DNA of 63,822 bases, counting the filler, from Reclinomonas americana ATCC 50394 (lineage: Eukaryota), in NCBI GenBank assembly GCA_048213135.1. It is 11 parts of 11 records of this genome, joined end to end, with 100 filler letters (N's around TTAATTAATTAA, not from the genome) between each part and the next. Parts side by side here need not be neighbours in the genome. Positions count along the whole stretch, not along the records: positions 1 to 4,043 come from AFZH01018075.1; positions 4,144 to 9,336 come from AFZH01018076.1; positions 9,437 to 13,461 come from AFZH01018077.1; 8 more parts are not named here. The stretch is one strand, 5' to 3'. Under the pieces are notes generated by a model that saw only the letters and a program-made list of their open reading frames with translations, did not search any database and was not told the origin of the DNA. A program made the position numbers and the translations under genes. Shown piece after piece: positions 1 through 63,822 of this stretch (positions within the stretch are counted from its first letter, which is position 1; each line of letters begins with the position of its first letter).

Positions 1-46
1 ACGATGACCGCAGTTCGCTCTTGGCTGTCGACTGACTCCCTTGCAG

Positions 47-129
47 TTGCCATCGACTTGATCGTCAAGCACATCACGCTGCTCTTGCAAGAGTTCGAGC
101 AGGGCAGTCTACGTCGGATGCGTTACTGA
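47..129 (+). CDS. Last exon of a uridine/cytidine kinase (5' part outside window)
   Basis: After acceptor ttgcag (45-46) it reads (V)AIDLIVKHITLLLQEFEQGSLRRMRY*. VAIDLIVxHI is the typical C-terminal helix of uridine kinases. Confidence 0.65.
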
Positions 130-380
130 GAGAGCAGAGTGAGCAGCGAGGGCAAGTGAAACGACGATAGATTTGATGCACTGCATGCCTCCGCGATGCA
201 CATTCACCGCGTTTCTGTAGCCACCCGTCTGACCCCCAAAACCTGACGTCACCGCAATTGTGTGCCAAAACTGTATCTGGATTCCCGACAAGCATTGATT
301 CGAATCTTTGTTGTTGTTGTTGTGTGTGAGCGCAGAGCAGAAGGAAGCAAAAGAGAGAGCAGACAGAAGGAGAGAAGAAG

Positions 381-3300
381 ATGCCTCGCGAGATCGTGGA
401 AAGTGAATTCGACGAGTACGTCCGTCGCAATCGACAAGTTGCGTCACACACACTCATCCCACACAGCATCTTGTGAGTGCACTCACACACACACACAGGG
501 CAAAGGCATTCTCGTGGTGGAGTGGTTTGCTGCTTGGCAGTTGCGTCATCCCCCCCTCTCTTCACTCTCTGCTGCGTCTCACACACCCTCCAACCAGTGA
601 ACCATGTCGGAAGATTGAGAGCTCACTGGTGAGCGAAAACACGCGCATCTCTCTGTTGTCGCACACACAGTCACTCACTCCTCCACAGGATCAACTGAGC
701 CGCGACTTTACCGATGTCACCATTGTCAAGGTGTGTGATCACAGACGCAGCAAGAGTGATGACAACTGACTGATCATTCATTGCACTCTCTCAGATCGAC
801 GTGGATCGCTTCCACGACATCTCCGCGCGAAATGGTGTCTCCGCAGTGCCTTGGTGTGTGTCTGTTATATGTGGTCTTATGTGCGAGTACAACGCAGCGA
901 TCTGTGACTGAGTTGTCACGCGCTCTTACAGCTTCTTCATCTACCGTCGCGGGCAGAAGGTGCATCTGATTCGCGGAGCCAAGGTACGCTGTCGTCGGTT
1001 GCTCTGTGTCTCTTTTCTGTCGTTGTCTGTTGGCGGCATCTCCGTGTTATAATGCTCGATCTTGCCCTTCTTCGATCTCGCAGACCTTCCAGGTGGTTCT
1101 GCGTCCACCTTGTGTTGCAGCTCGCTTGTCGTTCACCTTGTCTGCTGTCAGCCTCACTGCTTTGCACTGCAGCTCTCCTTCTCTTTCCCGCCCTTCTGTC
1201 AATCTCGCAGCATCCAGTTGGTTCTGGCTGGCATACAGTACTGATTCTCGCCCTTCAATGCTTCTCTTCCACATTGTGTTGCAGTCGTTCACGTTGCCCT
1301 CAGTCAACCTCCCTGCTCATCCACTTTGCACTGCAGCTCTCCTTCTCTTTCCTGCCCTTCTGTCAATCTCGCAGCATCCAGTTGGTTCTGGCTGGCAACA
1401 GTACTGATTCTCGCCCTTCAATGCTTCTCTTCCACCTTGTGTTGCAGTCGTTCACCTTGCCTTCAGTCACCCTTCCTGCTCGTCCAGTTTGCACTGCTGC
1501 TCTCCTTCTCTTTCGCTTCTGTCAATCTCCCAGACCTTTCAGTTGGTTCTGCGTCTTCTTTCTGTCATCCTTTTCTTTCTCGCTCCTCTTCCACCTAATG
1601 TTGCAGTCGTTCACGTTGCCCTCAGTCAACCTCACTGCTCATCCACTTTGCACTGCTGCTCTCCTTCTCTTTTCCGCCCTTCTGTCAATCTCGCATCTCC
1701 TTTCTGTCAACCTTTTCTTTCTCGCCTTCGATTCCTCCCACTGTTCTTCCCCCTCGCGTTGCAGCTCTCCTCTTGTCCTCCACCTTGCCTTTGCTGTTGT
1801 TCTCACTTTGTGCTCTCTCTCTCTCTCTCCGTGCAGGTCGCCGATCTGGCTCGTGCGATTCGCGCCATTCAACAGCAGGCCGAGCAGCACCAGCCGGAAC
1901 ATCAGTCCAGTTGCGTGACGCATCTCCTTGTCTACGTGGTTGCGTTGCGCAGTCGTTGATTCGTTGTGCAGATGCGCTGACGGAGGACGAGCTGCGGCAC
2001 ATGACGGTGGGTGCACTGAAGGCGCGCTTGCGCCAGCTGGGAGCGCAGCCAGACGAGATCGACGCGTGTGTGGAAAAGCTGCGTTTTGCACGTGCGGTCA
2101 CACGCAGGGGTGCTGAGTTGCTGACCGTCGACCCGTGTGCAGGAGCGAGCTTGTGGCTCTCGCAATGCGCTACCAGGCGCGGTCGGCGCCGCAGAGGACG
2201 TCGGTTCCGCCGCGGTTGCCACGCGGTGTCATGGTCGGTGAATGGTTTGTCGGCCTGTCGCCTGACGATGAGGGACCGCGTGAGGTGTTTGAGGCACATT
2301 TGCGCGCCATGGACTGGTCGTTCACCGACCGACCTGACAATAATCACACGGGCAAGAGTGCGTGGCTGTGTTTGTATATATTTGCGTGTTGCCTACGCCG
2401 TGTGCTGATTTCACTCTGTGGTGCACAGTTTCCCTCCCGCGCTCCGCTCTTGCTCGAATCAGTGCGTCGCCCGCCCTCGTGTTCTCTCTCTGTCCAGTTG
2501 TGTCATGGTGTTGCGGCTGACGTAGTCCCACCCCCTTTTCTGCAGCACACATGAATGTTCCGTATCCGCTGGCGTTTCAAGTTCGCAATCCCGAGTCGCC
2601 AGTGGTCACGCATGCCGGAGCGCCGGAATGGGATGCACCAGAGGGTGCGGTCGTGCTGCCACACTGGGTACGAAGCGACCGCACAGCTGACGGTGTGGTA
2701 CACTGGCACTCACGTTGCGTTGCGTCGTGCAGATGATGAGCAGGCTCCATTTGACGCCCGGTGACGCGGTGCACCTGATGACCGTTCCAGTGCCGCGCGG
2801 CAAGCGGGCGCGAATTCAGGGGCACACCTCGGCGTACGCCAAGCTCGGCGTCGACTTTGAGAGTGTGTGCGTTGAGCTCATGCACTGTGCGCTATGGTCG
2901 TCGTGTGCCAGACACATGCTAATCAACGATGACATGCAGGTTGTCGGCCAAGATGCAGGATTATTTGGTGCTCACTGCCGGTGACCAGCTGGTGCGTGGT
3001 TGTGAGGCGAAGTAAGTGACTTCGAGTGACCACTGACTCGTCATCCTTCTCTCTCTTTCCACGCAGGCCATTGATGCTGGTGACGGTGAACTGGTGCCGT
3101 TTACAGTGCTGGCAGTGCGTCACATGTGTTGTTGTCATTTGTGCAGTCGGTGCGCGTGATCTAACGGTGTGGAGCGTTGCAGGTCGAGTCGGAGGAGGGC
3201 ACGACAGATGTCATTAGTACGCTGGATGTGGATCTGCATCTGGATATTGCACCGCCGCTGGACACGGTACCGTCGCCGCTGGCAAATCAACCAATGGGTG

Positions 3301-3706
3301 AGTGCGACGACAGAGCAGCTGCGCGCGCAGTGAATTGCGGCTCACTCGCGCATTCACCCGCCAGAGTCGCCCATGACTACCGCCGACGGCAGCGAGGACC
3401 CCCTGTTCGTCTCCGCCACCGGCTTCTCGTTCTTCACGCCGGTCGACGCGCTCTTGCTGCGCCCACCACAGGACACGAGTGGCACCGATGTCTCCATGTC
3501 GGAACCGCCACCCCCGCCCCCAGACTCGCGATTCGTGGTGAGTTTCTCTTTCTTCCTCGCAGCGGCTAGCTCTTCTGTTCTTTTTTGTTCGTGCGACCCA
3601 CTCCCGCCGTGGTGCTGGTTGTGTGCAGCAATTGCCGCGCGGGTTCCAGGCATTTACCGGCACCTCACGAAAGTTGTCGGGATCGCAGCCGGCGGTGACA
3701 CGATGA
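381..3706 (+). CDS. Multi-exon fusion: atypical thioredoxin (WHEPC) + SAP/HeH-like domain + UFD1 domain + C-terminal SHP-like box
   Basis: Hand-spliced. Trx: MPREIVESEFDEYVRRNRQ|GKGILVVEWFAAWH|EPCRKIESSL|DQLSRDFTDVTIVK|IDVDRFHDISARNGVSAVPC|FFIYRRGQKVHLIRGAK. SAP-like: LRHMTVGALKARLRQLG..ACVEK|SELVALA. UFD1: GKISLPRSALARITHMNVPYPLAFQV..THAGAPEWDAPEGAVVLPHWMMSRL..DYLVLTAGDQL..DLHLDIAPPLD. SHP-like: FQAFTGTSRKL. Stop TGA at 3704-3706. Confidence 0.8.
1075..1700. repeat. Degenerate ~160-bp tandem repeat (about 4 copies) inside intron 984-1836
   Basis: ccttcaatgcttctcttccac recurs at 1252 and 1415; tttgcactgc..ctctccttctcttt..ttctgtcaatctc recurs four times. Confidence 0.8.
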
Positions 3707-3793
3707 TAATAAGAAGGTGGACGAGACAAGGAGAGGCAATACATCAATCATCATTGTCAATGTCAATGGAGACAATCGTACATTCATCGTTCC

Positions 3794-4043
3794 CTACTTC
3801 CCCTTCACAGGATCCACATCAATGCACAGCACAAACTGCCGCACTCGCTTGCGCAGCCGCTCAACGGCTTCCTCCTCCACCTTCGACTTGGTGTTGTTCA
3901 AGAGGGCACCGGGCTTCTGCATTCTCTTGAACACGTGCGTCGGCGCCACCCAGTAGAACTTGATCTCCTCCTCGCTGCCCAGCAACGCGCGCACCAGAGG
4001 CAGCAAGCCACCCTGACTCCTCTCCGTCAGGACAATGATATCA
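3794..4043 (-). CDS. 3' fragment of a probable Crinkler/RHS-type REase-domain protein (5' part lost in gap)
   Basis: Reads DIIVLTERSQGGLLPLVRALLGSEEEIKFYWVAPTHVFKRMQKPG...RVRQFVLCIDVDPVKGK*. This matches the remembered CR-REase C-terminal pattern H-x-I..GL..L.....(L/F)YFVVP..F...Q.....VxQ(F/Y)VLxI. Confidence 0.5.
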
Positions 4044-4143
4044 NNNNNNNNNNNNNNNNNNNNNNNNNNNNNNNNNNNNNNNNNNNNTTAATTAATTAAN
4101 NNNNNNNNNNNNNNNNNNNNNNNNNNNNNNNNNNNNNNNNNNN
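4044..4143. other. Assembly gap spacer (44 N + TTAATTAATTAA + 44 N). Identical spacers at 9337-9436, 13462-13561, 19404-19503, 22262-22361, 26119-26218, 30584-30683, 36871-36970, 47270-47369, 56705-56804
   Basis: Ten identical 100-bp blocks whose core puts stop codons in all six frames. Confidence 0.98.
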
Positions 4144-5110
4144 GTTGACGAGGAAGAAATACACTCACCTCGCCATGAGAGACGGAGAGGAGATGTGGAG
4201 TGGACTTGAAAGACGTATCATCACATTCGTGTGAGCAATCGCGGTGACACCTGCGGAAAAGCATTGAGAGAGAGAGAGAGGGAGATCGTCCATCGGCGGT
4301 GGAGGGGAGAAACACAAACGAGAGAAAACGTACCACGGGAGATGGTGCGAGCGAAAGAGGCAAAGAGCATCGTGAACGAGCAAGCGTGGGACGTGGTGTT
4401 GTTTACGTCCTACTCGCTAGCGTCCAACAGTCATATTCCCTTTCAGGAGATCCAGCTGCGATCGTCCTTGCTGCGCCGGCTCTTGCAAGCGACAGTGATC
4501 TCGCCTACTGCGTGTGTGCCAGTGAAGCGGAGGAGTGTGTGGGTCTGTGTGAGTAAGTGACATTTCTCCGCAGTGAGACTTCTTGGTGTGCATTCTGGCA
4601 ACTCGCAGTGGATCATCGTCTCTCTCTTTCTCCATCTCTCTTGCTTGCATTCTGTTGCTCTCTGATGATGATAGTGTGCAGCTTCGTCCTTGGAGCTGAC
4701 ATGGAGGTCGTGCCCCAGCAACCGACGGCTGCAGTCATCTCCCATTCTGCTGCTGCTGCAGGTTTGCACGACTGAGTAATCTTGGGGTCCGTTGCGATGG
4801 TTGTACGAGTGTCGAGGTCGGCGGTCGCGAGAGCAAGATCGGCAGCAGAGTGGATCGGAGGACAGCACGCCAGCGGAGGGCGGTTGCTGTGTGTTGTGAC
4901 AATTATCAATCGCATCTTGTGGAGAAACGTGAACTGTATGGCGTGCAGCTGGAGGCCGCCGTTGCGCCGCTTCTCGATCCGATAGCCGAGTTGTGGATTG
5001 AGAATCCAATTGTCAAGCGCTTTTCTACAAACCCACTTTGTTGACAACCTCACACGCTCGTGCACCCCCCGACGGGCACACCAGCGCGCTCGGCTGAGAG
5101 CGTGAACATC

Positions 5111-8100
5111 ATGGCCACGGAAGCCAGCATGCCAGGTGAGCCAGTGAGTGAGCGCGTGATGCATATCTTTGTGGAGTGTGTGGCGTAGGGGTTGGCACAC
5201 TGCATTTATCTTTACGAAGAGCGTTGTTCTATGTATTCGTGTGTGTGCACGTACTGCATGAGGTCCGCGTGTGCTTCTGCATGCGTTGCCGTATTCGACT
5301 TGTGATTTGTGTTATAAGAGACAGAGCGTGCGCGTGTGGGTGAGAGAGAGAGAGAGGGAACATCACCACTGCGTTCACTGTGTTTGTGCGTGTTAGTGTG
5401 TCGCACACACGTTGGCGAACTTGTGATTTAGATTGTGCGTGAGTGCATTCATCATCACTTTACATAACGCAGTTGTCGCAGATGAAATGCCGGAGAACGA
5501 TGACGACGTCCGCACATTGGAGGAAGCGGAGCAACGCGAGGAACTTCTATTTGATGTCGCCAGTCGCGCTAGGAGGGCTGGCAACAACATCTTGGCCTCG
5601 AACTGTTTCGCACGCGTAGCGGCGCTTAGTCGCTTAATCACCGTCCTGAAAGCCACTCCGACTGGTGAGCAGAATTCTCTTTCATGCACGTGAGTTAGTG
5701 GTGTATGATTTGGCTCATCCACAGAGAGAGCGAGAGGCAACATCACTGCATTCACTGTCGATGTGTGTCTGTCTTTGTCGACGAAAAGTCGTATTTCCCG
5801 CAGACGTTTCAGGTTTCCTTACAAAAGTCGTATGTCGCAGAATTGCCGGAGAACGATGATGACGTTCGCACGCTGGAGAGAGCGATGCAGCGCACGACGC
5901 TTCTACTTGATGTCGCCGGTCGTGCTATGGAGGCTGGCAACAACATCCTGGCTGCGAACTGTTTCGCACGCATGTCTGCGCTCAACTACTTAATCAGCGT
6001 CCTGAAAGCCACTCCGACTGTCTCTGCTGGTGAGCCTAATTTTCTTTCGTGTACGTGAATAAGTGGTATACATTTGATTGAGCTCATGCTGCGGAGTGCA
6101 GACGATGGTGACATTGACAACATGCAGTCGAGCGAGGTGGCAATCGACTGGCAGTCGCGTCGCCGTGCAGATCGCGCGCAGCGATGCATTCTTGCCGTGG
6201 TGCGATACATGGCCGCCTGCGACGACCGCAGCGGTGACGACATCTTCTCTGACGAGGCGCTGGCACGAGTGATGGAAGGTATGAATGTGTGTGCGAGTGG
6301 CACGTCGCAGCTTATCGTGTTAACACGAGCATGCTTCAGCGTTCTGTGTGTCCCTCCGACGCGATGTATACGCATTGGAGCCTGTGTTGCATGGCCTGCT
6401 GTTGCCGACGGTGGCGCCTGCGGTGGTGATGGATCGGGTCCGCACCATTCGCCGCCAGGTGAGCGAGGAATCACGAGAGTGGACTGTTGACATGGAACGG
6501 TGAGTGTTCTCCCCACCACCGCCGTGTGACTGATGAACCACTGTGTCTTTCTTTACGTGTGTGAATGGTATGATCGTTGCTGTGTGTCTGTGTGTGCATA
6601 CGTAACAATTTGTATGCATCGTATCTTTGTGTTTCATTATCAATCTCCTCTTTTCCGTGTGTTTTTGTGTTTGTTGCTTTGCAGTGCACTGCGGGCATGG
6701 AAGCATGGCTGTGCGGTTGTCACCGCTGCAGCGACCACCTATCCGCAACGCGGTGCGTGGCAAATGTCATCGTGCACTGACTGCCGTCGTGCTCATAACA
6801 CCGTGACATCAATCGCAGTGTTTTCCATGTCTGAGATCGGTGTGGGAGTGTTCCACTGGTATCCCACCGTCGGCGCCATGCTGCAGTCGCTGCTTTGTGA
6901 GAACAGGGTTCTGCGCATTGACAGCGGTGCGTGGCAGTCCACGTATTGTTTCGAGCTGCGTTGCTGATACTACACGCTGCGAACTGCGCCCGCGCAGGCT
7001 TGCAGGTGGTGGCCTTGTCGCCCGAAGAAGAGGTCGTAGCACCCGTGCTCTTCATCGAGTGCAAGGCCGGTGCGACGTACCGCTCCAGGTGAGACAAACT
7101 CTCGCTGCGGAGAGGCCTAGGGATCTGCGACCGCTATTGTTGATCGAGCCTCTGTCTCTTACGCTCTCTCACACGCGCACTGCTATTTCCATTCACTCTG
7201 AGTATCTTGTGCTCTCTCTCTTGTATCAAGACTTGGTCTCTCATTCTCTCCCACTCGTGCAGTCTTGCCTACTTTCTCGACACTTTCTTTCTCTCTCTCT
7301 CTCGCTTTATCACATATTCACTATGTGCTCGTGCTGCGTTTATCATCTGTGACTTGTCTTCATCTTAGTCTCTCACTCTCCTCCACTCACGCTCATACTC
7401 CTGCACTTGCGCTCATACTCTTACCTTCTTTCTCGACACTTTTTCTTTCTCTCTCACGCTTTATTCACATATTCACTCTCTCTCTCTCTCTCTGTGTGTC
7501 TCTCTCTCTCTCTTTCGTGTTTGTTATGACTGAGCCGTTCCTTTTACCTTAATCTCTCATTCTCTCCCACTCATGCTCACACTCCTGCACCTTGTACTCT
7601 CTCTCTCTCATACGCGGCCCGCGCAGTCATCGCTCCGGCACAGTGAGCGACGAGCATGGCGACCGTGTACGGTCAGCAAACGTCGACTTCTTTCGAGGAG
7701 AATACATGCCGAGAGACATTCCTCTCCTGGAGAACTTGCCGGCAGTGGAAGAAACGATGCCTGTGCGTGGAGCAACAACAACTGCCGACGACGACAGTAG
7801 TGGCACTCAGAATGCAGCCCTCCGATCGACGATGCTTTGCGTTCTCTCTCGCCATCCGGACCTGCACAAGTCGATGCACCAGGCTTGTGGGAACTGGTGG
7901 ATGCTGGCGGCACACATGGATCGCCGTGAGTGGTCGTCGTTGATGACCGCCTTCTGTCTGACCACCGAGTGGTCAATGTCGCTGTTCGTGGTCACACATG
8001 GTGCCAGTGATGTGGAGCCATTGGAGACGCTGCCGTTTGCTTGGTTGCCGTCGCCGTCGTCGGTGGCGATGTGGGAGATGAACGCCGCTCGCGAGTGTCT

Positions 8101-9336
8101 GCCACTGCTGAACATCTCGATTGTCGGCATGTGGAACATGACGCCACGGGGCGACTACCCACAAACAGTGCAGGTCGACTTTTGTGGACGCCAATGTGAG
8201 TTGCCGATTGCACGCACTGTTGTGGCTCATGTGCGAAGACCGTATGACAGTTGTGTGCGTGCGTGCACAGTTGGGGATCGAGAGTCGATGTTTGCGGCCC
8301 TTGCCGGTGTGATGACCTTGTGTAGGGAGGGTGTGACGGATCTGCAGTCTTCACCCGACCACCACATTCTGGAGGCACTGAAGAAAGAAGAAGGTGAGAC
8401 ACTCACAAGGAGAGTCGCATCTGCTGGTGAACTGCTTTTGACTCGTTTGCTGATGACACAGAGAGTGCTGAGACTCCGAGGCCGCCTGCGGTTGCTGCTG
8501 CAAACCGGGAGCAGCAGCCTTCATTCGGCACTACGATGTTCGTGAAGTGCTGCCACTCGTGGCGCGAAGCGAGCCGTGAGATGCGTGTGCTGGAAGAGCT
8601 GCGACGCACAGCGTCGCCGGCCGTGCAACTGCGGCTACCGACACCGATTCGTGTGGACGAAGCGGACTTGTGGTTGCAGCTGCTGCCGAACGATCACGTG
8701 TACACCATCGAGGATCTGCGGATCGTGGTGCGCGATGTGGCGACGGCGCTGCACCATGCACACACCAACGGGTGGGCACACTTGGATGTGAAGCCGGCCA
8801 ACATCATGTACAGTCGACACGAGGTGGCGACACTGATCGACTGGGATCTGGCGCGGTCGTTGCGCGATCGGCAGCGCGGATCAGAGCGGATCGGAACGCG
8901 CCGGTTCATGGTGAGTGGTGGAGGTGAGTTGAGTGCGACACAAAACTCATTGCATGGTCAATCGCAGTCTCCGGAGGCGATCGGCGTCGATCCGTTTGAG
9001 GAGAGCAATTACCCGCCGGGCGGCAAGGCAGACATGTGGAGTCTGGGAGCGACGATTGCCTGTTACGTGGTGGACGAGTTCGGCGTCGTGGTTGACCCGT
9101 TGTGTCACCCTATCGAGCAGGCGGCTGCGGCTGTGGAGGCGGTGCGAGAGTGCGCGCAGGCGCATCCGGGCGAAGACGGATACGCGGAAGTGGCCGAGCT
9201 TGTGGAGTGGCTGATGGAGTTCTGGCCCGCGGACCGACCGACGGCGGAGCAGGTGTTGGAGCATCGCTTTTGTGCGAACGATGGTGAAGATGGCGAGGGT
9301 GAGGGTGGTGAAGATGGTGAGGGTGAGGGTGGTGAA
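5111..9336 (+). CDS. Crinkler-like effector copy 1: duplicated helical N-terminal module + PD-(D/E)xK (REase) domain + atypical protein kinase. True start uncertain; ORF runs into gap
   Basis: Spliced exons 5473-5664 and 5841-6029 (helical repeat), then ..RIDSGLQVVALSPEEEVVAPVLFIECKAG (ExK at 7057-7065) and LHKSMHQACGNWWML..TAFCLTTEWSMSLFVV. Kinase: MFVKCC..ASREMRVLEEL..GWAHLDVKPANIM..LIDWDLA..IGTRRFM|SPE..KADMWSLG..DRPTAEQVLEHRF. Confidence 0.75.
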
Positions 9337-9436
9337 NNNNNNNNNNNNNNNNNNNNNNNNNNNNNNNNNNNNNNNNNNNNTTAATTAATTAANNNNNNNN
9401 NNNNNNNNNNNNNNNNNNNNNNNNNNNNNNNNNNNN

Positions 9437-10443
9437 CTCATTACCCTCATGCTGCTCTCGACACTGCCGCCGGCACCACCACCGAATGTCATGGCGAAGA
9501 TGTTGCGCGGGGTTTGCAGCGTGCAGATCTTGAGGAGGATGACTGACGATTCACTCTGCGCGCAGGGCCAACATGATGACATGGCTGTGGTGTGTCAATG
9601 CGACGTGTGCGCCGTGCTTGCGACAAATACTGGTGTCGAGTCTGCGACAGTTTGAGAGGGAGCACCGAGACGCCGGTTTCTGCTTGCAGGATATTGACTT
9701 TGGGTCGGAGAGGTGCGTGGCGATCGCGTGGGAGAGATGGGAGAGGGGAAGTGTCTGATCGAAACGAGGCGTGAGTGCCTGCAGGTTCATGGCATTGGAG
9801 AGTGGCCAGCGACGGCGGTTGCAGTTGCCTGTGGGCAATCTCACGGCGTTGTCGGCGTGCTTGCAAGAACTGACGCTTGGCGACTCGCCTGAGGCGAGGG
9901 CTGCGGACATGGAGACGCTGGAGGAGCTGGATATTACAACGTTGAGCACGGTGCTGCTGTACTTTTACTATCGGAGGGATGCGCAAGATGCGATGTCGGC
10001 GCAGCCATTGGTGGCGGATCCGCTGATCGTTACGCGGAGGGGGGAGCGATGGTGGTCTTCCTTAAGCTTGTTGTCTCTCTCTCTCTCTCTCTCGCTGCTT
10101 GTCTTCTCGCTCGCCCTGTTTTTTCTCGCGCGCCACTTATCCAGATCCGCTGACTCACCACGCACCACCCGCCATGCAGAGACAAGCCATTGACGCCATA
10201 CGTGTCTCGCGCAACGTGGTTCGGCACGCTACAGCGCTCTCCGTGGAGCACAATCAGTTGATTCAGTTCATCCGCAACTCGCACACGCTGGTGAACCTGG
10301 CCTTCACTCTGCATCTGTGCGAATTGGCGTGCAAGAACCGATGGATGGCATGTCTGCACACGGCAGAGCTTGCGGTGCAGGAGACTGACGAGGATCAGGA
10401 GGAGGCGGTAATGAGGCGGAAGGGGTGTGCGGAATGGTGCTGA
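9437..10443 (+). CDS. HEPN-domain (DZIP3/Swt1-like) putative RNase; 5' end in gap
   Basis: Spliced with introns 9502-9565, ~9713-9784 and 10029-10179: ..ANMMTWLWCVNATCAPCLRQIL..LEELDITTLSTVLLYF..PLVADPLI|RQAIDAIRVSRNVVRHATALSVEHNQL. R-N-x3-H motif at 10210-10227; DITxL motif at 9930. Confidence 0.65.
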
Positions 10444-10746
10444 ATTAGGGCGAAGGGGTTGCTGTGTTTGTGTTTGCTTGTCACAAGTCGTGGTTTAGAT
10501 TTCTCAGCAGAAACACCATTTAAGCAAGAGACATTTCGACATTTTCTCTGGTTTTTGAGATGCCTCAGTGTCTGGTGCTCGCTCAAGGTGGTGATCATCA
10601 TCCAGCTGTATTGCTGCTGGGATTAATAAAACACCACATCTCGGCTTTGTGTTTTGTTTGCCTGGCTTGGCCTTTCCCGAATTCGATATGCAGTGTACGA
10701 TCGCAGAAAACGCTATGCGTCTTATGCAAGTGCGTCAAATCCACTG

Positions 10747-11167
10747 GTCAACCACGCTTATGCGGTGAAGATCGCAGTTCTCGACTTGTTCGGAGATCCG
10801 AGAGAAAGCACACACACACACACAAGAAACCTGCTGCTGCCTCAACTACAACAACAACAATTCATTCACCAACAAACGAGCAACAGCTGTCTTGATGACC
10901 AAGTTCAACCGTTTCCAAAACATCAACACAGACACCAATCTTGAGGCAGCAGCAGGTTCCTTGTGTGTGTGTGTTCGCTCTCGGAGCTCCGAACAAGTCG
11001 AGAACTGCGATCTATTAATCGCATAAGCGTGGTTGACAGCTGCAGATTGGTGTCTGTGTTGATGTTTTCGATACGGTTGAACTTGGTCATCGAGACAACT
11101 GTTGCTTGTTTGTCGGTGAATGTTGCATTATTGGAATGTGGTGAATGAATCGTTGTTGTTGTTGTTG
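10747..11167. repeat. Interleaved inverted repeat A-B-A'-B'
   Basis: A (10747-10845) matches the reverse complement of 10941-11037; B (10846-10940) matches the reverse complement of 11044-11167. Confidence 0.85.
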
Positions 11168-11265
11168 GATACATGTTTGATTTGTAAAAACGCAAGTCTA
11201 CAGTCAACTTACAGCATTTGTCTGAAAATCACTGTGAGAAGTCAACAAACGGTGAGAAGTAAACG

Positions 11266-14166
<2,901 letters not shown>

Positions 14167-14661
14167 TCACAGGGTCAATGCAGTGTTTTCGCGCGCATAA
14201 ATTAAATGCAAAATTTTGTGCGCACACCCCCACATAAACCATCCACATACCTCGCTCCTCTCACAGCGTAGCCGTCACTCTTTTGTAAGCCCCATAATCC
14301 ATGCAAGTCCGAGTTCTCGGAACGATTCCGAACACATCACCCCAGCAGCAAGCAGCAGAAATCCTATCGTGTGGCTCACTACATTACAATCGCCACATAA
14401 TATACATCGCCTCTCTCTCACGCATGTCACAAGACACACAAGAAGGCGCGGCAATTTCATGTGCAATTTAGCGAAATTGAGGCGGCAACGGACCAATCGC
14501 CGACACAAGGGCATCCGCACACACACGAAAGAGGGGACGACAGTGAGAGAGAGTCGAGTATTTGGTCACTCAGTCAACGCGCGCGTGTGTGTGTGTGAGA
14601 GAGAGAACAAGAGAGAGAGAGAGAGAGGTGCGCGTGTGTGTAAGAGAGTGAGAGAGAGAGA

Positions 14662-17600
14662 ATGGCAAGTCAACCTGTTCCGCAGTCGATTGACGCATCA
14701 TGGGCGGAGCGAGTGGTGGGCGACGTGGTCCCGCCCACACGCTATGTGCCAGAGAGCAATGTCGTCTTCAAGAGCGGAGGTGAACACACACACACAAACA
14801 CACAAACACACACTCAACAGAAAGAGAGAGAAATGCATGTTGCTGTTGTGCGCCTCTCTCTCTGTGCGTGTCTGTCACAGTGAGAGTGCGTGCCTGCGCG
14901 CGCGCGTGTCATGCCTTTTGCTTTTCAGTTTGTGTGTGAGTGTGACACACAAACACAAACTGAGACTTTCACTCACACACACACGTTGTTTGCTCTCCCT
15001 CGCGCGCGCACACACTAACACACACTGTCTGCTTGCTCACTCTCACTGTCTGCGTGTGAGCACACGAGGGCGGGGGCGTGTTTGTGTCGCGCATTTTCGT
15101 TTGCGCGCGCACAAACACAAACACTCTCTCTCTCTCACGCACACACACACTGCTCATACACACTCTCACACACAGAGAGAGAGAGATACACACAGAGCGC
15201 GTTTGTGAGAGCATGCGTGTTACTTTTTTGGAATGTGACTTGCCGTTATGACAATGATGATTGACTGACATGAGTGTGTCTTTGTTTGTGCTTGTGTAGA
15301 CCCGTCGCAACCCGACTATGATTTTCTGCGTGGGCATTTTGCGCGGGAAGGGCGGATTATGGTGGCAGATGCGTTGGCGATTGTGCGAGCGGCGACTGCG
15401 TTGTTGGCGGTCGAGGAGAATGTGTTGCACTTGGAGGATCCCATTACAGGTGTGAGAGGCGGGGAGGAGGGATGAGGGGAGGGAGAGAGTTGGCGGTCTC
15501 TCTGACACTTGGCCAACTCACGTACATGCGGAGATTGAGAGATTTGGGGGTGCGAGTGCAGTTGCTGCAATAGGCGGTGGTGCTGGAAGCGCGTCACACA
15601 CACAGGGGAAAGAGGGAGACGAGAGGGTCCAAGTGCAGCCGCACACGCATGCACGGGCACTGTGGGTGCAAGCGCGCACGTTGCAGTAGTCACGCGACGG
15701 CACACAGGAGACAAAGGGGTGCAAGCACACGCACGCACAGAGAGAGAGACAGGGGTTAAAGCGCAGCAGTTGCTGTAGAGCACCCTTCTCGCACGCGTTG
15801 GGAGCTACGCACGCACACACGGTGAGAAACACGGGTGCCAGAACACGCACACACACACACAGAGGTGTAAGCGCAGCTGCTGTTAGAGAGCATCCTTCTC
15901 TCACGTGTCAGCAGCAACGCACGCAGACACTCAGTGAGAAACAAAGAGGTGCAAGCGTGTACACACACAGAGCAGATACTTCTCGCTCGCGTCAGGAGCA
16001 GCACACGCACTTACAGTGAGAACAAGGGTGTTCCCGCGCACACACGCAAGGCACATAGAAGGAGAAGAGGTTCGTTCTGTTACTGGAAGCGAGTGAATGC
16101 TCACTGCAGCCGCTGCATTGGCGCGCTCCTTCTGCCTGTCGCGCGTGGAAGTCTTTCGTCGCCGAGCATGACTTTCTTCTGCTGCTCCTCCTCTTGTTCA
16201 TCTCTTTGTGGCCTGCTCTCGTACTCGCTGGCCACTCTGACCTCTCTGCCGTCTCTTTCACGCATCACTCTCTCGTTCTCGTTACCAATTTTCTGTTACC
16301 TGTCTCTCACACACACGCGCGCACGCGTGCCGTCTTTCCCTGTTCTATTCGACCCTTCGTCTGCCGTAACTTCTCGCTTTCTTCTTTCTGTTTCTCCGTT
16401 CTCCTGTTTCACCCTCTCGATATCCTCGTTAAGTCTTCCTCTTCATTTTACTTTTTTGTTGCTCCCTCTCCCTCACTCACCCCTTGTACCCTCGTCCATC
16501 ACCCTCGTTTCTTTCCTCCCGTCGTCTCTCTCTCTTTCCCCTTCTCTCTTTTCTTTCCCTGCATCACCTTCTCACACATCCCTCCCCTTCTCCCCCCGTG
16601 TACCCTCATCCATCACCCTCGTTTCATTCCTCCCGTCTCTCTCTCTCTCTTTCCCCTTCTCTCTTCTCTTTAACTGCATCACCTCCTCACACATCCCTCC
16701 CCTTCTCCCCCCTTCAGTGTGCGGCGACGTGCACGGCCAGTTCTTCGACCTGGTCAAGCTGTTCGAGGTCGGCGGCAGCCCGATGAACACCAAGTACCTG
16801 TTCTTGGGCGACTACGTCGACAGGGGTGCGTTGTCTCACGCACTCTCCCCCCATTGTCTGTTCTCGCACGGAACCTGACACGTCGTGGTGCGCAGGGTAC
16901 TTTAGCTGCGAAGTCGTCATTCTCATGCTGGCCATCAAGATCCGGCATCCGGACACGTTTTACATGCTCCGCGGAAACCACGAATGCCGCCATCTGACGG
17001 CCTACTTCAACTTCAAGGCCGAATGTTGCGTGCCTTTTTCTCTCTCTCTCTCTCCCTTTCCATCCTTTTTCTCACCCTCTCCTCTCCGTCATTCAGGCAT
17101 TCACAAGTACAATGAGGAGTTGTACGACGAGGTCATGACGTGCTTTGACCAACTGCCGCTCGCCGCCATTGTCAATGGACGATTCTTCTGCGTGCACGGT
17201 GGACTGTCTCCCGAGGCCGACACGGTCAAGGCCATCTCCGACATTAACCGCTTCCGCGAACCGCCGCAATCAGGCGCCATGTGGTGCGTCCCTTTTGGTC
17301 GCAACTGTCGGCAGTGCGTGCGTCGCTCAAAATCTTGTGTGCAGCGACATTTTGTGGTCGGATCCAATGCGTGAGGAGGAGGAGGAGTATCTGGGCGACT
17401 CGTTCTACTCGCAGAATGACATGCGCGGTTGCTCGTACGTGTACAGCTACAAGGCAGTGGTCAAGTTCCTCAAGAACAACCACCTCTTGTGTGTCATTCG
17501 TGCGCACGAAGCGCAGGACGAAGGGTGCGTGTGGTTGCAGAGGGAAAGGGATAAGAGGGGGTGTAGATGAGAAGGGGGACGCGAAGGGCAAGAAAGGGAG

Positions 17601-19143
17601 GCGGTGCACCATGATAGGAAAGAGGGTGGCGAAGATTGTGCGCCTCGACGCAATGCCCAGCACACGCAACTGAAAGAAAGCATGACAATCCAGAAGCGAA
17701 ACACCAGATATCTTGCTGATTTCTTCGTCTTTTCTCTTGTCTCTCTCAGGCCGTGATACGCAGCGATCATCACGTCTCGATTTCTTTTTTCCGTCCTTTC
17801 TTCTTTCTCGCACTGTATCTTGTTCCATTTCGCTCTCTTTCACGCACATCCCACCCCTGCGCGCCTCTCTCCCTTCCCTCAGTCACATACTCTGCTTTCG
17901 TTCACAGTCGTGTACGTCTTATTTTTCACGTCTCTCATCCCATTTGCTCTCTCTCTCTCTCACTCACTCTCGTCACATTTTTCACGCGTCGGTGTCTCCT
18001 TACCTCGTTCACTTGTTACCTCTCTCTCTCACAGACATGCACGCACACACACACACACACACGTGCATTCTTATACTTCTCAATCTTTACGTCAGGCTCC
18101 ACTCTCTTTTCTCTCTCTTTCTCACACACACACTCACCTTCCTCCACTCAGTCTTTATAAAGTCTCGGCCCCTAATCGCGTCCCTTTCCTTCTTCTTCTC
18201 TCTTTCTCTCTCTCTCTTTCGCTTTCTCGCACGCACAGTCACGCTTCGCAGTCTTACTTATCCTGTGTCGCCCCACTTCCCCTCCCCCCTTATTTTCCCT
18301 TTCCCTTGTATCCCTTCCCCTTACACCCCTTCCCCTCATTTCCCTTTCCTCCCCCACAGCTACCACCTCTACAAGAAGGTCCCGTCCACCGACTTCCCCT
18401 CCGTCATCTGCATCTTCTCCGCGCCAAACTACTGCGACATGTACAACAACAAGGGAGCCGTAATCCGCTTCCACAACAACCTCATGAACATTCGCCAGTT
18501 CAACTACTCGCCCCACCCGTACTGCTTGCCGAACTTTGCCAATGCCTTCTCGTGGTCGCTGCCGTTTGTGGCCGAAAAGGTGACGGAGATGTTCCGAGTG
18601 ATTTTGGATTTGGTGGAGGACGGTCCCGACGACGACACCTCGGATGAGGAGGAGGCCTCAACAGGCTCCTCTTCCTCCGCCGCCGCCGCGGCCATGGCGA
18701 TTGTGGCCGCCACTCCCGGCTCTGGGTCATCCTCGTCGGAGGACCTCGCCGCTCGTGGTGAGGTCATCAAGAGAAAGATTCGCGCCGTCGGTCGTCTGTG
18801 CCGCATGTACACGGTGTTGAGGTGTGTAGCGTTTGAGGGCAAAGGGCAATGATCGTCAAGATGCTTACATTCTCTCTTTCGGCATGCAGACAAGAGAACG
18901 AAAATGTGGTGTTGCTGAAGGGTCTGGCCGGTGGCGCACTGCCGCAGGGTCTGTTGCAGGGTGGCGCTCAGGCGATTCGTCAAGGTGCGCCCTCTTTCTG
19001 TGCAAAACCTCTCATTCTTGGCTTCTCACGCTCCATTCGCACGTGTTGCAGCTGTGGCCGACTTCCAAAAAGTCAAGGAGCTCGACTTGCCCAACGAGGC
19101 CAGACCCCCGTCCCCGAGTGGAGTCGGGCACGGCCGATCGTAA
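14662..19143 (+). CDS. CNA1: Calcineurin catalytic subunit A (PP2B)
   Basis: [92 protein letters not shown]; CaM-binding [20 protein letters not shown]; autoinhibitory [16 protein letters not shown]. Confidence 0.96.
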
Positions 19144-19984
19144 CTTGTGCATGCGCAGTTTGATCACGTCCGTCCTGTCGTTGTTAGTCCCACCTGCCTA
19201 TATTTCTACTCTCCCTTTCTCTGTCTCTCTTTGCTGCAACGATGGACTGTTCTTTTTTTGTCCTGCTCCTCTGCATGTCACGCAAGAATGGTGGACGCGT
19301 GTGTTGGCCGTGCAAGCGTCTTTTGTATTGAGTGTGGTTACGTGAGAGTCTGTATGCAATTGTTTTCTCTCGCCGCTTGCCCGTCGCCCCGCGTGTATGT
19401 GTGNNNNNNNNNNNNNNNNNNNNNNNNNNNNNNNNNNNNNNNNNNNNTTAATTAATTAANNNNNNNNNNNNNNNNNNNNNNNNNNNNNNNNNNNNNNNNN
19501 NNNGGTTCCAGTCTGTAATAGGGAAAGGGGGTAAGAGGGAAGGGGGTTTGGAGGAGAAAGGGAGGGGGCAAAGAGGAGAGGGATTAGGGAGGAGAAAGGG
19601 AAAAGGGAAGGGGGCAATGGGGAACGGAGACATGGGGCAAAGGGACAGAAGGTGAGAGAGTAAAGAGGATCAAGGCGAGAGGGAGGAAACAAAGATAACG
19701 GGGAAAGTGAAGGGCAACGGGGATTGAGGGGGCCAGGGAGAAGAGGGCACTTGGGTCAAAGAGGAAAGAAAGGGGCAGTGGGGATACACGCAGAAGGGCA
19801 AGGGACACTGGAGAAAACGGGTCAGGATGGGGCAAAGTGGGTTGGCGGGGAAAGGGAGGACGAGAAACTACAGAACAATAACATGGCGATGGCAGGAGTA
19901 ATGGTGCAACAGAGAGGAGAGGGCGAGAGAAAAGAACTGATGCTGAACAACACAGAAAGTAACGCTTCTCTTCAAAAACGCACC

Positions 19985-22900
19985 AGTTCCATTGCGGTAA
20001 TCGGCATGACTGTGTATATCGAACGCGGTAAGACACACACACACTCAACACGAGCTTGTTCACGAGTCCGCACCTGATGATCAAACTGCTGCGGAACTTG
20101 CGCAGGTCGATGACATGCATCAGCTGATCGCGTGAGTTCGTCAAGCAGCGGTTGCCGTCTGTGCAACCAGTGTCAGTGTCTACCTCTTCGTACTCTGCTT
20201 CTCCCTCTCCCTCTCCCACATACCTGGGAACATGGCGAGTCCGGTGATGCGCGACGTGTGAATATCCGACACCTCCGCCGTGAGGTCCGACGATCGCACA
20301 TCCCACACGCGCAGCTTGCCGTCAAAATGGCCGGAGATGAAGGTCGACGAGTCCAGCGGTGAGATGAGATCGTGCACCGTCGACAAGCACGCCCGTGTCT
20401 GTGCACGGAGAAAATGTGAGACTGCACATCAAATATACATGCACTATTGCGCTCATACCTTGACCAGCGTGCCGCGATTGGTGTCCCAGATCTTGAGGGT
20501 GCGATCGCTCGAGCCGGTGACCAGCAGAGAGCTGTCCGACGAAAAATCACCCGCCAGCACCTTGTTGGTGTGGCCCGTCAGCGTGTGCTTGACGCGCGAC
20601 GTGGCCAGTGTCCACACACGCGCCGCCATGTCGTTGCAGGTGCCAAAGGCAATGTCGCCGCGCGCCGAAATACCCACACGCATCACGCCCATTGTGCTGC
20701 CGTGCAGTGTCTTGTCCGGATTGACTGTGCGCGGAGATCGAAGAGTCAGTGCCAAGAGCACGGATGATTGCACGCGCTCACGCTGACGCACATGATGCGC
20801 CGTCCCACAGCTTCACTGTCTTGTCCGACGAGCCGGTGATCAGCAGGCCGCCAGACAGGCTGAACGCACAGCTGTTCACCTCGCCGTTGTGCGCGTTCTG
20901 CTCGATGCCATCCACAAGTAAATATATGTGTAAGACACGACAATCGAATTTCACCACTGACGCAACAATGCGCAGTCGAACGCGGGTCGGTGGTGCAATG
21001 GCCGACGACTTGGCCAGCGTGGGTGGCGGACCGGAACCGGAGGCGCCGTCCTCGTCCTCCTCGCCACCCACGGGTGCCCCGGTGGGACTCCGCATTGACT
21101 CGCGCAGCGCTCTCTCCATGCGCAGTGCGTCGCTGAGTTGGCCGACCTCGTTCATCATGCGCGCCTGCTCCTCCTTGGCGGCCAGCAATTGTGTGACGAT
21201 TTGCACGTTCTCTTGCTTGAGGCGCGACACTTCGTCCTCCATTAGTCGTCGGTGTTCCTTGAAGGAGAGAGAGATTGGTGAGGGGGAAGTAAGGAGGAGA
21301 GGGGTGGTGGGTGGAACATACCACCAATGACTCGCGCTCTGTCAGCAGGGCGGCGTTGTCGGCTTTCAGGGCGGCCATTTCGGCGTCGCGGGCTTGGTAG
21401 GCGGCGCGGGCTTGGAAGGCCTCGGCTTCCATGGAGGCGTAGCTGATATTTGGGAGGAAGGGGGATGAGGGGAGAATGAGAAGGCAGGGAAGGGAGGGGG
21501 AGGAGCAGATGGTGAGAAAGACAAAGTGAACGCCAGCAAAGAGTGGAGGCAAATCGTGTGCGGAAGAAGGAACGTGTACTACGGACGAGCAAAAAGAGAG
21601 CTGGACGCACAACAGAGAGAGAGAGAGAAACACAGACGCTCTTGCGTATCGATTCATGCAGTACGAGTTGATGAAGAAGTGCAGAAAAATTAAGAGACAT
21701 GGCCACAGGGCTGACAAGAGTGAGGAATCGAGAATGTACACAACGCGCGAGTGTCAGAGGACGGAAGGTGGACACCTTCCAGGTTTAATCCACGCAGGGA
21801 ACATGCCGACTCACCGCGTCTCCATTTGTGCCAGTCGCTGCTCCATCGACTTGACCTCCTCTGTCGCCTACAGCGGGGGATTTTCAGTCACCGCCGCCGT
21901 CACTCCATTCAGCATGCACACAGACCTTGATGTGCTTCTCGTTGAGCAGCACCTCCTTGCGGAAGTGCGCCGTCAACTCGTCCTTTACTTGCCGCAATTC
22001 GTTCTCCAGCTCGGCCACACGTGCTTGCGTGGCGGGCGTGTCCACCATTCTGACAAGAGAACACAGGGTGGGTGTGCGGAAGGGAAGAGGAAGGGTGATT
22101 CAGATCATGATGCTCTTGTGTAGAAGGACACGGTCTGCCTAACGCTCACTCCATGTCTCTCTTCTTCGAGTTCACGAGAGATATCGATAGCACGCCTCCT
22201 CTCTCGATCCAGTTTGTTCTCCTACAGTGCATTATCTCTCTCTCTCTCTCTCTCTCTCTCTNNNNNNNNNNNNNNNNNNNNNNNNNNNNNNNNNNNNNNN
22301 NNNNNTTAATTAATTAANNNNNNNNNNNNNNNNNNNNNNNNNNNNNNNNNNNNNNNNNNNNCACCTCTCTTCCTTCCCCTCCTCCTCCCTCCTCTCTCTC
22401 TCTCCCTCCCTTCTCCCAACTCTCACCTCCCCGACGAGGCACCATCCAACTGCGACTCCAACTGCGTGTTCCGCGTCTGCAGAAAGCGCATGTCCTTTTG
22501 CAGACGACTGCGTTCTGTTCCGAGCACTGTCAACTCTCGCAAAACCCGGTTATCTGCGCAGAGAAAAAAGAGGAGAGGTCAATTACACAACACACACACG
22601 GAAAGAGAGAGAGTGAGAGAGAGAGAGAGAGAGAGCGAAGAGAGACACAGAGAGAGAGAGAGAGAGCGAGAGAGACAGGCAGATAGAGAGAGAGAGAGCG
22701 AGAGAACGAGAGAGAGACAGAGAGTGAAGAGAGACAGAGAGTGAAGAGAGACACAGAGAGAGACAGACAGAGACAGAGACACACACTCTCACACTCTCAC
22801 TCTGTCTCACTCTCTCTCTCTCTCTCTATGTTGTTTGCATACATTCATCAAAGAGTGTGCGATATGGTTTGCACTCGAGGCCATCGCGATGATGCAGACG

Positions 22901-22996
22901 CTGTGTGCACAGAGTGAGTGAGTGAGCACACACACACACAGAGAGAGAGAATGCGTGTTGTCAGAGAGGCACCTTGAGAACATTGGCGCGCCACAT
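19985..22996 (-). CDS. ATG16: ATG16 (ATG5-binding helix + coiled coil + WD40); spans gap 5, last exons probably in gap 4
   Basis: N-terminus MWRANVLK|RLHHRDGLECKPYRTLFDEY|NRVL; coiled coil LKQENVQIVTQLLAAKEEQARMMNE; WD40 repeats AHNGEVNSCAF..TGSSDKTVKLWD, TLTGHTNKV..TGSSDRTLKIWD, ISGHFDGKLRVWD, LTNSRDQLMHVIDLR. Confidence 0.88.
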
Positions 22997-23297
22997 ATTG
23001 ACAACAGGAGAAATCGTCCTGTGAGACTTTGAAAGATGCAGTGCATTCGTGTGAGCAACTGGCATTCGCTCGCGTGATGCACCACCGCGCGGAGGAGGAA
23101 AAGGCAACGAAAGAAGGAGAAAACACAGTTTTTTTTTGCATGTGAACTTCGAGCAGCGCTAGCTCGACGTCGAGATGCAGATGGTACTGCGGTGTGTTTC
23201 ATGGTGAAGGAGGTGCAAGTGGTGGTGCATCGGTGCTTGGAGTTGCAACAGTGGTTGTGATGGATGGAGAGAGAATGAAGGGCGACGAGGGACTTGC

Positions 23298-24380
23298 ATG
23301 ACACTCAATTGTGCTTCGGCCTGTAATCGAGTCAGATGGCGGCAGCGGAGAGTGAGGGCATCGGTGAGTGGCGCGTCCTACTGCCATGCGTGTGAGCTGG
23401 TGCAGGCGTTGCGCAGCGAGCAGCCAATGAGAAACGCGAATGAGAGGCGCGCGATGGACATTAACGCGCAGACTGCGCGCGCGCGCACACACATATGAGG
23501 GAGACAACACGGCACTCATTGTGCGTGTCTCCGACGAACAGTGTACGCGGTGGTGGCACGCGGGTCGACCATTCTGTGCGACCAGGCGACCAAGGCCGGC
23601 AACTTTCAAACTGTGACCGAGCGCATTCTGGAAAAGGTCGCCGAGGAGAACCGCGTCTCTGCCAGTGCGCCCTCAGAGGTAACCTCACAAAAGGAAACAA
23701 GCAACTATGATAGGAAGACAAGGGCAGTTGAACTGACTGACTTGTTGATGCACATAGCGCCGCATGTCGTATTTGTATGACTCGTATGCATTCCACTTTG
23801 TGGCCTCGGGCGAGCTGGTCTCCCTCTGCCTGGCCGCACAAGGTGCTCCTTCCACTTCTCCTTCTTCTCCTTCCTCATGTGTCTCTCATTACCGCATGTG
23901 CAGACTTTGGACGAACGCGACCATTTGCGTTCTTGGCCGACCTGCAGAACCGCTTCTTGGCCACGTACGGACGCAAGTGGCAGACGGCCAGCAAGCGCGA
24001 GATGCAGTCGGGATTCAAGCGCGTGCTCGAGAAGCAAATGGTCTTGGTCTCTTTCTTCCTTCTGTGCAGCGACAGAGTGCTCACGTGCATCTGTTGACAG
24101 GACTACTTCTCCAACAATCCCAACGCCGATCGCATTCGCAAAGTGCGCGGTGAGATCGAGGAGGTGAAGAACATTATGACGGACAACATCGACAAGGTGT
24201 TGGCGCGTGGTGAGAAGATTTCACTGCTGGTGGAGAAGTTGCGGGATGGCGTGAGAACGCGGGGGCGGAAGCGACTGGTGGGGACCTGACGTTGTGTTTG
24301 TTGTGTGTGGCAGGACTGATGCACTGCAGACAAACGCCACCAGCTTCCGGCAAAGGTCGACCACGCTGCGGAAGCACATG
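23298..24380 (+). CDS. VAMP7: VAMP7-type longin R-SNARE (no transmembrane exon found; start tentative)
   Basis: Longin domain YAVVARGSTILC..GNFQTVTERILEK..RMSYLYDSYAFHF..DFGRTRPFAFLADLQNRF. SNARE motif with R layer DRIRKVRGEIEEVKNIMTDNIDKVLARGEKISLLVEK|TDALQTNATSFRQRSTTLRKHM. Confidence 0.88.
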
Positions 24381-26593
24381 TGTGTCAAGTTTTCAATGGG
24401 GTTTGAGGGAGCAGAGGTGGGCGGTGAAGGCAGTGGCTCAGCCTCTGCTGCTCCTTATCTTCCCGCTCACATCAATGATGGCGAGAGTGAGGTTGTTCTT
24501 GAGCAGCAAGTGATGCGACTCTCAGGTGACACTGGTGAGGAACAATACGTGTTTTCTGTGGTGCGCGCGGTGCATCGTCGTCGTCCATCGGAGGTGGGAG
24601 AGAGGGAGGAGGATGTAAAGCCACCACGTGTGTGGATGGAGCAAGTCGCGCAAGAGTCGCGGGTGTTGGCGGACGAGTATCTGTGTCCAGTGTGTTTGGT
24701 GAGTGCCAGTGTGTTTGGTGAGTGTGTGAGGAGGAGAGGAAAGGAAGAGAAGAGAAGTGAGAGAGGGAGGGAGAGAAGGAGAGCGAGAGTGATGAAAGGG
24801 AATGCTATGAGGCTGCTGACGATTGCGGTCAGAGAGTTCTTCTCTCGACGAGACTGCTGATGAGAAGAACGGTGGATGGATTGTGAGAGGAGAGATGGAG
24901 GGCGAGCGAGAGTGCGTGCTTTCCGTCTCTCTCTCTCTCTCTCGTTGGCTCGTGACTGACGAACATGACTCTCCTCTTGCTCCAGGATCTGTGTGCTCCG
25001 GATTTCGTGTTGTGTGCCAGCGAGTTGCATCACTTGTGCCGGTGAGCGGCACAGAGAAGCTGTCCTTCTCTCTCGTTCTGCAAACGCACTCTCTCAAGAC
25101 TCGCATGCAGTGAACACGTGACGGAGGCTGGAGTGGATCTGTGTGGCGATGGTGTCACATCTCTGGCCACAGCGAAGGAGGTTCCACGTCGATCTGTGCT
25201 GGCGTATGGCAGCGTGAAGGTCGATTGAGTGTTTCGTGCGCGCATGGTTGGTTTCGTGCTGACATGAAAGAGCACCACAGATTACATGCCCACTGTGCCA
25301 CGCACCCATGGTTTGTGTTGATCCTTTTGCTGTTTTCTTGCTGTCTCTCTGCTCACTGTGTGTGAGGAACAGACGGTGGGCGACTATTACCGCACACATG
25401 GCCCATCACAGTGTCCGTATGCATGTGAGAGATGCGGACAGCAGCTGACGCTCGATCGCATGGCGGAGCACGAGTGGAGTGGGTGCTTGCGCGAGTGTCC
25501 ACTGGGGTGTGGAGCACGGATGGCACTGTGCGAGATGGTGGAGCACAGCTGGAGTGGGTGCATGCGAGCGTGTCCGCGTGGCTGTCAGCAGCTGTGTTCG
25601 CTGGCGGATATGCAGCGGCATCTTGGTGAGTGTGCTGAGGAAGAGAGGGATGTGTTATGACACTGATGTTCTCTTGTGCCAGAAATGGAGTGCCGACTGC
25701 AGCACACCATGTGTCGTGGTGGTGAACTGGGGTGTGGCTGGCGTGGTGTAATTGGTGAGAGGGAGGAGCATGAGCGAGTGTGTGATGTGTTGCGAGTGGA
25801 GAGACCACTGCGAGAGGTGAGATCTAGATTATTGAAGTGGGTGCTGCTGGTCAACTCATGCAGCTGATGTGGGTTGTGTTTGTGTGCACAGCTACATGAC
25901 AGAGTGCGAGAGCTTTCTCAGATTATGGCTCTGGAAAGAGAGGCGCGACAAGCTGAGATGCAAGCCGCTGATGATCGACTGCTCGCGGAGCAGCGCGCGA
26001 GGCAAGCGATTGAGGAGCAATTAATTCGTGAGCAACAAGCGAGACAAAAGACTGACGACCGTCTTGGCGATTGTGTGGGAATGCTTGTCGAGTGTCGTGA
26101 GCAACTCGCCTCTGAGCGNNNNNNNNNNNNNNNNNNNNNNNNNNNNNNNNNNNNNNNNNNNNTTAATTAATTAANNNNNNNNNNNNNNNNNNNNNNNNNN
26201 NNNNNNNNNNNNNNNNNNAAGTCGTCGACGGGTCGAGTGTGTGGCGGGCATACGCCTGTCTCGTGGCATTCTCCTTCGTCGGGTGTTGGCGTCGCCGATC
26301 CATCTGGCACCAGCTTCGTGTTTTCGGCATCGTGGAGTGGTGTAAGTGCGCGACGCTTTGCACTGCGAGTCGATAAGAGGCACGAGGCCGTTCTTCACGG
26401 CTCTTCATATGGACCTACCTTCGGAATCAGCAATCCGGATATACTGTTGTATGACGGCTGCAACCGCATCGACGGCGGCTTCTGCCAACCCTATGCGTAC
26501 CAGAGCACCGACGGCGGAGCATATGGCAGCACGACACTGATGGGATCTCAAGACTTCCAAGTGGCAGACTACGAAGTCTTCCTCGTCGAGTGA
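24381..26593 (+). CDS. Degenerate RING + TRAF-type zinc fingers + coiled coil + (after gap 6) TLDc domain
   Basis: DEYLCPVCL|DLCAPDFVLCASELHHLCR; CPLGCGARMALCEMVEHSWSGC, CPRGCQQLCSLADMQRHL, CRGGELGCGWRGVIGEREEHERVC; coiled coil. TLDc: GRVCGGHTPVSW..DPSGTSFVFS..SSYGPTFG..QDFQVADYEVF. Confidence 0.72.
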
Positions 26594-27031
26594 AACGTCT
26601 TGCTCATCGCGCTCTTCAGCTCCACCGCATCGTGTTCCGACCCACTAATCGTAATCTACTGCACACCTCTTCGCCGTGCATGTACAGTATCTGCAAATAC
26701 TTTGCAAGGTCTGCATGTTAACCACAGAACAAAGTCGGCCTCCGACATGATCTGGACCTTTTTCGCAAGCAGCACTCATGACCACGTGCACGGGCAGTCG
26801 CGATCGGCGATATCGCAACGTTGCGATTGCATGCGCAAATTTAAACCAATCGCAATATCGGCATGGCTAGACGGCGCAGCACGAAGGTGGGGTGTGCACG
26901 TAGCTGGCGACATGCACATGCATTCATGTTCCGGCGCACAACTGCGCTCACTTCAGAGACCGCAACTTCGTTATCCCACATAAATCTCTAATCGTCCTTG
27001 CCTTTGTCCTTTCCCCTTCCCCTTCCCCACC

Positions 27032-30000
27032 ATGTCGCTCGTCACCGCCCTCCTCCAAGGCATCTTCATCGACGAGAACTTCCTCATTCTCATGGCCATC
27101 AGCGCCTCCGCGCCTCTCATCTGGAACCTCCTCGCGCGCGCACAGTACAGCTTCGACGCCCTCTCGCGTCTCTGCTGCGGACACCGCACTCTCGCCAATG
27201 CCCTCCTCGCCGCCTGGATCTTTGGATACTCGGGATACAGGGACTTGGTGTTGCGCATGAGAAGAGAGAGAGAGTAAGTGTGTCACACCAAAGTGTGTGA
27301 CATGTCGTCGTGTTGCAGGTTCTTCCGTGATGTGGAACTGTGGCCGCGCTCTGCGTTGTTGGATAATGATGTGTCGCGTGTGGCGGCTATTGTGTTGTTT
27401 GCGCTCGGCAGTCTGTTTGTGTACACCTCCATTGGACAGCTGGGATTTGTTGCGTGGCGCTGATGCAGTAATGTGCATGTGCTCCTTTCTCTCTCTCATG
27501 CACTCCGCGTGTCTCACTGTTGTTGCATATCTTCCTCTGCGCTTCTCTCTTTCTTCTTCCACTCTCCTCCTCACCTTCTTCATCCTACTGGTGTCTGCCT
27601 GTCTGTCTCTCTTCTCTCTTTCCTCAACTCTTTTCTCTCTCTCTTTTCATCCTCCTCCTCCTCCTCGCCTTCATCCTCTCTCTCACATGCATTCACACTT
27701 TTCTTGTCTGTCTCCTTCATGTCTTCCTCTGCATTTCACTCTCTTTTCTTCTTCTTCCTCCTCCTCTTCATCCTCTCTCTCACACACACGCTCTCTCCTT
27801 GTGTCTTACTGTAGTCTGCCTGCCAATCTCTTGTCTCATGCTCCTTCCCTTCTACTCTACCCTTCTCCGTCCTCGCTTCTGTCTTCTCTCTCTCTCTCTC
27901 TCTCAATCTCTCTCTCGCTCACTCTCTCCTTGTGTCTCACTTCTCTGATTCCTTGCTCCTTCTTCCCTTCTTGTCTTCTCTCCGTACTCGCTTCTGCCTT
28001 CCCTTTCTCTCTCACTCACTCTCTCCTTGTGCCTCTTTGTTGTCTACCTCTCTGTCTCACGTCTCTCTTTCCTCAACTCTGCACTCTCTCTTTCTCATTT
28101 CTTCCTAACCCTCCTCCTCCTCGCCTGCATCCTCTCTGTCACGCGTTCATTCACTCTCTCCTTGTGTCTCATTGTTGTCTGCCTGCCTGTCTCTTCTCTC
28201 TTTCCCTGCTCCTTCTTCCCTTCTACCCTTCTCCGTCCTCGCTTCTGTTTTCCCTCTCTTTTCTCTCTCTCTCTCCTCCTCGTCCACCTCCTCCTTACCT
28301 TCCTCATTCTCTCTCTCAGTCTTGTGCTCTGCCTGTCTCTCATTCCCAGCTCGTCACTCTCATTCTTCTCTCAATTTCTCCTCGCACAGGCTGCCTTCTC
28401 AGTCACTGCCGCTCACGCACTCTCTTCCTCTTCGTCTCCTTTGCAACCTCCTTCTTCTCCTCTCCGTCTCCTTCTCCTCCTCTCCTTCTTCTTTGTCTCC
28501 TTCTGCCTCTTCCTCCTTCTCTTCTGTATCATCTCCTCCTCGTCTCCTGTCTCTGTCTTGAGCTCACTTGCGTGTTGGTTGCAGTACGGCACGTGGTTGG
28601 GCGACTACTTTGGCTTCCTGCAGCCGTCACGCGTGACTTCATTCCCGTTCAATGTGCTCGATGTGAGTTACGAGGGAGAAAAAGAGCTGGGGAGGGTTTC
28701 ATGACGCCCTCTGCTTTGCATGACGCGGTATTGAGATACTCCGTGGTTCACGTATCATGCATGTCGACAACTGCATGAGATTGTGAGAGTGAGCAAGTGA
28801 GACAGTCAAACATAGTGGCATTGCGAGCCACGCAGCTCAGCGCCTCATAGAGTTGCAGAGGCTGCCGTTTCTGTTCGTTGTTGTTGTGCTGTGTGTTCTC
28901 GTGTACTTGGTGTGCGAGCGAGTTGATTCATAAGAGAGGGAGGAGAGAACGGTTGTGCGATCCGTTTGTGCTGTCTGTTCGTTGTTGTTATGGTGGTGGT
29001 GCGTGTACTTGGTGTGCGAGCGAGTTGAGTTATAAGAGAGGGAGGAGAAAACGGCTGTGCGATCTGTTTGTGCTGTCTGTTCGTCGTTGTTGTTGTGTGT
29101 ACTTGGTGTGCGAGCGAGTTGATTCATAAGAGAGGGAGGAGCGAACGGCTGTGCGATCTGTTTGTGCTGTCTGTTCGTCGTTGTTGTTGTGTGTACTTGG
29201 TGTGCGAGCGAGTTGATTCATAAGAGAGGGAGAGGGAAGGAGTGAACGGCTGTGCGATCTGTTTGTGCTGTCTGTTCGTTGTTGTTGTTGTGTGTACTTG
29301 GTGTGCGAGCGAGTTGATTACTACGTTGCATGACGCGGAAATCTGTACCATTCGTGTCATGTGCACGTCGACTACTACATGAAGTTGTGAGAGTGAACGA
29401 ATTAGTCATGCCACAGAGGCAGTACAGGGCAGAGCAGAACTGCAAGAGGCAGCTAGTGTCAGAGGTAGAAGAACCTGGACTCTCATCTTTATCCTGTCGT
29501 GTTGATTCATGACGCGCTTCCCGAGCGCAGAGCAGAGCGTTCCACATCTGCTGATACTTTGAGAACCTGCGCAATCCCATGTTTCGTCGGATCGACGCGC
29601 TTGAGTGAGCCAGTGAGAGCACAAGGCATAACAGGTCCGAGCAGAACGAAACATCGCAGATATTAGCAGAGTTGCAAGTCACAGTTGTCGATGCTTTGCT
29701 TTATCTGTCGCATTCTCGATTCATTCATTCTACTTGTTGTGCACTTCGACGTCTTATATTTGGTGAGGGATATCATTTCACGAAGACCTACTTCCTCGTC
29801 TTGTCATGTGTTTTCAGTTCATTATCTTTTATCACGTGAGAACAGGGCGGAGATAACATCTCAGCCTGCACTGCCGCGGATACATTAGGAATGTTCACAA
29901 TTCCTTGTTTGCTCGATGTGCTTGTGTTTGTGTGTCAAGCCTAGCCAGACAGATGCTTGCTTTTCTGGTCTATCGTATGTTTTCCGTTTATCATCTTTTG

Positions 30001-30361
30001 TCACTTCGTGAGAGCAGACTAGAGCGTTCCACAATTCACGGTGCATGCACAGTTCATGATCCTTTCAATCCAGTTCGTCAATATCTCTACCTCTCTGCTT
30101 TCGCACTCACCCTTCCCTTCCATCCCCTCCCCCTCCCCTTCCCCTCCCCCGCAGAACCCCATGTACGTCGGCAGCTCCATGTGCTTCCTCGGCCACGCCC
30201 TCTGGGAGCGCAGCCTGAACGGCGTCATGATGTCCGTGTGGATCTTCCTCGTCTACCGCATCGCGCTGCTCTTCGAGGAGCCGTACACGGCGGAGATCTA
30301 CGCGCGCGTGGAGCGCCTGAAGCTCGCTGGCCAGCGCAAGAGCGTCAACTCGACCGAGTAG
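27032..30361 (+). CDS. PEMT: Phosphatidylethanolamine / phosphatidyl-N-methylethanolamine N-methyltransferase (PEMT/Opi3)
   Basis: APLIWNLLARAQY..RDL; LGF|YGTWLGDYFG..RVTSFPFNVLD|NPMYVGS..YRIALLFEEPYTAEIY. Confidence 0.93.
28870..29320. repeat. ~95-100-bp tandem repeat (4-5 copies) in a PEMT intron
   Basis: gtacttggtgtgcgagcgagttga recurs near 28902, 29005, 29099, 29193 and 29294. Confidence 0.9.
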
Positions 30362-30485
30362 AGAGGGAGATGTCAAGCAGCGATGCCAAGTGCATCACAA
30401 AAAAACGGCACGACCTTTATAGAATGAACTTTTTTCCCCCCACCCCTGATGACATGTCTCTCGTGATGTTGCGCTGCGCAAGGAG

Positions 30486-31323
30486 CTAGCGACGCGATGC
30501 ACCACCACCACGGCCACTGGCGCCGCCACCACCGCCGGCACCACCACCACCTCCGCCACCACCGCTGAGATGCGGGAGGCGAGNNNNNNNNNNNNNNNNN
30601 NNNNNNNNNNNNNNNNNNNNNNNNNNNTTAATTAATTAANNNNNNNNNNNNNNNNNNNNNNNNNNNNNNNNNNNNNNNNNNNNCTGCTTCGCTCTTTGCG
30701 CAACTCCACTTTGTTCTGTGCTTCTCATTCTCTCTCGTTCTCTTCTTACTCTCGCTATTCCCTCCATTACCCTCCCTCTCTCTCCCACCCTGTTTCACTC
30801 TTTCTCTCTGCACTTCTCATTCTCTGTGCCACTCCTCTTTCATCCCCTTCTCCTCCCACTCTCCTCCCCTTCTCTTCGCTCACCAAGATCCGCCTGCAAC
30901 TGCTCACGCTTCTGTCGCTCATGATGGCGTTCCTCCAGAGTCCTCTGTGGAAACACACACACAAACAATCAGAGAGACACACACACACTCTCTCACACAC
31001 AGCACATCACGCAACTCCATCATTCATCGCTGAGTGAGAGAGAGAAACACACAGAGAGAGAGAGAGTGAGTGTGATTGATATTGAGCAGTTTATCTCTCT
31101 CTCTTTTTTTACTGTCACTCACCAGCAAGTGCATTCATAAAGCGACCTTCTCCTCGCGGGTTTGTCGTGGAGACTGCGTGTGAGGTGTCATCGCCACCAA
31201 AGATGTTGAATGACTGATTGTGGTGGTGATACGACTGTGTGTGTGAGAGAGAGAGAGTGAGAGAGTGAGTGAGAGAGTGACAGAGAGTGTACGCACTGGG
31301 CGATCAGGTGAGCGACGCGACAT
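30486..31323 (-). CDS. Hypothetical coiled-coil protein with Gly-rich tail; spans gap 7
   Basis: MSRRSPDRP|SYHHHNQSFNIFGGDD..RFMNALA|AMNDG|RTLEERHHERQKREQLQADL with consistent intron phases. Across the gap: ..HLSGGGGGGGGGAGGGGGASGRGGGASRR*. Confidence 0.55.
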
Positions 31324-31605
31324 GCTTGACACAAGAGTCCACTGACGGAGTGAGTGTAATTTGGCGCCAAAATGTGTCCTGTTTCCTTCGACGTTTCTTC
31401 CTTTGTTTCGTAAGGTTCTCTGCAAGTACTCGGTCCTTGCGCGTATGCCATGGAACGAAAACTCGGTGGTTCGAATGCACCGCTTGCAATTTTAACCTGC
31501 TGCAAACGCAATGGCAATCCTTGCGCATGCCCACTTCGTCTCCATCGCACGTGCACCCTCTGCAGGAACATCGCGGGCGTCGGGCCTCCTGCCAGTGCAA
31601 TTCTC

Positions 31606-34600
31606 TCAAATCCTGCTCGTCATGGGCGACTCTGGCGGGCGAATGCGCGAGTGAGCCGCAAGTCGATAAGCCCAATAAAGAATTCACGTCGACGTCGCTG
31701 CGCATCGTGTCGTAGAGATCGCACTCGAAGTGGTTTTCTTCACTTGCATGATGCATTCAATTTTGTTGCTCACGACACGCGTACCCAGTGCGCCAGCATA
31801 TAGATAGATATACGTAAGATCAATCTATCGCCTCCGCAGCGCAGCGGCGCTGGCATCAGAGTGAACTCGTACCGATGCCATCCCCGTGGCAAAACTCCTG
31901 TTTGTGATCACTGTCTCCTCCGACTTCAGCGTCTCCCATGTCCTCGTATGCACCTTGGTGGCGCAGCGCTGTATGAGAATCGTATATGTAAGCATTCTCT
32001 CTTCCTTTCTTCCCATTAATCTGCATGCAACTCACCATGCATGTCCATGTCGCCCTTCACGACCACAGGTTGTGAGTCAATCGCGACAATGTGAGTCTTA
32101 GCAACAGCAGTCGCGGACACTCCATCACTCTTCGATGCATCATCATCTTTCGCTGGCGGAACTGGATTATCCTCCAGCTCAATCTGCGTCCTCAGGTGTT
32201 AGCAACTGCAAAGAGGAAGCAGAATGTGCACGCGCTAGCGCGTGTACAGCGGATGTTGGCATGATGACCACGATACCTCTTGCAGCGCCGCTGGTGTCGA
32301 TGACGCGGCTATCAAAGTCGCCGTCACGCCACCAGCAAGCGTTGTAGCCTGCGGCGGCGGTACCGGAGCGCAGAAGCTATGCTCCAACACCTGCTCCGCC
32401 GTCGGTCGGTCCGCCGGCCAGAACTCCATCAGCCACTCCACCAGCTCCACCACTTCCGAGTATCCGTCTTCGCCCGGATGCGCCTGCGCGCACTCTCGCA
32501 CCGCCTCCACAGCCGCAGCCGCCTGCTCGATCGGGTGACACAACGGGTCGACCACGACGCCGAACTCGTCCACCATGTAACAGGCAATTGTCGCTCCCAG
32601 ACTCCACATGTCCGCCTTGCCGCCCGGCGGGTAGTTGCTCTCCTCAAACGGATCGACGCCGATCGCCTCCGGAGACTGCGATCGACCATGCAATGAGTTT
32701 GCGTCGCACCACCACGCTTGCAGGCCCCACCACTACTCACCATGAACCGGCGCGTTCCGATCCACTCTGATCCGCGCTGCCGATCACGCAACGACCGCGC
32801 CAGATCCCAGTCGATCAGTGTCGCCACCTCGTGTCGACTGTACATGATGTTGGCCGGCTTCACATCCAAGTGTGCCCACCCGTTGGAGTGTGCATGGTGC
32901 AGCGCCGTCGCCACATCGCGCACCACGATCCGCAGATCCTCGATGGTGTACACGTGATCGTTGGGCAGCAGCTGCAACCACAAGTCCGCTTCGTCCACAC
33001 GAATCGGTGTCGGCAGCCGCAGTTGCACGGCCGGCGACGCAGTGCGCCGCAGTTCTTCCAGCACACGCATCTCGCGGCTCGCTTCGCGCGCCGAATGGCA
33101 GCGCTTCACATGCTTCTGCTTGCCGAATGAAGGCTGCCGCGGCTGCTGACTGTCTGTAACACGCTGGCTCGAATCAGTCTTCTCTGTTTTCCAAACAACA
33201 GAAAAAGGCATGCGTATGACAATAAGTCAGTAAATTCGTCATCACGAACATTCAAAACAAATAACAGGTCTGAGGTGTCACGTACGAATCGGTGTGCCAC
33301 TCTTGTCCATCTTGGCCCCCGATTTTGAATTCTCGGGCGCCGTGCCTTCTTTCTTCAACGCTTCCCGAATGTCGGGGTTGAATGAAGGCTGCAGATCCGT
33401 CACACTCTCCCTGCACATTGTCACCACACCGGCAAGGGCCGCAAACATCGACTCTCGATCTCCAACTGTGCACACACGCGCACAACTGTTATGAGGTATC
33501 CATACACGAACCACAACAGTGCGTGCAATCAGCAACTCACATTGGCGTCCACAAAAGTCGACCTGCACTGTTGGTGGATAGTCACCCTGTGGCGTCATGT
33601 TCCACATTCCGACGATCGAGATGTTCAGCTGTGGCAGACACTGGCGAGCGGCGTTCATCTCCCGCATCACCGCCGACGACGGCGACGGCAACCAAGCAAA
33701 CGGCAGCGTCTCCAACGGCTTCACAACACTGGCACCATGTGTGACCACGAACAGCGACATTGACCACTCGGTGGTCAGACAGAAGGCGGTCATCAACGAC
33801 GGCCACCCACGGCGATCCATGTGCGCCGCCAGCATCCACCAGTTCCAACAAGCCTGGTGCATGGACTTGTGCAGGTCCGGATGGCGAGAGAGGACGCACA
33901 GCATCGTCGATCGGAGGGCCGCATCATGTGCGTCATCGGCAGAAAGATTCCTTCTGGAACTGGCACTGCTGCCGGCACTGGCACTGCCGCTGCCGCTACC
34001 ACTGCCGTCAGTTCCTTTCGTCTCGTCAGAACTCGCGGCCTTGTTGGCCTTGACCCTCTTCTTCTCCTCTTGACTCATAATCACCAATGAGTTCTCCGCG
34101 GGTGGAATGTCATTTGGATTGTACTCCACGCGAAAAAAGTCGACGTTTGCTGACCGTACATGGTCGCCATGCTCGTCGCTCACCGTGCCGGAGCGATAAC
34201 TGCGTGGGCGTGGAAGGACATGAGAGATAGGGAGGGAAAAGAGTTGAGAAAGAACGCAAGACTGCAAACAAGGTGCAAGAGTGTTAGGGTGAGTGGGAGA
34301 GAATGAGAGACATATACGCGAGAAAGAAAGACAGAGAGCACGAGACAGACAGAGTGAACGGAAATAGCAGTACGCATGAGAGAGAGAGAGTGAGAGACAG
34401 AGGCTCGGTCAACTATAACAGTCGCAGCCCTCCCCTCTCCGCAGCGAGAGTTGTCTCACCTGCAGCGATACGTCGCACCGGCCTTGCACTCGATGAAAAA
34501 CACAGGTGCCACGACCACATTCTCGGGCGACAGAGCCAACACCTGCAAATCCGCGTGTTTCACTGCGAGTTCACACTATATAAGTCGTCTGCATGTACAA

Positions 34601-36004
34601 CACAATAGCACAACTCCCTCCACACAGCAGCAGAGGCCGCAACTGTTGAACATCACACCGTGGTCGACTCGCATATTCGGGTTCTCACAAAGCAGCAATT
34701 GGAGCGTGGTGCCGACAGTGGGAAACCAGTGGAACACGTCCACAGCGTTCTCAGACATCTCGAATACTGTACAACATAATCTCCTTAGCACACTTTAAAG
34801 CAGCGCACACACACTCATGTCTCACACGACGTCTCACGCACCGCGTTGCGGATAGGTGGTCGCTGCAGTGCGCACATCTTCACATCCACGTCTCCATACT
34901 TGCAAAGCACTGCGAGTGCGCACAGACAAAGAAAGAAAGAACAAACACACAAACACACACGGAAAAGGAGATTGATCATGAGACATAGACACACATACAC
35001 AAAGATACGAGTGCACGCATCGTTGCGTATGCACGCACAGGGGACACACAGACGCACATCAACGATCACACCATTCACACACGTAAAGAAAGACACAGTG
35101 GATCATCAGTCACTTCAAACTTTCATCACGGCGTTGGTGGGGAGAACACTCACCGTTCCATGTCAACAGTCCACACTCGCGATTCCTCGCTCATCTCGCG
35201 GCGAATGGTGCGGACCCGATCCATCACCACCGCAGGCGCTACCGTCGGCAACAGCAGGCCATGCAACACAGGCTCCAATGCGTACACATCGCGTCGGAGG
35301 GACACACAGAACGCTGAAACATAATCGAGTTAACACGGTAAGCTGCGAGGTGCCACTCGCACACACACTCACACCTTCCATCACGCGTGCCAGTGCCTCG
35401 TCAGAGAAAATGTTGTCACCGCTGCGGTCGTCACAGGCGGCCATGTATTGCACCACGGCAAGAATGCATAGCTGCGCACGATCTTCATGGCGACGCGACT
35501 GCCAGTCGATTGCCACCTCGCTCGACTGCATGTCGTCAATGTCACCATCGTCTGCACTCCGCAGCATGAGCTCAATCAAATGTACACCACTTATTCACGT
35601 GCATGAAAGAGAATTGGCTCACCAGCAGAGACAGTCAGAGTGGCTTTCAGGACGTCGATTAAGTAGTTGAGCGCAGACATGCGTGCGAAACAGTTCGCAG
35701 CCAAGATGTTGTTGCCAGCCTCCATAGCACGACCGGCGACATCAAGTAGAAGCGTCGTGCGCTGCATCGCTCTCTCCAGCGTGCGAACGTCATCATCGTT
35801 CTCCGGCAATTCTGCGACACACGACTTGTGTAAGGAAACCTGAAACATCTGGCGGGAAATGCGACTTTATTTCGTCGACACTCCCTCTCGCACACGCCAC
35901 TAACAGTGAGCGCAGAGAGACTGCCTCTATATGCGTGCATGTGTGCGCATGTGCGTCATTTGTGTCTTTGTGTTGATTTGAGAGAAAAGTGAGAGTCAGA
36001 GAGC

Positions 36005-36045
<41 letters not shown>

Positions 36046-36502
36046 AGAGAGAAAGAGAGAAACAGAAAGAGTACGTCTGTGAGCGGCACTCACTGCATCT
36101 CCTCCTCTCACACAGTGTGCGTGAGGTGCACTCGCTGCATCCCACACACGCTCTCTCTCAAACGGAGCACCGCTCGCTCGCTCGCTCACCTGGCGACGGG
36201 AAGCTGCCGGCTGCCGCGGCCATGACTCCTCTGATCCGAAAGTGTGTGCTCTCAGAAGCCGTTGAATTTGGTTTCGCGCCAATTCGCAGCGGGTCCAATT
36301 CTGATTCATCCAAAACATCAACACAAGTCGGATAGACTTTCCTCTGCACATGTTCGCTCACATCACCCTTGCTTTGCCTATCGACCTCCTCCCTTCCGAC
36401 TGCTTCTCCCCACATAGGCAAAGAATCTTCTACTTGCATCATAAATATCTCGCTCTTCTCTCCTTCTTCTCTCTGTCTGTCTCTCGGTAAATTACTGGAC
36501 AC
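31606..36502 (-). CDS. Crinkler-like effector copy 2: single helical module + REase + atypical kinase + distinct C-terminal tail (ends tentative)
   Basis: Inverted paralogue of 5111-9336: ELPENDDDVRTLERAMQR..; VKHADLQVLALSPENVVVAPVFFIECKAG (exon ~34460-34562); LHKSMHQACWNWWML; HVKRCH..HLDVKPAN..IDWDLA..GTRRFM|SPE; then tail exons IELEDNPVPP..|ALRHQGAYED.. Confidence 0.78.
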
Positions 36503-37233
36503 CGCCTTCGTTACGTCGCACTGTCAATGCCAATGCGCTCCACTGGCCCACGACCGACCTTGCCGCGCACTGGCGCCGTTGGTGTGACCGACGCCGCCGG
36601 TCCCGCACTTGCCGGTTGCGAGACTGCTGTTGGCCCTGGTGCTGCAGCGGCGGTGCGACGAGGCCGTGTGGCGGAAAACGCGCTGTCGGGCACATGCGAT
36701 TCGCGGTTGTCGGCCTGTTGCTGTGGTGGTGGTGCTGCGGCCGGTGGTGGTGGAGGGGGCGCGCGTGGTGGCGTCCCGCGTGCTGGCTGCGGTTCGGCGC
36801 CCTCCTCCGGCGCAGACTGCCACCGCACACGGCGCGGGGACGACTCACGGTTCGCGAGGCTGCCAGTGTTNNNNNNNNNNNNNNNNNNNNNNNNNNNNNN
36901 NNNNNNNNNNNNNNTTAATTAATTAANNNNNNNNNNNNNNNNNNNNNNNNNNNNNNNNNNNNNNNNNNNNAGAGAGAGAGAGATAGATAGAGAGAGAGAA
37001 GGCGCGAGGGGAAATAGAGAGAGGAACGAGAGAGACAGTGAAGACCACAAGAGAGATAAGAACGAGAGCGTGCGAGGTCACGGGGATACCGTGCAGGTGG
37101 AATAAGAGAGAGCGAAAGTGTAAGGGAGAGCGCATGAGACAATAAAGAAGAGAGAAGAACGAAAACAAGAGTTTCGAAACAGCGCTATATCATGCATGCA
37201 AAGAGAGAGAGAAGAAGAAAATTACAGGATAAC

Positions 37234-40200
37234 CTACAGACGACGCAAACGAGACAGCGCTAGATGGCGGGGGAATCGCGCACGTGACAAGAAAGCAAGC
37301 AAAACGAGAGCTCTCGAAATTGCAGGTCGAGATCCGTGCAGTGTGGTGACAATACGCAACGCAGACTGCGGGCTCAGCGGCCGCGAGCGTGATGGCGACT
37401 TGGTGGGCGCGTGATAGCGCCCAGCAATGAAACCGCGCGAGGCGGCAAACCCAGTACCGGAGCCTTGCGCGGTGACCGTGTCCTGATTGCGGAAGAGGAG
37501 CAGCAGCTTGATGTGTGGTGGCAGCGCAGGTTTGCGGCGCGCCTTGTCACCGCCGTTGGCGTTGGTGCCGATAGCAGCCTTCTCCACTGCGCATATTGTA
37601 AGGAAGAGGTCAGCGTCAACCGATGATGCTGCGTGCAGGAGCGAAACAAACCAGCACTCAGAACACCGGCAATCTCCTTGGCACGTTGGTACACAATTTC
37701 GGAGCCCATTGGCGCTCTGGCCACGTCCAGCAGCACGCGGCGCAACTGAAGCTGCATCAGCGCACTCGAGTATGCCGCCACAACTGTCGAGCGCACACAG
37801 TCAGCCAAAAAAACAAGACGCACGAGTGTCACTCGCACACGAAACTTCGAGGTGACAGCACGGCGCGAAGCAGATCAAGGACGCCGACGGTGGACGCCAG
37901 CAGATCACCGTGTTCGCCATGGTTGACGAACTCGACCACGGCACCCAAATACATGCCGCCCAGTTCCAAGCCCTCGGAACGCACAAACTCCTCCTGATGC
38001 TCGAAATCGTCTGCAGCCAACAAACATCCAGTGAGTACATAATGCTCTCACCACGTCATAGTCGCCACTCACTCACTCACCCTGCACGAGCATCAGCAGC
38101 ATGTTGGTCAACATCCAGATCTTGTCGTCGATCGGCTCCGGCGTCACGGTGGCACCCGTCACCAAATCGGCCCACATGTACAGCAGCGTCGTCACAGCAC
38201 CGCACGGATGGAGTGCGATGCGACTGTCGGCCGATCCTGTGCAGCAAGCGAGAGACGATGAGAGGCAGACGCGATGAGAGGAGGAACCAGGGAGGAAACT
38301 CACCAGCACACGCTGCCAGCAGCGCCTGGAGCGCCACGCGCGCCAGCGAAACGTGACCAGTGTTCACTGGTCTCAACACACGCACCAGCAACGGAAGGCC
38401 GTTGAGCTGACGCACCAGGGTTTGATTTTCCGCGTGACCTGCGGGAGACCAAAGAAGTGAGACCACGCAGACGATTTCAATGCAGAGACATGAAGAAGAA
38501 AACTACAAACCCTTCCGCTCTTTCTCTCCCTATGTCCTTCTCTTCCCACAAACACGTAAAAGCGGAGGCACGATCATGAAGAAGACTCTACCAGAACACA
38601 AAAGAATCCTTTCGCTTTTTCTCTCACAAACAAGGAAGCAACAGCATGACAGCTGTACAAAGAAGGCCGTATCTCACCAGATTCATCTCCTCTCTCACTC
38701 CCTCTTTCGAGCAGAGGCACACACTACGCGCGGCTGTTCACGCTGCTTCTCACCGATACAACACCACCTCTTTCCCCTTTCTTCCTACCACTCAAAGAAA
38801 CCGACAAGAAAAAGCTGTGGCCAACCAATAGTCGTTTCTTTTGTCACGCACACATTGATAAGCAATTTGCGCAGACCGCGCTTCTCATTCAACTGCCTTC
38901 TCATCCTCTCAAGCCGCAGTACGCACTCCCAAACACACCACAGTGCGGCGCCACCATCCTCCTATACCGAACCAGTATCTCCCTCTCTCATGTCACCCTG
39001 CGAAGGCAACACACGCGGCCTCTCTTCGATCCTCCTCTCCACAATTAATGGCAACCACGCACTAGAAGCTGCGCACTCGTCCTGTTCTCACCGGAGTTCT
39101 CCCACACACACAAGGCAAGCAATGACACACACGCACACTCTTCCGACAGCTGCGGCTTCCTCGCCTTCTGCCCCGATATTCTCCGAGACGAGGCACAGAA
39201 ACTACCCACACTCTCTCCCTCTCGCAACACACACACTCTCTCTCTCTCACACACACGTTCTCTTTCCCTTTATCCCCTCCCTTCCCCCTATGCCCCTCTC
39301 CCTTTATCCCCTTCCCCCCTTGCCGCTCACCCGTGGTGCACGCCGCCAACAACAAACACGCCGCCTCGGTCTCCCACCTCGGCTGCAGCGGGGGTCGCGA
39401 CGCAGACGACGACCCATGCCCACCGATTCCATTAACGCCCGCATTGGTGGGCGTCGGCACCGACACGGACGACGTCGACGAATCCGCCGGCGAGTCCGGC
39501 CCTCCCGCTCCCCCTCCCGCTCCGGCCGTACCCGCCGTTCCCGCCGCCGAGATCACCGACGGCAGGTACTCCATTTGCGTCAGCTGCGCAATGCACCACT
39601 GCACGCCGCCGACTCGCGCAAAATGTGTCTGGTTGGCGGTGCACGACGAACCGGACATGGCCATCAGCAAACAGTCAGCCGCCTGCTGCCGCAACTGCCG
39701 CGCCAACACATCCGAGTCGTACACCGCCAGCATCGCCAGCAGCACCTCCGTAATGCCCAACTCGCGCACCACATCCCGCATCGACGGCTCTGCCAAAAAA
39801 ACACAAAAACAATGAGCGCGCGCGCAAACACCCAAGCATTGCATCAGAAACGCGCGTAACTTCGCTCCAGCGCCACCTGCACCAGCGTCAACACCTCCGT
39901 AGCCACCTCCGCATCCGGCACATCGCGCAGCAAGTCACACGCCACCGAAAACCACCCGCTCGCCATCAGCAAATCATCCGCAGTCACCGACTGCTGGCCT
40001 GTATCCGCAAATGATACACCACACAATCAATCAAGTGATACAGCAAGCCGCAGCACGAAAGACATTAGAAAAGCAATGAATGAGCGTGTGTATGGGAGGG
40101 AGAGAGGAGAGAGAGAGAGAGGGTGCGCGTGTGTGTGTGAGAGAGAGTGCGTGTGCATATATCGCGCGTACAGCGGACGGAATTGCGACTCGCAACATAG

Positions 40201-40756
40201 CAACGAGTGGCGTGTCGCGCACAGTCCACCACGGGCCCCACTCCTCTCACACACACACACACACTCACACACACTCACAAGACACACTCTTCTATGAAAA
40301 ATATGCAACATGAGACACACACTCACACTCACCCGTCGCACTCTCCCACATCCTCTGCACATCCCTCGCGCGCGCCCTCTCAAACGCATCCGCCAAGTGC
40401 CGCACTCTCGCCACCAACGACGCCGCCTCATGCGCTCTCCCCGCGCCCAACGCCACCACAGACTCACTCGCACTCACAAACAACACACTCCCTTCTCCAC
40501 CTCCAGAGCCTCCCAATTGCAAAGGCCGCGCCACTCGCATTCTACTCCCACTTGCCCTCGCTTTTCGTGTGCTTTTCGTGTGCTTCAGCAGGCGTCGCGT
40601 CATCTTTTGCCACACTTGTTGGCAGCGACGCGAGTGTGCTTGCATCACGTGTAAGGTGTCGCGCTCTTCTCCGCTCAACTGGGCCTCTTGCACAGAGGTG
40701 GCGAGAGGCACCGCAGGCGACTTGTGAGTGCTGGCACTGCTTGAGCGCGCGCCCAT
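37234..40756 (-). CDS. Hypothetical multi-exon ARM/HEAT-like helical-repeat protein (boundaries approximate)
   Basis: Exons with ARM-like periodicity: MRDVVRELGITEVLLAML, ANQTHFARVGGVQWCIAQL, ENQTLVRQLNGLPLLVRVL, DSRIALHPCGAVTTLLYM, EHQEEFVRSEGLEL. Confidence 0.55.
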
Positions 40757-40946
40757 GTGGACACAATGTAAGACAATATCTCGCAAAGTGAGTCACCTAA
40801 GGTGTCGCCTATACACGCCTAAGTCGTCGCCTAAGTGTGTATAAGTGTGTATAAGTGTGTGAAAGTGTGTGGAAGTGTGCGAAAAGTGTGTGGAAGTGTG
40901 CGCAAGTGTGTGCAAAGTGTGCGAAAGTGTGCGAAAGTGTGTGTCC

Positions 40947-42164
40947 ATGAGTGTGCAAGAGCTGTGTGCGTCGTTCTCGTTTGCGCATGAGGAGCTGAAT
41001 GCGCGACTGGAGGAGGTGCGCAAGAGTGTTTCTGCACTTGTGGAGGCGCGATTGAGAGCGCGTAATGCGCATGAGGAGTGGCTGCAAGCACGAGGTCTCT
41101 CTCTTTACTCTTGACTTGCAGTCTGTGTGTGGGCACTGATGAGCGCGTGGCACAGTGTGTGCTCGGCAAGTGTTTGAGGAGCGAGTAGCAGTGGTGCAAC
41201 GCGCTGCGCGGAGTGCCTCTGTGGAGGAGGGAGTGCGCGAGTTTGTCTGTGCATGTGTGGCGATGCGAGTGGCGGTGCTGGCGGCGGAGAAGCAGGCGGA
41301 TGCGTTGCGTGACACGCCGGATGCGGGTGTGGCGGCGGCAGTGGCCGAGTTCAATCGATTGGTGGAGGAGCTGGCGGGCGAGGCGGAGCGAGTGGGAGAG
41401 CGAGTGGTGCGTCTACAACTGATGCATGCAAAGTTGTGGTGCTTACTGTAGTGTAGCCGTGGTTTATTCCGTACATGGCGGCGACGGGTGACACGGGCAA
41501 GGTCGACCTCGGTGGACGATTGCTGGACGCCAATGGGTTTTCGATATTCGAGACCAAGGCGCGTTGTGCATGATTGGTTAAGTTTGTTGGCGTTCTTTGT
41601 TGCTCACGTGTAGGCGTGCAGTGTGCGATCAGTGGATGGGTGATTCAGGATGGAGCGATGGGCGAGGGCACTGCGCGGTATCGGTGTTTGGATGTGGTGC
41701 GCTCGGATCGCTCGGTGGAGTGTCACGAGGCGCTGTCGGTGGTGCTGGAGGCGCTGCAGCGGATGGAGGCGTCGGGTGCGCTGCCGGCCGGCGCTGCCAT
41801 GTCGATGCTGTTGCAAGAAGTGGAGGGTGTCGGAGAGGAGAGTGGCGGGCATCCACTGGCCACGCTGTCGGCCACGCGCCATGCTGTGTTTGCGCTGGAG
41901 ACCAACCACCCGGTGTTTCTGTACAATGGCGTCATTGGTGCGTCCGTCCGCACTGTGAGAGAAGGTGTAACGTGCCTGCCTGACGCTGCGGTCTCTGCAG
42001 ATGCGAAATCCCCGGCCGAGGCACTGAATCGTGCATTCGCCGCCTATCCGAATCGCCCAGCTGTCGGCATGCCCGCACATCGCATCGATGAAACCAACAT
42101 GCCATTCGGGCGGCAGTGCGACATGGCAGTGGAGGCGTGAGTAGCCGTGTGCCGATATGGTTAA

Positions 42165-42199
<35 letters not shown>

Positions 42200-45100
42200 G
42201 CTCTCCCCCATCGTCTCCCCCATCGACTCTCCCCTCCCCCTTCCCCCTTCCCCCTTCTTCTCCGCCTTCCCCCCTTCCTTCTCATCCCCTTTTGCACACC
42301 GCAGATACCGCTTCATGTCCTACCGCCGCATCGGCGAGCTGACGCGCATCTTGGCCAGCGCACTGGATCGCCTACTGCCGCCGGGTGTGTTTGTCGGTCT
42401 CGCCGGCGACAACCGCCTCGAATGGATCGTCACCGACTTTGCGTGCTCCGTTGCCTCACGCCATGCCATTGGCCTGCACAAGGTATCGGTTTCTCGCATC
42501 TCTCTCTCCTCCTCACGACACTTTCTCGCTCATCCGCAACATGGCAGACATTTTCGGCCAACGATTTGGACTTTGTTGTGCACAATGCTGAGCTGCATGC
42601 GATTGTCAGCGATCTCGAGTTCCTTCGTGTCGTCGCAACGGCCGCTCCACGCATCGCCGACGCGGTGCGTGTCGTGATTCTCATGGATGACGCGGCGCCG
42701 GCGGCATTGCTGGCGCCCTTGGCACACCAGTTGAGCGAGGCCGGCATTCGATTGGTGCTGCTGAGTGAGCTGGTGGCCGGCGTGGTGGAAGCCGCGTTGC
42801 CGGTGCTCGACGAGGAGCCACGCTCCATCTTTGCCGTGCTGTACACGAGTGGTTCGACAGGTCAGCCAAAAGGCGTCACCGTGACCTCGGAGGTTTCGTA
42901 CTCGTCAAGAAAAAATGTCACACAAGTGTGCGTCGGTGCTGAGCAGCGCGTCGTGCAGATGTTCCTGAAGGACATTTCCAGCTCCGGCTTCATGGACGTG
43001 TATCCGGTGGCCGGCTGCTCGTACATTCCACTGTCGCACTCCACCGACCGCATGCGCGTGTGGGAAACAATGATTCAGGGCGGGCGCATCGGCTTCTGCA
43101 ACTACCACTACACCAACTGGGTCGACCACGAGACCGTGAAGAAGGACCAGCTTGTGCATGTGAGTGTGGGGGGAAAGGGAGCATGAGTGACGAGATGTCA
43201 GAGAGAGATCTCACGCTCGTTGGCACGCCAGGATCACGACACGGGCACCAACAACGTGGAGACGCTGCTGGAGGATCTGCGGCTGGTGCGGCCCACCATT
43301 TTCATTGGTCCACCGCGCATCTGGAATGGGATTTATGAGGTGCGACTCTGTGTATGCACTTATCTGCAGGACGACTTGTGCTCACGATCCTGTGCACAGA
43401 TCTGGGGACGTAGCGTAAGGAGGCATGTCGCCAATGGCGCAGCAGTCGAGGAGGCAGAGCAATTAGCCAGCGAGGAATGTCGGCAGATTCTCGGCAATCG
43501 CGTGGTGCACTGTGCCACCGGTGAGTTCATGTCTGTTTCTATCCGTTGGCGTGCGTGAAGTCTCACTTGTGTGGCAGGCGGTGCGCCGACGAGCGAGAAA
43601 GTCAAGGTGTGGGTGCGAAAGCTGCTTCCAGACGTGGCATTCATCGACTCGTATGGTGCCACCGAGTGCGGTGGCATTGCACGCGACGGCGTCGTCATGC
43701 CGAGTGTGGAGATGAAGCTCGTGGATCATCCCGACATTGTGAGTCGCTGTACACGACTGGATGTGTGAGAGGCAGCTCGTCTCATCTACCTGTGCTCTCA
43801 GGGGTTCACCAACGCCGACAAGCCGTTCCCTCGCGGTGAAATCGCCGTTCGCTCTTTCTTTGTGTCACCTGGTTATCTCAAGTTGCGTAATGTCTGCCCG
43901 TGTTGTGTGGCCACTTCGTGCTCACCACTCGTGCACTGCAGAGATCCAGTGAAGACGGCAGAGGCGTTTCACGATGGGTGGTTCCACACAGGTGAACGTA
44001 CTTCGTTTTACGTCTCCTCTGGTGATCCATCTTCCTCACGTTCTCCGCAGGCGATCTGGGCATGGTGGACGGCGATGGAAAGCTGCACATTCTCGAGCGC
44101 GCCAATGTTTCGTGTGCCGTCGACAATGCCACCCACTTGCTTCTCGATTCTGGTCATCTTCTCGGTTCCAAATGCACCTCTTTACATTTTCTTGAGTGAT
44201 TCTCGATTCTGGTCTTCATCTCGATTCTTGGGGCACCTCTCTCTCTCTGGATCCTTTGCTTTCTTCCCTGTCAGTTTGTCCTCCATTTCTTTCTGCAGCT
44301 GCACGCTGTTCTCGATTCTGGTCTGCTTCGCGCTTCCAAACTTACTTTCTGAGCCTGATCTTTCTCCCCTGTCAATTTGTCCTCTATTTCTTTCTGCAGC
44401 TGCAGGCTATTCTCGCTTCCTGATACACTCTCTTGATCCCGTTCTTTCTCCAATGCGTTCCTTCTGCCACCGCCCTTGATCATGACCCTTGATTCTTTCG
44501 ATTCTCGTCTTCTTCCGACTTCCTGCTGCAACCCTCTCTTTCTCTTGATCCCGCTCCTCTTCCCCTGTTCTCCCTTTCCCCCTTCTGTGCTGACTCCACT
44601 CAACGCGCGCAGGCCGTTCAAAGTCTCTCCACCGGCCAAGTGTACTGTCCGACGCATCTGGAGAGCCTCTTTGAAGAGAGCACCCTGGTGCGTGGCACAC
44701 ACCTTGTCGATTATTATTGTTTGGTGCGCTGACTCTCTCTGCAGGTTCACGGCGTGTATGTGCATGGCGAGCCGCAACGAGACCACCTCGTTGCCGTGGT
44801 GGTGCCGTCGGAATCCGCTCGCGACTCGGTCACGCCTGCAGCGGTACGCTTGTCTCGCCCTTTCCCTCCTTCCCGGCCGTTGCTCACCGCACCCAGGTCC
44901 TCGACGATTTCAACCGCCTGGCTGCGCTGCGTGGTGCGTCGCTTTCCCACTCCCTCTGTTTTCCCCGTCGCCTTCTCACACCTGTATCACAGGCCTGGAG
45001 CCACACCAAGTGCCACAGGCGGTGCACCTCACGCTGGACGAGTGGCGCGCCGACGGCGACGCGCTGCTCAATCTGCATTTCAAGAAAATGTTGCGTGCAC

Positions 45101-45209
45101 GCACCTCCCTCACGTTCCATCACTGTGCCCTCACACCCAAGTACACAGTCGCCGCAACTTTGCTCGCCACTACCGCGATCAGCTGCAGGCACTGTACGAG
45201 AGCAGCTGA
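40947..45209 (+). CDS. AMP-binding long-chain acyl-CoA synthetase-like (ANL family) enzyme with long N-terminal extension
   Basis: YTSGSTGQPKGV, SYIPLSHSTDR, LLEDLRLVRPTIFIGPPRIW, DSYGATECGGI, DKPFPRGEIAVRS, FHDGWFHT|GDLG, ..RRNFARHYRDQLQALYESS*. Confidence 0.85.
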
Positions 45210-45273
45210 CAGCAATAATTCCTTTCATACAAGATTGTTTTTTTCTCTGTGGCTCCTGGTCACGAGAGCATCA

Positions 45274-46370
45274 TCAGATCAGCGACTCGAGGAACTCCTC
45301 AAACAGCCGATGGCAGTCGTCGAGGTTTCCCGGGTGCAGATTGATGTCTTGCGCCTTCAAGTGCATCATTTCTCGTGCTGCGCAAGCAAGAGTGTGAGAC
45401 AGACAAAGAGAGATATTGGTGACGGATGCTGTGGTACGCAACGCAGTTTGACGGGTCCATGCAGCGCTCCCGAGTGTGGTCGATTCGAGAGAATGAGGCA
45501 CTGATCGCTCTTCAGGCCGCTGTTGACGACCACTGTGTCGTACCTGAGAATCCCGTCAAAATGAGCACACTCACAGAGAAAGAGACTACATGCATAGAAG
45601 AGACTCAGACGCACCAGCTCTTGATCTCCGCCTCGTGCGCTCGCACTTCCGGATTGAACACCAGCAATGCGCCATTCATGTCGGCCAGCACTGCCGGCAG
45701 GGTGCTTTCAAACCTACGCATCACTCGCTCATCAGAATACAGTAGTGGCAGCAGTGCTACTGACAGACTCGTGCGTAACTTGCGATCGCCAGACGCATCC
45801 CACAACTCCACGTGCACCTGTCGGCCCTGAATGAATCGCTCGACCTCGAAGATCCTGCGATCGTCACACACAAAGACTAGTCAATACGAGGGAGAGGGAG
45901 AGAGAGAGAGAGGAGGGGAGAAGGAGGACGGCGAATGAAGCGAGACTGAGAGAACTGCACTGAATGATCACGAGTGAACGAGGACTGGAGAAAGACAGTA
46001 AGTGATCACGAGCGCGTGGGATACCGCGAGTGCGTTCACGAGTGAAAGAGTGTTTGAGCGAGTACGAGAGACTGGTGAGGGGGACTGAGATGAAGTTGTC
46101 TCTTGGGAGTTGTCCATCGTGATCGCATCACAGTCTCTCTCTCCTTCCCTCACTCATCAGCACCCACTCCAGCACTCTTTCCCGTTCTCACCCACTCACC
46201 CAAGCACCACTCACGATCACTGTCTCCATCTCTTTCTCACCCGTGATCACTCACTTTCCCCTCCTCACTCACGCGTGATCGCGCACTCAAACCGTCTCCC
46301 CCAGTTGTCCTCACTCTTGATAGCGCTACCTCCCCATGATATACACTCACACAGCCACGATCACACACAC

Positions 46371-46407
<37 letters not shown>

Positions 46408-47003
46408 TGATCAATTACACTCCCCTCCTCAGACGCGCATGATCACTCACTCTACCAGTCTTCAGTTGTCCATACTCTTGATCGTGCTGCCTCACCATCA
46501 TATACACGCACAAGCACAGCCACGATCACACACTCACCCAGTCTTCCTGGTCCACGATCTCCCTCTCTGCCTCCTTCCAACGTATCCTGATCACTCTCAC
46601 TCATGATCACTCACTCTCCCCTCCACTCAAACAGTCTCCGTCACTCAAACAGTCTCCGTCACTCGTGATCACTCTTCCCTCACCATCACACACACACACA
46701 CACTCACACACATCTTCTCTCTCTCTCTCGCTCCCTTCCCATCCCTTATCCCTCCTCCCTTCTCCTTTCATTCCACCCTCCCTTCGCACCTCACACCCGC
46801 AGTGGGAATATACGGGCAATCCGCTGGATCCTTGATCGTCTCCGCCAGCACGTTGGTGATCAACGACTTGCCCGAGCCTACCAAAACGCGCGAAAATATA
46901 ACCGTCAACTCAACAAAATAACGCTCTCGCACACACAGACACAGACACAGACAAGCACACCTTGCGGCCCAGCAATCACCACCTTCAGTGTCGTCGACGC
47001 CAT
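45274..47003 (-). CDS. IFT22: Intraflagellar transport protein 22 (RABL5)
   Basis: MASTTLKVVIAGPQG|SGKSLITNVLAE..YIPTAGVR|IFEVER..VELWDASGDRK|FESTLPAVLADMNGALLVFNPE; no NKxD motif, as expected for IFT22. Confidence 0.88.
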
Positions 47004-47097
47004 TCACACACGCACAAACAAACAAAGAGAAACGTTGTTGTTGCGAGTACGATGAGTCACTGTCAGTGATCGATTAATTGTCTCTCTTTTTCTCACA

Positions 47098-48100
47098 ATG
47101 GCCTCGCCCGCACTCATCGCCGCTCTCCTCGCCGTCATCACCATTGGCGTGGTACTCGTGTGGCTCATTGCCAAGTGGCATCGCGAGGCCAGAGAACGCG
47201 ATGCAAAGGCCGCGCTGGAGGCACTGGCTGCTGCAGCAGCAGCTGACACGGGTGTTGCGCCTGCTGCTGNNNNNNNNNNNNNNNNNNNNNNNNNNNNNNN
47301 NNNNNNNNNNNNNTTAATTAATTAANNNNNNNNNNNNNNNNNNNNNNNNNNNNNNNNNNNNNNNNNNNNCCGGCAGTACCAGCAGGAGATGAAGAAGCAG
47401 GAGGAGGAGAGGCGGCAGAAGGAGGCCGAGGAGGAGCAAGCTCGGGAGGAGGAGGAGAGGCGGTTGGCCAAGGAGGAGGCGGAGCGCAAGGCCAAGGCCG
47501 AGGCGGTGCGCGTGGATCTTTTTTGGGGGGTCTTGCTTACTCGCACTCACACGTGGCGCAGGAGGAGTACGCCAAGTGGGAGGACATGTTCGCAGTAGAG
47601 GAGACGGGTGTGGAAAAGGCGGCGCGAGGCAAGGGCAACGATACGTCGGCCGCGCAGCAGCGCTTCGTTGACTATGTGCGCGAACGCAAGGTGGTGCGAT
47701 TGGAGGACCTGGCCGTCGAGTTTGAGATGAACACGGCGGTGCGTGCAGCGCATACACACGCACACACATAAAGCGCAGGGGGATGACCTTGTTCACCCTC
47801 CCTTCCCCTTCCCCTCCCTCCCTCCCTCTCCCTCCCTCTCCCTCCCTCTCCCTCCCTCTCCCTCCCTCTCCCTCCCTCTCCCTCCCTCCCTCCCTCTCAC
47901 TCTCGCAGACCGTGGTCAGCCGCCTGACCGCACTCGACGAGTCGGGCAAGTTGACGGGCATCATTGACGACCGAGGCAAGTTCATCTGCATCACCAACGA
48001 CGAGCTGAAGGCTGTGGCCGACTACATCACCGTCAAGGGACGCGTGTCCATCTCCGAGCTCACAAAGAAGGCCAACCAGCTGATTCGGTTCGATGCGTGA
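47098..48100 (+). CDS. DDRGK1: DDRGK domain-containing protein 1 (UFBP1); spans gap 9
   Basis: N-terminal TM, E/R/K coiled coil, EEYAKWEDMFAVEETG, FVDYVRERKVVRLEDLAVEF, LTGIIDDRGKFICIT..KGRVSISEL. Confidence 0.95.
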
Positions 48101-48210
48101 TGCGTGAGTGCATGAGTGAAAGCCATTGTTTGGGTGGCGACGAAACAACACAAGTGACGGCTTGCATTTTTTTCGTTCCCTATTAAAAAAAGAATTGTAC
48201 AAGGTGTGTG

Positions 48211-51200
48211 TCATCTAGGAGGGTGGAAGCGCGCAATCGTTTCCGGAGCAAAGAAGCGCGCAAAGTCAGGCTCGGCCGACCAGTGCTGCGCGGCCAACTC
48301 GTACACGCGCAGGAATACGCGCACAAAGCGCGCTGGCGAATAGAAATAATCAAAGATACCAGCAGGTGGTTGAAGAGCCTGCCACACAGAACAACAACAG
48401 AGCGTGAGCTCGAGTCTTTCTCTTCCGTACATGAAAAAAACCCAACACAGACCTCTTTGGTTTGCGGTGTGTATTCGCGATAGTGGTTGCACACGTTGCG
48501 CGTCAGGCGCAACAAGTCAGTGGCGCTGTTCTTGTCGTACTTGCGATACGATCCGCAGTCGACGGCCACAAAGTCGTCGAGCTTGGCGATCCACCCGTCG
48601 GGACCTGCAGCAACACGAGATAAACAGAGCTGTCGCCACCATCGCTCCGGTGCATCAACACACTGACCGACAAGCGCCGGCGACTCCCGCGTCAGACTCT
48701 CCCACACAATGGACGGGCTGCCGCGCTCCTTGCCCAGCTGCTCGCTGACCTGGGAGATGAACATCATGCGCCGCTCGCCGTCCCAGAACGCCGGGTGCGC
48801 GCGAACTTCTTGCATCGATGGTCTGTGCCGCGGTGTGTAATGAGCACAACACACACTCTCTCATCAATGCACGCAGCACTTCCTCCACCGACCTGCTGTT
48901 GGGATCGGCCTGAATCATCGACTGAATAAGCACCTTATGCAGCGGCAAGTGATCGACGCCGCGGAGATCGGCACGCCCACGCAGAATGTTGTGCTCGCGC
49001 GAGTGCCTGCACCCGCTTGTCAATCCACAGCACGACAGCAAGAGCACGATGACGACGACACCAACAACGCAACACGTCGCCAAACGGATGCTTGCCCTTG
49101 GTGAGCACATAGTAAAACACACAACCGACAGCAAACACATCCATGGCCTTGGTCATGCGACCCTGGTTCAGAATCTGTCGGGTACACACATTCAGAACAC
49201 ACAGTCCATCCCTTCCTGACACATTCAAGTGCATCAAAATGCGCACCTCTGGTGCCTGCCAGCCAAAGGTGCCGTACTGATCCAGTGTTTGGAACGAGAT
49301 CTGATCACGGGTGAGGATTTTGCCGGTGCCCATGTCGGAGATCTTGACCCTGTGTGCGCCACACGAGTCAGCACATGCGGGAGAGACAGTGGCGACACAC
49401 GCGATTGTCTGCTCACCTGTTGTCGATGCCCACCAGAATGTTTGCCGGCTTGATATCTCGATGGACGATATTCAAGCTGTGCAAATGGGCAATACCAGCC
49501 GCCACGCCCTCAATGGCCTGCGCGTCACGAGTGAGCAAGAGGAGTGAGGGAGAATGCAAACGCAAGAGATGCACACCTTCATGGCCACCTCGGTCGACAT
49601 CTCTGGCAGAATGTCCGAGAGATTGCCAGTACACCGCTCCAGCACGAGATACACAAATTGGCCATCGGATTCCTGTCGCACAGACAAAGAATGCCGTGTG
49701 AATACGTGCGCACATCATCTCACCCAACACAAAAACAACAAAACCTTGGCGTAGTAGCGGACGACATTGGGATGATCGTCCGACGATACCTGCATGCATC
49801 CACCAAGTCAGTGCACGGGACTGACAAACAAGGTCGTTGGAGAGAGAACTCACCAGAATCTTGATTTCTGTGTCGCTGACATCGAAGAACTCGCACAGCA
49901 TGCGTTTGACGGCCACAGGTCGGCCACCCAACAGACCGGCATACACCACGGTGCCGTCTTTTCCGCGACCTGTTCAGTTGCACTCAACAGTCAGGCATTC
50001 GTCATTGGTGCTGATAACAAGCGCGCAAATCGCACCAAGAATGTCGCGCTGAATCTCCAAACTGCCGACACGAGTGACACCATCCGGTGTGACCTCCTTG
50101 TCCGGCTGGAACTTTGGAGGCCCTGCACAACATGCACACGTGAGTCAATGAGAGTGAACGAGCATCGCAATAGTCGTCGCAATGTGACGCACTGCCCCGA
50201 GAACTCGACTGCGATGGGCGAGGAGGGTAAGAAATTACGATAAACACACAATGACACGGCACATGGGTACGCACCGACGACCACGATCCCCACGACGGCG
50301 ACTCCTCGTCTGCATCTCCCGCAGCTGCGGTCGGCGCCGCTGCAGTTGCTGGTGGTTGCGGCGGTGGCGGCGGTGGCGGAGGCAACGATTGCACCGGTGG
50401 CGGTGCTTGTTGTGGAGGCGGAGCAGCAGCAGTCAATGGCGGCGTCGAGGTGGCAGATTTCGGCGGTGTTGGTGCGACATGCGCCGGCTCAACCGGCGCG
50501 TCTTCAGGCTCCGGCTCGTCACCACTGTGCGTCTCGTCGTCCGACGGCTCATCCGAGGCGACTGCTGGTCTCTGCGAGCGCCCAGCCTTGCCACCCTTCT
50601 TGCCGGCCTTGCCACCCTTCTTGCCCGCTGCTGGTGCCTTCTTGCCACCGGCGACTCCGCTGCCGGTGTTATTCGACACCTGGCTCGGCTTGGAGCCACC
50701 ACGGGAGGCAGTATTCTACCAGGGATGGTCAGCAAGCAGGAAACAGAGAGAGGAAAAGTGGAAGTAGAACACACACCTTGCTCGGTCCAACAATGCACCG
50801 ATGTACGGCCACGACAATGCCCACAGGCAGCAACAGCATGCAGCACACGAGTGCAGCAGTGGCGGTCGGGTTCACCCGACTCAGTGCGAGCAACCAGTCA
50901 GCTGTGCCCCACCCGTCAGCATCGCACACACCTCGCACCACACGAACACAGCATGAGGGTTACGCAACCGAGAATGGTGATGAGCGGCGCAGTTGGCGGC
51001 ACAGGCTCGTACTTGGGGATCTTGCTGGTGCTGCCGAGTGACCTGTGCACACACACAAAGTGTTAGAAAACATCTCCTACCTTCCCTGACAGCAAGCATG
51101 CACGCAACGAATCCGTCGCCCGATCAGAGTCACCAGTCGCCACCTGCTCCGAATCTCCATGCGGCAACGCGAGGCGACCAGGCACAGCGATCGGTTCGCT

Positions 51201-54200
51201 TCGTGTCGGTCTCTCGTATCGCAGCTGGTGAGAGGGTGTGAGTCACCGATGAAGTACCACCACATGCGCCGTCACATTCACAAACCCCATCATCCAGCAG
51301 CGGCAGCTCGATCGGACGCGTCGGCGACGGCGCCACGCCCGGCTGTGCCACTTTGACTACGACAAACACGCCACCCTGAGAGCCCGCACTGCGCACGCGC
51401 ATAGAACCGTGTCAGCTGCGCATAAACACCCAGTGTAACGCGGTGACATCTGAGCGAGACCAACCTCGTGCCAATGGCTGTGCTCGGCAAGTCAATGGCC
51501 GGGAACGGACTCTCGTACGCCGGTCGCAGCACGTTGGACAACGCAGCGTCTGTGCAATCGTACACGCATGTGAGAAACTGCCACGATTTCACATGCACGC
51601 ATGTGGGAGACAGCGACAAAACTCTGCTGGTCCTCGCACTCGCGCATGAACCGATCGTAGTCTGCTGCCGAATACGCGCGATCAGATGTCAGCGTGCCGT
51701 CTGGGTCGCCCTTGCGCGGCCGCTTGGAGCAGTCCACACGCTGATGGTAGGCCCAATTGAAGGGCTTCAGTGCACTGGAATGATGCAAAAAAGGCACCGT
51801 GAGTCGCGGTGCGACAGGAACAGCAGAGAAATGCGCCACGCAACGCATCCGCAGCCGAATCCAGTGGTCCCGAGTTCTTCACCATGAAAATGTCCTCAAT
51901 GACGTAATGCGACGTGCCGTACTGGCCCACAAAGACAGCATCCTCATCGGCACTGCTTCTGTGATGATTTTTGCGAGTGAGCCCGACTGGCGCCGCAGTG
52001 TCTCCTTATGCACACACACTCACCCAGTGGCGTGCGTAATCAGCGGAACAAAGGAGCGCTCGAAATGCGTCGCTGTTGGCTGATACACAGAGGCCACCAC
52101 CGCCGACAGGCGGGCCTTGGATACGGCACGACCTGCAACCCCCCCTCCACGTAAATAACGCAACACGGATGACCGAAACGGTCAAGCTAGCAGGCGTACA
52201 CACCAGTGTGGCGATTGATGATCATCAGTTGGCCGTCGGCGGATCCGAGGTACACAAAGGCCGAGCAGCCAGTGCCATAGTTATCCTCGTCTACTCATCG
52301 GTCAGCAGTCACCTTTCTTCGATTTACATCACTTCCTTGACGCAACGATTCTGCTCGGGTTTGGCAAACGACGGGTGCAACTCGGTGTACGTGATGTTCC
52401 ATCTGCGCGACGCGAGGTGAGCAAAAGCGGCAGCGAGCGAGTGGAAATTTGGTGCACACAACTTTTCCTGGCTGCGCAGCGGATCCAGTGCGCTGACGTG
52501 GTAGTCAGTGCGCAGCACAAACAGCGAGTCCATCGGTCTGCATACGAGCGCGCAAGTCAGCGGGTGCAGATATTAAGATGGATTACGAGTCGACGCAACA
52601 CTTCATCGTCGGCAGCAATCGCAGTGGCTCCCACGGCAGCCTTTGTTTCGTGTCCTTGGTGAGCACACGCACGCGCGCGAATAACAAGAGTGTGTCGACA
52701 TGCGCACTCACCACATGGTCCACAGTTGTGGGCGACAGGCGCGTGCGAGGGCGCCCATCGCTCGACACGCTGCTCACGGACGCTTCGCGATGATACTGCT
52801 GGTCTGCCGTTGCGGCATCCGCCTGATCAGCCACCATGCTGTGCGACACGCGGAAGAGCTCTGCGGAAACCATGAGTTGACGATGGCGCCAGACAATGAG
52901 AACGCGAACGCCACAAACCTGTGCGCTGATTTACAATGTACAACGTGCCGTCGACGCCCCGGAACGGCGAGCGATGCGCAATGTCGACCACCGACATGGG
53001 CATTTTCTGTGATTGACTCAGTCACCAGCCACCAATCTCGGCGACATGCACCAATACCAACTCACCTCAATGCCGGTTGCGTTACTTCGCAAGTAAATGT
53101 GCCCGTCGAGTGACGGGATGAGCGAGTACGCGACTGGGTGCGCGCCACCAGTGCTGAGGTCACCACTGGAGCGCACCAACGGTCCACCACTAAAGACAGT
53201 GGACACAATGTCGCCAGTCATGGCGTGCACTCGGTGAATGTATCCGTCGACAGTCGACGCCAGGACCTCACACTCGCTTGGATCAGCAGGTGCCGTAAGA
53301 GTGCCGCCAGAGGACTGCGCGACCACCACAGGTGAGCTGCATGATAGAGAGGGAAAGGTGACGGCAAGGACACGCAACTCGAACCACCGGTAGAATACCA
53401 CCGGCGTCAATGGCGGCAACAAAATCCTTGGCCGTGGCCGCCTCGGCAGTCGAACCAGCAGCAGCGCGAGTGGCGCCAGCATTGCTCGACGTAGCACCGC
53501 GCTTGTTCGTTGCACCTTCCGACTGGCCAGCAGTTGTAGACGACGATTCGGGCTTCTTGATTGTGTCGCCTGGTTTGGTGGTTGACTCTTTTCGAGCCTT
53601 GTCATCCACCTTGGGAGCCGACTCCTGCTTCTTCGCCTTGTCATCTGACTTGGCGGCAGACTCTGGCTTCTTGCCCTTGTCATCCGGCTTGCCCACAGGC
53701 TCCTGCTTCTTGGCCTTGTCATCTACCTTGGCTGCTGCGGACTCCTGCTTCTTCGCCTTGTCATCCGGCTTGACAGCAGACTCCGGCTTCTTCGCCTTGT
53801 CATCCGGCTTGGCAGCCGACTCCTGCTTTTTGCCCTTGTCATCCGGCTTGATAGTTGTTGTTGCTGTTGTCGACTCCGATTTCTTGGCCTTCTCATCCAC
53901 CTTGGCAGCCGACTCCGGTTTCTTGGCCTTGTCATCCGGCTTGCCCACAGGCTCCTGCTTCTTGGCCTTGTCATCCGGCTTGGCAGCAGACTCCTGCTTC
54001 TTCGCCTTGTCATCCGGCTTGGCAGCAGCAGACTCCGGCTTCTTCGGCTTGTCATCCGGCTTGGCAGCAGACTCCTGCTTCTTCGCCTTGTCATCCACCT
54101 TGGGAGCCGACTCCTGCTTCTTCGCCTTGTCATCCACCTTGGCAGCCGACTCCTGCTTCTTCGGCTTGTCATCCGGCTTGACAGCCGACTCCTGCTTCTT

Positions 54201-55398
54201 CGGCTTGTCATCCGGCTTGACAGCAGACTCATGCTTCTTGGCCTTGTCATCCGGCTTGGCAGCTGACTCCTGCTTCTTGGCCTTGTCATCCGGCTTGGCA
54301 GTAGCAGACTCCGGTTTCTTGGCATTGTCATCCGGCTTGGCAGCAGACTCCTGCTTCTTCGCCTTGTCATCCGGCTTGGCAGCAGCCTCCTTCGCCTTGT
54401 CATCCACCTTGGCAGCCGACTCCGGTTTCTTGGCCTTGTCATCCGTCTTGACAGATGACTCTGGCTTCTTGGCCTTGTCATCCGGCTTGCCCACAGGCTC
54501 CTGCTTCTTGGCCTTGTCATCTACCTTGGCTGCTGCGGACTCCTGCTTCTTCGCCTTGTCATCCGGCTTGACAGCAGACTCCGGCTTCTTCGCCTTGTCA
54601 TCCACCTTGGCAGCCGACTCTGGCTTCTTCGCCTTGTCATCCGGCTTGCCCACGGACTCTGACTTCTTCGCCGTGTCATCCGGCTTGACAGCTGACTCCT
54701 GCTTCTTCGCCTTGTCATCCGGCTTGCCAGCAGCCTCCTTCGCCTTGTCATCCGGCTTGACAGCAGACTCCTTCGCCTTGTCATCCACCTTGGCAGCCGA
54801 CTCCTGCTTCTTCGCCTTGTCATCCACCTTGGCAGTCTTGTCATCCACCTTGGCCGCAGCAGACTCCTGCTTCTTCACCCTGTCATCCGGCGCCTTACTC
54901 GCCTTGCTCCCGGCCGGTGATTCCGGCTTGCCTGCAGATGATGATCGTGCAGGTTGATCCGATCCCGAACGACCGGCAGTGGCCTCAGGGCTCGCCTTCT
55001 TGCCCGCGTCGCCCTTCTTGCCACTCCCACCCGCCGCAGCACTGGTCGGCGACGACGATGATGACGACGACGATGATGAGGGCTTGACCGTCGATCTGCA
55101 GCACCACCGACAATTCAGCCTCACGAATAGGAATCAACTCCTCACACAACACTGAGGCCACAGACAGAGACAGACCACACGGCACTCCCCTTCCGCCCAC
55201 ATGAACACATAGAGACACAGACAGACACAAACAGGCAGCGAGAGAATGACGCGATGAATGCCACGTGGATCCAATCGTCATCGTCTGACGCAACGGTTTG
55301 GCCAAACACCACGTGACGCACACGCTCATCACCAACACCACCACAAGCAGCGTGATCAGCCGCACATGCGACCCGTCCACACGACTCCTCCTTCTCAT
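48211..55398 (-). CDS. IRE1: IRE1 ER-stress sensor (signal peptide, K-rich repeats, luminal domain, TM, kinase, KEN RNase)
   Basis: Luminal ASTVDGYIH..FSGGPLVRSS..LIPSLDGHIY, LRTDYHV..WNITY. Kinase GTVVYAGLLGGRPVAVKRML, SDDHPNVVRYY, HRDIKPANIL, ISDMG, GTFGWQAPE. KEN YRKYDKNSATDLLRLTRNVCNHYRE. Confidence 0.93.
53560..54890 (-). repeat. Coding tandem repeat, ~34 units, mostly 39 nt/13 aa (consensus KPDDKAKKQESAA), in the IRE1 N-terminus
   Basis: Counted from ORF 53283..55124; all indels preserve frame. Confidence 0.95.
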
Positions 55399-55670
55399 TG
55401 ACGCACAAGAAGGCGTCTGAACTCCACAACGAAGTTGGATCACGTTATGGACAGAGACAATCGCGCGCGAGTCTCGTCTGTCCGAGGCCTTCTTTGGGCG
55501 AACGGCGGTGTTTTCTTGCGCGCTGCGGTGCTGTGCTGTGCGCTGCGTGTCCACTAACGGCTGCGCTTGGTTTTCGTGGCTTCAATCGACAGCTGCGTGA
55601 GTATTGCAGCTCGTGGACAGTCGCGAGCGAGCCACGTTTGTCCGTGTGATTGAAAAACAAAGCGCGCGCG

Positions 55671-58600
55671 ATGGCAGACGTGCAGGTCAGTGCTCTGCCT
55701 CTCTCTGCATGTGTGTGTGCGCTGACCACTCGCGCACTCGTCGCTGCATTTCGCATTGTTTCTGTTGTTGTTGTTGCTTGTGCTGATGTACATCTCTTCC
55801 CTCTCTTCACAGCGTGTGGTCCAAGAGGAGCTCGAGGCGGCACTCGGGCGTCAATGCACCGAGGCCCTTCGCGGGTGCGTGCTGACGTATCTGGAGCACA
55901 TTGTAATGGACTACTTGCAAGACGAGGTGGGCGTGCTGGAGGAGAGTGATGTGTTGTCGGCCATGGTGCTCTTCCTGCACGCTGCCGGCTTCTTTGTGGA
56001 GGCTGCTGGTGGCAGCAGCAGCAGTGGTGCCAGTGCGAGTGCTAGTGGGCGACTGGCAGTGCAAGAGGTCTTGCGACGTGCGTTGAGTGGATGTGAGGCG
56101 CGAGGGCTGGCGCGCGCACAGCGATTGGCCGTGCGCCCACTGGATATGCCTGTGCACTTTGACAAGTTCTTGGCCGATCAGAGCACTGCTGCAAAGGTTA
56201 CGCGTGGAGGGAGGCCGCGTCTTGTGTGTGCCACAGGCAGTTGTCCTCAATGTTCATGCATGCATGCAGGGTGTGTTTGGTTTCGGCTCGGAGATGGTGG
56301 AGGCCAACTACAATGAGGAGCTCAACTGGGCCAATGATGAGTGGAAGCTGGCGCGCAAGAACAAGAAGGATGCCAAGCTGCGTGAGAAGCAGCAGAAGGA
56401 GATTGATGAGCGCATGGCGATTCGAGGCACCAGCAAGGCCTTCAAGAAGGTGCTCTCTTGTTGCGAGTGTTGTCGTGCGCGCGCGCGCTTGCCACTGACA
56501 CCCATGCGCGCAGGTGCATCCCACTGGCGAGCGTGTCACCGGCAAGGCCGAGTTGATGCTCTACAACTTTGATGTGTCGATCGGCAGCAAGACTCTGATT
56601 GAGGCCGCCAATCTCCAACTCGCCGACGGTCATCGCTATGGCGTCGTCGGCAAGAACGGCATTGGCAAGACCAGTTTCGTGTGCCACTGCCTGTGTTGCT
56701 CCTCNNNNNNNNNNNNNNNNNNNNNNNNNNNNNNNNNNNNNNNNNNNNTTAATTAATTAANNNNNNNNNNNNNNNNNNNNNNNNNNNNNNNNNNNNNNNN
56801 NNNNTCTCTCTCTCTCTCTCTCCTCCACATCTGTCGTGTGTGCTGAAGCATCCGTGCAGCTCTGTTGCACCAGCTGTCCAGTGGCGACATTCCCGGAATT
56901 CCCGATTACCTGCAGATTTTGCACGTCGAGCAAGAGGTGTGTATTCACTCTAAACACCGCAAAGAGGCCATGCCTCACACTGCTCTCCCGTTTCAGGTGC
57001 TGGGTGATTCGACGACGGTGCTTGACAGTGTGCTGAACACGGATGTGGAGCGTCTCGCATTGCTGGCCGAGGAGGCGGACTTGTTGACGAAGAGTTGCGT
57101 CTTGCTCTTCCCACTCACTCACATTGGTCGCCGCTCATCTTTGCCGTACTGCGTTTGCACAGCCGACGACGCTTCCTCTGCACGGCTCATCAAGGTGCAC
57201 GAGCGACTGACGTTCATCGAGGCCGACCAGGCGGAGGCCAAGGCGTCGTCGATTCTCACCGGTCTGGGCTTCAGCATGGAGGACCAGAAGAGACCAACGA
57301 AGGAGTTCAGCGGCGGCTGGCGCATGCGTGTGTCACTTGCCCGTGCCCTCTTCTGCGAAGCCGACATTCTGTGCCTCGATGAACCGTTGCGTCCTTCCTC
57401 AAGTCGTTGTCACTTCGTCTACGAGGCGACTCACTTGCATGTACATTTCACAGGACGAATCGTGCGTGCCTTCTCCGCCGTACTCTTGCATCGCGCGTGC
57501 TCTAACCATGTTCCTCGCAGACCTCGACCTGTACGCTGTCATGTGGCTGGAGGAGTACCTGATGAACGTTGTGTTCTTGATTGATACCCGACCTACCCTC
57601 TCCGCCGTGCTGGACTCATTCCCTTTGCCTCCACAGTACAAGAAGACGCTGCTGGTGGTGTCCCACGCCCGTGACTTCCTCAACTCGGTCGTCACCGACG
57701 TCATCCACGTGCATGATCGCACCATTACGCAATACAAGGGCGACTACGAGACCTTTGATCGCACCCGTCGCGATGCCATGCTGTTGCGTCTCTTTACCTC
57801 GGAGTCGCGTATCCAAGTGCGCCAACTCACTCCCTCTTCACGGCACAGCCTGCAGGATCGCATGCGCGATGCACAGGAGGCACGACGGGCGCACGTGCAA
57901 ACCTTCATTGATCGCTTCCGCTACAAGGCCAAGACGGCCAAGATGGTGCAGTCGCGCATCAAGATGCTTGAGAAGATGGACTTTATTCCCGCCATGGCCG
58001 AGGATCCCTCGTTCATGTGGCACTTCCCCTCGCCGGAGCCGTGTGCGCCGCCAATTCTGCAGGTCATCGACGTGGCGTTCGGCTACTCGCCCGAGCGCAT
58101 TCTGTTCCGTGACGTGAATTTCGGTATCGACATGGAGAGTCGCGTGGCCCTGGTCGGCCCCAACGGTGCTGGCAAGAGTACATTTATCAGCGTGCTGACG
58201 GAGGAGCTGGAGCCGACCTCCGGCATGGTCGTGCGCAGTGGCAAGGTCTGCAGCTCCACACAGTGCTTCTTGCATCTGTGTACGCGACTCACTCTTCTGG
58301 CGACGGTAACAGGCTCGCATCGTGCGCTTCACGCAACACCACGTCGACCAGCTGAACCTGGTGCAGAATCCGCTCGAGTACATGCGCACCATGTACCCCA
58401 TGGTGAGCAGAGGCAGTGAATAGAACCTGCTGACTTTCACGCGCTGACTTTGTCGTGTCGCGCAGGCCAAGGAGCCGGCGATTCGCTCTCACCTCGGCAA
58501 CATGGGTGTGACGGGTGAAATGCAGCTGCAGCCAATCTACACGCTCAGTGGTGGTCAGAAGAGTCGTGTGGCGTTTGCCTACATCACCTTCCCGAAGCCG

Positions 58601-58905
58601 CACGTGTTGTTGCTCGATGAGCGTTGCGTAATCTCAGCGCATGTTCCTCGCCTTCTTGTTGCTTTTCTCACTCCACTCACTGTGCAGCGACCAATCACTT
58701 GGATCTCGACACGGTGGAGGCACTCATTGCGGCGCTGAACGAGTACGAAGGCGGTGTGATGCTCGTCAGTCACGACCAGCACTTCATCTCGGCGGTGTGC
58801 GACGAAATATGGGAGTGCGACCACGGATTCGTGAAGAAGTTCCCGGGCGACTTTGCCGACTATCGCCGCTCGCTGGAGCAGAAGCTGCATGGCGGCCTGC
58901 GTTAA
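55671..58905 (+). CDS. ABCF3: ABC-F family ATPase (ABCF3/GCN20-like); spans gap 10
   Basis: RYGVVGKNGIGKT, LHVEQEV, FSGGWRMRVSLARALF..LDEPTNHLD, LLVVSHARDFLN, TFIDRFRYKA..MVQSRIKML, GPNGAGKST, LSGGQKSRVAFA..LLDEPTNHLD; no TM segments. Confidence 0.9.
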
Positions 58906-59085
58906 TTAGTGCGAGGCGCAGAACCATAGACCGGAATGAATGTATCGCATCGTTCTATCAGCGCGCGTGCCAGTGTTTCGATTTTGTGTACATTCTTGCA
59001 GTGCTTGCTGACTGTCTTTTTTGATGATGTAAAAGAGCGGAAACAGATAAAGAAAAAAAGACCGTCCGCTCTCCACGCGCTCGCA

Positions 59086-62000
59086 TTATCGGCGAGGCGA
59101 CGTGCTCCTCCTCTCGCCGCTGAGACCCGAGTCGGAACCGCCTGCACTCAGGTGGCGATCGGATCGTGAGTACGGCGAGCGGCTGCCTCCCATCAGTGCC
59201 GACGCACTGCAACAACAAGGTGAGGGACGGTGATGCGCTGACACCATTTGAGTACTGATGCGCCCCGCTCACCTCGCTGCGGCGCCACTGGATGCCGTGG
59301 CAGTGCCGGCGCCGGGTACCTGCTGACCCTTGAGCATCAACATGGCCTGCGCCTGGCGCAACTGCTGCGACAGCTGATTCTTCTGCTCGCGCAGCTCGCG
59401 CAGTTGTCGCTCGTGCGTCTGTGCACGTGCCAAACGATGTGAGCGCGGGGATGAGGGACGACGACAAGAATGCAAAGGGCTGCGCAACATGATAAACTCC
59501 ATCCTTTTCCTGCTCCAGCGCCTGGAACTGGCGCTTCCACGACTCGCGCTCACGCTCTGCCGTGCCCAGTCGCTCGCGCAAATCGTCAATCTCGCGTCGC
59601 AGATGCTCCACCGAGCGGCTCTGCTCGTCCACAGCGCGCAGCTCGCGTTGTGACTGCTCGAGCTGCTCGTTGAGGATGTTGATGCGTGCCTCGGCATCGT
59701 TGAATCGCTCGCGTGTCTTGTCCGACGCACGAGTGGCCTCGTTTGCACGGTGCTCGGCAATCATATAGTTCTCCTCCACCATGCGAATCTTGGCCTCGCA
59801 TTCGTCGCGGTAGTGCGCCAGGTTGTTGTCGGCCTCCGCCACCTCGTACTCCAGTTGGCGAACGCGGTGCTCCAGGTCGGCACGTGCACGCAGCTCCTCC
59901 GAGAGCTTGCCACGCAGCACGCCCAACTCCTCCGTCATTGACTCCTGCACGGACGAGACAGAGGAGGGTCAGTGGCTGATGCAGCAGCAGGCGAGCGAGC
60001 TCACGGTGACGACAATACTCACCCGATCGCGCGCCATTGCAGCTCGCTCAGCATTCAGACTGCTGAGCTGCGTGGTGGTCGAGTTGAGCTCTGTCTGCTG
60101 TCGCGCCTTGACGGTAGTCAGCTCGTCCTGCAGCCTCTTGTTCTCATCCTGCAGCTGCTGCCGCTGGGCCTTGGCCGTGTCCAAGAAGTTGCGCGTCTGC
60201 ACCAGCTCCGCCTTCACCTGCTGTGCAATCGAGTCCAACGACCGTTCGCGGCCCTCGGCGGCCTGCAGCGCACTCTGCAGATGGGAGGAGAAAACGGTTT
60301 TTAGCAAATCGCACAACACTCGGGAGGGAGGCAACAAAGGGGTACGCAACTGCCAAACCACGCATCTTGGCCTGCAGCTGATCGCGTTCCTGAGTGAGCG
60401 AGTCGGCATGATCGCGAGCGTCGCGCAGCTCCTGCGCCATGAGCTGCACGCGGTGCTGCAGCTCGCTAGTCGAGTGAAAGGTAAAGGTGAGCAAGCGAAC
60501 TTGCAGCGCACCACGACACGTGCGTATGGCGAACTCACCGACACTCCTCGGTGAGCGAGTCGCGGTCCGAGACCACATTCGACGAGTTGCGTCGCTCCTC
60601 ATCGACTGCCAGTGACAGCTGCTGCATGTCACGGCGCAACTGGACCAACTCCTCATCGCGCACCATGGCCTCGCGTTGCCGTGACTCGACAATGGAGCGC
60701 AGTTCGCGGATTTCGTCCGTGTACGCCTCACTGTGATGCGAAAAGTGAGTCTCCCCGGGTGCATACAATGTGATGAGCACACACACACTCACCGCTGCAT
60801 GGCAACATCCTCTTGCAGCACGGCCACCTTTTGTACAGCACGCTCGTACTTGTCCTTCCAGTCGCTCTCCGATTCGCGCGTCTCCGCTCGTGCACTGTGC
60901 AACTCTTTCTGCAGAGGTGAAGCGCGCACTTGGTCAGCGCCCAATTCTCCCTTCCGCCAACACATATGGCCGCCACTCACCTCCAGCTGCTGTGCACGAG
61001 TGGACAGACGATTGTTCTCCAGCGTGGCATTGTGCAGCTGCAGCTCGAGAGAAGACTCGCGCTCACGAGCACGAATCTCCCACGAACTGACCTCCTGCAA
61101 CGCCTGATCACGCTCGTCCTCCAGTCGTCTTTGCGCCATACTGTGTGTGATACACGAGTAAGTAACATGAGAGACGGACGTGGATGATGGAGCCACTCAA
61201 CTGTGCACTCTGCAAGTCGGCATCCTGCCTCAGTCGCAGCGTACTAATGTTCTCGGTCAGCCGTGCGTTCTCGTCCTCGACAGCCGTGACACGATCACGC
61301 AATCCCATGACCTGCGACTGCAACTCGTCGGCAGTGCGCCGCAACAGGTCGTTCTCTTGCTCCATGGCACGCTTCTGCGACATCAATGTGCGCTCAAAAT
61401 TGGTCCGTTCCTGCACAACAGACAGAAGGCGACCGGTGAATGAAATGGACAGAAGCCAGGAAACACACACAACAAAACGCAACAGTGTCGGCGCCATCGC
61501 GCAAGTTATGCAACGCCTCCGAAATGTCGGTGAGCTGCGTCTGCAGCTTCGCATTGTGCTCCTCCAGCGCACCACGGCCGTTGCGCAACTGGATGAGATC
61601 GTCGTTCGTCATCTCATATCTGCGACGGTACTCCTCCGAGCTGCTGCGGTACTTCTCCGCCTCCTCCGCCGTGTTGCGCAGGTCGGTGAGTGCCTGTTGC
61701 AGGTTGAACACCAGCTCCTCGTTCTCCGATCGCTGCTGCGCCAGCAGACTGGCGGCGCGCGACTGATCCGCCGTCACCTTGGCTCTGCGCACGAGTCAGC
61801 CATCGCGACTCAAGAAAATGTGTCTGTCGACCATGCACGCAACAGCTGATTGCGCAGATCCGTGGCCGCATCCTGCAGCTCGCGCATAATCGTGTACGTC
61901 TTCTCCTCGTCTTCGGTGCGCCACTGCAGCACCTGGCGATGGTGGTCGTCGAGAGCCGTAGTCAGCGCCCGTACTCTCTTCTCCATCTCGTCACGTGCGC

Positions 62001-63047
62001 TTTGCAGCTGCTCGGCGCGCTTCTCGTACGACTCTTGCAATCGCTTCGACTCGGCATCTTGCGTCTGCAGCTGATTGTCGATAATCATGGCCTGGTTCTT
62101 GTTGATCTCTTGCAGGTTGTGCAGGTCTTGCTGACTGGCCGTCAACTGTGCGGCGAGAGGCAGAGGGTGAGCGCGCGCAGCACAGGAGACGACAACAGCG
62201 AGACCACAGAAACGAACATCGTGCTCGAGCTGTCGAATGCGATTGCGCAGATCGCGTGTCTCTCGCGAGTCGTGATCCTGATGCTGCAGCAGCTCCGCCT
62301 TGAGCTGCGCCACCTTTTGATTCAAATTGGTGACGCGCTCCGTCATTCGCTGCTGCTCCGTCGCACTGCGCTCCTGCAAGCGCGCCGCCGCCTCCTCCGA
62401 CTCGCGCAGTCGTCGTTGCAATCGCTGCGACATAATGAGCACAACTGCGCGATACCCCCAACTGATAATCATACCTCAGTGTCAGCGCGCAGCTGCATGT
62501 TCTCGTCCTTCAGCTTGATGATCTTGCTCTCGGTCAAATCACTGTGCACCGAGCTGCTGCTGCCACCACCACCGCCACTGCCAGTCACACGACGCACATC
62601 CGACATGATGTCGTCGTCCTCGTATTGCTGCTCGACATTGTTGAGAACAAGGCGGTGCTCATATGCCACCACAAAGAAGGAGAGACGCACCACTCGACGC
62701 CCACGACGCCCGGGTGAATTGAGTCCCATTGACGCTGCGACACTGCTGGGCGCCACCACCGATCCCAACACCGCCGCCGTCACCGGTCTTCCCGGCGACG
62801 GGATCGCCGACATTGGATTGCGCAACACGCCACTGCGATCGGCACTGCTGGCGCGATCGTACAGCGGCAACGCACTCGACTCGCCAGCTGCGGCCGCCGC
62901 CGCTCTTCCATTGCCATACATGCCTACTCCTCCATTGGTGCCGGGACTCGGTGTGCTCGAGGGGAACAGAGGCGCCTTGCGACGCGGGAGCTTGGGCGGA
63001 GAGAAGCCGCCACTGCCGCCTCTCGCACCACGCGACGCGAATGACAT
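59086..63047 (-). CDS. Large multi-exon coiled-coil protein of unknown function
   Basis: MSFASRGARGG.. low-complexity N-terminus, then many heptad-rich exons (LKDENMQLRADTE, LQRRLRESEEAAARLQE, ARINILNEQLEQSQREL) ending ..STSPRR*. Confidence 0.75.
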
Positions 63048-63450
63048 CTCTGTGTGTGTGAGAAGGGAGAGAGTCGATCAGCACGCGCGGGCCCATGCAT
63101 ATCATGAGTGGGCCCTCGACAATATGACACCAGCCCGCGGCATCAAAAGGCAGCGGAGGTGAAGGGAAGGCGCGACACACTGACACGCACACAGAGAGAG
63201 AGAGAGAGAGACACACACACGCGCACGAGCGAGAGAGAGAGAGCGCGTACACTGCTTTACGATTTGCAACGGTCGGCACTCGTTTCTCTCACGCGAACAC
63301 ACACACGCACTGGCACTGACAGAGACACACGCACACACAATGACGCAGTCACCAACCTGTACGCTACTACAACGCCCACGCACTCACACGCACAGAGAGA
63401 GGGACGAAGAGAGAGTGTCAACGCGCGTGCCACACGCGATTGATTTGCAA

Positions 63451-63822
63451 ATGGATTTGGACAAACAGAGAGAGGACTGCATGAGTGAGGCGAACCCACT
63501 CGCTGACCTTCTCAATGACTTTGATGAGGTGTGCTCCTTCCCCACTGCTCACTCACTCTCTCACCACATCAACTGATCCGCATAAAAGGTGGTCATGGAA
63601 CGGTGGTATCCAATGCTCCGAGAGCACACCTTTCGCAGCGAGTTTGTGCCCGTGTCGCCAGCACAAGCCAGCGCATTGCTGCAGATGCATCGGAAGCAGA
63701 GCACAGACGAATGCAGTGAAAGCCTGCGGGAGCTGGCAGAGAGCATTACGCGCAGCAAGGGCGATCAGCAGGAGTTCATCTTTGTGAAAATGTCGCATCG
63801 CTCGCCGAAGGATGCTGTGCTA
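63451..63822 (+). CDS. CDC123/R2K-clade ATP-grasp protein (only the 5' part is in the window)
   Basis: MDLDKQRED..FDE|VVMERWYPMLREHTFRSEFVPVS..LRELAESI..FIFVKMSHRSPKDAVL. Confidence 0.8.

Follow-up and report, generated by a model that had tools for sequence, protein, structure and literature searches.

Gene A, a plus-strand gene of Reclinomonas americana ATCC 50394, carries a genuine protein-kinase domain with CK2-like motifs and a CK2-like fold. Two full copies of this gene are present in the window (the whole analyzed stretch of 63,822 nt) and a probable third lies elsewhere, so that we are dealing with a lineage-specific multi-copy family. The original prediction had regarded gene A as the middle one of three toxin-like units forming an island, between a Crinkler-REase-like tail and a HEPN gene. 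The explanation we tentatively favor, at slightly less than an even chance, is one real gene family and not an island, its members being proteins with a helical header, a REase-like part and a kinase that act by a mechanism of the Crinkler/RHS (CR) type. The features of gene A and its paralogue B are:

5111-9336, plus strand: gene A (12 exons, GT-AG introns; 840 aa), its frame still open at the following linker
5111-5135, 5473-5664, 5841-6029, 6102-6278, 6340-6499 and 6685-6752, plus strand: exons 1-6 of gene A
6819-6926, 6998-7088, 7627-8195, 8271-8393, 8462-8910 and 8968-9336, plus strand: exons 7-12 of gene A
5473-6029, plus strand: duplicated header exons (192 and 189 nt), a helical unit of about 63 aa, candidate header
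6827-7065, plus strand: PD-(D/E)xK-like segment in exons 7-8, from motif conservation between A and B
6827-6835, 6914-6922 and 7018-7065, plus strand: conserved acidic residue, Asp, and P-E...E-x-K strand signature
7811-8393, plus strand: conserved middle domain between two variable low-complexity linkers, from the A/B alignment
8462-9282, plus strand: protein-kinase domain, from Pfam PF00069, the CK2 alpha alignment, the model and Foldseek
8539-8550 and 8575-8601, plus strand: kinase Lys (assigned by inspection) and alpha-C Glu
8779-8802 and 8839-8847, plus strand: kinase catalytic loop, and D-W-D at the DFG position
8911-8967, plus strand: intron of 57 nt inside the kinase domain
9282-9336, plus strand: 24-nt tandem repeat, 2.3 copies, Gly/Glu/Asp-rich, from Tandem Repeats Finder
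32235-36223, minus strand: paralogue B, 11 exons, 853 aa, intact with stop

The multi-exon plus-strand gene with a C-terminal kinase that had been predicted is present and matches Pfam PF00069 (E 1.7e-20, 74 bits compared to a cut-off of 31.7), in an alignment that spans profile positions 88-262 only and leaves the N-lobe outside. The spliced frame is uninterrupted, and paralogue B is intact on the same exon plan. The beta3 Lys, the alpha-C Glu, the Asp and Asn of the catalytic loop and the metal-binding Asp all occur in both A and B, and the catalytic loop, D-W-D and alpha-C of gene A align with CK2 alpha. An AlphaFold2 model of the kinase reached pLDDT 68.3 and pTM 0.70 with an N-lobe of low confidence. 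Foldseek with this model gave 500 or more PDB matches at E <= 0.001; the top ones listed are kinases, and the best are CMGC/CK2 kinases (E 8e-9). Gene A shares with CK2 alpha and CMGC kinases the catalytic loop, D-W-x in the place of DFG, and alpha-C. It differs from them in its low identity (about 18-19% in structural alignments; best PDB sequence E 9e-8), in reading D-W-D and not D-W-G, in the missing glycine-rich loop and in a large unrelated N-terminal region. A glycine-rich ATP loop (GxGxxG) is unrecognisable, with one Gly upstream of the Lys in both A and B; given this and the partial Pfam coverage, kinase activity is not certain.

An exhaustive phmmer search with the kinase ORF gave 3135 matches at E <= 0.001, ten at E <= 1e-10 and none at E <= 1e-30. 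Two or more Pkinase stretches were found by Pfam in 44 of the best 45 of the 150 relatives listed, which means that the top phmmer relatives are ranked by summed score; one of these 45, P0026, possesses a NERD nuclease-related domain. No kinase relative among the best 150 listed has the first 600 residues of gene A, the best match to that part (E 0.046) not being colinear. Outside the kinase, sequence searches detected no database protein similar to gene A.

The paralogue expected about 23 kb away was found on the minus strand, 22.9 kb downstream of gene A. A and B are identical in 642 of 772 aligned residues (83.2%), and B has the same PD-(D/E)xK-like signature and kinase motifs with one header exon. 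In a public run, a 496-nt contig follows 9132-9323 with 11 differences before it diverges, which suggests a third family copy. Between A and B the kinase has a dN/dS ratio of 0.16 and the nuclease-like block one of 0.41, at an overall value of 0.43; selection is purifying and not diversifying. The dS values form a mosaic, as expected from gene conversion, with 0.09-0.15 in the flanks and 0.47 in the nuclease-like block, the most diverged part (dN 0.19).

Near its 5' end gene A contains the local duplication noted earlier, a direct repeat of 181 nt (5484-5664 vs 5840-6020, 81% identical) that is a tandem exon duplication. The two header copies have 67% amino acid identity to each other (tblastn), both exons are multiples of 3 in length, and paralogue B has a single copy. 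Ahead of the modelled first exon, the stretch 4342-4548 is an ORF of coding-like character, so that the true 5' end of gene A may lie elsewhere than in the model. At the other end, the 24-nt tandem repeat extends into the linker 9337-9436 and is the probable cause of the assembly break at 9337.

Gene A may carry a nuclease-like part, as judged from motifs. The string P-E...hhh-E-C-K is common to gene A (7018-7065) and paralogue B (34530-34483), at motif level only, and the 127,640 six-frame residues of the window contain the pattern hhh[DE]hK of such a strand twice, once per paralogue. Exon-level pieces of the segment gave no family in Pfam, PADLOC or NCBIfam, and the exon-6 ORF found nothing relevant in a PDB sequence search (E <= 10); the putative nuclease core extends across three exons, and the profile searches took single-exon pieces. 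A nuclease fold, any nuclease activity and a link to CR proteins are inferred. The claim of a PD-(D/E)xK-kinase gene is retained for the kinase and the E-x-K signature, and left without profile, sequence or fold support for the REase. For the middle domain, a word-indexed search of longer proteins gave 922 candidates, none at E <= 0.001, and Pfam, PADLOC and NCBIfam gave no match; its profile found nothing relevant by PDB sequence search (E <= 10) and its alignment no relatives in a metagenome scan. The ESM Atlas returned unnamed or PC-esterase leads only (0.91-0.92), and the AlphaFold2 model of exons 9-10 (7628-8392) from a two-row alignment was unusable (mean pLDDT 35.6).

REase plus kinase is described in PMC5289972 as about a sixth of the C-termini in CR proteins, whose headers can be unrelated alpha-helical domains, and an N-terminal Ubl header with an L-x-L-F-L-A-K motif is described there and in PMC12957317. 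Gene A resembles CR effectors, e.g. Phytophthora infestans CRN8 (PMC5289972), in domain order, i.e. an N-terminal non-catalytic module, a segment with a PD-(D/E)xK-type signature and a eukaryote-type kinase; its family is likewise multi-copy and without a classical signal peptide. Unlike CR effectors, gene A has no L-x-L-F-L-A-K/Ubl header (the pattern L-x-L-[FYW]-L-A has no match in the six frames of the window), possesses an extra conserved middle domain between signature and kinase, and is under purifying instead of diversifying selection together with B. The earlier appeal to REase plus kinase as a CR architecture is in agreement with PMC5289972 and with the layout of gene A; the REase fold of gene A itself is unsupported. 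On the reading we favor, A and B would be cytosolic proteins of about 850 aa, built of an N-terminal helical unit, a beta-rich E-x-K segment, the middle domain and the C-terminal CK2-like kinase. The nuclease-like module would bind or cut nucleic acid under the control of the attached kinase, and the action would take place inside the cell, as no export signal is seen.

To judge the neighborhood of gene A, the construction of the window has to be taken into account. It consists of 11 assembly pieces joined by 10 identical linkers of 100 nt, each made up of 44 N, a 12-nt middle spacer (TTAATTAATTAA) and 44 N. Two of these ten enclose the contig piece of gene A:

4044-4143: assembly linker, 100 nt, between contig pieces
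9337-9436: assembly linker, 100 nt, between contig pieces

The “two gaps” of the original prediction are these N blocks, which exist and are ordinary linkers; the tail, gene A and the HEPN candidate therefore lie on three separate contigs. An ABC-F gene continues in line over the linker 56705-56804, the sole linker where the order was testable, and from this one case the contig order in the window is probably real. In two small DNA runs from a single sample, no contig bridged 4044-4143 or 9337-9436. The remaining genes of the window are ordinary: 15 of 104 ORFs have a Pfam family, all of housekeeping types. With the conserved ABC-F exon as query, database identity did not exceed 51%; since even such an exon finds nothing closer, the lineage is barely sampled and negative searches are weak here.

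Before the first linker lies the exon that had been read as a Crinkler-REase-like tail:

3797-4042, minus strand: tail, last coding exon, 82 aa, stop at 3794-3796

It is a real coding exon, with a codon-usage score of 0.398 bits/codon and GC3 of 0.80, the best of the six frames. The ORF is open into the N's at 4043, the upstream part of its gene being lost in the linker, and the minus strand between the linker 4044-4143 and gene A is not coding-like, so that the remainder of the gene is unseen. The tail found nothing in Pfam, PADLOC, NCBIfam and PDB (the latter at E <= 10), and a word-indexed search of longer proteins gave 191 candidates with none at E <= 0.01. Of the earlier claim, the minus-strand ORF stands and the family assignment is left without any match.

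Behind the second linker two further features were found:

9573-10443, plus strand: HEPN-candidate gene, exons 9573-9712, 9785-10028 and 10180-10443, 215 aa
10747-11122: inverted repeats that interleave, 3' of the HEPN-candidate gene and found nowhere else in the window

The codon usage of the HEPN candidate is mildly coding-like (0.10 bits/codon, GC3 0.72-0.74), the splice donor at 10028 is weak (GTTACG), and an alternative start at ATG 9789 leads to 167 aa. The product may resemble DZIP3-type sequences. HEPN domains are four-helix bundles whose motif sits where helix 3 ends; examples are solo HEPN proteins and the DZIP3/hRUL138 family, which is expanded in some eukaryotes. According to PMC3710099 (Anantharaman et al. 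2013), this motif reads R-x4-6-H, the R being followed by N, D or H as polar residue, and there is an upstream conserved acidic residue, typically E-x3-[KR] in helix 2. The candidate agrees with these RNases in an R-x4-H string with Asn after Arg (R-N-V-V-R-H at 10210-10227), in line with the published rule on the polar residue, and by reading of the sequence the string lies at the end of a likely helix with further helices behind it. It differs from them in that neither a HEPN profile nor a HEPN structure matched its exons. Across the six frames of the window there are 14 occurrences of R-N-x3-H, which makes this motif alone weak HEPN evidence. The first two exons modelled contain E-x3-R strings. 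Each exon alone gave no family in Pfam, PADLOC and NCBIfam and no relevant PDB sequence match (E <= 10), and exon 3 had no usable ESM Atlas match and no metagenome relatives. The plus-strand gene reaching to 10443 is there at the stated coordinates, with its R-N-x3-H; a HEPN profile match is not. The inverted repeat reported alongside it is confirmed as two interleaved ones, with arms 10747-10845/10941-11037 (88%) and 10863-10941/11044-11122 (92%); the RNA minimum free energy for 10760-11130 is -175 kcal/mol.

The flanks of paralogue B have nothing in common with those of gene A, a second copy of the tail or of the HEPN candidate was not found within the window, and no relationship was found among the three products. 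An island of three toxin-like units is not supported; only the kinase has the support of any search, and paralogue B has neither neighbor. The tail and the HEPN candidate are separate small genes of unassigned function on adjoining contig pieces of a gene-dense genome. The proximity of the three is probably real, its functional meaning not being demonstrated; since the HEPN motif fits the published rules and the order is probably real, a functional link between the neighbors could exist. We consider it improbable that a toxin with REase and kinase lies together with a solo HEPN RNase and with the REase tail of a third Crinkler-type protein in a genuine conflict island, used against viruses, bacteria or prey. 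The layout of gene A is compatible with a CR REase plus kinase, the family is multi-copy, the contig order is probably real, and R-N-x3-H, with its polar residue after R, lies at a likely helix end by reading of the sequence. Against these points, the same pattern is frequent in the window (14 times in six frames) and the exons of the candidate match no HEPN profile; the tail matches nothing and the rest of its gene is unseen, on a minus strand that up to gene A is not coding-like; B occurs without either neighbor and diversifying selection is missing. The narrower version, an intracellular conflict locus of two to three genes in this deep-branching, barely sampled protist, in which a toxin gene with helical header, REase and kinase stands beside a solo HEPN RNase gene and headers alternate by exon choice, has in our view an equally small chance. 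As the duplicated header exons are frame-neutral (192 and 189 nt), one toxin body would on that reading take alternative headers.

A plain lineage-specific signaling kinase, with a novel alpha/beta regulatory domain free of a nuclease fold upstream of the kinase, a coincidental E-x-K and unrelated orphans as neighbors, is unlikely, yet deserves more weight. It would account for the purifying selection, for the lack of any secretion or header motif, and for the negative outcome of all Pfam, PADLOC, NCBIfam, PDB, atlas and metagenome searches made with the non-kinase pieces, although these negatives are weak where the ABC-F exon itself has no match above 51% identity. A coincidental E-x-K is harder to reconcile with a signature kept in both copies within their most diverged block, and with a pattern hhh[DE]hK found nowhere else in the six frames of the window. 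Very improbable, in our estimate, is a tandem pseudokinase-kinase, in which the middle domain together with the E-x-K strand makes up a degenerate domain of kinase type (with beta3 Lys, alpha-C and a D-F-x-G-like motif) that precedes the active kinase. By eye the order of elements is kinase-like (K strand, long helix, two strands, D-F-C-G), the D-F-C-G motif lies 14 residues past an Asn, and the helix/strand order of the low-confidence model would fit, but that model has a pLDDT of 35.6. As a candidate the upstream pseudokinase was rejected: a kinase HMM from 227 domain segments of the 150 relatives listed scores the upstream region at -1.1 bits, hhalign probabilities are 1.8% and 0.2%, and Pfam Pkinase does not match the upstream ORF.

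The value of the single-family reading is at present mainly corrective. The “island” consists of three adjoining contig pieces, the kinase family is its only solid object, and for two of its “toxins” the basis is a short motif or nothing at all. Should the nuclease-like reading of gene A and paralogue B be true, the Crinkler/RHS-type proteins would gain a very divergent REase-kinase family, intron-rich and multi-copy, from a eukaryotic lineage that is under-sampled. An additional middle domain and a duplicated header exon, which is unusual, would distinguish it.

Gene A, the middle of three units for which the original prediction had proposed a toxin or defence island, consists of 12 exons with canonical GT-AG introns and keeps an unbroken frame of 840 amino acids from the ATG at 5111 into the linker. 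The predicted paralogue was found as well: B follows the same exon plan, is intact with 853 amino acids and a stop codon, and is identical to gene A at 642 of 772 aligned residues. The relevant features are:

3797-4042, minus strand: 82-aa open reading frame (ORF), the "tail"
5111-9336, plus strand: gene A, kinase gene
5473-6029, plus strand: duplicated first helical exon of gene A (single counterpart in B, 35811-35623)
9573-9712, 9785-10028, 10180-10443, plus strand: HEPN candidate, spliced model of three exons, 215 aa
36223-32235, minus strand: paralogue B
48186-49973, minus strand: IRE1-type gene, Pkinase matches plus Ribonuc_2-5A (KEN, a HEPN-superfamily RNase; Pfam 2.2e-12 from a single ORF)
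56511-58890, plus strand: ABC-F gene spanning linker 56705-56804, by colinear homologue alignment

The stop codon of B lies 45 residues past the kinase domain. Among the public-run contigs, one of 496 nt shows 11 differences to 9132-9323 (3' end of the gene A kinase) followed by 255 nt of unlike sequence, and by inspection its reading frame ends a few codons past the point of divergence. Judged by its sequence this contig is probably a third copy of the kinase gene. Gene A is therefore probably almost complete. The claimed local duplication lies within gene A, where exons 2 and 3 form a tandem duplication (181 nt, 81%). The one copy in B is nearly identical to the second copy of gene A, and the first copy has diverged (about 67% amino acid identity). 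As the exons measure 192 and 189 nt, both multiples of three, they could serve as cassettes or be used in a mutually exclusive way. Upstream of the presumed start a coding-like ORF (4342-4548, plus strand; GC3 0.72, 0.157 bits/codon) runs from an ATG to a GTGAGT donor; a search for an in-frame splice partner found none. Either it belongs to gene A as a 5' exon or it may form a small gene of its own. The first intron of B contains a long (GT)n microsatellite (35990-36060, minus strand).

The kinase of gene A matches PF00069 (1.7e-20), with only profile positions 88-262 covered. A HMMER alignment to CK2 alpha places the catalytic loop, the alpha-C helix and a D-W-D where CK2 alpha has D-W-G; a glycine-rich loop is absent from the domain. 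The AlphaFold2 model (18-row alignment) reached a pLDDT of 68.3 and a pTM of 0.70 with a low-confidence small N-lobe, and its best PDB matches by Foldseek were CMGC/CK2 kinases (E 8e-9, TM about 0.5). The kinase is divergent. Run exhaustively against 1.84 billion representatives, it had no match at E <= 1e-30 and ten at E <= 1e-10. At least two Pkinase stretches occur in 44 of the best 45 of the 150 matches listed, so that these rank by summed score. The N-terminal 600 residues of gene A are without counterpart among these 150. A degenerate kinase-like domain upstream of the kinase is unsupported (kinase HMM of 227 domain segments, -1.1 bits; hhalign probability at most 1.8%).

A beta-rich segment in both copies (6827-7065 in gene A) combines an acidic residue and an Asp with a P-E...hhh-E-C-K signature. 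It lies in the most diverged block of their alignment (dS 0.47, dN 0.19, dN/dS 0.41), whereas similarity is far higher in the flanks of that block (dS 0.09-0.15). The best explanation for this mosaic is an older core with gene conversion on either side. Despite this divergence the motif residues are kept in both copies. Across the window's six frames (127,640 residues) the pattern hhh[DE]hK is present at just two places, one in each paralogue, and the looser P[DE]-x8-20-[DE]xK at 32. Gene A had been described as a fusion of a restriction-endonuclease-like domain (REase, PD-(D/E)xK type) and a kinase. The kinase part stands by profile and fold and the conserved E-C-K signature argues for the nuclease part, but exon-level pieces of this region, whose putative core is split over three exons, matched no family in Pfam, PADLOC or NCBIfam, and PDB searches with the region and the middle domain returned nothing. 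Protein and metagenome searches with the conserved middle domain yielded no relatives, and its AlphaFold2 model (pLDDT 35.6) was unusable. Quite possibly the family carries a nuclease-like module, as in the helical-header/REase/kinase proteins already known. Regarding the weight of negative searches, a well conserved ABC-F exon of the window (402 aa) reaches a best database identity of only 46-51%, its best named relative being the heterolobosean Acrasis kona (48%). Protein collections thus lack both the organism and its close relatives, and a missing homologue is weak evidence for fast-evolving domains.

According to PMC5289972, REase plus kinase accounts for roughly a sixth of C-termini among Crinkler/RHS-type (CR) proteins, toxicity is thought to reside in the REase with the kinase as regulator, headers are either Ubl domains with an L-x-L-F-L-A-K motif or alpha-helical domains that are unrelated, and signal peptides are ruled out; the definition in the introduction of PMC12957317 agrees. 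Gene A, with its hydrophilic N-terminus, is without this motif, which is absent from all six frames of the window. The duplicated helical unit at its start may still represent an alpha-helical header, and the architecture is compatible with CR REase plus kinase.

Codon usage clearly marks the tail as coding (0.398 bits/codon, GC3 0.80, top of the six frames). Family, PDB and database searches were all without match, and the product does not resemble A, B or the HEPN candidate. Its reading as a Crinkler-REase tail was not borne out. From 4144 to 5110, between linker and gene A, the minus strand lacks coding-like codon usage, so the gap must conceal the remainder of the tail gene.

The HEPN candidate is mildly coding-like by codon usage, its model contains a weak donor at 10028, and starting from the ATG at 9789 instead yields 167 aa. 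It may resemble DZIP3-type HEPN sequences. The motif R-N-V-V-R-H (10210-10227), which by sequence reading closes a likely helix, fits the rule of a polar residue after R given in PMC3710099. Against this, the window's six frames contain 14 instances of R-N-x3-H and 96 of R-[NHDQ]-x3-H, and the exons have no match in Pfam, PADLOC, NCBIfam, PDB, ESM Atlas or metagenomes. We hold the claimed HEPN identity of the unit at 9573-10443 to be possible yet somewhat doubtful. One of the 14 occurrences (48483-48500, minus strand) lies inside the IRE1-type gene, whose KEN domain is the sole profile-recognised HEPN-type domain in the window.

The window is eukaryotic, with numerous short GT-AG introns that have pyrimidine-rich 3' ends; CT/GA-rich tracts are common in them. 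The window has 239 stop-to-stop ORFs with 110 aa or more; we took 104 of these, choosing the longer ones, and 15 contained a Pfam family (E <= 0.001), every one ordinary: metallophosphatase, WD40, synaptobrevin, AMP-binding enzyme, IRE1-type kinase plus Ribonuc_2-5A, ABC-F, Nuf2 and TSC22. A 163-nt tandem repeat (1160-1695, 3.3 copies, 86% matches) lies within a long open frame (908-1918, plus strand) with a Leu/Ser/Cys-rich translation. The supposed gaps at 4044-4143 and 9337-9436 are two of ten identical 100-nt assembly linkers (44 N, TTAATTAATTAA, 44 N) which split the window into 11 pieces, and therefore the three units sit on three contigs. Contigs of two small public DNA runs (one sample) bridged neither linker. 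At linker 56705-56804, residues 159-214 of the ABC-F homologue P0152 align to 56511-56681 and residues 210-345 to 56853-57386, colinear on the plus strand, so that at this one junction of ten the order is correct and the hidden stretch short. Contig 2 terminates in a 24-nt tandem repeat (9282-9336), a natural assembly-break site. Adjacency of the three contigs is probable.

Three neighbouring genes are expected in a genome as gene-dense as this one. The flanks of B have no sequence in common with those of A, the window holds no second copy of the tail or the HEPN candidate, and dN/dS between A and B stays under 1 in all blocks for which it was computable, which speaks against an island. The claimed inverted repeat is real and unique in the window (10747-11122), with nothing linking it to function. 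A toxin or defence island at 3794-10443 is thus not shown; the original observation is partly confirmed and its interpretation partly supported, and what has most support is a new and divergent kinase family with multiple copies.

Follow-up and report, generated by a model that had tools for sequence, protein, structure and literature searches.

Two copies of an intron-rich gene are predicted in the window, the 63,822-nt stretch of Reclinomonas americana ATCC 50394 DNA analysed here, and with a probability of roughly 70% they represent a lineage-specific gene encoding a divergent kinase with an orphan N-terminal module, not a recognised enzyme class. The protein of ~780-850 residues would comprise an orphan N-terminal region of ~500 residues and a C-terminal kinase of ~250 residues, the former being a putative module that would regulate or target the latter or recruit its substrates. 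This proposed role is a weak one, drawn from the absence of matches alone. Many PD-(D/E)xK families escape sequence-based detection.

This divergent gene family comes from a eukaryote that has been little sampled, and its interest lies chiefly in kinase evolution. In the predicted protein a CK2-like core would lack the Gly-rich loop and carry an acidic residue at DFG+2, and among the kinases compared the last two features are found together in the WNG kinases only. For the 500-residue N-terminal region, just one relative could be detected among 15 billion proteins. Were this region a nuclease, as a preliminary description of copy 1 proposed, it would make the protein a kinase-nuclease fusion of a new kind, a claim that the present evidence does not justify.

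Gene models

The window consists of 11 contigs chained by N44-TTAATTAATTAA-N44 spacers. Copy 1 lies on the plus strand of the contig at 4144-9336 and its paralogue, copy 2, on the minus strand of a separate contig at 30684-36870. Both were modelled with 11 exons (Table 1), giving 776 stop-free codons in copy 1 (5111-9336) and 853 in copy 2 (36223-32236), the latter followed immediately by TAG. GT-AG limits are present at 10/10 introns in each copy; the 75-nt intron before exon 9 of copy 1 is in frame and stop-free, yet has GTGAGT...CAG ends. The contig carrying copy 1 stops inside a Gly/Glu/Asp repeat, with a run of Ns from 9337. The N-terminus of this copy (MATEASMPELPENDDD) is acidic and has no hydrophobic stretch. 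Exon 2 of copy 1 occurs as tandem duplicates (2a and 2b, 150/178 identical), of which 2a has no counterpart in copy 2; swapping 2a for 2b also yields a stop-free product, of 777 codons, and including both breaks the frame. Rfam and tRNA scans of the whole window gave no matches. On these models, the predicted two-copy, intron-rich eukaryotic gene is genuine.

Several elements of the preliminary description are borne out by the models. The exon encoding the FIECK motif (6998-7088) is spliced in frame to the kinase exons, as it had held, in the models of both copies, exons 7 and 8 being joined in phase (...YRS-S-HRSG in copy 1, ...YRC-S-YRSG in copy 2). The Glu and Lys codons begin at 7057 and 7063 as described, and the six synonymous codon pairs cited for this frame were all found in exon 7, where we counted 7.0 synonymous and 6.0 non-synonymous differences between copies (dN/dS 0.23). 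A variable low-complexity insert does follow the ExK motif, with ~30 additional Gly/Ser/Ala-rich residues in copy 2. The reported alignment of KHAD in copy 2 with RAG in copy 1 is correct for the genomic sequences, but under the sole in-frame acceptors RAG is intronic in copy 1, and the spliced products read RIDSG-LQVV (copy 1) and RVDHVKHAD-LQVL (copy 2).

Table 1. Positions in the window of predicted exons and motifs of the two gene copies
Feature	Position	Strand	Evidence or remark
Copy 1 exon 1 (ATG, 8 codons)	5111-5135	+	GTGAG donor after ATG; opens 776-codon model
Copy 1 alternative exon 2a, tandem duplicate of 2b	5473-5664	+	AG/GT bounded
Copy 1 exon 2b, N-terminal region begins	5841-6029	+	Gene model; 98% identical to copy 2 exon 2
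Copy 1 exon 3	6102-6278	+	Gene model; Pfam: no match
Copy 1 exon 4	6340-6499	+	Gene model; Pfam: no match
Copy 1 exon 5	6685-6752	+	Gene model
Copy 1 exon 6, ends ...RIDS	6819-6926	+	Gene model; Pfam: no match
Copy 1 exon 7, FIECK exon; E263 codon 7057-7059, K265 codon 7063-7065	6998-7088	+	Gene model
Copy 1 exon 8; low-complexity insert ~7628-7815, conserved core after	7627-8195	+	Gene model; aligns to P0001
Copy 1 exon 8 core: RHPD-LHKSMHQ (Q358 codon 7880-7882), LTTEW (7958), SLFVVT, QVDFCG		+	
Copy 1 exon 9	8271-8393	+	Gene model
Copy 1 exon 10; variable linker, then kinase beta3 onward to DWD	8462-8910	+	Pfam Pkinase positions 88-164
Copy 1 exon 10 kinase motifs: FVK (K532 codon 8545-8547), alphaC REMRVLEEL, HLDVKPAN (8785), DWD (8839)		+	
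Copy 1 exon 11; kinase C-lobe (SPE, DMWSLG) and Gly/Glu/Asp repeat	8968-9336	+	Pfam Pkinase positions 166-262
Copy 2 exons 1-6	36223-36190, 35811-35623, 35551-35375, 35313-35154, 34909-34842, 34766-34659	-	
Copy 2 exons 7-11	34562-34460 (FIECK), 34199-33541, 33465-33286, 33183-32741, 32675-32236	-	
FIECK	7051-7065 (copy 1); 34497 (copy 2)	+ (copy 1); - (copy 2)	
HKSMHQ	7865 (copy 1); 33871 (copy 2)	+ (copy 1); - (copy 2)	
LTTEW	7958 (copy 1); 33778 (copy 2)	+ (copy 1); - (copy 2)	
HLDVKPAN	8785 (copy 1); 32866 (copy 2)	+ (copy 1); - (copy 2)	

The kinase domain

The C-terminal ~250 residues of the predicted protein are a divergent Ser/Thr protein kinase catalytic domain, closest in sequence to CK2 alpha. 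The Pfam Pkinase profile (PF00069) matched exon 10 (E 1e-12) with 48.5 bits, above its cutoff of 31.7, and exon 11 with 28.6 bits (E 1.2e-6), and a PDB search with the kinase placed CK2 alpha at the top (E 8.6e-8; best 60 of 204 matches), in agreement with the C-terminal kinase of the preliminary description. The alignments to CK2 alpha' in the PDB extend back into alphaC, starting at query residue 37, the Arg before the alphaC Glu, so that K532 is not covered. The catalytic motifs include HLDVKPAN, DWD in the place of DFG (with Asp for the DFG Gly) and SPE at the start of exon 11. K532, in the beta3 motif FVK, stands 10 residues ahead of the Glu in REMRVLEEL (alphaC); both residues are kept in copy 2, and we infer that they would pair.

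No Gly-rich loop (GxGxxG) was found upstream of FVK in either copy. When aligned by MAFFT with the canonical kinase P0002, both copies show a gap of 23 columns opposite the Gly-rich loop and beta2 of P0002, the Pfam match begins no earlier than profile position 88, and the sequence ahead of PSFG is a linker which differs between the copies. We infer that the kinase would be active without this loop; given its absence, the domain could instead be a pseudokinase. A kinase ORF search recovered only two bacterial-type kinases (P0002 and P0003, 32-33% identity), a scan of metagenomes with the kinase exon alignment gave pattern matches of which 0 were confirmed by tblastn, and a PDB search with the N-lobe piece alone returned nothing relevant.

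An orphan N-terminal region

The N-terminal ~500 residues of the predicted protein are an orphan region without a detectable family. From the residue pattern we read the first ~200 residues as helical, and we take a mixed alpha/beta part of ~300 residues, with FIECK inside it, to follow. Pfam gave no family for exons 6, 7, 8 and 9 or for P0001 at up to E 10, NCBIfam and PADLOC gave no match to the N-terminal exons, and a PDB profile search with exon 8 found no related chain, the best match (E 0.11) being an unrelated complex I subunit. An exhaustive search of 1.84 billion representative proteins with exon 8 found one weak relative, P0001, with ~30-32% identity over the matched stretch (31% by BLASTP, 30% in alignment A1). 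The profile of alignment A1 recovered P0001 alone among near-length proteins, a search for longer homologous proteins of exon 8 found none, and a scan of metagenomes with the exon 8 alignment gave pattern matches with 0 confirmed by tblastn. P0001 is a Logan singleton from a 2585-base contig, and its ORF starts and stops near both exon 8 boundaries. RHPD, SLFVVT, IS.VG.W and QVD..G are invariant in copy 1, copy 2 and P0001.

AF2 models of the exon 8 fragment had a pLDDT of 38.1 for 7793-8392 as a single sequence and of 45.3 with the three-sequence alignment A2; both were made from unspliced fragments, and the FIECK exon is in neither. In the second, low-confidence model a helix (HPDLHKSMHQ...) is followed by a strand pair, and Foldseek comparison of this model with the PDB gave a best E of 0.14 (TM 0.33), with no match at E <= 0.001. 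In the ESM Atlas, the nearest entries to exon 8 were haptophyte hypothetical/PC-esterase clusters (scores 0.90-0.92, 147-155/256 features shared), which we treated as noise because their recognition of 2010 fell below the 2300 mark.

Alternative readings of the N-terminal region

It is unlikely that the beta-rich N-terminal part represents a kinase N-lobe that was remodelled or survives as a remnant, or a piece of a degenerate pseudokinase. On this reading FIECK would correspond to a VAIK-like beta3, the helix to alphaC and the LTTEW/SLFVVT hairpin to beta4-beta5, and the piece would cap or complete the Gly-loop-less catalytic domain in cis. The catalytic domain does lack beta1, the Gly-rich loop and beta2, and the order strand-strand-strand(K)-helix-hairpin fits a kinase N-lobe, the helix and hairpin being taken from the low-confidence model and the rest by eye; in WNG kinases the Gly-rich loop is replaced by a family-specific element (PMC6442604). 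However, the C-terminal domain has its own beta3 Lys, alphaC, beta4 and beta5, while P0001 is low-complexity where alphaD and alphaE would fall. Comparison of the N-terminal region with the kinase alignment by hhalign gave a probability of 0.6%, BLASTP between the two halves gave a best E of 0.21 for a segment in another register, and Pkinase had no match on exons 6-9 at E 10. By-eye alignment of the N-terminal region to kinase motifs produced mutually inconsistent registers and was discarded.

The reading of residues ~235-400 (exons 6-8) as a PD-(D/E)xK restriction-endonuclease-like domain, whose fusion to the kinase could link phosphorylation to the sensing or cleavage of nucleic acids, is improbable as well. 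In this reading strand 2 would be preceded by an Asp (D241 in copy 1, the Asp of HAD in copy 2) and strand 3 would carry E263-x-K265, with a helix and a further strand coming next. A restriction-endonuclease core could accommodate the elements around FIECK in the order seen, with the pre-helix strands read by eye, and the low-confidence model has the helix and then the strand pair that had been proposed. Fusions of PD-(D/E)xK domains to protein kinases are on record for DUF3883 (PMC3424549). The motif occurs in both copies, under purifying selection, and its Glu and Lys are identical in the two; the conservation of Asp, Glu and Lys can be compared only between these paralogues, which are 83% identical, as P0001 does not cover the FIECK exon. 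Copy 1 contains 9 Lys in 776 residues, 8/9 of them kept in copy 2 including that of FIECK, and the retention of this residue in a Lys-poor protein fits a functional Lys. Three hydrophobic residues followed by E-x-K were found in 223/5000 shuffles of copy 1, and in 186/5000 together with the upstream Asp, which makes the motif uncommon for one protein but not compelling, because it was picked by eye from a 64-kb window.

Against the nuclease identity claimed in the preliminary description, none of the N-terminal exons matched a profile in Pfam (E 10), NCBIfam or PADLOC, and the exon 8 profile matched no related chain among PDB sequences. The Gln helix and LTT strand offered as its signature do not hold in the sole distant homologue, P0001, where Q358 is replaced by Asn and LTTEW by LMTDEC, and the residues that are invariant across the three sequences have no role in a nuclease model. 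A conserved Gln in the helix after ExK is typical of some PD-(D/E)xK families only, and a tight hairpin after that helix, as here, is more typical of a kinase N-lobe than of REase beta4. The place of the Asp also differs, being two residues before the strand in copy 1 (D241, codon 6920-6922, the only Asp close to the start of the strand preceding FIECK) and directly before it in copy 2, and the proposed core is split by a variable insert of 60-90 residues. No restriction endonuclease or other nuclease was among the Foldseek matches listed for the pLDDT 45.3 model, an absence which carries no weight because the model is too poor. Calling the N-terminal region a nuclease is backed by nothing beyond a short motif.

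We consider it very improbable that exons 6-9 encode a highly divergent, unrecognised PD-(D/E)xK-fold domain with a lineage-specific insert, fused to a Gly-loop-less CK2-like kinase. If true, this would be a new family of eukaryotic nuclease-kinase protein, with nucleic-acid binding or cleavage coupled to phosphorylation.

Divergence between the copies

The two predicted proteins are identical at 639/770 aligned residues (83%), and DNA similarity between the copies spans only 5776 to 9275 of copy 1. Exon lengths differ by 12, 90, 57 and 6 nt, all multiples of 3, whereas 6/10 introns differ in length by a number that is not a multiple of 3. Between the copies dS is 0.23, and dN/dS, at 0.48 overall, falls to 0.27 in the kinase; the predicted gene shows purifying selection. 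That both copies are decaying or unexpressed duplicates whose open frames are leftovers is extremely improbable: the overall dN/dS is just moderately low, but 776 and 853 codons remain open over 10 introns with intact splice sites, every exon indel preserves the frame, dS and the kinase dN/dS speak against decay, and a relative that is 31% identical (P0001, BLASTP) has the same exon limits.

Comparison with known kinases and nucleases

IRE1 and RNase L also unite a kinase and a nuclease in a single polypeptide, but their KEN nuclease is C-terminal and readily detected by Pfam, whereas the candidate domain here is N-terminal and without any match. A gene of the IRE1/RNase L type, with Pkinase and Ribonuc_2-5A domains, is located in the same window (48186-49973, minus strand). 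FunK1 (PF17667) resembles the present protein in having a large N-terminal part ahead of a C-lobe, the sole portion it has in common with Pkinase; its match to exon 10 (24.0 bits) is under the 24.1-bit cutoff and far weaker than that of Pkinase. FunK1 has Ser where eukaryotic protein kinases have the catalytic-loop Lys (PMC3203195), which by contrast is present here (HLDVKPAN). With the PD-(D/E)xK superfamily the protein shares D...hydrophobic-ExK and, after it, a predicted helix and strand. A nuclease and kinase architecture is on record in the DUF3883-kinase proteins (PMC3424549). It differs from the superfamily in lacking a match to the profiles of member families, in a helix Gln that is not conserved and in the long variable insert in the proposed core.

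WNG kinases are active without a Gly-rich loop and have an acidic residue replacing the DFG Gly (PMC6442604). The protein here can be set beside them by these described features: both are without the loop, both keep the VAIK Lys, the alphaC Glu and the Asp residues of HRD and DFG, and the acidic substitution appears as DFE in WNG1 and as DWD here. However, WNG kinases are secreted and reported from coccidia only, whereas the N-terminus here is acidic and non-hydrophobic, and CK2, not BPK1, tops the PDB matches (best 60 of 204).

The sequence similarity to CK2 alpha is weak, most matches covering only ~70 residues round the catalytic loop (best 60 of 204). Compared with CK2 alpha, the present protein is without the Gly-rich loop, has Asp after the Trp where CK2 alpha has Gly, and is longer by ~500 N-terminal residues. 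The two are alike in their VKPxN catalytic loop (HRDVKPHN in CK2, HLDVKPAN here) and in the Trp at the DFG position (IDWGLA in CK2, IDWDLA here), so that they share IDW(G/D)LA.

Gene structure of the two copies

We consider it probable (roughly 0.7) that the gene at 5111–9336 (copy 1) and its paralogue on another contig (copy 2) are a genuine two-copy, multi-exon gene, encoding a divergent CK2-like kinase that lacks a Gly-rich loop and carries an N-terminal region acting as a regulatory or targeting module. Gene models were based on canonical splice sites and comparison of copy 1 with copy 2. In copy 1 (contig 4144–9336) all 10 introns are GT...AG and the product of 776 codons is stop-free; the model breaks off in a Gly/Glu/Asp repeat where the contig ends, and the 3' end is therefore missing. 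Copy 2 (contig 30684–36870, minus strand) has 11 exons from 36223 to 32236, encoding 853 codons followed directly by TAG. Exon lengths differ between the copies by multiples of three only (12, 90, 57 and 6 nt), whereas 6 of the 10 introns differ otherwise. P0001, the sole distant relative found in databases, is an ORF on an unspliced contig, and its alignment opens with the first exon 8 residues and ends at most seven codons from the exon end, providing an independent check on the predicted boundaries of that exon.

Exon 2 is tandemly duplicated in copy 1 (5473–5664 and 5841–6029, 150 of 178 aligned bases identical), while copy 2 has a single equivalent and no duplicate. The copy 1 frame is kept with either duplicate alone (777 or 776 codons) and broken with both, and the two are candidate mutually exclusive exons. 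Three short copy 1 introns (6753–6818, 8196–8270 and 8911–8967; 66, 75 and 57 nt) have lengths divisible by three and no stop in the coding frame, so that their retention would keep the ORF open; the first two copy 2 counterparts (75 and 75 nt) are also multiples of three, and the third is 65 nt.

Features of copy 1 and of other genes in the window
Feature	Position	Strand	Basis
Copy 1 exons	5111-5135, 5841-6029, 6102-6278, 6340-6499, 6685-6752, 6819-6926, 6998-7088, 7627-8195, 8271-8393, 8462-8910, 8968-9336	+	splice-site model
FIECK	7051-7065 (E codon 7057, K codon 7063); copy 2 at 34497 (-)	+ in copy 1	translation
HKSMHQ	7865	+	copy 1 translation
LTTEW	7958	+	copy 1 translation
HLDVKPAN	8785	+	copy 1 translation
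DWD	8839	+	copy 1 translation
Calcineurin-like phosphoesterase (Metallophos) ORF	15871-16875	+	Pfam match
WD40 repeat ORF	20781-21341	-	Pfam match
AMP-binding enzyme ORF	42092-43183	+	Pfam match
IRE1 / RNase L type gene	48186-49973	-	ORF with Pkinase (HRDIKPAN), next ORF Ribonuc_2-5A (KEN domain, E 2.2e-12)
ABC transporter domains (ABC_tran, ABC_tran_Xtn)	56847-58416	+	Pfam match
Nuf2-like coiled coil ORF	58961-59968	-	weak match, just under cutoff

The kinase domain

The preliminary description proposed a PD-(D/E)xK nuclease fused to a C-terminal kinase, and the sequence features it named all lie where it placed them; FIECK, HKSMHQ, LTTEW, HLDVKPAN and DWD stand at the positions in the table. 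Exon 10 matches Pfam Pkinase (E 1e-12, 48.5 bits against a cutoff of 31.7) from profile position 88 only, and exon 11 covers profile positions 166–262. Among the PDB matches listed, CK2 alpha chains rank first (E 8.6e-8); they share with both copies a rare Trp at the DFG position (IDWGLA in CK2, IDWDLA here); the CK2 alpha' alignments extend back into helix alphaC. Both copies retain a full catalytic set, namely FVK (K532), the Glu of REMRVLEEL ten residues on, HLDVKPAN, DWD, SPE and DMWSLG. The Gly-rich loop is absent: upstream of PSFG-x4-VK the two copies have dissimilar linkers, and alignment with the canonical kinase ORF P0002 leaves a 23-column gap in both copies exactly at its Gly-loop and beta2.

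Membership of FunK1, the fungal kinases of PF17667, is excluded, since the score is 24.0 bits against a cutoff of 24.1 and a catalytic-loop Lys is present here where FunK1 has Ser (PMC3203195).

The N-terminal region

As judged from sequence comparison, the large N-terminal region is without a detectable family. With the Pfam limit at E 1, exons 2b, 3, 4, 6, 7, 8 and 9 matched no family; when it was raised to E 10, exons 7 and 8, an exon 8–9 read-through and P0001 still had no real match, the sole row being Nodulin (E 0.18). Exons 6–9 and P0001 had no match in NCBIfam or PADLOC, and an exon 8 profile found no related chain in the PDB. Exhaustive HMMER searching of 1.84 billion representative proteins returned one match, P0001, a Logan singleton (E 7.7e-5, with 32% identity in the part that aligned). 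Word-indexed searches found nothing beyond P0001 with the exon 8 profile and none among longer proteins with an exon 8 query, and two metagenome scans gave no confirmed relative.

These failures to match any profile argue against a PD-(D/E)xK nuclease, as does the alignment of copies 1 and 2 with P0001, in which P0001 has Asn for the Gln of the proposed helix and LMTDEC for LTTEW, and the nuclease identity gained no support. The residues invariant among the three (RHPD..K, SLFVVT, IS.VG.W and QVD..G) would not be explained by the nuclease model. The proposed D, E and K are comparable between the two close paralogues only, and the Asp is out of register between them. KHAD of copy 2 does stand opposite RAG of copy 1 in the genomic alignment, as had been observed, but RAG is intronic in copy 1 under the only in-frame acceptors, the spliced products reading RIDSG-LQVV (copy 1) and RVDHVKHAD-LQVL (copy 2). 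The nuclease reading draws support from conservation in copy 2 of 8 of the 9 Lys of Lys-poor copy 1, including those of FIECK, beta3 and the catalytic loop, and from the order of its elements (strand, Asp, strand, strand-ExK, helix, strand), which would suit a restriction-endonuclease core. When copy 1 was shuffled 5000 times, three hydrophobics plus ExK arose in 223 of the shuffles, or in 186 if an Asp upstream was also required; this is uncommon, but the motif was picked by eye from the whole window. We regard a PD-(D/E)xK fold as unlikely.

The pieces folded were contiguous, unspliced translations of the window. A single-sequence model of exon 8, the in-frame intron and exon 9 reached pLDDT 38.1, and one of the conserved part of exon 8, aligned with copy 2 and P0001, reached 45.3. 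The latter model places a helix at HPDLHKSMHQ... and pairs two strands, LMTAFCL and SMSLFVV (pLDDT 55–61), as the preliminary description supposed. Foldseek against the PDB found nothing at E <= 0.001 (best E 0.14, TM 0.33), with no restriction endonuclease or eukaryotic protein kinase among the matches listed; because the exon 8 model is too poor, this outcome is uninformative on the fold.

The same order of elements fits a kinase N-lobe equally well (three strands that include a Lys, then alphaC and a beta4–beta5 hairpin), and the region could be a remodelled N-lobe or lid completing the Gly-loop-less kinase. By-eye alignments to kinase motifs fell into inconsistent registers, and two formal tests gave no sign of an internal duplication resembling a kinase (hhalign probability 0.6%, BLASTP E 0.21). 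We regard this proposal, too, as unlikely.

Divergence of the two copies

DNA similarity between the two contigs is confined to 5776 to 9275; the two have different first exons and promoters and are therefore paralogues, not alleles. Of 770 aligned residues in their proteins, 639 are identical; dS stands at 0.23 and dN/dS at 0.48 overall, with lower values for the kinase (0.27) and the FIECK exon (0.23). Together with the pattern of exon and intron lengths, this identity and these ratios support the predicted gene model, and that the copies are decaying duplicates seems to us very improbable. The FIECK exon holds 7.0 synonymous and 6.0 non-synonymous differences, among which are all six synonymous codon pairs reported earlier. 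The low-complexity insert noted after FIECK is genuine; copy 2 has some 30 more residues there.

Divergence is mosaic, with exons 2–4 94–98% identical (dS 0.02–0.15) and exons 5–6 76–78% identical (dS 0.46–0.58), which suggests gene conversion across the 5' part. Lys makes up 9 of 776 residues in copy 1 and 21 of 853 in copy 2, the extra Lys lying mostly in longer variable inserts.

Genomic setting and comparison with known systems

The 11 contigs of the 63,822-base window (~3–10 kb each) are joined by N44-TTAATTAATTAA-N44 spacers, and genes on either side of a spacer are thus not genomic neighbours. GC content is ~50–60%, the genes carry GT-AG introns, which mark the source as a eukaryote, and CT/GA and TG/CA microsatellites are abundant in introns and intergenic DNA. 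The phosphoesterase, WD40, AMP-binding, ABC transporter and Nuf2-like entries in the table are ordinary eukaryotic genes. With the IRE1 / RNase L type gene, the window that carries copies 1 and 2 also holds a kinase-nuclease fusion of a recognised kind.

Nuclease-kinase fusions are already known in DUF3883 (PMC3424549); because these and the IRE1-type gene exist, a PD-(D/E)xK-kinase fusion here would be a new family of known architecture. For the kinase, the coccidian WNG family is described in PMC6442604 as active with no Gly-loop, keeping the other catalytic motifs but with the DFG Gly replaced by an acidic residue. The likeness may bear on the mode of action of the kinase, not on membership, and WNG is the closest published precedent we found for a Gly-loop-less kinase of this kind.
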